A stretch of 64,000 nt of DNA, taken from Squalus acanthias (lineage: Eukaryota). The notes under the pieces are model-generated. The model saw only the letters and a list, made by a program, of their open reading frames with translations, made no database searches and was not told the origin of the DNA. Shown piece after piece: positions 1-64,000 of this stretch. The stretch is from contig CM059431.1 in NCBI GenBank assembly GCA_030390025.1, positions 116,128,001-116,192,000 of the forward strand, read 5' to 3'. The position numbers and the translations under genes are program-made. Positions within the stretch are counted from its first letter, which is position 1. Each line of letters starts with the position of its first letter.

Positions 1-1750
1 GTTCGTGCCTTACGTTTCTTCTGTTTCTCCTCTACATGCTGCCCCTTGGAGACATCATCTGAAAACACAGCGTCAGTTTCCACATGTACGCTGACGGCAC
101 CCAGCTCTACCTCACTACCTCTTCTCTCGACCCTTCCACAGTCTCTAAATTGTCAGACTGCTTGTCCGACATCCAGTTCTGGATGAGCGGAAATTTTCTC
201 CAGTTAAATATTGGGAAGACCGAAGCCATTGGGCAGAATTTTCATTGACCCGTGGAGGTGGGTTTGGAGGCGTGTGGGGGGTTAAAATTGAGAAAACTGG
301 CAGGCGGGCACAAGCCTGCCTCCATGCAATTTTCATTAAATCGTGTCTGCTGGTCCCGACTCCGTCCCGCCTCTAAGAGGCGGGATAGGCTGTTAAGGCC
401 CTTAACAAGCACTAAATTGCCTCTATAATGCCATTTTGAAAGGCCTTTGTGATTTTAACCCTTTTTCTACGTGAAGCACGCCTGTTCTGAACCACAAATG
501 TGAAACCTGGCGGGAGCACATTTCAATAGCTGACGATCAGGTCCACTATGATGATGATGGATGATGGAGGAGGAAATGGAGGAGATGGAGGAGGAGGAGG
601 AGGAGGAGGAGAAGAAGAAGAAGAAATATCTGGGAGTGGTGGTGGTACAAAAATATCTGGGAGCAGACTTAGGGCTGCTGCTGCTCATTTTGCCTTCAGG
701 CCCTCTCACAGCAAAGGCCAGGCAGTCTTTGCAGACCTTCAATGCAGCAGCAATGATGACATCATCAGAGGCGACTTTCAGACTGAAAACACTAATTGGG
801 TCATGGGTTCCCACATGCTGGAACTCAATTGCCCAATTAGGTGAAAATCGCATCAATCTCCCACATCCAATTGCAGTCGGGTGGATAACACGAAAAGTGG
901 ATAACACGACCCCAGCCTGCCCCAGTATCAAAATCCAGCCCATTGTTTTTGGTCCCCGCCACAAACTCCGTTCCCTAGCCACTGATTCCATCCCTCTCCC
1001 TAACATCTGTCTGAGGCTGAACCACACTGTTCGCAACCATGGTGTCATATTTGACCCTGAAATGAGCTTCCAACCACATATCCGCAGGATGACATCGCCC
1101 GTCTCCGCCCTTGCCTCAGCTCATCTACTGTTGAAACCCTCATCCATGCCTTTGTTACCTCTAGACTCGACTATTCCAACGCACACCTGGCTGGCCTCCC
1201 ACATTCTACCCTATGTAAACTTGAGGTCATCCAAAACTCGGCTGCCCGTGTCCTAACTCGCATCAAGTCCTGTTCTCCCATCACCCCTGTGCTCGCTGAC
1301 CTACATTGGCTCCCGGTGAAGCAATGCCTCTATTTCAAAATTCTCATCCTTGTTTTCAAATCCCTCCATGGCCTCTCCTCTCCCTATCTCTGTAATCTCC
1401 TCCAGCTCCACAACCCCTCGGGATATCTGCGCTCCTCTAATTCTGCCCTCTTGAGTATCCCTGATTATAATCGTTCAACTTTGGTGGCCGTGCCTTCTGT
1501 TGCCTAGGCCCTAAGCTCTGGAATTCCCTGCCTAAACCTCTCCACCTCTCCACCTCTCTCTCCTCCTTCAAGACACTCCTTAAAACCTACCTCTTTGACC
1601 AAGCTTTTGGTCACCTGCCCTAATTTTCTCCTTATGTGGCTCGGTGTCAAATTTTTTGTTTTGTCTTGTAATACTCCTGTGAAGGGCCTTGGGACGTGTT
1701 ACTACATTAAAGGTGCTATATAAATACAAGTTATTGTTGTTGTTGTTGTT
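1..1750 (+). mobile_element. L2-clade LINE 3' fragment (RT C-terminal region and 3' end), interrupted by a MITE at 231-941
   Basis: Translation shows SFHMYADGTQLY...LQLNIGKTEAI, resuming as VFGP after the MITE. It later shows LADLHWLPV and ends in a (GTT)n tail at ~1730-1750. Confidence 0.85.
231..941. mobile_element. Harbinger-type MITE, family A (~710 bp)
   Basis: TIRs GGGCAGAATTTT / AAAATCCAGCCC and TSD ATT. It splits the L2 reading frame cleanly. A second copy lies inverted at 60506-61221. Confidence 0.9.
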
Positions 1751-2168
1751 ACGTTTGATCTCTTCTTGAACTTGAACCAACATCTTCTGGAACTCCAGCC
1801 AACTGGTGCGAACAGCTGACACTGTGTCCACTCTTTCAGTGATGTAATTGCCACACAAGTCTGGCTCCTTTGCATATTTGAGGACTGTACCCACTACTCT
1901 CCCCTCAATATCCGTTTCAATCTGCGGTTCATGGTTTATTTTAAAATAGGGTTCTGGAATGGCCTTTTCTCAGAGATTGCTTCGATATCACCTGGGATGA
2001 TAGCAGTGGAAAAAGAAGAGTGCATGTGCCTAGAGGTAGTATAGAACTTTTATCTTACAATATTTATTGAACAACCAACAAGGTAAGAAACTCTTCTGGA
2101 TCTGATCTTGAAATGAACATGGCTGGTCAATAAAGTTGAAGTTGCATCTAGAAGCCAGTGACCATAAT

Positions 2169-2923
2169 GGCCCGGATTTTTGTGGTCAGCGGCGAAGGGA
2201 CGGCGCTCGCCGCTGATCTCAAAAAAAAGTTGCACACAAAGATTTAGCAGGCTCTTGAGCTTGGATTCCCTCTATTGTGATGTGATTTTAAATTTGGTAG
2301 TATCTGTGGCATCCCGCAACAGTGCAGGCAGCAGGCAGGCTGATCAGCCAATCAGATTGAAGAATTCTCACAGCCAGCAAAGCAGGAACTAAAAAGCAGG
2401 GATTATAATTCGCTGTACAGAAAGCAAAATAAAGATTGGGATGTACACATGGCATTGAGGTAGAAGATAAAATATCATAAACAAACTTGAAAAAAATAAA
2501 AATTAATTTTTATTATATTAAAAATCATGCAATTTTTAAATGTTCTTCTGAGGGAATGATACTCCACACTTGTAAAATTAGTTTTTCAGGGCCTGAGAGG
2601 TTGTTCAGCAGTAATTATGACTTAGTACGCCGTTAAAAACTCAGTTACACCTGATTAAACCAGGCTTAACATTTGCATAGTTTTTTCAGCGAGAACAGCG
2701 TGTAAAAAGTTGAGGTTCATGTCAATTCACTGATTCTGTATTGATTGCATCTGCAACGACTGCAACAGCACACCCTGTGGAGCAGCAGAGCATCACTGAC
2801 AGTAACTTTCGTATTTCCACGTTTAACTGCGCATGTGTGGACGCTGAGTTGCTGCCAGTTTTACACGATAGTGATGGCGAATGTTGACCGTTTCACTGCC
2901 ATTACAACCACAAATTCCAGGCC
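2169..2923. mobile_element. Non-autonomous DNA transposon (MITE), probably Harbinger-type
   Basis: Imperfect TIRs GGCCCGGATTTTTGTGG / CCACAAATTCCAGGCC, flanked by AAT/ATT. Related sequence occurs at ~32290-33060. Confidence 0.65.
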
Positions 2924-3899
2924 ATTAATATTATTAGATTTGAAATACTCTTTAGGGAATATAAAAAGGCAAACAGAACAAAAGATTTTAAAAGATTTGA
3001 GCTGGACTTCAAATGATTTGAGTCAACCAGATGGTTCTGGGTTACTTTCTAGACCAGGATCACATGCACAGATCTGTGCTCGCAAACATCCAAACACTGG
3101 TTACATTTTAATGTTAACAATTATCCAAAGGGACAATCATCTCTGTTAGCATTAAAAATAATATTTTTTTAATGTTCTCAGGAAATTATACTATCATGGC
3201 TGTGAAGCTAAAATTATGTGAGGCTATTTCCTGGAGGTGGTCTCGTAATATGGGCCCAATTTTGATTCAGGTCTTCACAATTAAATTACACTCCCTAGTA
3301 GTGTTGATGTGGAACTATTTTGCTTTGATGCAACCTGTGCTGTATAATTGGCCTAAAATGTGTCAAACAAAGAAATTTGTGTTTTGTCAAAGCCAAACAT
3401 CTTATTGAGAGTCAGCTGTACATACATTGTAAATTGTGTCTTGACAAAGTGTAATTGATGGTTTCTAATCTGAAAGAAAATTATAGACAGTTATTGACTC
3501 AAGAATGTGAACACATTCTACTCTGAATATATGGTGATAATTGATTGCTGTCAACACAATGTAGTTAGTGCTGAAAAGTAGTTACTCTTATTAAAAAAAT
3601 CAACAACTTCAGCTTGTTGAATTCATTGTTGAATTATTAAATTATACTTTCCCTGAATATCTGGTGTCTTTCACGTACAATATTTTTGATAAATTTAGGC
3701 AGAATCAAAGCTTATTTCTTTTAAGAATGGTTTGTGACTAGCAGGACAATTAATAGAAATATTTATTTGCTATATTAATAACAGAGCTGGTACTACCTCC
3801 CTTAGAATCAACTGAATGGAAGATGTTATCGTGAGGCAAATGGATCTTCCCTTGAACATGCTGACGAGTTATCAGAGGTAGTAATGGACAGTATCCACT

Positions 3900-4165
3900 A
3901 ATGGGGCAGTGAATCTATCTAGTGAGTAGCTGCGTCATATGTATTCGAAAGGTCTCAAGCTCATCCCAATCTGTGTGGAGTTAACTGATCTCGGCTGGGG
4001 AAGAGGTAGGGATACTGCATTTGGCTGCAGTGTCACTGGTTTGGAGCGGAGATAGTCAGCATGGGTTTGTGCTCCTGATTGCTATCTGATGAACCTTGCT
4101 GGAAGTGCATGTGATGGTAAGAGGATCGGGCTCGAGTCTGATGCCTTCATAGTCAAATAACTCCT
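3900..4165 (+). repeat. Old SINE-like interspersed repeat, unclassified
   Basis: Visible similarity to the repeat at ~58960-61340 (GAGTTARC..., GGATCGGGCTCG..., AGTCAAATA). Confidence 0.4.
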
Positions 4166-5198
4166 CACTTCTGCCTTCATCAGCTGATCTGCTCCGCCAG
4201 GTTACCACCTAGATGGCAAGGTTGAAAATTGGCCCCAGTGAGAAAACATTTTTACAGGTTGTTTTTTTTTTGAATTTGTTGGGACATCTTAGCTAATCAG
4301 GATACATGTGGCCATTGGATGTGTTAAAAAAAATGTTGATTCCTTATATGTGTATTTTGCCCTTTGGACATTGGAGGGGTAATTGTTTGCGTTCGGCAGG
4401 GAGCCTAACCTGCCAGGAACGCACATTCAAAATTTCAAGCAGGCTGGACATGATTTCCTGATCAGATTCAACACTGAGAAGAATTGATAGATTGCAGTAC
4501 AAAGCTGACTAACCCGTGATCTACTGGTGTTCATTTTATGAATTAGTGCTTCTGCCACAGAGCAGCAATACATTTCGGGAATTTGGGCGTAGTGGTCGAT
4601 TCACCCTGCCCAAATTCCTCATTTGCATTCCTGTTGCATGTAGCTCTATGCCAGAAGCAATCATTTATAAAATGTACCACAATAAGAGTAATGAATAACA
4701 GGGCAGTTTACCCCACGTTTACGTGCCCTGTCACTAATGATTGCCTAATTAGCATACTATAAAACATACAAACATATTTTTATCCTAGTTGTCACATCAA
4801 ATAGCAGGAGGAAATTTACAGATTTGATTCAATAAATTAACTATCCAGCCATAGTTTCAGCACAGTTGTAAATAAATTGAAACCACAACCGTTTTGTTTA
4901 CCTAAATGATTTGGCACAGTAACTGAAAACTTCTCATTGAATTAAAAGTAACAGCTACTTGGGACCCATCATAGTTTATTATGCTTGGTTAAACCTTTTT
5001 AAACCATAATGTGAGAAAATACATTTAACACATCAGTCTATTCCATACCAAACATGATATGATGATAACATTATAACAACTAACTAAGCTTAAACAATGG
5101 TACTGATGCACATGTCTTTCATTATGTAGTTCTCTGGTAAGATAAGCCATAACCCTAACTCTGTATTTGCTTAAAAACTGTTCATTTCTAACATCTTC

Positions 5199-5236
5199 CA
5201 GTTCTGACGAAAGGTCATCGACCTGAAACGTTAACT
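5199..5236 (+). ncRNA. Minimal type I hammerhead ribozyme motif (Penelope-associated)
   Basis: CTGACGA, stem II (AGGTC atc GACCT), GAAAC, palindromic AACGTT, with flanking AGTT/AACT pairing. Confidence 0.7.
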
Positions 5237-5540
5237 CTGTTTCTCTCTCCACAGATGCTGCCTGACCCGCTGAGTATTTCCAGCATTTTCTGTTTTTATT
5301 TCAGATTTCCAGTATCCACAGTATATTGCTTTTGTTTCAGTATTCAGAAGGATCTCCAGCCTCCAAATATGTCTTTCACCATGGAATTCCTGATGCTAAA
5401 CATAGATATTTTGGTACAAAATGAAAGCAAAATTCTGCGGATGCTGGAAATCTTAAATAAAAATAGAAAATATTGGAAACACTCGGGGTCCGGCAGCATC
5501 TGCGGAGAGAGAAACAGAGTTAACCTTTCAGCTCCATGAC

Positions 5541-5572
5541 CGTTCTGATGAAAGGTCATCGACCTGAAACCC
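5541..5572 (+). ncRNA. Hammerhead ribozyme core motif with degenerate 3' side
   Basis: CTGATGA-A-AGGTC-ATC-GACCT-GAAAC. The downstream palindrome is mutated. Confidence 0.5.
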
Positions 5573-6924
5573 TAAATGTGTTTCTCTCTCCACAGACCTG
5601 CTTAGTGTTTCCAGCATTTTCTTTCGATATTTTGATTCTGAGTAACAGCAATGCAAGTGTCGCACTTCTCAGTTTTCCCTCCCTGTGGGGAAATGCATAA
5701 CCTCAGATCAATGTCTGTTTCTGATGGAGTGGCCGAGATGAAGAAATCTTTGCATGGGGAAATGGTTCTCGTGTAATGGGCAGAAACAGGGAATAATAAG
5801 TCAATTAAACAAAGTGTTTGCATCTGTCATTCCAACAATCAATTCAGTCCACCAATTCGGGCACACTTAACAGTATTTTCCTCTGATAATTATTCATCCA
5901 ACGTATGCAAAAGGAGTTTGGACAGTTGGTTGTAGATTGTTTTCTGTTTGGTGGCTTGGTATTGTGGAGTTTCTGCTTTCTGCTTTTTGTATCTTGCGTT
6001 CAGTACCAATTGTGTGCTGTCTCCTTATAGACACCCCGTCAGAGTCCTCATGTAACCTGTCTCTCAAACTGACCGCTCTCTTCAGATTTTCAGCCTTTCC
6101 CATATGAAGTCTCTTCGTAAAATAGCTGCGGCATTCAGTGCTTTTAACACTGCTTCCAATTTAGGGATCTGTATCTATACAAGGAAATTGTTGGAGAGAG
6201 AGCAACTAAATAAGTGATGAACTGAGATCAGTATGGAAGCACATACACTGGGGGAGTTTACGCTATCTTAAAATGCAAACAGTTTGAAACACAAACAGGA
6301 GCAGCATTTTTAAAATACTGGCTGATCTCGTGGGTTATTGAAGTTTGGAGCATGGTATGATGTTTAGCATGGTCTCACAGCTAGTCAGGGAGTATAGCAC
6401 TGAGGGAGATGGGAACTGAAACACAATGGGATGTTGGGGTGGGTGTAGGGCAGTGGAGCACAGTGAGGTGGGGATGGGGGTTAAGGGTACAGAATTTTAA
6501 AATGACAACCACTGAGAGAAGTAGGAAATTACCAGTTTAATAGCACAGGGAACTTGGCCAAATGGGATGGCAGCTATTCGGAGAGAATTTTTTTTCTCTG
6601 GATCTATTTTATCTCCTCCAAATCAACCCAACGATCCATTAGCCCCTGTTCCATCCTCAAACAGCACAGAGACATTCTAGTTCCAACTGCGGGAGATGGT
6701 TCATCCTGCACCAGGCTCGCATCCTCAACTGGAGGAGAGGGAACGCCTGCAGTTCTCCTTTCAGTGAAGCTGCTTACACTGCCATGGTGGTTGGGAAATA
6801 CCTCAGATCCAGTCACGCTTCGCTGACGTTACTTCGGGTGAACGGAATTTCCGCCTCCCTCCTGGCGGAATAACTCCAGAGCAGCAGGAGCAGATCCGAG
6901 GAATTTTCAGGCCAGTGAGCTCTA

Positions 6925-7453
6925 ATGATCTGATTAGACTTCATGTTCAAACCGAAAAGTGCAAGGGAGCAGATTTAAAAACCGCCAAAGTGACAAAACT
7001 GCTGAAGAATCTTGGTTTACCAGCTATATCTACACTAACGTTAATTATGTAAAAATACTGTTTTTTAGAAGGCGGGGGGGCATGGAACTTGGGAGTATAG
7101 TGATCAGTGAGGAGGATAGTGAAAGACTTCAAGAAGACATAGACAGGCTGGTGAAATGGGCGGAAACGTGGCAGATGAAATTTAACGCAGAAAAGTGCAA
7201 AGTGATACATTTTGGTAGGAAGAAGGAGGAAACGGCAAAATAAACTAAAAGGTGCAATCCTAAAGGGGGTGCATGAACAGAGAGACCTGGGGGGTATATG
7301 TGCACAAATCGTTGAAGGTGGCAGGGCAGGTTGAGAAAGCAGTTAAAAAAGCATATGGGATGCTGGGCTTCATAAATAGAGGCACAGAGTACAAAAGCAA
7401 GGAAGTTATGATGAACCTTTATCAAACACTGGTTTGGCCTCAACTGGAGTATT
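6925..7453 (+). mobile_element. CR1 LINE ORF2 fragment (5' part), split by Harbinger insertion
   Basis: LQEDIDRLVKWAETWQMKFNAEKCKVIHFG and KKAYGMLGFINRG...PQLEY. It resumes at 11667 as YCAQFWAPHFRKD. Confidence 0.9.
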
Positions 7454-7969
7454 GGGGGCGATTTTCCCAGCCCCGAGGAGGCGGGTTTGGAGGCGGGACA
7501 GTTAGCAAAATGGCAAAAACTGAGGGCGGGTTCGGAACCCGCCTCCGCGCACTTTTGCCGGAGGCGGTTTTGATGGGTGCGATTCGGTCCCGCCTCCATC
7601 AGTCGGGAGAGGTAGTTAAGACCCTTAAATAATAGTTAAGGGCCTCTATAATCCTATTTTGACAGGCCCTCGTTATTTTACCACATTTTCAGCATGTTCC
7701 ATGACCCTCCTAAACCACGCCAGCTAAACCTGACGGGTTGACAAGTGGGTGGCCTCCTCACAGCTGCAGCTCCACCAATAAAACTGAGCTTTCATCAGGG
7801 ATCAGCTGCAGGTGGCAGAACTTTTGTTCCACAGGTCTTTCAGTACTTTTAGCAGACCTACCGAAGTCGGAGGTGCTGCAGCTTCTATCTCTCAACTGTG
7901 GAAACTCCTTGGAAGACCCACTCCCCGCTTGGACTGAGCGCTTCCCCAACGGAGGTATCTGCCAGCAGT

Positions 7970-9201
7970 ATGGGAACCATTTATTTCCTTTCACCATGGA
8001 GCTCAGATTTGGATGAGGAGCAGCCACGGCAGCAGCAGAACCAGGCAGCTCAGCAGCAACAGCAGCAGGAGCCCCAACCTCCTGCTCACCCACCTGATGC
8101 TGCACAGGGCAGAAGGCGCCAACGCATGGAAGCATTTCGCTGCAGGAGATACCCCCAACACAGGGTTTACAGACAGAGGATGAGCTACCTCAACATGAGT
8201 GAGCAGCAGTGCCAAAGGGGGCTGAGACTTTTCAAGAGGTTGTCGGAGACATCTGCGCACTGCTGCACCAACACCTGGAGCCCAGAGGAGCGGGTGGACA
8301 CCCCTTACCAGTGGCTGCCAAAGTCACCACCGCCCTCAACTTTTTTGCCTCAGGCTCCTTCCAGGGAAAACCGGCAGACATCAGCGGCATCTCCCAGTCG
8401 GCCACCCACACTTGCATCACGCAGGTTACCGATGCCCTTTTCGCAAAGGCGCACAATTACATCCACTTCTCAAGGGATCAAGCAAGTGTAACTGCGTGTT
8501 CAGTTGGCTTTGCAAATATGGCAGGCTTGCCAATGATGCAGGGCATCATAGACTGTACACATGTGGCCCTTAGGGCACCCCATCACAACCCAGCTATCTT
8601 TGTCAACTGCAAGGGCTTCCACTCCCTCAATGTACAGTTGGTGTGTAACCACAAGAAGGAGATTTTGCATGTTTGCGCCAAGTTCTGTGGTAGTTGCCAT
8701 GACTCGTTCATCCTGCGGAACTCTAGTGTTCCACCACTTTTCAATCCACCAAACCAACTTAACGGATGGCTCCTTGGTGACAAGGGCTACCCCCTGAAGA
8801 AGTGGCTAATGACACCGATCAGGAGGCCAGCTAACGAGGCTGAAGAGCGCTACAATGCCAGCCACATTTCGACCAGGTCCATCATCGAGCAAACCATTGG
8901 CTTGTTGAATATGCGATTCCGATGCCTTGACAGATCAGGTGGAGTCCTGCAATATTCAGCAGCCAGGGTCTCCAGAATGGTCGTGGTCTGCTGTGCACTG
9001 CACAACATGGCACGGCATCATGGCTTGCAGCTCTCTGATGAGCAAGTGGCTCAGTTCATAGCCTCCTCAGATGAGGATGAGGATGAGGATGAGCAGGAGG
9101 AGGTCCGAGCGCCGGCCTATCGACCAACAGCAGCGGCAGAACGCGAGCACATGGCTGCCCGTGATGCAAGGCATGCACTTATCCTGGCCAGATTTGCTTA
9201 G
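7970..9201 (+). pseudogene. Harbinger (HARBI1-like) DDE transposase with one frameshift near 8230
   Basis: ATG at 7970 (MGTIYF...), Q-rich N-terminus, then [45 protein letters not shown] and CCALHN. The catalytic D, D and E are intact. Confidence 0.92.
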
Positions 9202-9458
9202 GTTGCCCATGTTGGCACATGTCCTTGACTTCATCTTAAGACATGATAGACAATGGACATGAATCTCTGGCCTCCTTTCACTCTGGCCACCAACCTGACC
9301 ACGCAAGTGTCGCGGAGCCCGCAATGTAGAGCTACCTAAGGCGAAATAACAGATGCCATCACACCAACAGTTTGCCATCAAATCATTTTTATACTTTCAA
9401 ACAGGGATGGCATTTTGTCAATAAACATAAAAATTCACCCAGGTAGCTACCCTTGTGA

Positions 9459-11382
9459 CTAATTGTGCTTTATTTTTCTCTTATGCGTGCTCCTACGTGT
9501 TGCTCCCCCTGTGGCTTTAGCAGAAGTGGTGGCCCCTTGCTCACTTTCATGTTGCTCCTGCTTCGACACCTTTGGCAGGCGTCCTCTGGGTTTACGAGCC
9601 TGTGAGGGCTCGCCAAACATCTGCTCATCCTACGGCAGTGCAGGGGCTGAGACACCCATCTCAATTGGGTGAGGACTCTGGTGGGGCTCTGACCGAGGGT
9701 CTATGCAGTGGCATTGAAGTGTGAGCGCTTGGAGAGGAGCCCCCACTTCCTTGTTGCCTGCCACCAACTTCCCTCTCATGGGTCAGGTCCACCTCAGTGC
9801 TTGCAAGTGGCTTGAGAGCACCTTGCTGCACATCAGCGGGGCCATGGGGACCCGTCTCTGCACTAGCAGTCCTACTCAAAAGGACTTCCATGAAGCTCTG
9901 GTTTCTCTGTTCAATAGCTGCCCATCGCTCCTCCAGAGATGTCAGTCTATTCTGAATAATCACCATGTTTTCCTCACTCTGGCGACTTATTGCCTTCATG
10001 GCCATAGCCAGCCTTTCCACGGAGGTTGCCATCCTTTCCGTGGTGCTGTGTATATGCGCCATTGTCTCCCCAATGCCCCTGCTCAGGTTAGATTTCAACT
10101 CCTCCATCCTCTCCACACTCGCAGTGACCCTGGAGACAATACCTGTCAGAGACTCCTGCACCTGCTCCTGGAGTTCCAGCATCGCTCTCCTTCTGGATGG
10201 ACCCAGAGGCACAGGGTCCACATGCAGCAGAGCAGAGCTAGGAGAGTCCTGCGACCTCCGCCAAGGACTCTCCATTGCTGTCCCTGTCTCCACCACCTGC
10301 TGATGCTCACCTGTGAGATGTGATACACACGGTGACAACACTAATCTGTGTCCCAAAGGTCCCACCGAGGTGTGCGTATCTGCGCTGGTGCTGGGTGCGC
10401 TTAATTCTGCTGACGCTGCGTCCTCAGAGGTTTCAGGTTCCCCTGAGGAATCTTGCTGCTCAGCCTTTTCCTCATCGACAGTGGGGGGGGCTATGTGGAT
10501 GGTCCTGTGGGGGAGTAAAGGCATTGGTTAGACATTTGACGGAAGTCTGGCATGCACATGCAATAGTGCAGATGCTCAAGTGGCATTCTAATAATGTACA
10601 CCAGCAGCCATTTCAGTCACTCAAGCACTGTAAATGAGAGAGAGGCAAAACTATTCTGTCACCAGCTTGCTCTGCCTTGCCCATCTGTCCATCCCCCACT
10701 TTCACCTCCACCTCTGCGCCGGTGATGTCCAGGGCCGCCTCTTCAGCCTGGGTGAGAAGGGCGAGGGAGGATGGCCCTCCTCCTGTCTTCGCCTTTCCCT
10801 TCTATTGTGGGCTCTCTTTTCCTGCAGTGAGGGAGACAAGTGGAGTTGGAGTGAGAATGATGGAGTGAGTGTAGAGAGTCCAGAGCATAGATGCTTAGAA
10901 GGAGACAAAGATGGAGTGAGGTTCCATGTCCAAGGGCCCTCCCTGTGCGTTGTTAGTTGTTGTCATTGCATAACATTGAAAGGGAGTGTGAGGGCAGCAT
11001 AGTCGAATAGTGAAGTGATTGGGTTCATAGAGTGAGAGGGATGGTGAAGGATGCAAGGGTTGTAAGGGTAAAGTGGGATGTGGAGGAGGAGGTTGACAAT
11101 GCAGAGTGCTGGTGATGAGAGAAAGAAGGGGAGCAGAAGGAGGGTCAAGCTGAAGGTATACTCACTTTGCCTGATCTTACAAGGTCATTGAACCTTTTAC
11201 GGCACTGCATCCATGTTCTGCTGCACACAGATCTGGAGGTTATATCCCTTGCCAGCTGGACCCACACAGTCTTGGTTTCTTTGGGAGGCCTCTTCCTCCC
11301 AGCTGGCTCTCGCCCCCTCAACCAGCATACCCAGCACCTCATCCGAGAACCTCGGGGAGGCCCTTGCCTTGGAGTTGGCCAT
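9459..11382 (-). pseudogene. Harbinger Myb/SANT-like (trihelix) DNA-binding protein gene, 3 exons (11382-11166, 10821-10663, 10504-9459), frameshifted
   Basis: MANSKARASPRFSDE...W..LA..I...RTWMQCRKRFNDL. The GT-AG introns are conserved across copies. Exon 3 encodes a coiled coil and a basic C-terminus. Confidence 0.85.
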
Positions 11383-11666
11383 TGCTGAAGCAGAAAAAAT
11401 GTTGGAGGTGGTGCAGCATCGACTAAAATCCACTGGAATGAGCCAAGGCAGCAAGCAGCCCTTAAATGAAGCTGGATAAGTGACGTCAGCAGAGGCGAGT
11501 TTCAGTCCCAAAGGACTAATTTTCCCAGGGGAACCCACACCTCTGAAATTAACTGGCCAATTAGGGAAAAATCGCAATTTTTTCCCACCTGACAGTGGAG
11601 GCGGGTTTGGAACCTGCCGAAACCGAAGCCCCCCTCCAACCCGCCTCCAATGGGAAAATCACCCCT

Positions 11667-12215
11667 ATTGTGCCCAATTCTGGGCACCGCACTTTAGGAA
11701 GGATGTGAAGGCCTTAGAGAGGGTGCAGAAAATATTTACGAGAATGGTTCCAGGGATGAGGGACTTCAGTTACGTGAATAGACTGGAGAAGCTGGGGTTG
11801 TTCTCGTTGGAGCAGAGAAGGTTGAAAGGAGATTTGATAGAGGTGTTCAAAATCATGAGGGGTCTAGACAGAGTAGATAGAGAGAAACTGTTCCCATTGG
11901 CGGAAGGGTCGAGAACCAGAGGACACAGATTTAAGGTGATTGGCAGAAGAACCAAAGGCGGACTGAGGAATTTTTTTTTTTACGCAGTGAGTGGTTTGGA
12001 TCTGGAATGCACTGCCTGAAAGGGTGGTGGAGGCAGACTCAATCGTGGCTTTCAAAAGGGAATTGGATAAGTACCTGAAGGAAATAAAATTGCAGGGCTA
12101 CAGGGAAAGGGCGGGGGAGTGGGACTAGCTGTGGTGCTCTTGCTGAGAGCTGGCCTGGGCTCAACTGGCCAAATGGCCTCCTTCTGTGCTGTAACTGTAC
12201 TATGATTCTATGTTT
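11667..12215 (+). mobile_element. CR1 LINE 3' end (continuation of 6925-7453)
   Basis: LERVQK...LGLFSLEQRRLKGDLIEVFK...TRGH, followed by a 3' UTR ending in ATTCTATG-like units. Confidence 0.9.
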
Positions 12216-14629
12216 TTATAAGTTTCCCTTTGTTTTGCTCAAAGTTATTGAAGAAAAAAAATGATCTGAGAACTTTGATTGGACAGCTCATCACTGCTGC
12301 TCCATGTGGGGCAACTGTTTGTCCTTTTGAGGTTTGACCTTGTCTGATTGATGCCATTCATCTTATAAGGCTGAAGACAAGTCTTAAAAAGAATATTGAA
12401 TGTAAGGATTATGTTCTTTTCTAATCCAGTCAGGTGTTCAGGAAGGGATGCAGGTCCAATCTTTGCGCTCTTTCTTGCATTCCTCTGTTAGGTAATATAG
12501 TATGATGAGCTCTTTGTACCGATGTTTGTAATGCTTTTCTCTGAAGGATTGCTTTAGGTTTGTATGTCATTTTGCTAATAAAAAAGTCATACCCATTCAC
12601 AAAGATTGGGTGGTTTATTTCCAGTCGTTAAGGTGACACATAATACTTCATCTAACATACCAACAAATGGATCAAGTTATTGCTGGCAGCATATTACAAT
12701 ACAGAAGTGTGGAAAGTACCACTATTATGCATAATAGTAAATGTGTGCTCTGCATGCACATTTACAGCCTTAATACCATCATCCAATGAATTATCACTTT
12801 CTAGTCTAAGCTGTGACAAGTTTTCTAGTAGTAGATGTTTCATATCTAATACAATAAACCCTTGCAATAAATAGGATATTAAATCAATAATAATATGTTG
12901 TTGTTACTAATGTTCTTTCATTCACATAAGAACGCCCATAACACCTTGTCACTGGTGGAAGATCTTACAAATAATTGAGGGTCTTTCAAACAGTTGGTAA
13001 ACACCATCTGTTTTGGTAAGGAATTGTAGTCTAATCTTTTGGTAGTTGTTGTAATTTAACATTTTATGCCCACAGAACACGTCGTGAGCTGACAAACCAT
13101 TTTTACAATTGCACTGTTCCAATCTAATGAGAGAACCTGTCAACTTGTAGACAGCGCAGGCTTGTAATTATGTTTACTCTTTGAAATACTTAGGGGCACT
13201 TTGCATCTGCATCTGTCTGCATTTCTTAAGACTTTTTTTTCCTTACTAAATGATGCAGTGCCCCAGGGAGACTCTTCAGTGGCTGAACTCTTCAAGTGAT
13301 TTTAGTGTTGCATTATTGCTTTGAAGCACCAAATGATGCTTAAGAGCATCACGTAATGAACCCATTATGTTTTGCAATGTGTTTAAAGTGATAATTTTTT
13401 TCTTCAAAGAACACTATCAATAATAATAGTTTTTAGACTGCAGTAATCAGCATGCAAAAGTGGAAGTGTAGTAATATAATTCTTTTCCAAATGCTCCCAA
13501 AATGGGACTGAGGACTGAAAAGCTCCTTCAAGTCCAAGCTTAACCACCCACACCAGATCTAACTGGACCATATCAAGCTCCACTGGGTCTCATTCTCCTT
13601 TACCAAAACTGTTTACTACTCTGGAATCATCCTGGAGAGCAAAGATAATCCTTTACTCCTTTTCACCACTACTAACTGCCTCCTTAAAATGGTATTCCCT
13701 GCCCCATCCACTGTCACCTCTAACAAGCGTGAGGCGCTCATGGGCTTTTTTGTCACTAAAATAGAGAACATTGATTTAGCTGCCTCTGTTGTTTCCTCCC
13801 CATACCTTTACCCACCGAACTTCCCTTTCTTGTTCCTCTCCCATCTCCCAACATACCTTCTTCGATTTCATCTTATCCATGAGACCTCCTGCTCCATGAA
13901 TCTCATTCACAATAAACTGCTGACGGTTAATCTTCGTTTCTTGGCTGCCATGCTAACTGACATTGCAAGTGATTTGCACGCCTGACACTGTAGCCCTTCA
14001 TTTTCAAAATACCAGGAGAGATTTTTATGATCACTGCCTGGGCAGTATTCTGACAGAGTCGATCACCTTCCTTTATAGAACCTGCCCAATTTCTCATTCC
14101 ATTGAGTTCTGGCGAAGTTGCAAATCTACCCACATCATCAATCGCTGCTCAAAAACACAACCCGACCCCTCTGGCTTTGCAAACTATCTACAATTTCCAA
14201 AATCCCTTTCTTCTCAAGTCCTTGAATGTGTTGTTGTCTCCCCGATCTGTGCCACCAATCTCTCCTGTTTGAATCTATCCAAACAAGCATCCGACCCTCC
14301 TACTGCACCAAAACAGGCCCTAACCAAAGTCACGATCAACAGTCCATGTGATTGTGACCATAGTGCGTTATCCCTTCTTGACCTTTCTGCAGCCTTTGAC
14401 ATGGCTGACTGCACCATTCTCCTCCAATGTTTTTCCAACATTGTCCAACCAGTGGAACTGCCCTTGCTTGGTTACACTCTTTTTCCTATCTAATCATAGC
14501 CAGAGCAGGTCTAGCAATGGCTTTGCTTCCTATTCCTATAGCGTTACCTCTGGAGTTCTCAAAGGATCTATGCTTTGCCCCTCTTCTTCATCTATGAGCT
14601 GCCTCTTGGTGACATCATTCATAGACATC

Positions 14630-15474
14630 AGGCAGAATTTTCATTGACCCGTGGAGGCGGGTTTGGAGGCGTGTAGGGGGGTTAAAATTGCAGATTCGGG
14701 GGTCCCGAACCCATCCTGCCCCCAACCCGCCTCCATGCCAGTTTCACAGGAGCCGGGTACCCGACCTGTGCTGGGACCCGCCTCCCCGAGGCGGGAAGGG
14801 GTTTAGTGCCAATAAACTGCCTGTTAACAGGTAGTTAACAGGCAGTTTTTTGCCTAATCCCTATTTTTATCCCAGAAGTGTGGGCTTCCCGACAGGTCCG
14901 AACCACGCCGTTTTAGCGAGGCGCACCGTGGGTCTGCAGGGGTTGGAGGGGTCGATATGTCCGGTGGGCAGGTGAGTGATGGGTGCATGTGTGCAGAGGT
15001 TAGTGTGTAAGGTAAGTGTAAAGTGTGGAAAAACGTTTTACTTACCTTAACTTCCTCCTGCAGGTGTCAGCCTTTCAGGTCTCGGGAGTCAGAAATCTCA
15101 TCGGCACAGAAAGCAGAATGGTCGTTGAGCTGTCAAAAGCTGCAGCCTCTGCTTTTTGTTCTGCAGAGATCTCTAAATCAGCCTGAGAGGAAGGAATTAA
15201 CTTAGAGGACAGATTGTCAGTGTTTGACAGCTTCACAGAGCTGTCAAACGCTGATATTTCATCTGTCAAAAGCTCTTGACAGATGAAATGTCAATCTGTG
15301 ACGTCACCTGTTGCCGGGTGGCCCTTAATTGGCCTGCTGAGCCCGCTGGGTGGGCTCAACAAGGTCAATCAAGGCAAAATCGAGTGGGTTGGCCACAAGT
15401 CGATAGAGGCGGGACTACAACCCAAAAAGTGGGAGTCCCACCTCCATCACGTCCCCATTGACAAAATCCAGCCC
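14630..15474. mobile_element. Harbinger-type MITE, family B (~845 bp)
   Basis: TIR (A)GGCAGAATTTT / AAAATCCAGCCC, flanked by ATC/ATT. Homologous to 22296-23139, 43703-44547 and 52418-53262. Confidence 0.88.
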
Positions 15475-16106
15475 ATTGAGTTAGCTTCTGAATAGAGATC
15501 CTGTTTTGCCTCTCCACAACCTCTCTCAATCCTTCCTCTGATTCTGTGCTGCCAGACTGCTATTCCAACAAGCAGTCTTGGGTAAGCTGCAATTTCCTTC
15601 ATCTAAACATTGGGAAGGTGAAGCCACAAACTACGTACCTCTGCAACTGTCTCTAGAGTGTTCACAACCTTGGCATCTTATTTACCCCCAGCTGAGCTTT
15701 CCACCCTATATTTTCACATCACAAAGGCTGCCTAATTCCACCTCCTTAGCATCGCCCGCCTATACACATTCCTCAGCCCATCTTCTGTTGAAACCCGTAT
15801 CCATGCCTTTGTCACCTTCAGACTCGACTATTCCAATGCTTTCCTTGCCAGATTCCCATTCTCCACTCTCTGTAAACTTTAGCTCATCCAAACCGCTGCT
15901 GCCGATATCCTATCCCCCACTAAGTCCTGCTTACCCATCACTCCTGTCCTTGCTGACCTGCATTGACTGCAGTTCCCCTAATGTCACCCATTTCAAATTC
16001 TCATCCTCATGTTTAAATCCCTTTGTAGCCTTGCCCCTCCCTATCTCTGTAACCCTCTCCAGCCCTACAACTCCCCCTCCCCCCGCCCCACCAAACCAAA
16101 CACTAT

Positions 16107-17875
16107 GGGGGGAATTTTTCAGGGGGTCAGCGGGCGCATTTGATGGCGGGTCAGGTGGGAATTTTTTTTTAACAATGGGTAGGGAACCCGCTGTCAACCC
16201 TCCGACATGCTAGTTTCCCACATGTCGGGTCTGTCAGTGCTGAACAGACCTGACACCAAGCGGCGGGGGAGGCAATTTAGGTGATTAAGACTTTGTTAAC
16301 AGCCTGTTAAAGAGAATTTTGAGCTCACCATAACATTTTACAAGGTCGCCCATGGGTTCCAAGCTGCTCGGGGATTATGTCAGGTAAGGAGGTTGGGAGT
16401 TGTGACATCATGAAATGATCCCTTTACTTGACAGCTGCAAATGTGGTATAAAAGGGCCCATCTCCGAGCTGTTCACTTTCCAAGCGCAAAAGCTGTTGCT
16501 TACTGCATTTGGAAGACAGATTGAACTTTATGCAGGTTGCAAGTGTTTGGAGCAAACTCTCTATCCAGTGTCACCTCATTGGAGCAACCTCTCTCACCAT
16601 TGACAGATCGCTTCTGTCATCTCAACTTCACTTGCCATCTATTCCATCAGCATCGGTGCCCTTGAAAAAAACCTCACCTTGGTCCTCAGAATCCCACCAC
16701 GATCAGCCCCAACACCAGCATCACCAGTCACACCAGCAGCACCAACAACAGCACCAACCTGCTCCGCAATCAACTGAATCTGCACAGGACACAGGGCATC
16801 AGCACCCGACCACAATGCTGCCTGGGACGCCAGGGATGGCCTGACAATGGCCATATTTACTTCACTTGACGCTGCACAGCCTGGCTGCCACATGATGCGC
16901 CAGGTTGGCACCACCCCACACCAACACCATAAAGCATCCCTATAATGTCCAAGCTATTCCTTTCACACTCATCACCATTGCGGGGGTTACCGTTATGTCT
17001 CACCATTCACTGCAACTCACTAAGCCACTTCCAAAGGTGCACACAAATCTATCCAAGAAGGCAAAGTGTTGAAAATAAAGATTTCAATGTTTGACAGCAC
17101 ATAAACAGAAACTTCACCTGAACATTGGCTAAAACACACAAGTGCCTACCCTTGTGTGTTGTTAGTTGGTATGATTGGACTAGGATGAGGGCAGGTATGA
17201 CGGGTGGCTATTGAGATGGGGAAGTGATAATGTAGAGAGGAAGGGATGGGTGGAGGTGCAAGGTAAATTGGTGTGAGTAAGGATGTGCAGGGGTAGGGTA
17301 GGGAAGGCAGAGTGATGGGGATGTGATGAGTGGCACAGCAGGATGAGGTTGAGTGAGGCTTTGCAGTAATGTTTTGTGATCCACTGAGATCATTGAAAGG
17401 TTTGTGCCACTGCAGTCTGGTCCTCCTGACAACATCCCTGCTTGTGCCTTCCTGTGCAATGTGGAACCAGGCTGTGTTGGTCTCCTGGGGAGATCTCTTC
17501 TGCCCATTGGAAGGGAAGAGGACCTCCCTGCTTGCTGTGAATCCTTCCATAAGCATGTGGAGGGAGTCAAGGGAGAGTCTGGGTGCAGCCGTGCACCTCT
17601 GTGCAGTGCTTGTCAGTGTTTGCAGCACCTAAATACTGAAGAACACTGACAGCACAACTGTCAAAATAAATTTGTGCATGGCTCCTTTAAGAAAACCGGC
17701 TGATGACGCGTCATCAAGTGACTTCATCAGACCCGCTTCCTTCAATTGGCCGGCACACGCGTTGGGCGGGCATAACAAGCCCAATCAACGTAAAATCACT
17801 TTGGACAGCGGGCTGGAGATAGCAGCGAGGTCGGGACATGCCACCGACCCCGCCGAGGTAGGGGAAATCGCGGCC
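16107..17875 (+). mobile_element. Diverged non-autonomous Harbinger derivative, family C
   Basis: Degenerate TIRs, flanked by TAT/TAC. It keeps a Q/H-rich transposase N-terminal remnant on + and a Myb exon-1 remnant on - (REVLFPS...RTRLQWHKPFNDL, ~17370-17610). Confidence 0.75.
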
Positions 17876-18004
17876 TACACTTCTCTGACTCTGGCCTCCT
17901 GTGCTTTCCCCACCTTCCAATATGGGCAACCATGTCTTTAGCCATCATGCTTTGAAATTTTCCCTCTAAACTCCTCCGCCTCTCCATCTTCCTCTTCTCC
18001 TTTA

Positions 18005-18428
18005 AACATAGAAACATAGAATCTAGGAGTAGGAGTAGGCCATTCGGCCCGTCAAGCCTGCTCCACCATTCAATACGATCATGGCTGATCATCCAAAGCC
18101 AGTACCCTGTCCCTGCTTTAATCCCCACAGTACACATATCCCAACCTACCCCCGTAACCCCACGTATTTAATTCCCCCTAACATATCCCATCCTATCCCC
18201 ATAACCCCACATATTTAATCCCCCCCTAACACTAAGGGTCAATTTATCATAGCCAAATCAACCTAACCCGCACATTTTTGGACTGTGGGAGGAAACCGGA
18301 GCACCCGGAGGAAACCCACGCAGACACAGGGAGAATGTGCAAACTCCACACAGACAGTCACCCGAGGTCAGATTCGAACCCGGGTCCCTGGCGCTGTGAG
18401 GCACCAGTGCTAACCACTATGCCACCGT
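18005..18428 (-). mobile_element. tRNA-derived HE1-like V-SINE with CR1-type tail
   Basis: The reverse strand has A box TGGCATAGTGG, B box GGTTCGAATC and the V-domain GTGGGTTTCCTCCGGGTGCTCCGGTTTCCTCCCAC. Confidence 0.8.
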
Positions 18429-18744
18429 GTTGCTTCTTCAAAATGACCTCTTTGAGCAAGCTTTTAATCACCTCTCCTATTACCTCCTTATTTGGCTTGG
18501 CATCCATTTTGTCTGGTTTTGCCTCTGTGAAATACCTTGGAACATATTTTTTTACATTAAAGGCACTTTATATGTTGTTCTTGTCGCTGTTATCATAGTA
18601 ATTGTTGTTCATCCTCCTCACCGACCCCACCACTTCCTTTGCCCCACCACTGGCGGGCATGTTTTCAGTTGCCTGGGTCCCATGCTCTGGAATACTCTCC
18701 TGAAACCTCTCTGTATTTCCATCTTCTTATCCTCCTTTAAGACA

Positions 18745-19795
18745 TAGAAACATAGGACCAGGAGGAGGCCATTCAGCCCCTCGAGTATGTTCCGCCATTC
18801 AATGAGATCATGGCTGATCTGCAACCTAACTCCATATACCCGCCTTTGGCCCATATCCCTTAATACTTTTAGTTAACAAAAAGCTATTAATCTCTGATTT
18901 AAAATTAACAATTGATCTAGCATCAATTGCCATTTGCGGAAGAGAGTTCTAAACTTCTACCACCCCTTGTGTGTAGAAATGTTTCCTAATTTCACTCCTG
19001 AAAGGTCTGGCTCCAATTTTTAGACTATGCCCCCTCGTCCTAGAATCCTCAACCAGTGGAAATAGTTTCTCCCTATCTGTTCCCCTTAATATCTTGAAAA
19101 CTTCGATCAGATCACCCCTTAACCTTCTAAATTCTAGGGAATACAACCCTAATTCGTGTAATAAAAGCAGAAAGTGCTGGAGATACTCAGCAGGTCAGGC
19201 AGCATTTGTGAAGAGAGAAACAGAGTTAACGTTTCAGGTCAATGACCTTTCGTCAGAACAAGTTTGTGTAATCTGTCCTCGAAATTTAATCCTTGAAGTC
19301 CAGGTATCATTCTGGTAAACCTATGCTGCACTTCCTCCAAGGCCAATATATCCTTCCTGAGGTGTGGTGCCCAGAACTGCTCACAGTACTCCAGGTGCGT
19401 TCTGATCAGTGTTTTGTGTAGCTGCAGCATAACTTCTACACCCTTCTACTCTAGTCCTCTAGATATAAAGGCCAGCATTCCATTAGCCTTTTTAATTATT
19501 TTCTGTATCTGTTCATGACATTTAATGATCTATGTACCTGGACTCCCAAGTCTCTTTGGACATCCACTGTTTTCACCATTCAGAAAGTACCCTGTTCTAT
19601 CCTTTTCAGGTCCAAAGTTGCATTTGCCTACATTGAAATATAGGCCTAGTCTACTCAATCACCCCATCCCAGGAATCAGTCTGGTGAACCTTCGTTGCAC
19701 TCCCTCTATGGCAAGTATATCCTTCCTTAGGTAAGGAGACTGAAACTGTACACAATACTCTAGGTGTGTTCTCACCAGGGCCATATATAATTGCA
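18745..19795 (-). mobile_element. CR1 LINE 3' fragments with a Penelope-end insertion at ~19163-19262
   Basis: YSLEFRRLRGDLIEVFK and LEYCEQFWAPHLRKD on the minus strand. Confidence 0.8.
19224..19259 (-). ncRNA. Minimal hammerhead ribozyme motif
   Basis: The reverse complement reads GTTCTGACGAAAGGTCATTGACCTGAAACGTTAACT. Confidence 0.65.
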
Positions 19796-19931
19796 GAAGG
19801 TGTGAGAGTCATTCAGCCATATTCGATGTGTGTTATAGTAATAACATGGATGGCATGCGTGTTATTGCAGCAATTAGAAGAGTTGAGAGCCTGGTTGTTT
19901 AGTTGACAAATGGGCCAGAAATTCGGCTTTC

Positions 19932-21260
19932 AACACTGTCAACCGTGAGGGATTATGGAGTGTCCTCCGCAAATTCGGCTACCCTCAAAAGTTTGTCACC
20001 ATCCTCCGCCAACTTCACGATGACATGCAAGCCGTGATCCTGACCAACGGTTCCACCACAGACCCAATTCACGTACGAACCGGGGTCAAGCAAGGCTGTG
20101 TCATCGCACCAACGCTCTTCTCGATCTTCCTTGCTGCAATGCTCCATCTCACCCTCAGTAAGCTCCCCGCTGGAGTGGAGCTAATTTACAGAACAAACGG
20201 GAAACTGTTCAACCTCCGTCGCCTCCAGTCCAGATCCAAGGTCGTCCCATCCTCTGTCGTCGAATTACAGTATGCAGATGACGCTTGCATCTGCGCTCAC
20301 TCGGAGGTCGAACTCCAAACCATCGTCAACACCTTCACTGAAGCGTACGAGAGCATGGGCCTTACACTAAACATCTGTAAGACAAAGGTCCTCTACCAAC
20401 CTACCCCCGCCACACAGTACTGCCCCCCGATTATCAAAATCCATGACAAGGCCTTGGACAACGTGGACCACTTTCCATACCTCGGGAGCCTACTGTCAAC
20501 AAGGGCAGACGTCAACGACGAAGTCCAACACCGCCTTCAGTGTGTCAGTGCAGCCTTCGGTCGCCTGAGGAAGAGAGTATTTGAAGACCAGGACCTCAAA
20601 CCAGGCACTAAGCTCATGGTCTACAGAGCAGCAGTGATACCCGCTCTGCTGTATGCCTCAGAGACATGGACCATGTACAGCAGGCACCTCAAAGCACTGG
20701 AGAGGTACCACCAACGCTGCCTCCACAAGGTCTTTCAAATCCATTGGCAGGATAGGCGCACCAACGTCAGTGTTCTTGCTCAGGCCAACATCCCCAGCAT
20801 CGAAGCTTTGACCACGCTCGATCAGCTCCAATGGACGGGTCACATTGTCCGCATGCCCGATACGAGACTCCCAAAACAAGCGCTCTACTCGGAGCTCCGG
20901 CATGGCAAGAGAGCCCCAGGTGGACAGAGGAAACACTTCAAGGACACCCTCAAAGCCTCCTTGTAAAAGTGCAACATCCCCACCGACACCTGGGAATCCC
21001 TGGCCCAAGACCGCACAAAGTGGAGGAGAAGCATCCAGGAAGGCGCCGAATACCTCGAGTCTCTTCGCCGGGAGCAAGCGGAAGCCAAGCGCAGGCAGTG
21101 CAAGGAGCGCACGTCAACCCAAGCACCCCACCCACCGTCTGCCCCAACTGTGACAGAGACTGTAGGTCCCGCATTGGACTCATCAGTCACCTGCAAACTC
21201 ATTTTTAGTGTGGAAGCAAGTCATCCTCGGTTCCGAGGGACTGCCTAAGAAGGAAGAAGG
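19932..21260 (+). mobile_element. 5'-truncated RTE-clade LINE (RT and C-terminal region, one internal stop at 20964-20966)
   Basis: GVKQGCVIAPTLF, LQYADD, FPYLGS, ALLYASETW and a C-terminal CxxC...SH...H motif. It has a GAAG-rich tail and is flanked by a ~147-bp direct duplication. Confidence 0.92.
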
Positions 21261-21386
21261 ATATAATTGCAGAAGGTGTGAGAGTCATTCAGCCATATTC
21301 GATGTGTGTTATATTAATAACATGGATGGCATGCGTGTTATTGCAGCAATTAGAAGAGTTGAGAGCCTGGTTATTTAGTTTACATT

Positions 21387-22148
21387 GGGCCAGAAATTCG
21401 GCTTTCCGGCTTCCTGTGGGTGCAAGCATCGCGCGCGTACTTACTTACTGCGCCTGCAGTTGTGCTTTGGGCCCACGAGGACTTCGGGTCCTGGGCCTCC
21501 TCCAGCTGCCGGCGTGCAGTGCTTGCGTATCCCAGGGGCGCATTTAGTTCGAAGCGTCCCCAGGGATCACGTGGGCCATGGAGAGCCAATCCTAGCAGGG
21601 CATTTTCATTCATAGAATTGACAGGAGGACCTGTCAAATCTATGAATAGAGATCGGCCCCAAAACCACACTAAAACTTCAAATAAATTGAAAAAAAAATC
21701 ACATTTTTAAAATAACTGTAAGTTACATAAATTAACTACTTTAAACAAAAATTTAAATTTTTGAAAAAATTTAAATACTTTTTAACGGTGCTAAAAATAA
21801 ACTTACCTTTCTTTAAAGTATGTAAAAAAGATAAACCTGTTGAAAAAATGTTTAAATTGTAATTAATTAACCACTTACCTTGTTAAAAACAGGCCTTGCG
21901 CCTCCTTTTTAAAAGTGCAGCTTCTCCATACTTATCTTCCCGGAGAAACCTGAAAAAAAAAACGAAGTTCGCTGCGTGCGCGCAGCCTCTCCCGCGCACA
22001 CGTTCGACTTTTGAACCCCTCCCTTCAGGGGAATGGAAGTTCCGGTTTCCCGCGCATGCGCAGTGCATGCAGAAAACCGGCACTTCAGGTGGCCTTACGG
22101 GTGAGTACACAGCGAGTACTCACCCGACAACAGCCGAATTTCTGGCCC
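21387..22148. mobile_element. MITE family D (~760 bp), GC-rich ends with AT-rich core
   Basis: TIR GGGCCAGAAATTCGGCT / AGCCGAATTTCTGGCCC. A second copy lies at 31365-32128. Confidence 0.85.
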
Positions 22149-22295
22149 ATAATAATTCTGTTGGCATTTGTATGTACCTTTGATGTACCATGATTTATTG
22201 ATCGTAAGCATAGAATGTAGTGATCAAAGGGGAAAATTAGTATAAGAAATGTAAGGGAATACTGTTTAGGAGCTCACACTGGAATCGGAGAGTGT

Positions 22296-23139
22296 GGGCT
22301 GGATTTTGTCAATGGGGACGTGATGGTGGCGGGACTCCCACTTTTTGGGTTGTAGTTCCGCCTCCATCGACTTGTGGCCAACCCACTGTATTTTCCCTTG
22401 ATTGACCTTGTTAAGCCCGCCCAGCGGGCTTTGCAGGCCAATCAAGGGTCCCTTGGATACAGGTGACGTCAGCCATTGAAATTTCATCTGTCAAGAGCTT
22501 TTGACAGATGAAATTTCAGCGTTTGATAGCTCTGTGAAGCTGTCAAACACTGACAATATGATTTCTAATGTGAGTCCCTGTACTTAGACTCAGTTAGAAA
22601 TCAATCCAACACAGAAAGCAGAGACTGCAGCTTTTGACAGCTCCGCGGCCATTCTGCTTTCTGTGCCGGTGAGCTGAGGGACTCCTGAGAACTGAAGGAA
22701 GGAAGCCTGTAGGACAAAGTTAAGGTAAGTACAAGTTCTTAAAACACTTTACACACACCAAACACACTTACTTCTGCACTCATGCAACCATCACTCACCT
22801 GCACACCGGACATCTCGACCCCTCCAAGCCCTCCAGACCGACAGTCCGCCTCGCTAAATCGGCGTGGTTTGGACCTGTCGGGAAGCCCACACTTCAGGGC
22901 TAAAAATGGGGATTAGGCAAAAAACTGCCTGTTAACTACCTGTTAACAGGCAGTTTATTGGCACTAATCCCCTTCCCGCCTCGGGGAGGCGGGTCCCAGC
23001 ACAGGTCGGGTACCCACCTCCTGTGAAACTGGCATGGAGGTGGGTTGGGGGCGGGATGGGTTCGGGACCCCCGAATCTGCTATTTTCCCACCTCACACGC
23101 CTCCAAACCCACCTCCACGCGCCGGTGAAAATTCTGCCC
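22296..23139. mobile_element. MITE family B (reverse orientation)
   Basis: TIR GGGCTGGATTTT / AAAATTCTGCCC and TSD TGT. Confidence 0.9.
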
Positions 23140-23229
23140 TGTGTGTCTCAAAAGCAGCTTGTGCTCACACTGGAATCGGATAGTGTGTGTCTCAGCAGCT
23201 CTCATACTGGTTTGTGTAGTATGAAAATG

Positions 23230-24305
23230 ACTTGGGCTTTGTATAACAGTGGCATAACTTCTACCCCCTTGTATTCTAGTCTCTAGATATAAAGGCCAGC
23301 ACTCTATTAGCCTTTTTTTAAATCATTTTCTGTACCTGTTCATGACATTTTAATAATCTATGTACCTGGACCCCCAAGTCTCTATGGACATCCATTGTTT
23401 TTAGCTTTTCACCATTTAGATGATATCCTATTCTATCCTTTTTTAGGTCTAAAGTGGATGACCTCACATATGCTTACATTGAAATCCATTTGCCACAGTT
23501 TTGCCCATTCACTTAATCTGTCAATATCCCTTTGTAATTTTTTGCTTTCATCTACACTGCCTATAATGCCACCTATCATTGTGTAATCGGCAAATTTGGA
23601 CATGTGGCTTTCTATGCCATCATCCAAGTCGTTAATAAATATTGTGAATAGTTGAGGCCCCAACACAGACCCCTGCGGGACACCACTAGTCACATCCTGC
23701 CAATTAGAGTACTTATCCATTATCCCTACTCCCGGTCTGCTGCCGCTCAGCCAATTTCCTCACCAGGTCATTAATTTACCTTCAATTCCATGGGCTTCAA
23801 CCTTAGTTAACAGTCTCTTATGAGGGACTTTTTCAAATGCCTTCTGGAAGTCTATATAAATAACATCCATAGACATTCCCCTGTCCACTACTTGAGTCAC
23901 CACTTCAAAAAATTCAATCTGGTTCATCAGGCATGACCCACCTTTTACAAATCCATGCTGGCTCTCTCTGATCAGCTGAAAACTTTCAAGGTGTTCAGCC
24001 ACCCTATCCTTAATTATAGACTCTAGTAATTTCCTGACAACAGATGTTAGGCTAACCAGTCTATAATTTCTTGGTTTCCCTCTCTCACCACTCTTAAATA
24101 GTGGAGTGACATGTGCAATTTTCTAATATAAAGGAATGTTTCCTGAATTGAGAGAACTTTGGAAGATTATAGTTAGGGCATCTGCAATGTGCTCACCTAC
24201 TTCCTTTAAAACCCTGGGATGGAAACCATTTGGTCCTGGGGATTTGTCACTCTTTAGTGTCATTATTTTCTTAATTACTGTTATTTTGCTTATGTTAAAT
24301 TTGTT
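23230..24305 (-). mobile_element. CR1 LINE RT fragment (continues at 28576-~28800)
   Basis: SGVPQGSVLGPQLF, SKFAD, IDFQKAF and KSPGPNGFHPRVLKE on the minus strand. Confidence 0.88.
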
Positions 24306-24832
24306 GGGCTGGATTTTGCCGGGCCCGCGGAGGCGGGTTTGAAGGCGGGTCAGGTGGGAAAGTTGCAAAAAATGGCGGTGGGCTCCGATCCCGCCTTCAA
24401 CCCGCCTCTGCGCAACTTTCCCAAATGCGGGCTTGCAGACCCCGTTTTGGTCCCGCCTCCAAGAGGCGGGATAGGCCCTTAAGGCACTTAACTATTACTT
24501 AAGTACCTGTATAATCCCATTTTGATAGGCCTTTCAGAGTTTACCACATTTCCCCCATGTTGCACATCTCCCCTGGAACACGCCAGCTAATCCTGTCGGG
24601 TTCACAAGTGGATGGCTTACTAACAGCTGCAGCTCCACCATAAAAACGGAGTTTTCCACAATGATCATTTACAAGTGGCAGAACTTTCTTTTCTCAGGTC
24701 TTGGAGAACTTTTTGCAGGTCTACTGATTTTGGAAGTGTTGAAGCTGAGATCCATCTCCACTGTGACCTCCTGGGAAAACCCTATCCCCACCTTGACTCA
24801 GCACTTCCTCAACTGAGGTATAAACCAGCAGC

Positions 24833-26060
24833 ATGGGAACCATTTATTTCCTTTCCTCCTGGACCTCAGATTCAGACGAAGACCAGCCGCGGCAGCAGCA
24901 CCCGGAACAACAGCAGCACCAACAGCAGCAGCAACAACAGGAGCGCCAACCTGCTGCTCACCCACCTGAAGCTGCACAGGCCAGAAGGCGCAGGGAACGA
25001 CGTCGCCGCAGGAGATACCCCCAAAACAGGGTTTACAAACAGAGGATGAGCTACCTCAACATGACTGAGCAGCAGTGCCAAAGGAGGCTCAGACTTTCGC
25101 GAGAGGTAGTGGGTGACATCTGCTCAATGCTGCAGCAAGACCGGGAGTCCAGAGGAGTGGGTGGACACCCCTTACCAGTGGCCATCAAAGTCACCACTGC
25201 ACTCAAATTTTTTGCATCAGGCTCATTCCAGGGATAAACAGCAGACATCAGCGGCATCTCCCAGGCGGCCGCACACACTTACATCACGCAGGTAACTGAT
25301 GCCCTCTTTGCAAAGGCGCACAATTACATCAACTTCTCCAAGGATCAAGCAAGTATAACCGCGCGTGCAGTTGGATTTGCTAATATGGCAGGCTTTCCAA
25401 TGGTGCAGGGCGTCGTAGACTGCACAAATGTGGCCATTAAGGCACCTCATTACAATCCATCTCTTTTTGTCAACCGCAAGGGCTTCCATTCCCTCAACGT
25501 GCAACTAGTGTGTAACCACAATAAGGAAATTTTGCACCAAGTACCCCGGCAGTTGCCATGACTCCTTCATCCTCCGACAGTCTAGTGTGCCTCCGCTCTT
25601 CAGTCCACCAAACCTACTTTGTGGATGGCTACTAGGAGACAAGGGCTATCCCCTGAAGACATGGCTAATGACGCCGTTCAGGAGGCCATCCAACAAAGCT
25701 GAGGAGCGCTACAACTCCAGCCACATTTCGACCAGATCCATTATCGAGCAAACCATCGGCTTGCTGAAGATGCGATTCAGATGCTTTGATAGTTCAGGTG
25801 GAGCCCTGCAGTACTCAGCAGCCAGGCTCTCCAGAATTGTCGTGGTCTGCTGTGCACTTCACAACATGGCACAGCATCGTGGCTTGCAGCTGCCTGAGGT
25901 ACAAGTGACTCAGCGCATAGCCTCCTCAGATGAGGATGAGAATGAGGAGGAGAGCGAGAACGGAGATTTTGCGGAGGCGCATCAACCAGCGGCAGCAGCA
26001 CGTGAGAACATTGCTGCCCGGGATGCAAGGGATGCACTCATCTTGGCCAGAATTGCTTAG
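24833..26060 (+). pseudogene. Harbinger DDE transposase (stop at 25235-25237, small deletion at ~25535)
   Basis: [10 protein letters not shown]..., [14 protein letters not shown] and [17 protein letters not shown]. Confidence 0.9.
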
Positions 26061-26317
26061 GCTGCCCAATCAAACACATTTGGCTCGCACCTTCTTACCA
26101 CACCGTCGACAATGGACAAGCTCCTACGGCTTCCTGTCACTCTGACCACCATACTGAAAAATCCAAGTCGCCTGAGCCCTCAATGTGGAAGTCCCTTTTT
26201 CGAAATGACACAGCCCACAACTTCAATAGTTTGCCATCAATTCATTTTATAACATTCAGTAAAGGATGGCATTTCACAATTAAACACAACAGAACACTCA
26301 AGTGACTACTCTTGTGA

Positions 26318-28305
26318 CTACTTGTGCTTTATCTTCCTCTTACGCGTGCTCCTACATGGTGCTTCCCCTGTGGCTTCAGCAGATGTGGAGGCCCCTTGCT
26401 CACTTTCATGCTGTTCCTGCCTCGACACATTTGGCGTGTGTCCTCTGGGGTTGCGAGCCTGTGAGGGCTCGCCAACACTCTGCTTTTCCTGTGGCTGTGC
26501 TGGGGCTGAGACGCCCATCTCAGTTGGGTGAGGACTCTAGTGGGGCTCTGACCGAGGGCTCTGCAGTGGCATGGTTGTGTGAGCGCTTGGAGAGGAGCCC
26601 CCACTTCCTTGTTGTCTGCCACCAACATCCCTCTCATGGGTCAGCCCCACTTCAGAGCTAGCAAGTGGTTTGACAGCACTTTGCTGCACTTCAGGGGGGC
26701 CATGAGGACCCGTATTTGCACTGGAAGTCCTACTCCAGAGGACTTCCATGAAGCTCTGGTTTCTCTGCTCAATAGCTGCCCATCACTCCTCCAGAGATGT
26801 CAGTCTATTCTGAACAATGACCATGTTTTGAAGACCCTGGCGACTTAGTTCCTCCATGGCCGTAGCCATCCTCTCCTCTACCATAGCCATGCTCTCCTCT
26901 ACGGTAGCCATCCTTTCCACGGAGGTTGCCATCCTTTCCGTGGTGATGCGTTCATTCACCAATGCCTCCACAAAGGCTCTGCTCCTATTAGCGATGGACT
27001 CCTCCATTCGCTCCACACTCGCAGCGACCCTGGAGACAAAACCTGCCAAAGACTCCTGCACCTGTTCCTGGAGTTCCAGCACCGCTCTCCTTCTGGATGG
27101 ACCCGGAGGCACAGGGTCAACATGCAGCTGAGCCGAGCTGGGAGGGCCCTGCAGCCTCTGATGAGGACTCTCCACTGCTGTCCCTGTCTCCACCATCTGT
27201 TGATGCTCACTTGTGAGCTGTGATACACCAGGTGACAACACTAATCTGTGTCCCGAAGGTCCCACCGAAGTGTGAGTGTCTGCGCTGGTGCTGGGTGCAC
27301 TTAATTCTGCTGATGCTGCACCCTCAGAGGTTGCAGCTTCCTCTGCGGAGTCTTCTGGCTCAGGCTGTTCCTCCTGGACAGTGGTGATCGGGGCTGTCGA
27401 TGGTCCTGTGGGGGAGTAAAGGAAAGAGTTAGACATGTGATATAAACGTTGCATGCACATGGAATTGTGCAGATGATCATAAGTCAATCTGTTAGAGAAT
27501 CAGAATCAATATCAGTCACTCATGCAATGTCAATGAGAGAGATGAAAAACTATTCTGTCACCAGCTCGCTCTGATGCGCCCATCTGTCCGTCCCCCACTT
27601 GTGCATCCTCCTCCACTTCCACAATCTCCAGGGCCACCTCCTCTGCAGTGGTGAGCTGGGCTATTGAAGGTGGCCCTCCTCCTGTCTTGTCCCTTTCCCT
27701 CTTATTGTGGGCTCTCTTTTCCTGCAATGAGGGACACAAGTGGGGTTTGAGTGAGAATGAAGGAGTGAGTGTAGAGAATCCATAGCATAGATGCTTAGAA
27801 GGACACAAAGATGGAGTGAGGTCCCAAGACCAAGGGCCCTCCCTGTGTGTTGTTAGTTGTTTTCATAGCATATCAGTGATAGGGAGTGTGAGGGCTGCAT
27901 AGTCGAATAGTTAAGTGAATGTGTACATAGAGAGAGAGGGAATGGTTAAGGGTGCAAGGGATGTAAGGGTCAAGTGGGATGCGGAGGAGGAGGTTGACAA
28001 TGCAGTGTGCTGGTGATGAGAGGCGGTGGGGAGCAGATTGAGGGTCATGGTGATGTCATACTCACATTTCCTGTGCGGAGAAGGTAATTAATCCTCTTTC
28101 TGCACTGCAGCCAGGTTCTGCTGCACATTGATTTTGCACTGACCTCCTGTGCCACTTGCAGCCACACAGCTTTGGTCTGCTGGGGAGGTTTTTTCCTCCT
28201 AGAGGAAGGAAACAACACCTCTTTCTATGCTTTGGCTCCCTCCACCAGAGCATGGAGTGAGTCCTCATCAAAGCGGGGTGCAGCCTTGGACCTTGAAGTT
28301 GACAT
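26318..28305 (-). pseudogene. Harbinger Myb/SANT-like gene, exons 28305-28066, 27721-27562, 27405-26318, with several in-frame stops
   Basis: Exon sizes of 240/160/1088 nt are identical to copy H4. It reads MSTSRSKAAPRFDE... and ends RRSTRKRKIKHK. Confidence 0.85.
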
Positions 28306-28829
28306 CTCCGCAGCACGAATCCCACATAAAAGTTTAGAGGCAGAAAATGAACCAAGGCTGCTTGCAGGCCTTTAATGCAGCGGCATAAATGATGTCATCA
28401 GAGGTGAGTTTCAGGACCAAAAGACTCATTGGGCCAGGGATGCGCACACGCTGGGAATCAATTGCCCAATTAGGGCAAAATCGCTAAATTATCCCGCCTG
28501 ACATTGGAGGCGGGAATGGGACCCGCCGACAACCTGACCCGCCCCCAACCCACCTCCAAAGGCAAAATCCAGCCTGTTAAGTCCCTGTCCCTGATTCAAT
28601 ATTTGTTTCCTTGGGATTTCCAGCATGCTCTTCTCTACTGTAAATACTGACACTTAAAGTAATTATTTAACATGTCTGCCATTTCCTTATTATTGACAAT
28701 ATCACCGTCATCAGTTTCCAAGGGTCCAACATTGCTCCAGACCACCCTCTTTTTCCTATTTTAAATAATGTAAAAATAAAGGGTGTTTCACTGTTTACTT
28801 GAATCTCGGAAATTGTGTTAGTTGGAAAT

Positions 28830-30445
28830 TCATTTGATGACACGTCATCAGCCAGTTTTCTTAAAGGGACCATGCCCACATTGTTTTTGACAGTTGTGCT
28901 GTCAGTGTTCTGCAGCATTGAGGTGCTGCAAACACTGACAAGCACTGCACAAAGGTGGACGGCTGCATCCAGACTCTTGCATGACTCCCTCCATAAGCAT
29001 ATGGAGGGAGTCACAGCATGCAGGGAGGTTCTCTTCCCTTCCCATGGGCAGAAGAGACCTCCCCAGGACACCAACGCAGCCTGGTTGCACATTGCACAGG
29101 AGGGCAAAAGCAGGGATGTCATCAGGAGGACCAGGCTGCAGTGGCACAAGCCTTTGAATGATCTGAGCAGAGCATGAAGCATTACTGCCAAGCCACACTC
29201 AACCTCATCCTGCTGTGCCACTCATCATATCCCCATCACTCTGCCTTCCCTACCCTACTCCTGCACATCCTTACTCACACCAACTTACCTCCACCCATCC
29301 CTCTCTATCTACATTATCACTTGCCCATCTCACTAGCCACCCCTCACATGCACCCTCATCCTACTGCAAGCATACCAACTAACAACACACAAAGGTAGGC
29401 AGTTGGGTGGTTTAGCCAATGTTTATGTGAAATTTCTGTTAATGGCTTGTCAAACATTGAAATCTATATTTTCAACACTTTACCTTATTGAACAGATCTG
29501 TGCTCACCTTTAGAAGTGTCTTAGTGAGTTCCAGTGAATGTTGAGACATAACTTCCCCCTCCCCCCCCCAATTGTAATGAGTGTGAAAGGAATGGCTTGG
29601 ATATTATAGGGATGCTTTATGGTGCTGGTGTGGGGTGGTGCCAACCTGGCACATCATGTGGCTGCCAGGGTGTACAACGTCAAGTGAAGTAAATCTGGCC
29701 GTGGTGATGCCATCGCTGGCCTCCTGGCCAGCAATGTTGTCGGGTGCTGATGCCCTGTGTCCTGTGCAACATCAGGTGATGGCGGAGAAGGTTGGTGTTG
29801 TTGTTGGTGATATTGGTGTGCCTGATGATGTTGGTGTTGGGGCTGATTGTGGAGGAATTCAGAGGACCAAGGTGAGATTTTTTGAAGGGCACTGATGTTG
29901 CTGGAATAGATGGCAGCTGCAGTTGAGATGACAGAAGCGATCTGTCAATGGTGAGTGAGCTTGCTCCAAGGAAGTGACAGTGGATAGAGAGTTTACTCCA
30001 AACACTTCCAAACTGCATACAGCTCAAATGTGTCTTCCAAGTCCTGAAGGCTCAAGCTCCTGACATTGGAAAGTGAACAGCTGTCAAATGGTAGCTTTTA
30101 TACCACTTTTGCAGCTGTTACCTATTCACAGCAATGGGGAGACATAGAGAACCCGACCTACTTACCTGACGTGATCTCCGAACGACGTGAACCCTGTTAA
30201 AAATGTAGTAAAATAGAAATAGGCTGACAAAATAGTAGTTACAAGCATTTAACAAGCATTTAACTATCTTAAATGCCACCCTCGCTGCTTGGTGTTGGGT
30301 CTGTTCTGAAATCGCAGACCCGACACTTTGGAAACTTACATGGAGGCGGGTTCGGAGCGGGCTCATAACCTACTATCAATCATTTCCATTTTGACAGTGG
30401 ACCCGCCTCCAAACCAGCACTCTGAGCGCTGGCAAAATCGCGGCC
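28830..30445 (-). mobile_element. Family C Harbinger derivative, reverse orientation, one end truncated
   Basis: Reverse-complement homologue of 16107-17875, with terminal GGCAAAATCGCGGCC and a Myb exon-1 remnant on + (~28940-29175). Confidence 0.75.
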
Positions 30446-31364
30446 AGAGAGCCAATACATCTTACTATTTCATCCACATATGGACTAACTATTTTAAACT
30501 CTACTTCCATGTTATTGTTTTAACACTTTTTATAATTTGCAAAAAGTTAAACATCCAAAAAGTTAAACATCCTAAGATTATAATCTTATCATTACCATTT
30601 GTCACTTGTACTCCATATCTCACAACAGAGTTAATGTCATGGAACAAACTAAATTTGTAATTCAGGGACTTATTAGATGTCTAAGTGTTTTTCTTTCAAT
30701 GTGAGAAGTGTTAAAGATAGTGGAATTGCAATCTCAAGTGGCACCAATTGCTGATTTGTATCTCAGCAGCTTCGGGCAGGCTGCTGTGTGTACATCTGTC
30801 CCTTCCAATATGCATGGAGTGACCTTCACAGGGTTAGGCCAAGAGTACAGAACGTTAACAGCAACACTGCATTTGCACAAGCTTTCCCAGCATTCATGCT
30901 GTAAAATATTGAGAGAAGGAGTGATTCATCAGGGTAGAAATTTAATCTTAACTCCGTGACAAAAATGTAAGCTAATGTTACGGATGGTAAAGCAGGGACT
31001 TTCTGGAACTGAGAGACTAATAGTGCCTAGAGTTAATGATGTCATACATTTTGTTAAAAATATTTCCAATAAATATTGCCTGAATCTATGATGTAAAAGT
31101 AAAGATTGCATAGTTCAAGATGAGCCATTATGCATATATATTGGGCAAACCTTTCTGTTATTTTTTGTTGCAAATTGAGAATTTAGAGTTTGTTTTCTTC
31201 AATTCTGTTTTTTTTCAACGTGTCCTTTAAGGTTACAAAATGTTACTGCTATTGTTGATTTAATGCTTTTAGTAACTATAGCCACAGTTTATATTTCAAT
31301 ATGTTGAATTCCCCTATTTCTAGTGGCATCAGTATGGAAATATCTTGAGCACATGAAGATGGTT

Positions 31365-32128
31365 GGGCCAGAAATTCGGCTCTCCGGCTTCCCGCGGGTG
31401 CAAGTATCGCGCGCGTACTTACCTACCGCGCCTGCCATTGTGCTTAGGGCCCGCGTGGACTTCGGCTCCTGGGCCTCCTGCAGCTGCCGGCGCGTAATGC
31501 TTGCGTATCCCAGGGGCGCAGTTAGTTTGAAGCGTCCCCTGGGATCACGTGGGCCATGGAGAGCCAATCGGAGCAAGGAATCTCCATTCATAGATTTTGA
31601 CAGGAAGACCTGTCAAATCTATGAATAGAGATCACCCCCCAAAACCTAACTAAAACTTCAAATAAATTTTAAAAAAAATCACATTTTTAAAATAACTATA
31701 AATTACATAAATTAACTACTTTAAACAAAAATTTACATTTTTGAAAAAATTAATTATACTTTTTAACGGTGCTAAAAATAAACTTACCTTTCTTTAAAGT
31801 ATGTAAAAAAGATAAACCTGTTGAAAAAATGTTTAAATTGTATTTAATTCACCACTTACCTTGTTAAAAGCAGGCCTTGCGCCTCCTTTTTTCCTGCGCA
31901 GCTTCTCCATACTTACCCTTACGGAGAAACCTGAAAAAAAAACAAAGTTCACTGCGTGCGCGCTGCCTCTCCGGCGCACGCGGTTGACCCTCGAACCCCT
32001 TCTTTCACGAGACCGGAAGTTCCGGTTTCCCGTACATGTGCAGTGCATGCGCGAAACCGGCACTTCTGGTTGCCCTACAGGTGAGTACACAGCGCGTACT
32101 CACCTGTGGAGACCCGAATTTCTGTCCC
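31365..32128. mobile_element. MITE family D
   Basis: Collinear with 21387-22148. TIR GGGCCAGAAATTCGG / CCGAATTTCTGTCCC. Confidence 0.85.
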
Positions 32129-32289
32129 AACGTGTTAGTGTAAAGGGGCAACTATTCTTAGACGGACCCAACTCTCTTTTCTGTATGCCTGGTATTACTG
32201 ACCCACCATCTGTATATGCTGAGCACTATCATCAGTGGCAGCATATACAGTAGGAAGCTGATTGATCTGAAATAAATGTAAGCACACAA

Positions 32290-33060
32290 TGACCCGAAAC
32301 TTGCGGTCAGCGGCGAAGTGACAGTGCCTGCTACTAACCTCGAAGAAAGCTGCCCATAAAGATCTAATGATCTCTGTGGCGTGAATTTCAGCTCTCCCAA
32401 CCTTAGTTTGAATCTGGCGCCAAATCAAGCGAATCTCCAGCGTCCAGCAACAGTGATGTTATCAAGCAGACTGAGCCACCAATCACATTGACGAATTATC
32501 AGACAGCAAACCAGGAAGTAAAATGCACAGATTCTAATTTACTTTTTATAAGTTTTACAGAGAGCAAAATAAAGATTGGGACATGCACATAGGATTAAGG
32601 TAGAAGCTAATATATCATAAACAAACTTTAAAAAAAAATTATTGTTCAATAAGCCATGTAATTCTTAATCATAGTAATGGAAAAATATGACATTCCACAA
32701 ATATAACATTCGTTTTTCAGGGCCAGAACAGTTGTTCAGCAGTCAATACGCCATTAAAAACTCAGTTACACCTCTTTCAACAAGGCTTAACTTTTTCGGG
32801 GTGGTGGGGGGGGGGTGGGTGGGGTGGGGGGTTTAACAGCGATATTCCAGCATAATAGGGGAAGTTTTCGTCCTTCTGCGTGATTTGAATTGATTGCCAG
32901 CTCTGGGGTGGTCCACAGCGAAACCTGTGGCGGAGCAGTGAATGACTAACCGCAACTTCTGAATTTCCACGTTAATCTGTGCAAGCGCTAAATCCTGAAG
33001 TTGCTGTCAGTTTCAGAGGGGTAGTGATGGCGAACGCTGACAGTTTCGCCATCAGTACCA
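32290..33060. mobile_element. Diverged relative of the MITE at 2169-2923
   Basis: Shared blocks GGTCAGCGGCGAAG, AGCAAAATAAAGATTGGGA, TTAAAAACTCAGTTACACC and TAGTGATGGCGAA. Confidence 0.6.
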
Positions 33061-33516
33061 ACAACATCTAACATGGACTGCACATGTTTTTAATTGATGA
33101 TCCAACCACAACATAGTCATGTCAGCCAATATGTATTGTAAATTTCATTGGGGATTTTGATATAGAATCATAAATATTTCATCACAGAAGGAGGTCATTT
33201 GGTCCGTTCAGCCTGTGCTGATCCTAGCTCCACCTCTGAGCTAATGTCAGAGTCCCATTTTCTCATTATATGGCTTTTTCCACCAGTAAACACGCTTATA
33301 AAGATCTGTGCATTTTCTCTGCTAGGCATATCCTTTCTTTCACTTCATTGAGAAGGTTATTATTTACGGTATATTTCCATTCCCCCCCCAAAAAAACATA
33401 TAGCTTCATATTTATTTACATTTATAGATGCCCACTCCTCAACCTATCTGTATTCTCACGTATTATTCCTCCTAGCTTGCTATGCCCCTTAATTTGGCAT
33501 CTTCAGCACCTTTTGA

Positions 33517-33855
<339 letters not shown>

Positions 33856-34084
33856 ACTCTAGCTACTAGCTACATCTTGCTATTTCTGAAATTTACTCCT
33901 ACACTTTGCTTTCCTGTTCTCTGATCCTACTTTCCTTCAGCCATCCCTTTATCCATACTGTCACTTTACCCTTAATACCATGGGCCTTAATTTGCAAATA
34001 TAGCTCAAATATAGCACGTCCACTGCATTTCCTTTGTCTATACATTTGATCATTTCCTCCAAGATTTTAATTAAAATTGTCAAA

Positions 34085-35090
34085 CATAAGAAATAGGAGC
34101 AGGAGTAGGCCATTCGGCCCTTCGAACCTGCTCTGCCATTCAATAAGATCATGGCTGATCTTCTATCTCAGCTCCATCTTCCTGCACTATCCCCATTTCC
34201 CGTGATTCCCTTAATATCCAAAAATCTATCGATTTCTATCTTGAATATACTCAACGACTGAGCATCCACAGCCTCTGGGGTAGAGAAACACACACACACA
34301 CACACACACACATTTATAAATAAATAGATATATGTACATGTATATATGCATACACACAATTACATCTATGCATATATATATATATATATATATATAAATA
34401 CATATAGATACACACACACAAATATAGAAAACTTACAGACTGGGCAGTTAAGTGGCAAATGAACTTTAACATAGATAAATGTGGGGCGATGTATTTTGGT
34501 GGGAAAAATAGAAACATCACCTGTACCTTAGAAATTAAGAAATTGAATAGGATAGAAGCGCCAAGGGATCTAGGGATACAGGTGAATAAATCATTAAAAT
34601 CAGCATTACAGGTCAGCAAAGCAATTAAAATGCTAACAAAGCACTGGGATTTATTTCTGGAGGTATAGAATTCAAAGTAGTGAAGTTATATAAACTTATA
34701 TAGGAGCCTGGTCAGGCCACACTTACAAAGTACTGTGCACAGTTCTGGTCTCCATACTCTTCAAGGGACATAGAAGCATTGGAGAAAGTGAAAAAAGATT
34801 TACAAGGATGACATGACCTTTACACAATCTCTGTTGGCTCTTGCTGATTCGTCATACCTTTCCAAGTCACTAATGTGATCCCTTATTATGGTTGCTAGAA
34901 GTCTTCCTGCTACTGACATTAGATCAACAGATGTGTACTTACCTGGCTTATCCCTTTCCCCTTTATTGAATGGTTTGCAACATTTGCCCCACTCTTGTGC
35001 AATTTCTACTTCCAAAGAATTTTGGACAATTCTGGTTGGTACATTAGCTGTTTCATCACTAATCTCACTCAGTACTCTGGAATATCTAAG
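34085..35090. mobile_element. Cluster of CR1 fragments in both orientations
   Basis: Minus-strand CR1 3' end (34085-34290), plus-strand WQMNFNIDKC block (34430-34810) and a minus-strand RT N-terminal block (34810-35090). Confidence 0.7.
34288..34420. repeat. Compound (CA)n/(TA)n microsatellite
   Basis: Directly visible in the sequence. Confidence 0.9.
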
Positions 35091-35452
35091 CATGGTGACA
35101 CATCAAGCAGGATTTTCTCCAGCTGCAGAACTTAATTTTTGGGTGTTCACTCAATAACTGGATAAGGGCAAAAGGATGAAGTTGTGTCCCACCAGAAATG
35201 TGCCAATTTTGCAACCGAAGGCATTGTCTAGTGGGCAGGACCAGCAGTGGGAGAAGAACCCATCTCAAATGGGAGGACACTTCATTTTAATATATATTTA
35301 ACGGCAGATAAGGTATCCACAGTTTTTGCAGTTCTGTCATGCAGAATGCCTGGCATTAAGAGCACCCATTTTAAATGGGAATCCACTAGGCAGTGAACAT
35401 CCAGGAGGTTATGGAAATGACACAGCACAAAAAAGCTAGCTAACTTCAGCCA

Positions 35453-35994
35453 TGTTGGTGAAAAATTAATTCACTCGAGTCTGTCTTAAAGCAAAAGATC
35501 ACAGTTTATTATTCAGAGCGCTCTGGGAGAAGGATCATAGTCTGCGGTCTCATGACCAGCTTCTCAATTTAACAATGGGAGCCACACTTCTTTATATACT
35601 TCAAAAAGCCAGAAAATACAAACCTCCGCACAGTTAGTACATCATAAGCGACCCTTCGGGTCTCTAAAAACAACTTGATTAGAATTTTACACTGTTAGCG
35701 AAACTTATTTTTACTTCTGCTTTTTGTCAACCATCTGCGCTGCAAGGTTTCATTCTTACACCTATTCGAGGTTAGTTTATAGAAAAACAATGATTCATAT
35801 TTTTGTTTTGCAGTGTCTGCATTATCTATACTGCAGCCTAAGCAAGTTGGTCTTTTATCTAATTATATCCCTGTCTCCATGCCTAAGGGAGATACTTTGA
35901 CCTTTACTATAGTCCTTTAAGCGGTTCAACTAATCTTAAACATTACAACTGATTTGCCCTTACATTATTACAATTATATTTTTTTACTCTTACA
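35453..35994 (-). mobile_element. Solo LTR (542 bp)
   Basis: TG...CA termini and a perfect 5-bp TSD AGCCA. The minus strand has TATATAAA (~35591-35598) upstream of AATAAA (~35505-35510). Confidence 0.75.
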
Positions 35995-37112
35995 AGCCAT
36001 TTATGTACTATGTTTCAATTTTCTTTCATTTTTCCTACTTGCCCCTTAAAGAGCTTTTGTGCCAATTGCTGAAAGATTTTTGGCCTAAATCTTCCTGGAG
36101 TTTACGACGCACGCCGCTATTAATGCGCAAATCGACCAGCAAGTTCAGGGGATGAAGTGAGTTGTGAATCGCCATTATTTGCTGGTCGGTTTACGCTGCT
36201 CCACCGTTTGCCCTGCACAAACAGCAGCTCTCCATCAACCTCCCCATTCTTTTTAAAAACTTGCTGGATTTGCACCTTAAACTTGAATTAAACTCGCCGT
36301 AGAAAGTTAGGGCTCATACTTAACAGTGTAAGTACCCTTTTAATGATGTGATAATTGTTATTGCAATGCCAATCAATCCCTCCATCCCAGAAAGGGAACC
36401 ATTTAAACTGTTGTAAGGGTGTGGTTGTTATAAAGTGAGCGGTTCGAATCGCTCCCACGCCCCAGGTTCAAAACTTGGTCTTATTTAGGGGTTGTGAATA
36501 AAAATGCAGTAGACCACAAGTTCCAATGAAAAGAACTATAATTTTTATTAAAGTTAAAAGGTAACAAACTTAAACACACTTCACACTCAAACAGGTTTGG
36601 GGAGCACACGGTTACAGGCGAGGAAAATGACAGTATACAAGAAAAATAAAAACCTTTATCCCTCCCAAAACTTCCCACTTCTAGCTAGGTTTCGGTTTCA
36701 GGAGATCAGGGATAATGCTCACCAGACAGGGGTATTAACAATCCGTGGTCCAGCCAGGTAAGTCGATGGTGATTCTGGTCATCAAACGTCTTCCTTCACC
36801 ATGTGGCTTCTGAGCAGAGCTGCCAGAGACCCCTGCTTCCCGCGTAGTCGGTCGAGTCGAAAAGAGAAAGAAATCTTGGGTTCTGCTGCAATTATAGTGC
36901 TCTTCGCCCCCCCCCCCCCACCACAAACTCCTCATGAAAAAAACTGGTTTCGTAATGCAGTGAGTTCTCAGGTGGGGCCTGTTCATTGTCATTGAAATCG
37001 TGATGGGCTCTGTGTTTTGGGTGGGGCAGTTTTTCCCCAGAGCCTATTGTCCATATGGTGATTTTTTTGCTGGTCTTGAATTCCCAGACCAGGTACATGT
37101 TCAGGCATAACA

Positions 37113-37565
37113 ACAGAAAACGCTGGAAAAACTCAGCAGGCCAGGCAGCATCCGTAGAGAGAGAAAGAGAGTTGACGTTTCAGGTCGATGACCTTTCATC
37201 AGAACTGGGAAGAGCTGGAAATCAAATAGATTTAAGGCCAGGGTAAAGCTGGGAAAAGGGGGAGGGGATAAAGGAACAAAGGAGGAGATGAAGAGACATT
37301 AAGAGACATTAAGAGATATGCAAGGCTAGAGGTGGTGTTAATGTGACAGATTAAGGCTGAATGAAGTGTGAAATCCACTGGCAGAATGAAGGACAGCTGC
37401 CAGCTTCTAGGAGGAAAAAAAAGGTGGGGGGGACAAATAAAAGGGTGGATAAAATAAAATATAAATGTGATTGGAGCTGAGGTTATGATCTAAAATTGTT
37501 GAACTCGATATTGAGTCCAGAGGGCTGTAGCGTGCCTAAACGAAAGATGAGGTGCTGTTCCTGTT
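37113..37565 (-). mobile_element. Penelope-like element 3' end (GIY-YIG endonuclease C-terminus and 3' UTR)
   Basis: The minus strand encodes EQHLIFRLGTLQPSGLNIEFNNF. A hammerhead motif lies downstream on the same strand. Confidence 0.8.
37170..37208 (-). ncRNA. Minimal hammerhead ribozyme motif
   Basis: The reverse complement reads CCAGTTCTGATGAAAGGTCATCGACCTGAAACGTCAACT. Confidence 0.7.
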
Positions 37566-38265
37566 CCTTTAAATTTCCAAAGTCCTTATTTTTTTCCTTT
37601 CGATATATGTTTTTGGGGATCTGCACATTTTCAAAATCTTACACTGTCGAGTCTCATTCTTATAGGTAGTAAATTCTTCTCAGATTTAAAAAATTTAAAT
37701 TTTACATTTTCATGTTTTTCTTACTCTTCCTTTCTGTCGCTTTTTCTCTCTTAATCCAATCTTTTTTCCCTTTTTTTTTCTTTTTCTGTACCTGATTGGA
37801 CTATAATTTACCCATTCTAATTCAGCTGCCTTCTCCATTGTTCCTCTGTTTCTTTCTCAATCCTTAAATCTCATTAGTTAATGAGATAGATGGTTGGTCC
37901 CATCGTTCACTAAGGTCCCAGATGCCCTGTTGCCCTCGTTGCACCGTTATCAGCTCACACTTCCAGCAAGTTACAGGGCAAAACTTTTTGAGCTGAAGTG
38001 TACGGGAAAAAGGTCTAACTAATGGGGCACGCCATGAGATACTCCACTCCAGCGCAATTTAGGCCATTAACTTTCCCCTCAGTAGCCCCACCGGCACCAA
38101 TGAGTATTTTTCCAGTGGAAATCCCTCTGTCTAACATCCCTCTATCTAGATAGAAGAAGAGGAGATCCAATGGTGTAGTGTCAGGCTGGGCATGCTGCTT
38201 GAGATAAGCTCTGTGCCCACTCATGGGTACCCGCACATTTCCATCTGCAGACAGAGATGAATATA

Positions 38266-38651
38266 CAGGAAACTTTTGTTTATCCGGCACCCAAATATCC
38301 GGAATTCTCGCTTAACCGGCAAAAATCATCCTCCGAAAACTCCTCTCAAATAACCGGCAATGTTGCCGAGTCGCAGTCGAGTCTCCGCGAATGCCGAATA
38401 CTCCGAAAACTCCTCTCAAATAACCAGCAATGTTGCCGATCCCGAGTCCGAGTCCGAGTCCGCGAACGCCGATTTAGTCAGCAGGGGTAGTTTTCAAAAG
38501 TACCCAAATACTGTATACTGCACATTTCTTGATTTATTTATTTTTCTTTGTTAAAAATAGCCTCGGTAGATATAACTCTCCGTTATCCGGTACTTTCGAT
38601 AAACCGGCACCATGCCGGTCCCGTCGGTGCCGGTTAATAAAGAGTTTCCTG
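38266..38651. mobile_element. Tc1/mariner-pogo (Tigger-like) MITE
   Basis: TA TSD and ~26-bp TIR CAGGAAACT...CCGGCACC. It contains an internal ~38-bp direct repeat at 38332 and 38402. Confidence 0.8.
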
Positions 38652-40598
38652 TACCTTACTTTGACAGAGGATTAATGCAGGTGAAGGAGCGTCTTCCCAA
38701 AGAAAGCTAGGACAGCAGAGCAGATGGCATCATTACGATATGTGAATGCCTGACAATCATAATGTTGGATGCTTTCTGAGAAGCATCGCAGTCAGAGTAT
38801 GCCTTGCTTTCAATGGCACTGCATGAAGAAGGCTGCAAAGGTGATCAAGAGCCAATGTTACTTAATTGGCCACACCAGACGATATGCCACCAACTATTTC
38901 CGCACACGTGACTGGCAATGACCATGGAGACCGTTCTCTCATGGTCTGGGGATGGTACAATGCATTGGCGCACAGAGGGCGATGCTCCTTCCTAATCACC
39001 TCATGAGGTACTGCTTCGATTTCAGCAGCCATCAAACGTGGTCAGGTGTGAAACTGCTCTGTCACTTACCTACGGATTCATCCCTGCATCTTGGGTTTCC
39101 ATTTCTTTCATTTTTATCTGTCTCTTCTTTGTCCTCTGCCCTTTTGGAATATTGGGTGTAAACAGCCCATGATCCTTTCAGTCTGTCTGAAACTCACCAT
39201 TAGCCAATCTGACAATATCCTAAAAAAGGAAAATCTGGTGTAAAACCGGCACAATATATACAAATTTCCTGGCGCGTGGTGATGTGCCTGATCTGTGCCA
39301 ATGGCATGGCCTCAATCACATTGGTCTGTGCTGTTTTTAGGGGTCCCTGGTGACCACCTGAAAGCAGCGTTGGACCAAGCTAAATATGCAAAGAAGGGTC
39401 CTGTGCCTCTTTTCAGGACCCATCTGCAAAATGTGCCATGCCTTCTCCGACTAATTTTTCCAGTGTTACAGTGGCCTAGCCTACTGTTCTTAATGGGATT
39501 GCTGGAGGCTGATGAAGAAATGGTAGGGAAATTCTTTTTTGACTTTTACTCCTGTGGAGCGGTGAGGAGCAGGAGTCCTCCTCCCAGCTGCACAGCACTA
39601 CTGCCCACTGCTGCCGCCCTGTGCTCGGCCTCCTCACGTTTTCCTCTGCCCTGCCTCCAAGGACTCACCAGCAGTCCGCTACTGGCGGGGCAGGAGGTCC
39701 ACATTCAATCCCCGCGATCGGATGAGCTGCCTCTGGAGGCGCGACATGCGTCGGAAACTTACTTCCATTATTAAAATGAAGCCAAGGACTCAATTTCAGG
39801 TGAGCTGCTGGCCTCCAGCTTCGGGCAGGGACCTGCAGGGTGTCATATAATTTGGGCCTGAAAACGAGCCCAAACCAATTTCTCCTCCGTTGTTTCTACA
39901 GCCTAACAAATTATATCAAGTTAAAAGCAATCACACATCAATTATGGTTCATAAATAAACCTGCATTAAAAGCAAAGAATTTTTTAATTCTAATTTCTCT
40001 CTGAATCTCAGATTAGTGGCGTTCCCCCCTCTTGGTTCAAATCATTCTGCACATATTCAATCTGAAACAAAGGGCTGGATTTTGCCAGGCCCGAGGAGGC
40101 GGGTTTGAAGGCGGGTCAGGTGGGAAAGTTGCCAAAAATGGCGGCGGGCTCCGATCCCGCCTTCAACCCGCCTCTGCGCAACTTTCCCAAATGCGGGCTT
40201 GCAGACCCCGTTTCAGTCCCACCTCCAAGAAGCAGGATAGGCCCTTAATGCACTTAACAACCACTTAAGTACCTCGATAATGCCATTTTGATAGGCCTTT
40301 CAGAGTTTACCACATTTCCCCCGTGCTGCACGTCTCCCCTGGAACACGCCAGCTAGTCCTGTCGGGTTCACAAGTGGATGGCTTACTAACAGCTACAGCT
40401 CAACCATAAAAACGGAGTTTTCCACAATGATCATTTGCAGGTGGCAGAACTTTGTTTTTTCAGGTCTGGGAGAACTTTTTGCAGGTCTACTGATTTTGGA
40501 AGTGTTGAAGCTGAGATCCAGCTGCAGTGTGACCTCCTGGGAAACCCCTCTCCTCACCTTGACTGAGCGCTTCCTCAACTGAGGTACATACCAGCAGC

Positions 40599-41845
40599 AT
40601 GGGAACCATTTATTTCCTTTCCTCCTGGACCTCAGATTCGGATGAAGGCCAGCCGTGGCAGCAGCAGAACCCGGAACAACAGCAGCACCAACAGCAGGAG
40701 CAACAACAGGAGCGCCAACCTGCTGCTCACCCACATGAAGCTGCACAGGCCAGAAGGCGCCAGCGCAGGGAACAACGTCGCCGCAGGAGATACCCCAAAA
40801 CAGGGTTTACAAACAGAGGATGAGCTACCTCAACATGACTGAGCAGCAGTGCCAAAGGAGGCTCAGACTTTCGCGAGAGGTAGTGGGTGACATCTGCGCA
40901 ATGCTGCAGCAAGACCGGGAGCCCAGAGGAGCGGGTGGACACCCCTTACCAGTGGCCATCAAAGTTACCACCGCACTCAAATTTTTTGCTTCAGGCTCAT
41001 TCCAGGGATCAGCAGCAGACATCAGCGGCATCTCCCAGGCAGCCGCACACACTTGCATCATGCAGGTAACCGATGCCCTCTTTGCCATCGCGCACAATTA
41101 CATCAACTTCTCCAAGGATCAAGCAAGTGTAACCGCGTGTGCAGTTGGATTTGTTAATCTGGCAGGATTTCCAAGGGTGCAGGGCATCGTAGCCTGCACA
41201 CATGTGGCCCTTAAGGCACCCCATCACAATCCAACTCTTTTTGTCAACCGCAAGGGCTTCCACTCCCTCAACGTGCAGCTGGTGTGTAACCACAAGAAGG
41301 AAATTTTGCATGTTTGCGCCAAGTACCCTGGCAGTTGCCATGACTCCTTCATCCTACGGCAGTCTAGTGTGCCTCTGCTCTTCGGTCTGCCAAACCAAAT
41401 TTGCGGATGGCTACTTGGAGACAAGGGCTATCCCCTGAATACGTGGCTAATGACGCCGTTGAGGAGGCCATTCAACGCAGCTGAGGAGCGCTACAACTCC
41501 AGCCACATTTCCACCAGATCCATCATTGAGCAAACCATTGGCTTGCTGAAGATGTGATTCAGATGCCTTGATAGATCAGGTGGAGCCCTGCAGTACTCAG
41601 CAGCCAGGGTCGCCAGAATCGTCGTGGTCTGCTCTGCACTGCACAACATGGCACAGCATCGTGGTTTGCAGCTGCCTGAGGTACAAGTGACTCATCGCAT
41701 AGCCTCCTCAGATGAGGATGAGGAGGAGAAGGAGGAGAGCGAGAATGAAGAGCTTGCGGAGGCGCATCAACCAGCGGCTGCAGCACGTGATAACATTGCT
41801 GCCCGGGATGCAAGTGATGCACTCATCTTGGCCAGATTTGCTTAG
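40599..41845 (+). pseudogene. Harbinger DDE transposase (frameshift at ~40795, first catalytic D changed to A, CGA>TGA at 41555)
   Basis: [33 protein letters not shown], ending LILARFA*. Confidence 0.9.
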
Positions 41846-42091
41846 GCTGACGAATCAAACACATTTGGCTCGCACCTTCTTACCACACCATCAACAATGG
41901 ACCAGAACCTACGGCTTCCTATCACTCTGACCACCATACTGACAATTCCAAGTCGCCCTGAGCCCTCAGTGTGGAAGTCCCATTTGTGAAATGACGCAGC
42001 CCACAAATTCAACAGTTTGCCATCAAGTCATTTTATAACATTAATTCATCTATGGCATTTCACAATTAAACACAACAGAACACCCAAGTGA

Positions 42092-42935
42092 CTACTCTTG
42101 TGAATTATTGTGTTTTATCTTCCTCTTACGTGTGCTCCTACGTAGTGCTTCCCCTGTGGCTTCAGCAGATGTGGAGGCCCCTTGCTCACTTTCCAGCCTT
42201 GGCACCTTTGGCGGGGGTCCTCTGGGGTTGCGAGCCTGTGAGGGCTCGGCAACAGTCTGCTTCTCCTGCGGCTGTGCAGGGGCTGAGACACCCATTTCAG
42301 TTGGGTGAGGACTCTGGTGGGGCACTGATCAAGGGCTCCACAATGGCATGGTTGTGTGAGCGCTTGGAGAGGAGCCCCCACTTCCTTGTTGCCTGCCACC
42401 AACATCCCTCTTCTGGGTCAACTCTTATGGGTCAACGCCACTTCAGAGCTAGCAAGTGGCTTGACAGCACCTTGCTGCACTTCAGGGAGGCCATGAGGAC
42501 CCATTTCTGCACTGGCAGTCCTACTCCAGAGGACTTCCATGAAGCTCTGGTTTCTCTGCTCAATAGCTGCCCATCGCTCCTCCAGAGATGTCAGTCTATT
42601 CTGAACAACGACCATGTTTTCAACACTCTGGTGACTTAGCTCCTCCATGGCCGTAGCCATCCTCTCCTCTACCGTAGCCATCCTTTCCACAGAGGTTGCC
42701 ATCCTTTCCGTGGTGATGCATTCATGCGCCAATGCCTCCACAAAGGCTCTGCTCATGTTTGCGATGGACTCCTCCATCCGCTCGACACTCACAGTGACCC
42801 TGGAGACAAAACCTGCCAGAGACTCCTGCACCTGTTCCTGGAGTTCCAGCACCGCTCTCCTTCTGGATGGACCCGGAGGCATAGGGTCAACATGTAGCTG
42901 AGCCGAGCTGGGAGCGGCCTGCGCCCTCTGATGAC
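42092..42935 (-). pseudogene. Myb/SANT gene exon 3 fragment
   Basis: PSRRRAVLELQEQVQESLAG...RRSTRKRKIKH. Confidence 0.8.
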
Positions 42936-43205
42936 TCTATTGGGGGCGGGTTGGGGGCTGGTCAGGTGGTCAGCGATTCCCACCCCCGCCTCCAATGTGA
43001 GGCGGGATAATTTGACGATTTTGCCCTAATTGGGCACTTGATTCCAGCGTGTGGGAACCCCTACCCCAATGAGTTTTTTGGTCCTGAAACTCACCTCAGA
43101 TGACGTCATTGATGCAGCTGCATTTAAGGCCTGCAAGCAGCCTTGGTTCATTTTCTGCCTAACTACTTTTTTGGGGGACACTTCTGAGGGATGGGTGGTG
43201 CATAG

Positions 43206-43420
43206 ATGTCAACTTCAAGGTCCAAGGCTGCACCCCACTTTGATGAGGACTCCCTCCTTGCTCTGGTGGAGGGAGCCAGAGCTCAGAAAGAGGTGTTGTT
43301 CCTTTCTATGGGAGGGAAAAACCTCCCCAGCAGGCCAAAGCTGTGTGGCTGCAAGTGGCACAGGAGGTCAGTGTCATCTCAATGTGCAGCAGAACCTGGC
43401 TGTAGTGCAGAAAGAGCTTT
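43206..43420 (+). pseudogene. Myb/SANT gene exon 1 fragment (inverted relative to exon 3)
   Basis: MSTSRSKAAPHFDEDSLLALVEGARAQKEVLF. Confidence 0.8.
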
Positions 43421-43699
43421 AAATGCTTCTTGAATGTTGTGAGGGTTCCTGCCTCTACCACCCTTTCAGGCATTGAGCTCCAGATTCCAACCACCATCTG
43501 GGTGAAAAAGTTTTTCCTCAAATCCCCTCTAAATCTCCTGCCCCTTACCTTGAAACTATGCCCCCTGGCTATAGACCCCTCTACTAAGGGGAAAAGTTCC
43601 TTTCTATCTACCCTATCTATGCCCCTCATAATTTTGTACACCTCAATCAGGTCTCCCCTCAGCCTTCTCTGCTCTAAGGAAAACAACCCCAGCCTGTCC
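43421..43699 (-). mobile_element. CR1 LINE fragment
   Basis: LGLFSLEQRRLRGDLIEVYKIM...RKNFFTQ. Confidence 0.85.
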
Positions 43700-43702
43700 A
43701 AA

Positions 43703-44547
43703 AGGCGTGATTTTGCCAGCCCTGGGGAGGCGGGTTTGGAGGTGGGACTGCCGGGAAAATGGCAGAATCTGGGGGTGGGTGCCCATCGCGCCCCCAACCC
43801 GCCTCCGTGCCATCTTGCCAGGAGGCAGGTAACCGACCCGCGCCGGGTCCCGTCTCCTTGGAGGCGGGAAGGGATTGCAACTACTTAACTGCCTGTTAAC
43901 AGGTAGTTAACAGGCAGATAAGAGAATTATCCCCATTTTACCCACACAACTGCGGGCTTCCCGAAGGCTGCGAATCCCGCCAGGGTTATCGAGGCGAGCA
44001 GTGGGTCGGCGGGGGTTGGAGGGTTGCAAAAGTGCGCTGTGAAGGTAAGTGATGGGTGCAAGTGTGGAGAGGTGAGTATGTGAGGTAAGTGGAAAGTGTT
44101 AGAAAAAGTTTACTTACCTTTGTTTCTTCCTGCAGGCTTCAATCGGTGGGTATGCGAAGAGTCTCGCACCTCCGCGGCAGAGATGACAGATGGCCGTTGC
44201 ATTCTCCAATGCAACAACCATCTAATTTCTGCTAAAGAAAGAGGTTTGATGAGTTTTGAATTCAAGAACTCATCAAACTACGTAGAATGTCAGTGTTTGA
44301 CAGCTTCACAGAGCTGTCAAACAATGACAATTCATCTGTCAAAATTTTTTGACAGATGAAACGTCATACGCTGACATTCTCTGTAACCGGCTTCCCCTTA
44401 ATTGGCCTGCTAAGCCCACTGGGTGAGCTTCACAAGGTCAATCAAGGAAAAATAGCGTTGGTTGGCCAGAAGTCGATGGAGGCGGGATTGAAACCCGACA
44501 AGTGTGAGTCCCGCCTCCAAAAGCTCCCCGTTGGCAAAATCCAGCCC
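43703..44547. mobile_element. MITE family B
   Basis: TIR AGGCGTGATTTTGCC / GGCAAAATCCAGCCC, with AAA on both sides. Confidence 0.85.
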
Positions 44548-45360
44548 AAAATCATTTCCCTGAAAGAGAATCTGACAACCTTTCTACTTTTAGTGAGCAC
44601 TGTAGCTCTTTTGAAGACTGTATATTTGTAATTCTAATCTCCAACTTATCCTGCTGTGCCAGGCAGATCTGCAATGCTTGGCTGATGCTTTTGAGCAGGA
44701 CCCTTGAGAGATTGAGGTTGCGCTTTTTTCACTTTGGTTATGGTCCATTTCACCTTAAAGAAGAAATTACAGAAGGTACTCCACGAAATGGAATATAAAC
44801 CTGTGTCAGAAAGCATTCCTTAATGGGGGTGAGAACGGGTGCTGACAGCTAAATACTTACCATATAAGAAACTTTCACTGTTTCCTTATGTGCTTAGCTG
44901 TGAATAAAACAATTCATGCAGAGAAACAATGGGGTTTGAAGAGTAGTGTGGAACATCTTGATTGCTGCTGATAAGTTCCAGGTGACGTGCAATGCAGTGA
45001 AGGCAAGGTGGTTGCTACTGGGAACCATGTTTATTATAGTATAATGTTACAAGACATGACTGCCCCCTGTTACCGTGACTGCCTTCAAAAGTCATTGGAC
45101 TTCTTGCGCCATTGAATAGTTGTGCATGGGGTTGCAGGAGGGGGCGGTCATTGCCATGGTCTCCTACTTACATGGGCCTCGATCATGCTTTTCATGGACC
45201 TCCTTCCCTTGGGGCAAAAGGATGGGCCCTCCTTTGCCGGATTGCAGTCACTTACACCTCAAGTGAAGAGTCTTTAAATTAGTGGGCCTTGGTGTTCTGA
45301 AGAATCACTAGCATCAGACGTTGCAGTGAGTTACATTATTTACATTATTACATTACACCG

Positions 45361-45660
45361 GGCAAACACGGTGGCATAGTGGTTAGCACTGTTACCTCAC
45401 AGCGCCAGGGACCCGGGTTCGAATCCGGCCCCGGGTGACTGTCTGCGTGGGTTTCCTCCGGGTGCTCCGGTTTCCTCCCACAGTCCAAAGATGTGCAGGT
45501 TTAGGTTGATTTGGCTATGATAAATTGACCCTTAGTGTTAGGGGGGATTAAATACGTGGGGTTACGGGGATAGGGTGGGATATGTGTCGGTGCAGGCTTG
45601 ATGGGCCGAAATGGCCTCTATCTGCACTGTGGGGATTCTGTGATTCTGATTCTGTGATTC
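45361..45660 (+). mobile_element. HE1-like V-SINE
   Basis: A and B boxes, the V-domain, and a (GATTCT/GATTCTGT)n tail. Confidence 0.8.
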
Positions 45661-46766
45661 CACAAAATGCTATTCCGCCCTCCCCAAGATGGAATCCTCT
45701 GAGGAGTGCACTAATCACACTGGGAACCAACCCTGAACATTAAATGAAGTTCCAAGGCGAACAATTACAGTGGTCATTGGTGCTGAAACAATGCCAAGAA
45801 GTGCACAAGCAGCTGTAGTGCTAAACTGGACAAGGAGGAAAATCTTGGCCATAGACTCAGGATCAGTGAACTCTCTCCATATAATATGGAATTTTGCTTT
45901 ACAAATTTCTACATAATTTCACCTCATCATCAGATTTATTTCAGCAAAACAAAAAAGAATAAATAAAATAATTGCAGCAATTTGCATAGTTTTTCAAATG
46001 AAGAATTTTTTTCCATATCTAAGAAGTTTATTTTCCATCAATTTTTCTACCCTTTGGGCCTAATTAATATTTATTTCACTTTTATGTCTTTGAGTTCTGT
46101 CCAATTTCAGATTGTTAGGCACATCCCTCCTGAATTGCTTGACTTTTTTTTGCTAATAGACTAGTTAATGTTGCAAACAAAGTATTCCTGCTCAACTGCT
46201 TGTGCTTGTGTACCAATAAAATGTACCATGTGGGAGATATTTAACCAAATTGTCCAGTCAGCAACATTCTGTCCCAATATCCTATAGAAAGATAGGTATC
46301 TGGTAAATAACTATTTTGGTTTGTAACAATATGAGCCCCAAATAAAAATATTACTAAGAGACATTAGAACTCTGAAACATTGCTTTAAAAATGTATATTG
46401 CAGATAAAATCCTTTATTAACTGATGTGAAAGATTGTACTTCATACAATAATATTGATTTTGATAGGTGCCTGTTCCGTATATAACGGGCTCGATTTTGC
46501 CAGTGTGGGCGGGCTGGGGCGTGTCAGGTGGCATTCGTGTCAGGACCCCGACTCCGAAGTGAAGTGGGGAAAACGTGCGATTTTCCCCTAATTGGGCAAT
46601 TGATTTCCAGTGTGTGGGAACCCCTGGCCCAATGAGTCTTTTCATTCAGAAATTCGCCTCCGATGATGTCATCAATGCTGCTGGATTTAAGGCCTGCAAG
46701 CAGCCTTGCTTCTTCTGGAGACTGCAAACTTTATGGTGATTGTAGTAAGGACTTCATTGATCGACT

Positions 46767-48732
46767 ATGTCCACCAGCAGGCAAAAGTGTGTTTCACGCT
46801 TCGATGAGCCCTCCCTCCAAGCTCTGGTGGAGGGAGCAAGATCGAATAAGGAGGTGCTCTTCCCTTCCTCAGGGAGAAAAAAGCCACCCCAGCAGACTAA
46901 AGCTGTGTGGCTGCAAGTGGCCCAGGAGGTCAACTCCACATCGATGAGCCGCAGAACCTGGCTGCAGTGCAGGAAGAGGTTTCATGACCTTCTCCACAAA
47001 GGAAAAGTGAGTATGACTTTCCCATCATCCTCAATCTGATCCCCATCACCTCTCCTCACCAGCACTCTGCTTTGCCAACCTCTTCCTCCACATCCCACTT
47101 GACACTTACATCCCTGCAACCTTACCCATTGCCTCCCTCTCTATGGACACATTCACTTAACTATTCGACTATGTAGCCCTCACACTCCTTATCACTGTGA
47201 TGCAACAACAACAACAACTTGCAACACACAGGGAGGACCCTGTGTCTCCTTCTAAGCATCTATGCTATGCATTCTCTATACTCACTCCTTCATTCTCACT
47301 CAAACTCCACTTGTGTTCCTCATTGCAGGAAAAGAGAGCCCACAATAAGAGGGAAAGAGCCATGACAGGAGGAGGGCCACCCTCAGTAGCCCAGCTCACC
47401 GCCTGGGAGGAGGCGGTCCCAGAACTCGCCGGGATCGAGGACGATTCCCAAGTCGGGGGCGAGCAGACGGGTGCCTCACAGCAAGTTGGTGACAGACTAG
47501 TTTGGCATCTCTCTCATTGACATTGCATGAGTCACTGATAATGATTCTGATGCTCTAACAGGTTGACTTATGATCATCTGCACTATTCAATGTGCATATA
47601 ATCTTGACCTCACATCTCTAACTCTTTCCTTTACTCCCCCACAGGACCATCGAAAGCCCCTGTCCCCGCTATCCAGGAGGAACAGCCTGAGCTTCCAGAC
47701 TCCTCAGAGGAAGCTGCAACCTCTGAGGGCGCAGCCTCAGCAGAATTAAGTGCACCCAGCACCAGCGCAGACACTCACACCTCGGTGGGACCTTCGCAAG
47801 ATAGAGAAGTGTTGTCACCTGGTGTATCACAGATCACAAGTGAGCATCAGCAGATGGTGGAGACAGGGACAGCAGTGGAGAGTCCTCGTCGGAGGGCGCA
47901 GGACTCTGCCAGCTCGGCTCAGCTGCATGTCGACCCTGTGCCTCTGGGTCCATCCAGTAGGAGAGCGGTGCTGGAACTTCAGGAACAGGTGCAGGAGTCT
48001 CTGTCAGGTTTTTTCTCCAGGGTCGCTGCGAGTGTGGAGCGAATGGAGGAGTCCATCGCTAACATGAGCAGAGCCTTTGTGGAGGCATTGGCACATGAAC
48101 GCATCACCGCGGAAAGGATGGCAACCTCCATGGAAAGGATGGCTACCTTCGTGGTAAGGCTGGCTACCGTAGAGGAGAGGATGGCTATGGCCATGGAGGA
48201 GCTTAGTTGCCAGGGTTTTGAAAACATGTTCATTGTTCAGAATAGACTGGCATCTCTTGAGGAGTGATGGTCAGCTATTGAGCATACAAACCAAACCTTC
48301 ATGGAAGTCCTCTGGAGTAGGACTTCCAGTGCAGAAATGGGTCCTCATGGCCCCCCTGAAGTGCAGCAAGGTGCCATCAAGCCACTTGCTAGCTCTGAAA
48401 TGGGGCTGACCCATGAGAGGGATGTTGGTGGCAGACAACAAGGAAGTGGGGGCTCCTCTCCAAGCGCTCACAAAACCATGCTACTGCAAGGCCCTCGGTC
48501 AGAGCCCCACCAGAGTCCTCACCCAACTGAGATGGGCGTCTCAGCCCCTGCAGAGTCACAGGAGCGGCAGACTGTTGCCGAGCCCTCACAGTTTCGCAAC
48601 CCCAGAAGATGCCCATCAAAGGCGTTGAGACAGATGCAGCAAGAAAGTGAGCAAGAGGCCTCCACATCTGCTGAAGCCACAGGGGAAGCACCACGTAGGA
48701 GCACACGTAAGAGGAAGATAAAGCACAAGTAG
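46767..48732 (+). pseudogene. Near-intact Myb/SANT-coiled-coil gene: exons 46767-47006, 47329-47488, 47645-48732 (495 codons), single CGA>TGA at 48265
   Basis: All four splice sites are canonical and phase-compatible (0, then 1). The frame is otherwise open from MSTSRQK to RKRKIKHK*. Confidence 0.85.
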
Positions 48733-48990
48733 TCACAAGGGTAGTCACTTGGGTGCTGTGATATATTGTATTTGGACCAGCCATCCTTGTCATGGTAGCA
48801 TAAACAGATTTGATGGCAAACTGTTGAAGTTGTGGCCTGTGTCATTTTGCAAATGGGACTTTCACATTGAGGGCTTAGGGTGACTTGCAATTGTCAGTAT
48901 GGTGGTCAGAGTGATAGGAATCCGCAGGTTCTTGTCCATTGTCGATGCTCTGGTAAGAAGGTGTGAGACAAAAGTGTTTGATTCTGCAGG

Positions 48991-49214
48991 CTAAGCAAAT
49001 CTGGCCAACATGAGTGCGTCCCTTGCATCCCGGGCAGCAATGTGGTCGCGCGCTGGTGCCTTCTGGCCTGTGCAGCTTCAGGTGGGTGAGCAGCAGCTTG
49101 GCGCTCCTGTTGTTGTTGCTGTTGGTGCTGCTGTTGCTCATGGTTCTGCTGCTGCCGCGGCTGGTCTTCGGACAAATCTGATGTCCAGGAAGAAAGGAAA
49201 TAAATGGTTCCCAT
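48991..49214 (-). pseudogene. Transposase remnant (N-terminus joined to last codons, ~1 kb deleted at ~49050)
   Basis: [10 protein letters not shown]...AQARRHQR is joined directly to the sequence encoding ...ARFA*. Confidence 0.85.
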
Positions 49215-50806
49215 GCTTCTGCTATGATCTCAGTTGAGGAAGCGCTCAGTCAAGGTGGGGACAAGAGTTTCCCAGGAGGTCACACTGGAGATGGGTCTCA
49301 GGCTCCAAACTTCCACAACAATGAGTAGGCCTGCTAAAAGTTCCCCCAGACCTGAGACAACAAAGTTCTGCCATCTGCAAATGATGATTGCTGAAAACTC
49401 CTTTTTAATGGTGGAGCTGCAGCTGTTAGTAAGCAATCCACTTGTGAGGCCGCCAAGATTACCTGGCGTGTTCCAGAGGAGGCGTGTAGGATGGGGAAAT
49501 GTCTAAAATCAGAAAGGCCTCTCAAAATTGGATTATAGAGGCAATTAAGTGGTTGTTAAGGGCCTATCCCGCCTCTTGGAGGCGGGATGAAAACGGGGTC
49601 TGAAACCCCGATTCTGAGAAAATTGCTCGGAGGTGGGATGAAGGCGGGATCGGGCCCGTCCTCCATTTTTGTGCGATTTTAACACCTCATACGCCTCCAA
49701 ACCCGCCTTCTCGTGCCTGGCAAAATCGAGTCCAACTACTCTGTGGACATATCAGGAAATTTCAGGTGCACTTGCTGCAATTTTCCACTCACTTGGATGG
49801 AAAATTGGGGGAGCTGCCTGCAATTTCCTGATCTGTAGTCTAATTGCGTGGGGCAGTGTCCCCACAATTTCTAGATATGCACTACTAGTGGATGAGGCTT
49901 CATGCAAAGAGGACACCTTTATACACTTTACCTTTCCATCTCTAGTGTTGCCTGAACTTTTTATATTTTATCCTCTGGTTCCATGATGACAGCAATGACT
50001 AAGAAAATGCTATTCGGCTCTTTATGCCAATTTCATTTACAGCCCGTGTCCAATCAGTTCCATCACTGACTCTGCCCGAAATTTGAATATCCTGAAGAAA
50101 GGTTCTGCCAGAACCAAAGGTCAATCAACTAAAGTTAAAAAATTAAGGTCCTAGATCTTACAATCTAGACTAATTGCCTTCCTTTGGGATGATATCTCCA
50201 TAGTTACAGCATTTGATTATCTCTATCTCATTTTATCTTTAAAGCTTTCAAATATTCAACCAGCTCTTGGAAAATAAAATGGTTAATTAACAGGGCCTCA
50301 ATTTATCATCTGTGAATATATTCCACATCCCCATAACTCTGAGGAGGAAAAATAAAACCCTTTAATCTTGTCTTGCTTGATGCATGTTAATTTTATTCTC
50401 ATTGTCTGCTGGTCTGAGTAAAGTTGAAGATTGCACCAGGCAGTCGAGAAATGTTGTGCAGCAAACATTGTCTGCAATGCAGGCTGCCATTGAGCAGCAA
50501 ACAGCCTGAGTGGTGCCTACAAGCAAGACCGAAAGCACGCTGGTTGCGGAAATAGTTGGAGCAGGTCTCCACTGATGATGCCAAGATACTGGGGTCAAAA
50601 GTCCAAGATATGATCAAGGTAGATTTCTAAACTGTTGGACTTGCATTCAGGACAATCGTAAAAGAGGGATTGAGAGGTGGCATAACAGTGCAATGGCCTG
50701 TGCTCATGGGAACCTTTATCCAGTGTTAGGGGTTTGCCTCAAATAGTGGCACATGCAAAGAAGTAAAGAAACAGGCTGGTTGCTCTCAAGTCACCACCAG
50801 TCCTCG

Positions 50807-51658
50807 AAACTCAAAAGGTTAGTATGCAGGTGCAGCAAGTGATTAAGAAGGCAAATGGAATGTTGGCTTTCATTGCTAGGGGGATAGAATATAAAAATAG
50901 GGAGGTATTGCTTCAGTTGTACAAGGTATTGGTGAGACCGCACCTGGAATACTGCATACAGTTTTGGTGTCCTTACTTAAGGAAAGACATCCTTGCTCTC
51001 GAGGCAGTGCAAAAAAGGTTCACTCGGTTAATCCCGGGGATGAGGGGGTGGTCATATGAGGAGAGGTTGGGTAGATTGGGACTCTACTCATTGGAGTTCA
51101 GAAGAATGAGAGGCGATCTTATTGAAACATATAAGATTGTGAAGGGGTTGGATCGGGTGGATGCGGGGAGGATGTTCCCGATGACGGGTGAGACGAGAAC
51201 TAGGGGACATAGTCTTAGAATAAGGGGCTGCTCTTTCAAAACTGAGATGAGGAGGAACTACTTCACTCAGAGGGTGGTAGGTCCATGGAATATGCTGCCA
51301 CAAAAAGCTGTAGAAGCTACAACATTAATTAAATTTAAAACAGAAATAGACAGTTTCCTAGAAGTAAAGGGCATTAAGGGTTACGGGGAGCGGGCAGGAA
51401 TTTGGACATGAGTCTAGGTTCGGATCGGTCATGGCCCTGTGGGTAGTGGAGCGGGCCCAGGGACTGTGTAGCCTGATTCTGCTCCTATTTCGTGTGTGCA
51501 ATTCTGTTAGATGCAGGAGATGGTTCTGTGATAGATAGTAGATTGGCGGTTAGGATCAGATCAGCCATGATCTTATTGAATGGCGGAGCAGGCTCGAGGG
51601 GCCGATTGGCCTACTCCTGCTCCTATTTCTTATGTTCTTATGTTCTTATGTTCTTATG
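50807..51658 (+). mobile_element. Young 5'-truncated CR1 LINE (open ORF2 C-terminus 50824-51411)
   Basis: Uninterrupted 195-aa CR1 C-terminal frame and a (TTCTTATG)n tail. Confidence 0.92.
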
Positions 51659-52019
51659 AAATCATTGTAGCCAGTGTTTTTTTATTTGTATACAGAAATA
51701 GCATGTGAGTAAGTCAACAAATACAGAAAAAAAAACGAGAATACTTGACCCTTGAAACATTGTGCTCACAGTTCACTGTCTGCCTGGTCTAGATTCACAG
51801 AAATCTGATGACTCCAAGGGCCCCTGGGATCCTTCCATGGAACCAGTTTGAAAACCTATAGGTGTAGAATTTTACTGCAGTGGTCAACTTTTATTCCACT
51901 AAGAATGCCCTCCAGAATATTGCTCCGTTGTTGCAGATCTGATTTCAGGAGCTGACTCAGCTCAAAAATGGTGTTCCTGTTGAGGTCCAGCTCCCTTGAT
52001 GCTCAGAGAAAAGGCAATC

Positions 52020-52230
52020 AACAACTCGCATTTATATAGCGCCTTTAGCGCAGTGAAATGTCACAAGACGCTTCACAGGAGCATTATCAAACAAAATTTG
52101 ACACCGAGCCACATAAGGAGATATTAGGACAGGTGACCAAAAGCTTGGACAAAGAGGTAGGTGTTAAGGAGCATCTTAAAGGAGGAGAGAAAGGTAGAGA
52201 GGCGGAAAGGTTTCGGGAGGGAATTCCAGG
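52020..52230 (-). mobile_element. L2 3' end fragment
   Basis: Reverse complement of the L2 tail at ~1510-1740. Confidence 0.75.
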
Positions 52231-52417
52231 CCCACACATGCTTTCCCCACTTCTTACGGAACTCATCCCCATTTATTTACCCATCCTCCCTCGCACCAGA
52301 GCCAAAGCAAAGTAGCTAATTCAGGAAACCTCTGTGAAAAATTCTTCTCTGATCCTTAAAGGTGACCAGGCAAACCTTCGAAGAGCCCTGACCTGCTGGT
52401 TATTATCCAGAATCTTA

Positions 52418-53262
52418 GGGCTGGATTTTATGAATGGAGACATGTTGGAGGCGGGACTGCTGCTTGCCCGGTTTCAGTCCCGCCTCCATCAGCTTCTGGC
52501 CAACCAGCGGGATTTTCCCTTGATTGACCTTGTTAAGCCCGCCCAGCGGGCTCAGCAGGCCAATTAGGAGGTTCTCAGTGACAGAGCACGTCAACGTATG
52601 ACGTGTCATCTGTCAAGAATTTTTGAAAGAAGAAATGTATTCATTTGACAGCTCTGTGAAGCTGTCAGACACTGACATTCTGTGTAGTTGATGAGACCTT
52701 ATGTTCAGGACTCATCAAACCTTTCTACTTTGCAGAAATCAGCTGGCTGTTGGATCGAAGGATGCAACAGCCAGTCTGTGATCTCTACAATGGAGATGTC
52801 AGGGACTACAGCTCCACAGCGGCTGAAGGCTGTAGGGTGAAACAAAGGTAAGTTAACATTTTCTAACACTTTACACTCACCTCACATACTTACCACTCCA
52901 CACTTGCACCCATCACTCACCTCTACATCGCACTTTCAGACCTCTCTGACCCCCGCAGACCTCCTACTCAGCTCTTACACCCCGGCGGAGTTCCCTCAGG
53001 TCGGGAAGCCCGCACTTCAGCACGAAAAATGGGGATAATCCTATTTTCTGCCTGTTAACTACCTGTTAACAGGCAGTTAATCGGCTTTAATCCCTTCCCG
53101 CCTCCAAGGAGATGGGACCCGGGGCAGGACGGCTTCCCGCCTCCTGGCAAGAGGGCACGGAGGCGGGTTGGGGGCGGGTTTGCTACCCGCCCCCAAATTC
53201 TGCAACTTTCCCGGCAGTCCCGCCTCCATACCCGCCTCCTCGGGGCTGAGAAAATCCAGCCC
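52418..53262. mobile_element. MITE family B (reverse orientation)
   Basis: TIR GGGCTGGATTTT / AAAATCCAGCCC and TSD TTA. Confidence 0.9.
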
Positions 53263-54889
53263 TTACTATCTGTCTGCAGTGATCTTGTAACTTTTCAGAG
53301 ATAAACAGGAAGGGAAACAGCTGGGGCGTCCCACTAGTAACCAGACCCACTGGAAAGTAGCCTGATTAAAACCACCTTTTAACGACAGTCCTTTAGCCAA
53401 TTTAAATGTGGCTTTGTCTATAATATGTGATTGTCAATTATAAATGCTATAAGTGGAGCTGGTTTTATTTAAATTCCCCCTTCCTAATTTTAGAGCACAG
53501 CTGCAGAGAGCACGACGCAGCAGTATTTAGTTGTGACACTATTGTAATAAGTTTAGCCCCTAAGGTAAAAGGATTGTTAGTGTCTGTTTACAAACACTGA
53601 CACATTCATTAGATGACATTTTCCTCGGCTTGCATTGGCAATTGTGCAGATTAAATAGTGGCCGTAAGCCTTCTATTTGTGATAAATGCATTTGTATTTA
53701 CTGACTGTTTCAAGTTTCCACTTAATGCCATACACTGATGGTAATGTTTTAAGTAGTGAATCTAATAGACCATTGGGATCATAACCGGGGACAGAATTAC
53801 AGCGAAAGTGTTTGCGCACAAATTTAAAATGACGAATTGCAACATTAAGTAGTTTCTAGACCAAATTCAAGCAGGCCCTAATGATCAGAACACTATAAAA
53901 AGTGCTCACAGAGCCACATATGAAAACAAATTAAACTGCATAACAAGATAATAAAAATACAGGAAACTGAAGCCTACAGAAAATGTATAATGTCTACATA
54001 AAATGCTTAACTCTGCCAGAAAGGCAATGCCTGAGGTACTTTAAGCCCAGCAGAGAAGAAATAAATTGTTTGTGACAGGATTTCCAGAGTGAGTTAGATT
54101 TCCACAGTCAGTTCCACTGCGTTGTCAGTAAACCTTAAAGTTACAGAAAACTATAACCTTGATACTGCTGGGACCTTGTAGACACCTTGCTGTGATCAAG
54201 CAGGCTTCAGTCAGTTCAGCTGCATAACCACATAACAAAAAGCATTACACTGCAGCTGCTGGAAAGCCAAAACAAAACGAAAAATGCTGGAAACACTCAG
54301 CAGGTCAGGCAGCATCCGCAGAGAGAACAGATGAGTTAACATTTTGACAAAGGCACACACCCATAATGTTAACTCACCTGTTCTGCGTGTAAAATGATAG
54401 CTAATCTAATTAAGAAGCCGCTTAACCAGTTGTAAGAGACTGCAAGTAACATAAAAACTGCTGCTGCCAGCCGTGGCTCAGTTGGTAGCACTCTTGCATC
54501 TTGAGTCAGAAGGTCATGGGTTCCAAGTCCCATTCCAGAGACTTGAGCACACAATCTCGACTGACACTCCAGTGCAGTACTGAGGGAGTGCTGCACTGTC
54601 AGAGATGCTGGGCTGGATTTTGTCAGTGTGGGCGGGCTGGGGCTTGTCAGGTGGAAATCGTGTCAGGACCCTGACTCCTAAGTGAAGTGTTGAAAAATTG
54701 GGATTTTCCCCTAACTGGGCAATTGATTTCCTGCGTGTGGGAACACCTGGCCCAATGAGTCTTTTCATTCAGAAAGTCGCCTCCGATGACGTCATCAATG
54801 CTGCTGGATTTAAGACCTGCAAGCAGCCTTGCTTCCTCTGGAGACTGCAAAGGCTCTGCAAATTGTATGAAGGTGTTGATTTCCCAACA

Positions 54890-56832
54890 ATGACCACGAT
54901 CAAGCAAAAGTGTGCACCTCGGTTTGATGAGCCCTCCCTCCAAGATCTGGTGCACAAAGCCAGATGTGATAAGGAGGTGCTGTTCCCTTCCCAGGGAGAA
55001 AAAAGCCACCCCAGCAGACAAAAGCTGTGTGCCTGCAAGTGGCCCAGGAGGTCAACTCCATTTCGCTCAGCCGCAGAACCTGGCTGCAATGCAGGAAGAG
55101 GTTTCATGATCTTCTCCGCACAGGAAAAGTGAGTATGACTTTCCCATCACCCTCAATCTGATCCCCATCGCCTCTCCTCACCCGCACTCTGCTTTGCCAA
55201 CCTCTTCCTCCACATTCCACTTGACACTTACAAGCCTGCACCCTTACCCATTCCCTCTCTCTCGAAGGTCACATTCACTTAACTATTCGACCATGCAGCC
55301 CTCACACTCCCTATCACTGTGATGCCATGACAACAACAACTTTCAACACACAGGGATGGTCCTTTGTATCCTTCTAAGCATCTATGCTATGGATTATCTA
55401 CACTCACTCCTTCATTCTCACTCAAACTTCACTTGTGTCCCTCATTGCAGGAAAAGAGAGCCCACAATAAGAGGGAAAGAGCCATGACAGGAGGAGGGCC
55501 ACCCTCAGTAGCCCAGCTCACCACCTGGGAGGAGGCGGCCCTGGAAATCGCCGGGATCGAGGACGATTCCCAAGTGGGGGACGGACAGTTTGTCGCATCG
55601 CAGCAAGTTGGTGACAGAATAGTTTGGCATCTCTCTCATTGACATTGCATGAGTCACTGATAATGAATCTGATGCTCTAACAGATTGACTTATGATCATC
55701 TGTACTATTCAAAGTTCATGTAACCTTGACCTCACATCTCTAACTCTTTCCTTTACTCCCCACAGGACCATCGAAAGCCCCCGTCCCCACTGTCCAGGTG
55801 GAAGAGCCTGAGCTTCCAGACTCCTCAGAGGAAGCTGCAACCTCTGAGGGTGTAGCGTCAGCAGAATTCAGCACACCCAGCACCAGCGCAGACACTCACA
55901 CCTCGGTGGGACCTTCGCGAAATAGTGTAGTGTTGGCACCTGGTGTATCACGGCTCACAAGTGAGCATCAGCAGATGGTGGAGACAGGGACAGCAGTGGA
56001 GAGTCCTCGTCGGAGGGCGCAGGACTCTGCCAGCTCGACTCAGCTGCATGTCGACCCTGTGCCTCCGGGTCCATCCAGAAGGAGAGTGGTGCTGGAACTC
56101 CAGGAACAGGTGCAGGAGTCTCTGGCAGGTTTTGTCTCCAGGGTCACTGCGAGTGTGGAGCGAATGGAGGAGTCCATCGCGAACATGAGCAGAGCCTTTG
56201 TGGAGGCTTTGGCGCATGAATGCAGCACCACGGAAAGGATGGCAACCTCCGTGGAAAGGATGGCTACAGTAGAGGAGAGGATGGCTATGGCCATGGAGGA
56301 GCTAAGTCGCCAGAGTGTAGAAAACATGGTCATTGTTCAGAATAGACTGGCATCTCTTGAGAAGCGATGGTCAGCTATTGAGCATAGAAACCAGACCTTC
56401 ATGGAAGTCCTCTGGAGTAGGACTTCCAGTGCAGAAACGGGTCCTCACAGCCCCCCTGAAGTGCAGCAAGGTGTTGTCAAGCCACTTGCTAGCTCTGAAG
56501 TGGGGCTGACCCATGAGAGGGATGTTGGTGGCAGAGAACAAGGAAGTGGGGGCTCCTCTCCAAGCGCTCAAACGACCATGCCACTGCAAAGCCATCGGTC
56601 AGAGCCCCACCAGAGTCCTCACCCAACTGAGATGGGCATCTCATCCCCTGCATAGCCGCAGGAGCAGCAGACTGTTGCCGAGCCCTCACAGGTTCGCAAC
56701 CCCAGAGGACGGCCGCCAAAGGTGTCGAGACAGGAGCAGCAAGAAAGTGAGCAAGGGGCCTCCACATCTGCTGAAGCCACAGGGGAAGCACCACGTAGGA
56801 GCACGCGTAAGAAGAAGATAATGCACATGTAG
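54890..56832 (+). pseudogene. Myb/SANT-coiled-coil gene: exons 54890-55128, 55451-55610, 55766-56832 (1-bp deletion in exon 1, stop at 56653)
   Basis: Collinear with the H4 gene. Exon 3 is exactly 21 nt shorter. Confidence 0.85.
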
Positions 56833-57090
56833 TCACAAGGGTAGTCACTTGGGTGTTATGTTGTTTTTATTTTTGAAATGCCACCAGTTGCTTGTTGTGA
56901 TAAAAAATTCTGATGGCAAACTGTTGAAGTTGTGGCTTGTGTCATTTTGCAAATGGGACTTCCACATTGAGGGCTTAGAGCGACTTGCAATTGTCAGTAT
57001 GGTGGTCAGAGTGATAGGAATCCGCAGGTTTTTGTCCATTGTCAATGCTCTGGTAAGAAGGTGCGAGGCAAAAGTGTTTGATTGTACAGG

Positions 57091-57317
57091 CTAAGCAAAT
57101 GTGACCAACATGGTTGCGTCCCTTGCATCCTGGGCAGCAATATGGTCGCGCTCTGGCGACTTCTGGCCTGTGCATCTTCAGGTGGGTGACTAGCAGCTTG
57201 GCGCTCCTGTTGATGCTGCTGCTGTTGGTGCTGCTGTTGCTCATGGTTCTGCTGCTGCCGCGGCTGGTCTTCATCTGAATCTGATGTCCAGGAGGAAAGG
57301 AATTAAATGGTCGCCAT
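57091..57317 (-). pseudogene. Transposase remnant with the same deletion as H4 (junction ~57150)
   Basis: The Q-rich N-terminus is joined to the terminal codons. Confidence 0.82.
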
Positions 57318-58264
57318 GCTTCTGGTATATGCCTCAGTTGAGGAAGCGCTTAGTCAAGGTGGGGAGAGGGGTTTCCCAGGAGGTCACGCTGGAGATGGGT
57401 GTCAGGCTCCAAACTTCCACAACACTGAGTAGGCCTGCTAAAAGTTCCCCCAGACCTGAAACAACAAAGTTCTGCCACCTGCAAATGATCATCGGTGAAA
57501 ACTCCTTTGTAATGGTGGAGCTGCAGCTGTTCGTAAGCAATCCACTTGTGAGGCCGCCAGCATTACCTGGCGTGTTCCAGAGGAGGCGTGAGGGATGGGG
57601 GGGGGGAATGACTAAAAATCGGAAAGGCCCCTCAAAATGGGATTATAAAGGCTATTAAGTGGTTGTTAAGGGCCTTAAGGGCCTATCGATGGAAAGGGGG
57701 TCAGAAACACACTTTTGCAAAAATTGCTCGGAGGCGGGATGGAGGCGGGATCGGGCCCACCTGCCATTTTTGGCCATTTTAACAACTCACACGCCTCCAA
57801 TCCCGCCTCCTCGGGCCTGGCAAAATCGAGCCCGCTGTCTTTTGGATGAGATGTTCAACTGTGGTCCCGTCTGCCCTCTCAGCTGGACGTTAAAGATCCC
57901 ATGGCACTTTTCAAAGATGAGCAGGGGAGTTCTCCCTGGTGTTCTGGACAATATTTATCCCTCAACCAACATCACCAAATCAGATTATTTGGTCATTATC
58001 ACATTGCTGTTGGTGGGACCTTGCTCTGCGCAGATTGACTGCCGCGTTTCCCACATTACAACAGTGACTCCACTTCAAAATGACTTCAATGGCTGTAAAG
58101 CGATTAGGGACATCCTGAAGTTGTGAAAGACGCTGTATAAATACAAGTCTTCCACTGCTTAGCCTCCTTTTTAGGATGCAATTACCCTATTGTATGCAAA
58201 ACAATGAAAAAAGACAAGGATGAAGTAGAATTAAGGAACCCTTTTTGAGTAAAAAGAAAAGAAA

Positions 58265-58727
58265 AAAGACTTGCATTTATATAGCGCCTTTCACGAACAC
58301 CAGATGTCCCAAAGTGCTTTACAGCCAATGAAGTACTTTTTGCACTGTAGTCACTGTTGTAGTGCAGGAAATGCGGCAGTCAATCTGCGCAGAGCAAGCT
58401 CCCACAAACAGCAATGTGATAATGACCAGATAATCTGTTTTTTTTAGTGATGTTGATTGAGGGATAAATATTGGCTCGGACACTGGGGATAACTCCCCTG
58501 CTCTTCTTCGAAATAGTGCCATAGGTTCTTTTATGTCCACCTGAGAGGGCAGACAGGGCCTCAGTTTAACGTCTCATCCAAAAGACGGCACCTCCAACAG
58601 TGCAGCACTCCCTCAGCACTGCACTGGAGTGTCAGCCTGGATTTATGTGCTCAAGTCTCTGGCGTGGGACTGTGAACCCACAACCTTCTGACTCAGAAGC
58701 GAGGGTGCTACCCACTGAGCCACAGCT
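58265..58727 (-). mobile_element. Deu-domain-like SINE, near full length
   Basis: Reverse complement of the SINE at 54468-58150. Confidence 0.7.
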
Positions 58728-59154
58728 GTAAGTAATATTTACAGTTAATCCTAATTTATTGATGTGCTGGTTGATTGTTTTGCCTTGTGTGTTTTGATTT
58801 CTCTGCAGATATCAAAAAATGTCTTTTGCTTGTTGTGAAGTTACAGGTGGAGGGCTCGGAGCTAGGTAAATGTACAGGGTTGGGTCTGATTCAGAGCGCT
58901 GCTAGATTTCAATTAGAATGGCAGTTGTGATTTACTCAGCATTCCGGCACCGGTTCACCCAGTGGCCCAGTGGTAAAGGCATGTGGTGCAACATGAAGCC
59001 ATAAAGGACATAAAATCCCAGTTTAAATTGTTGGCCTGTGCTGAGTTAGCCATGACTGCAGCTGAGTTCCTACAAGTGGCCTTAGCTCCACTGGACTAGA
59101 GATAGGAAAAGTCCGCCAGGGTTCTCATTCTTGATTATTATTCAGTGACTCTAA

Positions 59155-60428
59155 GGGGGCGATTTTCCCAGCCCCGAGGAGGCGGGTTTGGAGGCGGGAC
59201 AGTTGAGAAAATCGCAAAAAGTGAGGGCGGGTTCGGAACCCGCCTCCAACCCGCCTCTGCGCTATTTTGCCGGAGGTGGGTTTCATGGGTGCGATTCGGT
59301 CCCGCCTCTATCAGTCGGGAGAGGTAGTTAAGACCCTTAAATAGTGGTTAAGGGCCGCTATAATCCTATTTTGCCAGGCCTTTGTTATTTTACTACATTT
59401 TCAGCATGTTGCACGACCCTCCTAAACCATGCCAGCTAATCCTGGCGGGTTGAAAAGTGGGTGGCCTCCTCACAGCAACAGCTCCACCATTAAAACGGAG
59501 CTTTCAACAGGGATCAGTTGCAGGTAGCAGAACTTTTGTTGCACAGGTCTTTCAGCACTTTTAGCAGGCCTATCTCTCATCTGTGGGACCTCCTTGGAAA
59601 ACCCTCTCCCCGCTTGGACTGAGCACTTCCCCAACGGAGGTATCTGCTAGCAACATCGACAGCACGCGAGCACATTGGTGGCCGTGATGTAACGAATGCA
59701 CTAATCCTGGCTAGATTTGCATAGGTTGCCCATTGTGGCACATGTGCTTGGCTCCTTCTTAACACATGATATACAATGGACATGACTCTCTGGCCTCCTT
59801 TCACTCTGACCACCAACCTGACCACGCAAGTGTCGCGGAGCCCGCAATGTGGAGCTGCCTAAGCCGAAATAACAGATGCCATCACGCCAACAGTTTACCA
59901 TCACCTCATTTTAATACATTCACACAGGGATGGCATTTCATCAATAAACAGAAACAATCACCCAATCTGCACACAGATCTGGAGGTTATATCCCTTGCCA
60001 GCTGGACCCACACAGCCTTGGTTTCTTTGGGAGGCCTCTCAGATGAGGGGAAGAGCACCTCCCTGCTAGCTCTCGCCCCCTGAACCAGGATACCCAGCGC
60101 CTCATCCGAGAACCTCGGGGAGGCCCTTGCCTTGGAGCTGGCCATTCTTCAATGAGATAAAAGTTTGGAGGTGGTGCAGCATTGACCAAAAACCAATGGA
60201 ATGAGCCAAGGCAGCAAGCAGCCCTTAAATGAAGCTGGATAAGTGACATCAGCAGAGGCGAGTTTCAGTCCCAAAAGACTAATTGGCCCGGGGGAACCCA
60301 CACCTCTGAAACTAACTGGCCAATTAGGGGAAAATCGCTAATTTTCCCACCTGACAGTGGAGGCGGGTTTGGAACCCACCCAAACCGAAACCCGCCTCCA
60401 ACTCACCTCCAATGGGAAAATCGCTCCC
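59155..60428 (+). mobile_element. 1.27-kb double-deletion derivative (H6) of the H1 subfamily
   Basis: TIR GGGGGCGATTTTCCC / GGGAAAATCGCTCCC and TSD TAA. The transposase is deleted at ~59657 and the Myb gene at ~59965, leaving an exon-1 stub (MASSKARASPRFSDE). Confidence 0.9.
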
Positions 60429-60505
60429 TAAGCATATGCGGATGTTGGGTGAGACCAAGATTGGGCGCGGCTGTCCTTCAAAGTCAAATAGCCTGACAAC
60501 ACTTA

Positions 60506-61221
60506 GGGCTGGATTTTGATACTGGGGCGGGTTGGGGTCGTGTCATCCACTTTTCGTGTTATCCACCCGACTGCAATTGGATGTGGGAGATTGAAGCGAT
60601 TTTCACCTAATTGGGCAATTGAGTTCCAGCATGTGGGAACCCATGACCCAATTAGTGTTTTCAGTCTGAAAGTCGCCTCTGATGATGTCATCATTGCTGC
60701 TGCATTGAAGGTCTGCAAGGACTGCCTGGCCTTTGCTGTGAGAGGACCTGGATGCAAAATGAGCAGCAGCCCTAAGTCTGCTCCCAGATATTTTTGCACC
60801 ACCACTCCCAGATATGTCTCCCATCCACCACCACTCCCAGATATGTCATCCATCCATCCATCCATCCATCCATTCATCCATCCATCCATCCATCCATCCA
60901 TCCATCCATCCAGCCAGCCAGCCAGCCACCCACCCAGCCAGGTAGGTTTCACATTTGTGGTTCAGAACAGGCGTGCTTCACGTAGAAAAGGGGTTAAAAT
61001 CACAAAGGCCTTTCAAAATGGCATTATAGAGGCAATTTAGTGCTTGTTAAGGGCCTTAACAGCCTTTCCCGCCTCTTAGAGGCGGGACGGAGTCGGGACC
61101 AGCAGACACGATTTAATGAAAATTGCATGGAGGCGGGCTTGTGCCCACCCGCCAGTTTTTGCAATTTTAACCCCCCACACGCCTCCAAACCCACCTCCAC
61201 GGGTCAATGAAAATCCAGCCC
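60506..61221. mobile_element. MITE family A (reverse orientation)
   Basis: TIR GGGCTGGATTTT / AAAATCCAGCCC, TSD TTA, and a (CATC)n core. Confidence 0.9.
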
Positions 61222-61618
61222 TTACAGTCTAGCCTCACACATGAAGAGTGCTCACTTAGATCAGGTACTAAGTGAATACTGCCACCTGTGGATAAATACA
61301 TCAGCCTTCAGGAGAGGAGGGGGGAAAAAGCAAGAAATTGGGAAGGGGAAGTAATGACAATTAAAAAAAACTCTCAGCCTGGCGGTCAGACATTTTACCA
61401 GAGGTCTCGCAATAAAAATAATCCCTGAAACTGGCTGGAGGACAGTGTCCAGTTTGAGGGTGCAGGCAGTAAGCTGACCTTTGAGTCAAGCTTAAACAAT
61501 TAACCAAAGTTGGAAGATATGTTACATTAATTCTGCACAATTTAGTCCTCTTAAATTGAGACTGTGAACACATTTGAGATTGCAAGGTAGAATTTCTGAT
61601 CAGTGAATTTCACATATA

Positions 61619-61720
61619 GGGGTAGATCTTGACTCCATTGGAAATAAGTCAGTAGAGATGCAAAACGGGCTACCAACTCACTATCACCTGTTTTACACTA
61701 TCGCAGTCAAGATCTATCCC
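61619..61720. mobile_element. Tiny hairpin MITE
   Basis: GGGGTAGATCTTGACT / AGTCAAGATCTATCCC. Confidence 0.55.
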
Positions 61721-62416
61721 ATGAATTCCTAATGTGCTTGTATTACATTCCTGAGTCGATTATTTTAAAGACTGCAAAAAACTAGAGTGCATGTTAAACG
61801 TTTGTATGTGAACTTTGCTGGTTGTAATTTCTACCCTCCCATCATTTCGACTTAATGTTAAAACCTCAGTAGAGATCAGTGTTACGAAGAAACTCAAATA
61901 ATTAAGGGGTATATTCTCTGTTCACTATTTTTAATGGAAGAATCAACGTGAGTATTAAATGGGAACACCACTTTATAGTTATATCTCTGTTTAATGTACT
62001 TCATAGTCATGTCTTTTTTTTGTTAAAAATAAATAGCAAAGGACCTTTTCTTGTCTACTTGGCATCTGAGAAAGTTAAAAATCACCACAGAATCTTCAAG
62101 GAAATGAGTGGGGGAAAGAAAGTGCAGTTCTGATTACTAGTTTAGGAGCTTCATAGATTCACTAGAGGATAACAAATCCCAATATTCAAGGAAAAAGTGA
62201 GAATTAACCCAAGAATGTACAAGATACAGTTCTCCTCTTGAGCAATAAGGGGTCGTCAGCATAGTTTTAGAATTCATCATTCACAGATCCACTAGGACTC
62301 TACAATTATCATCCTGACTCCTTTGGTACCAGTCTCGTGTCTAAACCAGACAATTTTGGGACTTGGATGCATAATCTAGACTGATATTCCAGTACAGGAC
62401 TAAGAAAGTGTCATCT

Positions 62417-63010
62417 TTGGCTCAGTGGTAGCACTCTCACCTCTGAGTCAGATGGTCATGAGTTCATGTCACACTCTAGAGACTTGAACACATAAGGGGT
62501 ACATTTTTGCCTTCATCACCTGGGCAATAATCTGGTGGAGTGTATCGCCCACCCTCTATAGAATCCTTCCTATTTTCATTCCATTGATTTTCTTTCAAGA
62601 GTGGGCGATCCAATCCACTAGATTACTGCCCATGCGGTGAAGATGAAAATCTACCCCATAACCTAAGGTGACACTTCAATGCAGTACTGAGGAATTGCTG
62701 CACTGTCGGAGATGCCGTCTTTTGGATGAGACCTTAAACTGAGGCCCCATCTGCCTGTTGAAGGGGATGGAAAAGATCCCATGGCACATTCAAATAAGAG
62801 CAGAGGAGTTCTCCTGGTCTTCTGGCCAACACTTATCCTTCATGATTATCTAGTTAAATATCCCAATGCTTTTTCTGGGGCCTTGCTGTGCACAATTTTG
62901 ATTGCCTGCATTTCAATAGTGACTTCACTTCAAAGGTACTTCATTAGTTGTGAAGTGCTTTTGGATGTCCTGAGGTTATAAAAGGCGCTATATAAATGCA
63001 AGTTCTTTTT
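62417..63010 (+). mobile_element. Deu-domain-like SINE with nested hairpin MITE
   Basis: Homologous to 58265-58727. Confidence 0.65.
62496..62657. mobile_element. Foldback MITE (~160 bp)
   Basis: Long imperfect inverted arms GGGGTACATTTT.../...AAAATCTACCCC, with duplicated ATA/TAA at the junctions. Confidence 0.65.
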
Positions 63011-63339
63011 TTCTTTGAACGATAGGTCTGTGTGTTCTGACAGTTCAAGGCAGCATTAAAAATTCCATGCAATTATTCAAAGAAGATCAGGAAGTTCTGC
63101 AACAGTCCCTCTTAGCCAACACCACCAAAAATAAATTACATGGTCATTCATCTGATTCCTGTTTGTGGAATTGTGTGTGCACAATAGCTGCTGTCTTTGC
63201 CTACATAAAAACAATCACTCAAACAAACACATATGTGAAGTCAAAATGAATTTATTGTGTTTGAAGTGGGATGTTTTGAAGGATGTGTTAAGGCACAAGT
63301 CTTCCTTCTCTAGAATTCGTCACAGAGGTTATAAAACTA

Positions 63340-63640
63340 ATGGTCTATGGGCATGATTTACTTGAATTTTGAGAAGTTATTTGACAAAGTTCTGCGCATG
63401 AGACTTTTAAAGAAGGCTAGGGCTTACAGAATCAATGATAAATTAGCTTGCTCAATTGAAAATTGGCTTTGCAACAAAAAGCAGAAGGTGGTGATAAATG
63501 GACAAATCCCTTTCTGGAAAGAGTCACTAGTGGTTCCACGAAGGTTCGTTCTGGATCTCATGCTCTTTTCATTACTCATATACACAATGAGAGAAGGACA
63601 CGTCTCATTATATTAGCAAATTATGTGGCTGGGCGATTAC
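63340..63640 (+). mobile_element. Old CR1 RT fragment
   Basis: IYLNFEKLFDKV...IENWL...QKVVING. Confidence 0.7.
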
Positions 63641-64000
63641 TGCAAGAAAGATTAATTGCAGGACAGATGAACGCATGGGCTGAAAGGGCCTGTGCCCAGG
63701 GGCCCTAGCCAAATATGGGCCCTCCGTAACATTCACCATAGTGCAAATAAACTGCATACAACTGCTGCGTCAGTTCCATTTAAGCATAGCGTATTGTGAT
63801 ATGATTTATCATTCATGCAGTGTGTAAACAATCTATAGGCCTATTTCTTCATGTATTTTATTACGCATTTGTCTTTTAATGGATTGGGGTAGGGATTTGC
63901 TGAGGGATCCTGAATGTTCTTGGCACCCAATCCGGTTCTGAATTTAATTTTATGCAAAAAGATTGAAAAATGAAGTGGATGGTTTTAGGTAAGACACATG

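Follow-up and report, generated by a model that had tools for sequence, protein, structure and literature searches.

Autonomous PIF/Harbinger elements, as described in the available part of PMC9179366, comprise two genes, a Myb/SANT domain, TIRs and a 3-bp TSD; the same source reports that no Harbingers were found in the elephant shark and urges that other cartilaginous fish be checked. Variants harboring only the Myb gene have been published for sea kraits and Caenorhabditis inopinata, so this layout is not new. In sea kraits, the Myb-only variants of Harbinger-Snek are multi-copy, with 452 intact in Laticauda colubrina and 6 in L. laticaudata, and transposase-only variants number 2263 vs. 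452 for Myb-only; these solo-ORF variants are ascribed to large deletions, and the available part of PMC8437027 contains no selection test on them. Harbinger-1M_cIno of C. inopinata comprises deletion derivatives that encode MADF/Myb only, have TIRs and 3-bp TSDs, and are proposed to borrow DDE transposase in trans, and this system is active now, with 14 of 19 MADF loci intact, several of them expressed, and one intact DDE locus only (PMC13668399, in part). The vertebrate genes NAIF1 and MSANTD1-4, also of Harbinger Myb-like origin, exist as syntenic single copies, date back about 430-500 million years and evolve under negative selection (PMC9392472, in part). Smaller PIF/Harbinger elements are reported to transpose more often (PMC10288884, in part), and no named Myb-only Harbinger class in newt was found in the literature, including the available part of PMC5741667.

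The window analyzed here, a DNA stretch of 64,000 nucleotides, contains two such Myb-only copies, H4 and H5, in which the transposase gene is internally deleted and the ends and Myb gene are kept, together with three relatives:

46487..49733, + strand: H4, non-autonomous Harbinger, 3247 bp, with 17-bp TIRs at 46487-46503 and 49717-49733
46484..46486, + strand: left TSD of H4, AAC (right copy at 49734-49736)
54610..57833, + strand: H5, second copy, 3224 bp, with 17-bp TIRs, 89% identical to H4
54607..54609, + strand: left TSD of H5, GCT (right copy at 57834-57836)
7455..11665, - strand: H1, full-length two-gene relative, outgroup, with DDE_Tnp_4 on the + strand at 8203-9198
24306..28574, - strand: H2, full-length two-gene relative, dead, with TGA at Myb codon 341
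40072..43430, - strand: H3, relative with the transposase region kept and the Myb gene rearranged and partly deleted, its 5' piece being inverted at 42935-43430

Both H4 and H5 carry TIRs, 3-bp TSDs and a Myb/SANT-like gene, as PIF/Harbinger elements do, but their 17-nt TIRs (complementary at 94% in H4 and 88% in H5) are shorter than the usual 25-50 bp (PMC9179366, in part). H1 and H2 have the full two-gene layout, whereas H4 and H5 lack the DDE core; the DDE_Tnp_4 region is present in H1 and H3 and absent from H4 and H5, which are thus not autonomous Harbingers. The two copies resemble the Harbinger-Snek solo-ORF variants as vertebrate elements with the Myb-like protein only, but those variants, which followed a horizontal transfer, are young and in many cases intact (PMC8437027, in part), whereas H4 and H5 are old, broken and decaying neutrally. 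They differ from Harbinger-1M_cIno in that full-length relatives lie within this window and neither an intact nor a spliced copy was observed, and from NAIF1 and MSANTD1-4 in being repeats that bear TIRs, TSDs and lesions.

That H4 and H5 are separate insertions, as claimed by a sequence-only reading of this DNA, is borne out by their different TSDs and by the empty site for H5, which inserted inside a repeat whose paralogous copy at ~58550-58630 is empty with a single GCC triplet. Two independent insertions within 64 kb point to multi-copy spread after the deletion. The H4 insertion is also shared, at this very position, by another species (flanks 5-9% different). A segmental duplication as the origin of the pair was ruled out because their similarity stops at the TIRs, and an Rfam search of 46000-58500 yielded no match. 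The grouping of H4 with H5 is supported by 140 of 171 informative sites. Equally confirmed is the shared loss of ~1 kb of transposase, as seen in the remnants:

48986..49212, - strand: H4 transposase remnant, ~52 N-terminal codons followed, out of frame, by the final ~70 nt
57086..57315, - strand: H5 transposase remnant, with the junction as in H4 and TAA at codon 5

The DDE core of H4 is deleted at junction 49055/49056, which corresponds to 57155/57156 in H5; the common deletion amounts to 1004-1020 nt as measured in H1/H2/H3, with microhomology of ~6 bp at the junction. Exact-pattern scans of metagenome contigs across the junction and in exon 3 gave 0 loci, and none of the 32 pieces listed, out of about 146,000, was a contig bridging the junction with 31 letters a side.

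The Myb gene is organized as follows:

46767..47006, + strand: H4 Myb-like exon 1, 80 codons, Myb/SANT domain PF13873
47007..47328, + strand: H4 intron 1, GT..AG, 322 nt, with a 24-nt deletion found only in H4/H5
47329..47488, + strand: H4 Myb-like exon 2, 160 nt
47645..48732, + strand: H4 Myb-like exon 3, with TGA at 48265-48267, codon 341
54890..55128, + strand: H5 exon 1, carrying W48C and lacking 1 nt at codon 35 (about 54991)
55451..55610, + strand: H5 exon 2
55766..56833, + strand: H5 exon 3, with TAG at about 56653, codon 437

Intron 2 of H4, between exons 2 and 3, is also GT..AG (156 nt). Exon 1 matched PF13873 Myb_DNA-bind_5 (E 4.2e-9, 36.6 bits vs. a cut-off of 21.7), in agreement with atlas matches. 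A protein search with exon 1 against longer proteins, which is a weak test, matched 0 of 24 candidates; of 2086 candidates searched with H5 exon 3, 2 proteins matched, both from Heptranchias perlo and 46-48% identical, and a solved-structure search gave no match. As had been claimed, H4 is one CGA>TGA change away from an intact ORF: its coding capacity of 495 codons is interrupted by the single TGA at codon 341, for a predicted 340-aa product. The description of the Myb gene as complete is true of its exon structure with splice sites but not of its coding capacity, since H5 carries a frameshift within the Myb domain (the 1-nt deletion at codon 35), W48C and the TAG at codon 437. Neither of the two existing copies has an intact Myb ORF. 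All Myb lesions are private to one copy within the pair, and their reconstructed ancestor has an open 495-codon ORF with no stop. All four splice sites are likewise retained in the full-length dead copies H1 and H2, and at 4-6% neutral decay the 16 splice bases would survive by chance in two copies with a probability of 0.37-0.52.

Spliced reads had been named as a check on the gene. None of the runs listed is recorded as RNA. In two runs guessed to be RNA, neither 47006/47329 nor 47488/47645 was among the 15 joints listed of 180, and contigs listed from these two runs extended through intron 2 (47435-47792) and across the intron 1/exon 2 border (47243-47380). The joints listed thus give no support for splicing, yet their silence is not evidence that the gene is silent. 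A regulatory, repressor or domestication role had also been proposed, for which no support was found. We consider it highly improbable that the H4 locus is functional, as a family repressor or an early domesticated MSANTD/NAIF1-like gene making the 340-aa protein, even though its reading frame is unshifted, its splice sites are retained and it occupies the same site in another species, as evidenced by: 1) the stop removes the basic C-terminal tail, RRSTRKRKIKHK, encoded in exon 3 downstream of codon 341; 2) this stop is a CpG hot spot also struck in the dead full-length H2; 3) H5 is frameshifted, leaving both copies broken; 4) the coding differences private to H4 against the family look neutral (13 non-synonymous and 3 synonymous among 16 listed, three in exon 1); and 5) genes of the MSANTD/NAIF1 type are single-copy with an intact ORF under negative selection, whereas H4 belongs to a high-copy family.

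With regard to selection, a dN/dS of about 1 on internal branches had been named as a refutation of the idea; the whole ORF gave such a value, and the outcome differed between the whole ORF and the Myb domain. For the whole ORF, the H4+H5 stem gave 1.14, with values of 0.5 and below rejected, vs. 0.16 for the full-length sister stem (H2+H3; p=0.024 for the difference), and the H4+H5 tips gave 0.80 (p=0.27 against 1). For the Myb domain (codons 8-95, a window picked post hoc, once the exon 1+2 result was known), omega on the H4+H5 branches after their split was 0.35 (p=0.014). These branches carry 11-13 synonymous changes in the domain vs. 6.0-6.6 expected (P=0.004-0.019), an excess that comes mostly from H4 (H5 alone, P=0.13; H4, P=0.058 under another tie rule). 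The stem estimate is unstable, with omega of 2.13 for exons 1+2 and 0.37 for the Myb domain. Constraint in exon 3 was not significant on any branch, and the whole-ORF omega is therefore diluted. Two stops were observed in H4+H5 vs. 4.7-4.8 expected (P=0.11-0.15). Judged from sequence, selection on Myb after loss of the transposase may have occurred; it is possible but unproven. On a simple tree the H4+H5 branches postdate the deletion, and the domain omega on them counts against passive carriage of the gene.

The divergence between H4 and H5 is unevenly distributed, as these segments illustrate:

46504..46570, + strand: remodelled left subterminal region of H4, where YGTGTYA motifs replace most GGCGGG repeats
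46726..46766, + strand: hypervariable 5' UTR block, H4 and H5 differing at 17/41 sites
48750..48810, + strand: hypervariable 3' UTR block, H4 and H5 differing at 26/61 sites

Divergence reaches 41-43% in the two UTR blocks vs. 5% in intron 2 and the remaining 3' UTR, and the observed clustering (as variance) was attained in 0 of 2000 permutations. Summed contig depth in the divergent UTR blocks of H4 was 14,744 at 48763 vs. about 7 in the flank (run X8), thousands of times higher, which argues that the H4 type is a multi-copy sub-lineage. As the elements are patchworks, the Myb-domain signal may come from full-length relatives. Exon 1 synonymous sites, however, outpace non-coding sequence in every family comparison, so mosaicism is unnecessary to explain this pattern.

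These data bear on the semi-autonomous lineage proposed earlier, of which the part supported is a transposase-less subfamily moved in trans (by the two insertions, the H4+H5 grouping and the open ancestor), not the retention of Myb by selection. As a tentative alternative, post-deletion master copies would have made a Myb protein that putatively attached to the ends of these same copies and brought in borrowed transposase, in a lineage that lasted and split into H4 and H5 types under purifying selection on the domain, with H4 and H5 as its dead descendants. The post-split domain omega, the open ancestral ORF, the contig depth of the H4 type, the remodelled left end in common with a MITE family, and the 14 of 19 MADF-only loci with an intact domain in C. 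inopinata, one a recent insertion (PMC13668399, in part), are consistent with this alternative; the whole-ORF stem omega, the domain window set after the exon 1+2 result, the preponderance of H4 in the signal and the patchy divergence are not. Furthermore, because the proteins encoded by DNA transposons work in trans, a helper gene in a non-autonomous copy is under weaker selection. A more specific proposal, which we regard as doubtful, is that a long-lived Myb-only lineage in a shark-like genome had its domain under purifying selection once the transposase was gone, with the Myb protein putatively recognizing the YGTGTYA left end (formerly GGCGGG), shared by H4, H5 and MITEs M0/M1, as a specificity factor for itself and its sister MITE family, the catalytic subunit being borrowed.

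It is also conceivable, but unlikely, that selection accompanied the divergence of two autonomous sub-lineages, each of which gained the same deletion afterwards, through repeated recombination at the microhomology or through gene conversion that copied the junction. The junction microhomology fits this scenario, as do the sub-lineage blocks differing on either side of exon 3 and a loose end before 49050, present in 17 contigs of X8, where a full-length element continues in a way not seen in H2/H3. An identical 1-kb deletion arising twice is nevertheless less parsimonious, and the raw H4/H5 omega of 0.25 in the transposase N-terminal remnant is uninformative, because the remnant has 49 codons, too short for a neutral control, and 2 of its 6 synonymous differences are, read by eye, alignment slippage in a CAG/CAA run.

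We surmise, with a probability of about 0.5, that H4 and H5 descend from a non-autonomous Harbinger deletion subfamily in which Myb was passively carried, and that both copies are old and dead. Some ~1.0 kb of the transposase gene would have dropped out of a full-length element, between two short repeats resembling GCGCTG; the junction is observed, and from it we deduce that gap repair following excision was the most likely route. The shortened element kept both TIRs and the subterminal repeats and could therefore be moved in trans by the transposase and Myb proteins of full-length relatives; its independent insertion is observed and its mobilization in trans surmised. Because the deletion missed the Myb gene, this gene would have been carried along, open in the common ancestor, and each copy has probably undergone neutral decay from the time it inserted. 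The surplus of synonymous changes in the first half of exon 1 may reflect a patch swapped with a different lineage of the family, which is abundant and mosaic, and is probably best not read as selection on the transposase-less element; no donor lineage was identified for the exchanged patches. Other derivatives among the contigs have parts of Myb deleted (e.g. 48142-49233 in two runs), and these, along with the predominance of transposase-only over Myb-only variants in sea kraits and the more frequent transposition of smaller elements, count for passive carriage.

With the H4/H5 family, a superfamily whose absence from the elephant shark has been reported gains a cartilaginous-fish-like case, and the question arises whether the Myb gene of Myb-only variants is kept by selection or by accident. 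Since the family is abundant, with full-length, Myb-only, Myb-damaged and MITE forms adjoining, and is found in several related species, it is a good place to test selection against accident. If the doubtful proposal of a Myb specificity factor were true, we would have a three-tier system of DDE donor, Myb-only helper and MITE in which selection on the helper is evidenced by phylogeny.

H4 and H5, two Harbinger copies that carry a Myb/SANT gene and lack the transposase core, align in the window self-comparison as a single 3258-column match of 89.0% identity that stops at the element termini. Each has 17-nt TIRs and its own 3-bp duplication (AAC for H4, GCT for H5), and a paralogue of the H5 host repeat at ~58550-58630 has no element and a single GCC at that site, bearing out the sequence-only reading that these are two separate insertions. 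The common transposase deletion that it described was likewise recovered: relative to the longer H1, H2 and H3 in the window, an identical stretch of 1004-1020 nt is missing from both copies, comprising DDE_Tnp_4 as present in H1 and H3, and the junction lies inside a GCGCTG-like microhomology.

Harbinger copies and other elements, by window position
7455-11665: H1, full-length two-gene relative
24306-28574: H2, full-length two-gene relative
40072-43430: H3, transposase region kept, Myb partly deleted, 5' piece inverted; roughly a mirror image of H4/H5
46487-49733: H4, Myb exons 46767-47006, 47329-47488 and 47645-48732, deletion junction 49055/49056
54610-57833: H5
59153-60428: H6, H1-type internal deletion derivative without either coding core, directly adjoining a MITE
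230-941 and 60506-61223: MITE pair, ~715 bp, 89% identical, both ends grouping with H4/H5, remodelled YGTGTYA left end
14631-15475, 22295-23140, 43701-44550 and 52415-53264: ~850-bp family, four copies (the last between H4 and H5), Harbinger-like GGCGGG ends, 71-87% identical
16184-17724 and 28827-30364: 1.55-kb inverted pair, 82% identical, weakly similar to the transposase remnant region; probably another Harbinger family
about 50800-51640: presumably LINE-like 3' end lying between H4 and H5, its tail a short TATGTTCT tandem array

H4 and H5 cluster at 140 of 171 informative sites and have a 24-nt deletion of intron 1 in common. Their differences are patchy, with hypervariable blocks before the ATG (17/41 sites) and after the stop (26/61) vs. 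quiet regions in intron 2 (8/155) and the remaining 3' UTR (9/175), a clustering matched by 0/2000 permutations. That the same deletion was repeated or converted in the two copies seems improbable to us. Given heavily divergent UTR blocks beside a similar intron 2 and remaining 3' UTR, neither copy is a daughter of the other. Myb intron 1 (47007-47328 and its counterparts in H1, H2 and H5) is 83-91% identical across subfamilies vs. 61-87% for exon 1, and exon 3 synonymous divergence is likewise low; either homogenisation or DNA-level constraint may account for this.

Words of H4 were present in 20 of the 24 listed public runs (8 studies, six organism labels), and protein search matched Heptranchias perlo only, at 46-48%, in keeping with a shark-like host. 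Summed contig depth in four runs, which does not equal copy number, was about 26,000-1,900,000 on H4 vs. 3-10 on its flanks, pointing to a very abundant family; as depth over the divergent blocks also far exceeds that of the flanks, the H4 type itself is multi-copy, judged by those blocks. One run (X8) bridges the right end of H4 and its flank with 3 differences in 622, and another of a different organism label (X1) bridges the right end with 21 in 244, its flanks differing at 25 in 480 and 24 in 316. Since H4 is shared with the X1 organism, the insertion is older than a split with 5-9% flank divergence, presumably tens of millions of years if shark rates are slow. Other family contigs carry deletions (48142-49233, seen in two runs; 48382-49050; 47998-49081) that also take part of Myb exon 3.

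The three H4 exons, the first matching PF13873, encode 495 codons with a single TGA at codon 341, as previously described; the claim of a complete Myb gene is right on exon structure and wrong on coding capacity, the lesions of H5 having been missed: codon 35 has lost 1 nt, W48C follows, and codon 437 is TAG. Codon 341 is TGA in full-length H2 too and CGA in H1, H3 and H5, marking a CpG hot spot. The predicted 340-aa H4 product would be missing the basic C-terminal tail, which may be a nuclear signal. All H4/H5 lesions are private to a single copy, and the reconstructed ancestor has no stop in the Myb ORF. The four splice sites are also intact in H1 and H2, although both are dead; at 4-6% divergence, 16 splice bases would survive with a probability of 0.37-0.52, and 2 stops were observed in H4+H5 vs. 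4.7-4.8 expected (P=0.11-0.15). No splice joint of the Myb introns was among 15 of 180 joints shown for two runs presumed to be RNA (none of those listed is recorded as such), and listed contigs in these two runs read unspliced through intron 2 or from intron 1 into exon 2; this neither supports expression nor is evidence of silence. The same two runs (X16 and X18) each have a contig whose match is confined to 47811-47925 in exon 3; its arms are long and unrelated, one of them ends in AG, and the contig may come from a transcript of another, more distant Harbinger family. X1 depth also peaks there. H4 and H5 are old, dead copies, and H4 being a functional locus is very hard to credit.

In a codon model fitted on five copies, whole-ORF omega was 1.14 on the H4+H5 stem (values <=0.5 rejected), 0.16 on the H2+H3 stem (differing from 1, p=0.007; the stems differ, p=0.024), 0.50 for H1 and 0.80 on the H4+H5 tips (p=0.27). 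For the whole ORF, the stem value contradicts, on its own terms, the sequence-only proposal that Myb was kept under selection in a semi-autonomous lineage; counting the other way, exon 3, 73% of the ORF, is significantly constrained on no branch. Selection on Myb after transposase loss is a tentative alternative, to which this result is contrary and for which one post hoc signal speaks: codons 8-95, picked once the exon 1+2 result was known, have an omega of 0.35 on the tips (p=0.014), with 11-13 synonymous changes vs. 6.0-6.6 expected (CpG-aware null, P=0.004-0.019), mostly from H4. The stem omega is unstable (2.13 for exons 1+2, 0.37 for the domain). Among 40 listed of 449 differences between H4 and the family majority, H5 shares the majority letter at 38, and the 16 coding ones are 13 non-synonymous to 3 synonymous, so that H4 itself decays neutrally and the synonymous excess belongs to its source lineage. 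That lineage may have been transposase-less (semi-autonomous) or a full-length patch donor (passive), as the five copies fit both.

We favor passive carriage of the Myb gene in the H4/H5 lineage, at a probability of about 0.52. A microhomology deletion retained the ends, the insertions were independent, the ancestral Myb ORF was open, and decay followed insertion; the deletion may have arisen by gap repair, and full-length relatives would have mobilised both copies in trans. Transposition is described as needing both proteins, with Myb binding element ends and importing transposase (PMC9179366), and shorter elements as moving more frequently (PMC10288884). A bolder reading, which we consider doubtful, would have a long-lived Myb-only lineage with a selected domain, its Myb protein recognising a re-tuned left end on behalf of itself and sister MITEs, and a borrowed catalytic subunit. 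In its favor, YGTGTYA motifs replace most GGCGGG repeats at the H4/H5 left end, and the two window MITE copies cluster with H4/H5 at either end, with bootstrap values of 99 and 89. This grouping equally hints that the deletion is younger than much of the H4+H5 stem.

The H4/H5 feature is real, and the Myb-only Harbinger layout is already known in sea kraits and Caenorhabditis inopinata. Like H4/H5, Harbinger-Snek of Laticauda colubrina is reported to include multi-copy solo-ORF variants (452 intact Myb-only, 2263 transposase-only; PMC8437027); in C. inopinata a MADF-only family is active alongside one intact DDE locus, and the authors regard trans supply as hypothetical (PMC13668399). NAIF1 and MSANTD genes are described as ancient single-copy domestications (PMC9392472). 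Passages of PMC2213677 and PMC5741667 hold nothing specific on Myb-only elements, and titles and abstract openings of the papers listed, with subscription journals and Repbase outside the search, yielded no shark Myb-only Harbinger. Selection on Myb following transposase loss is the claim that, if true, would make H4/H5 notable.
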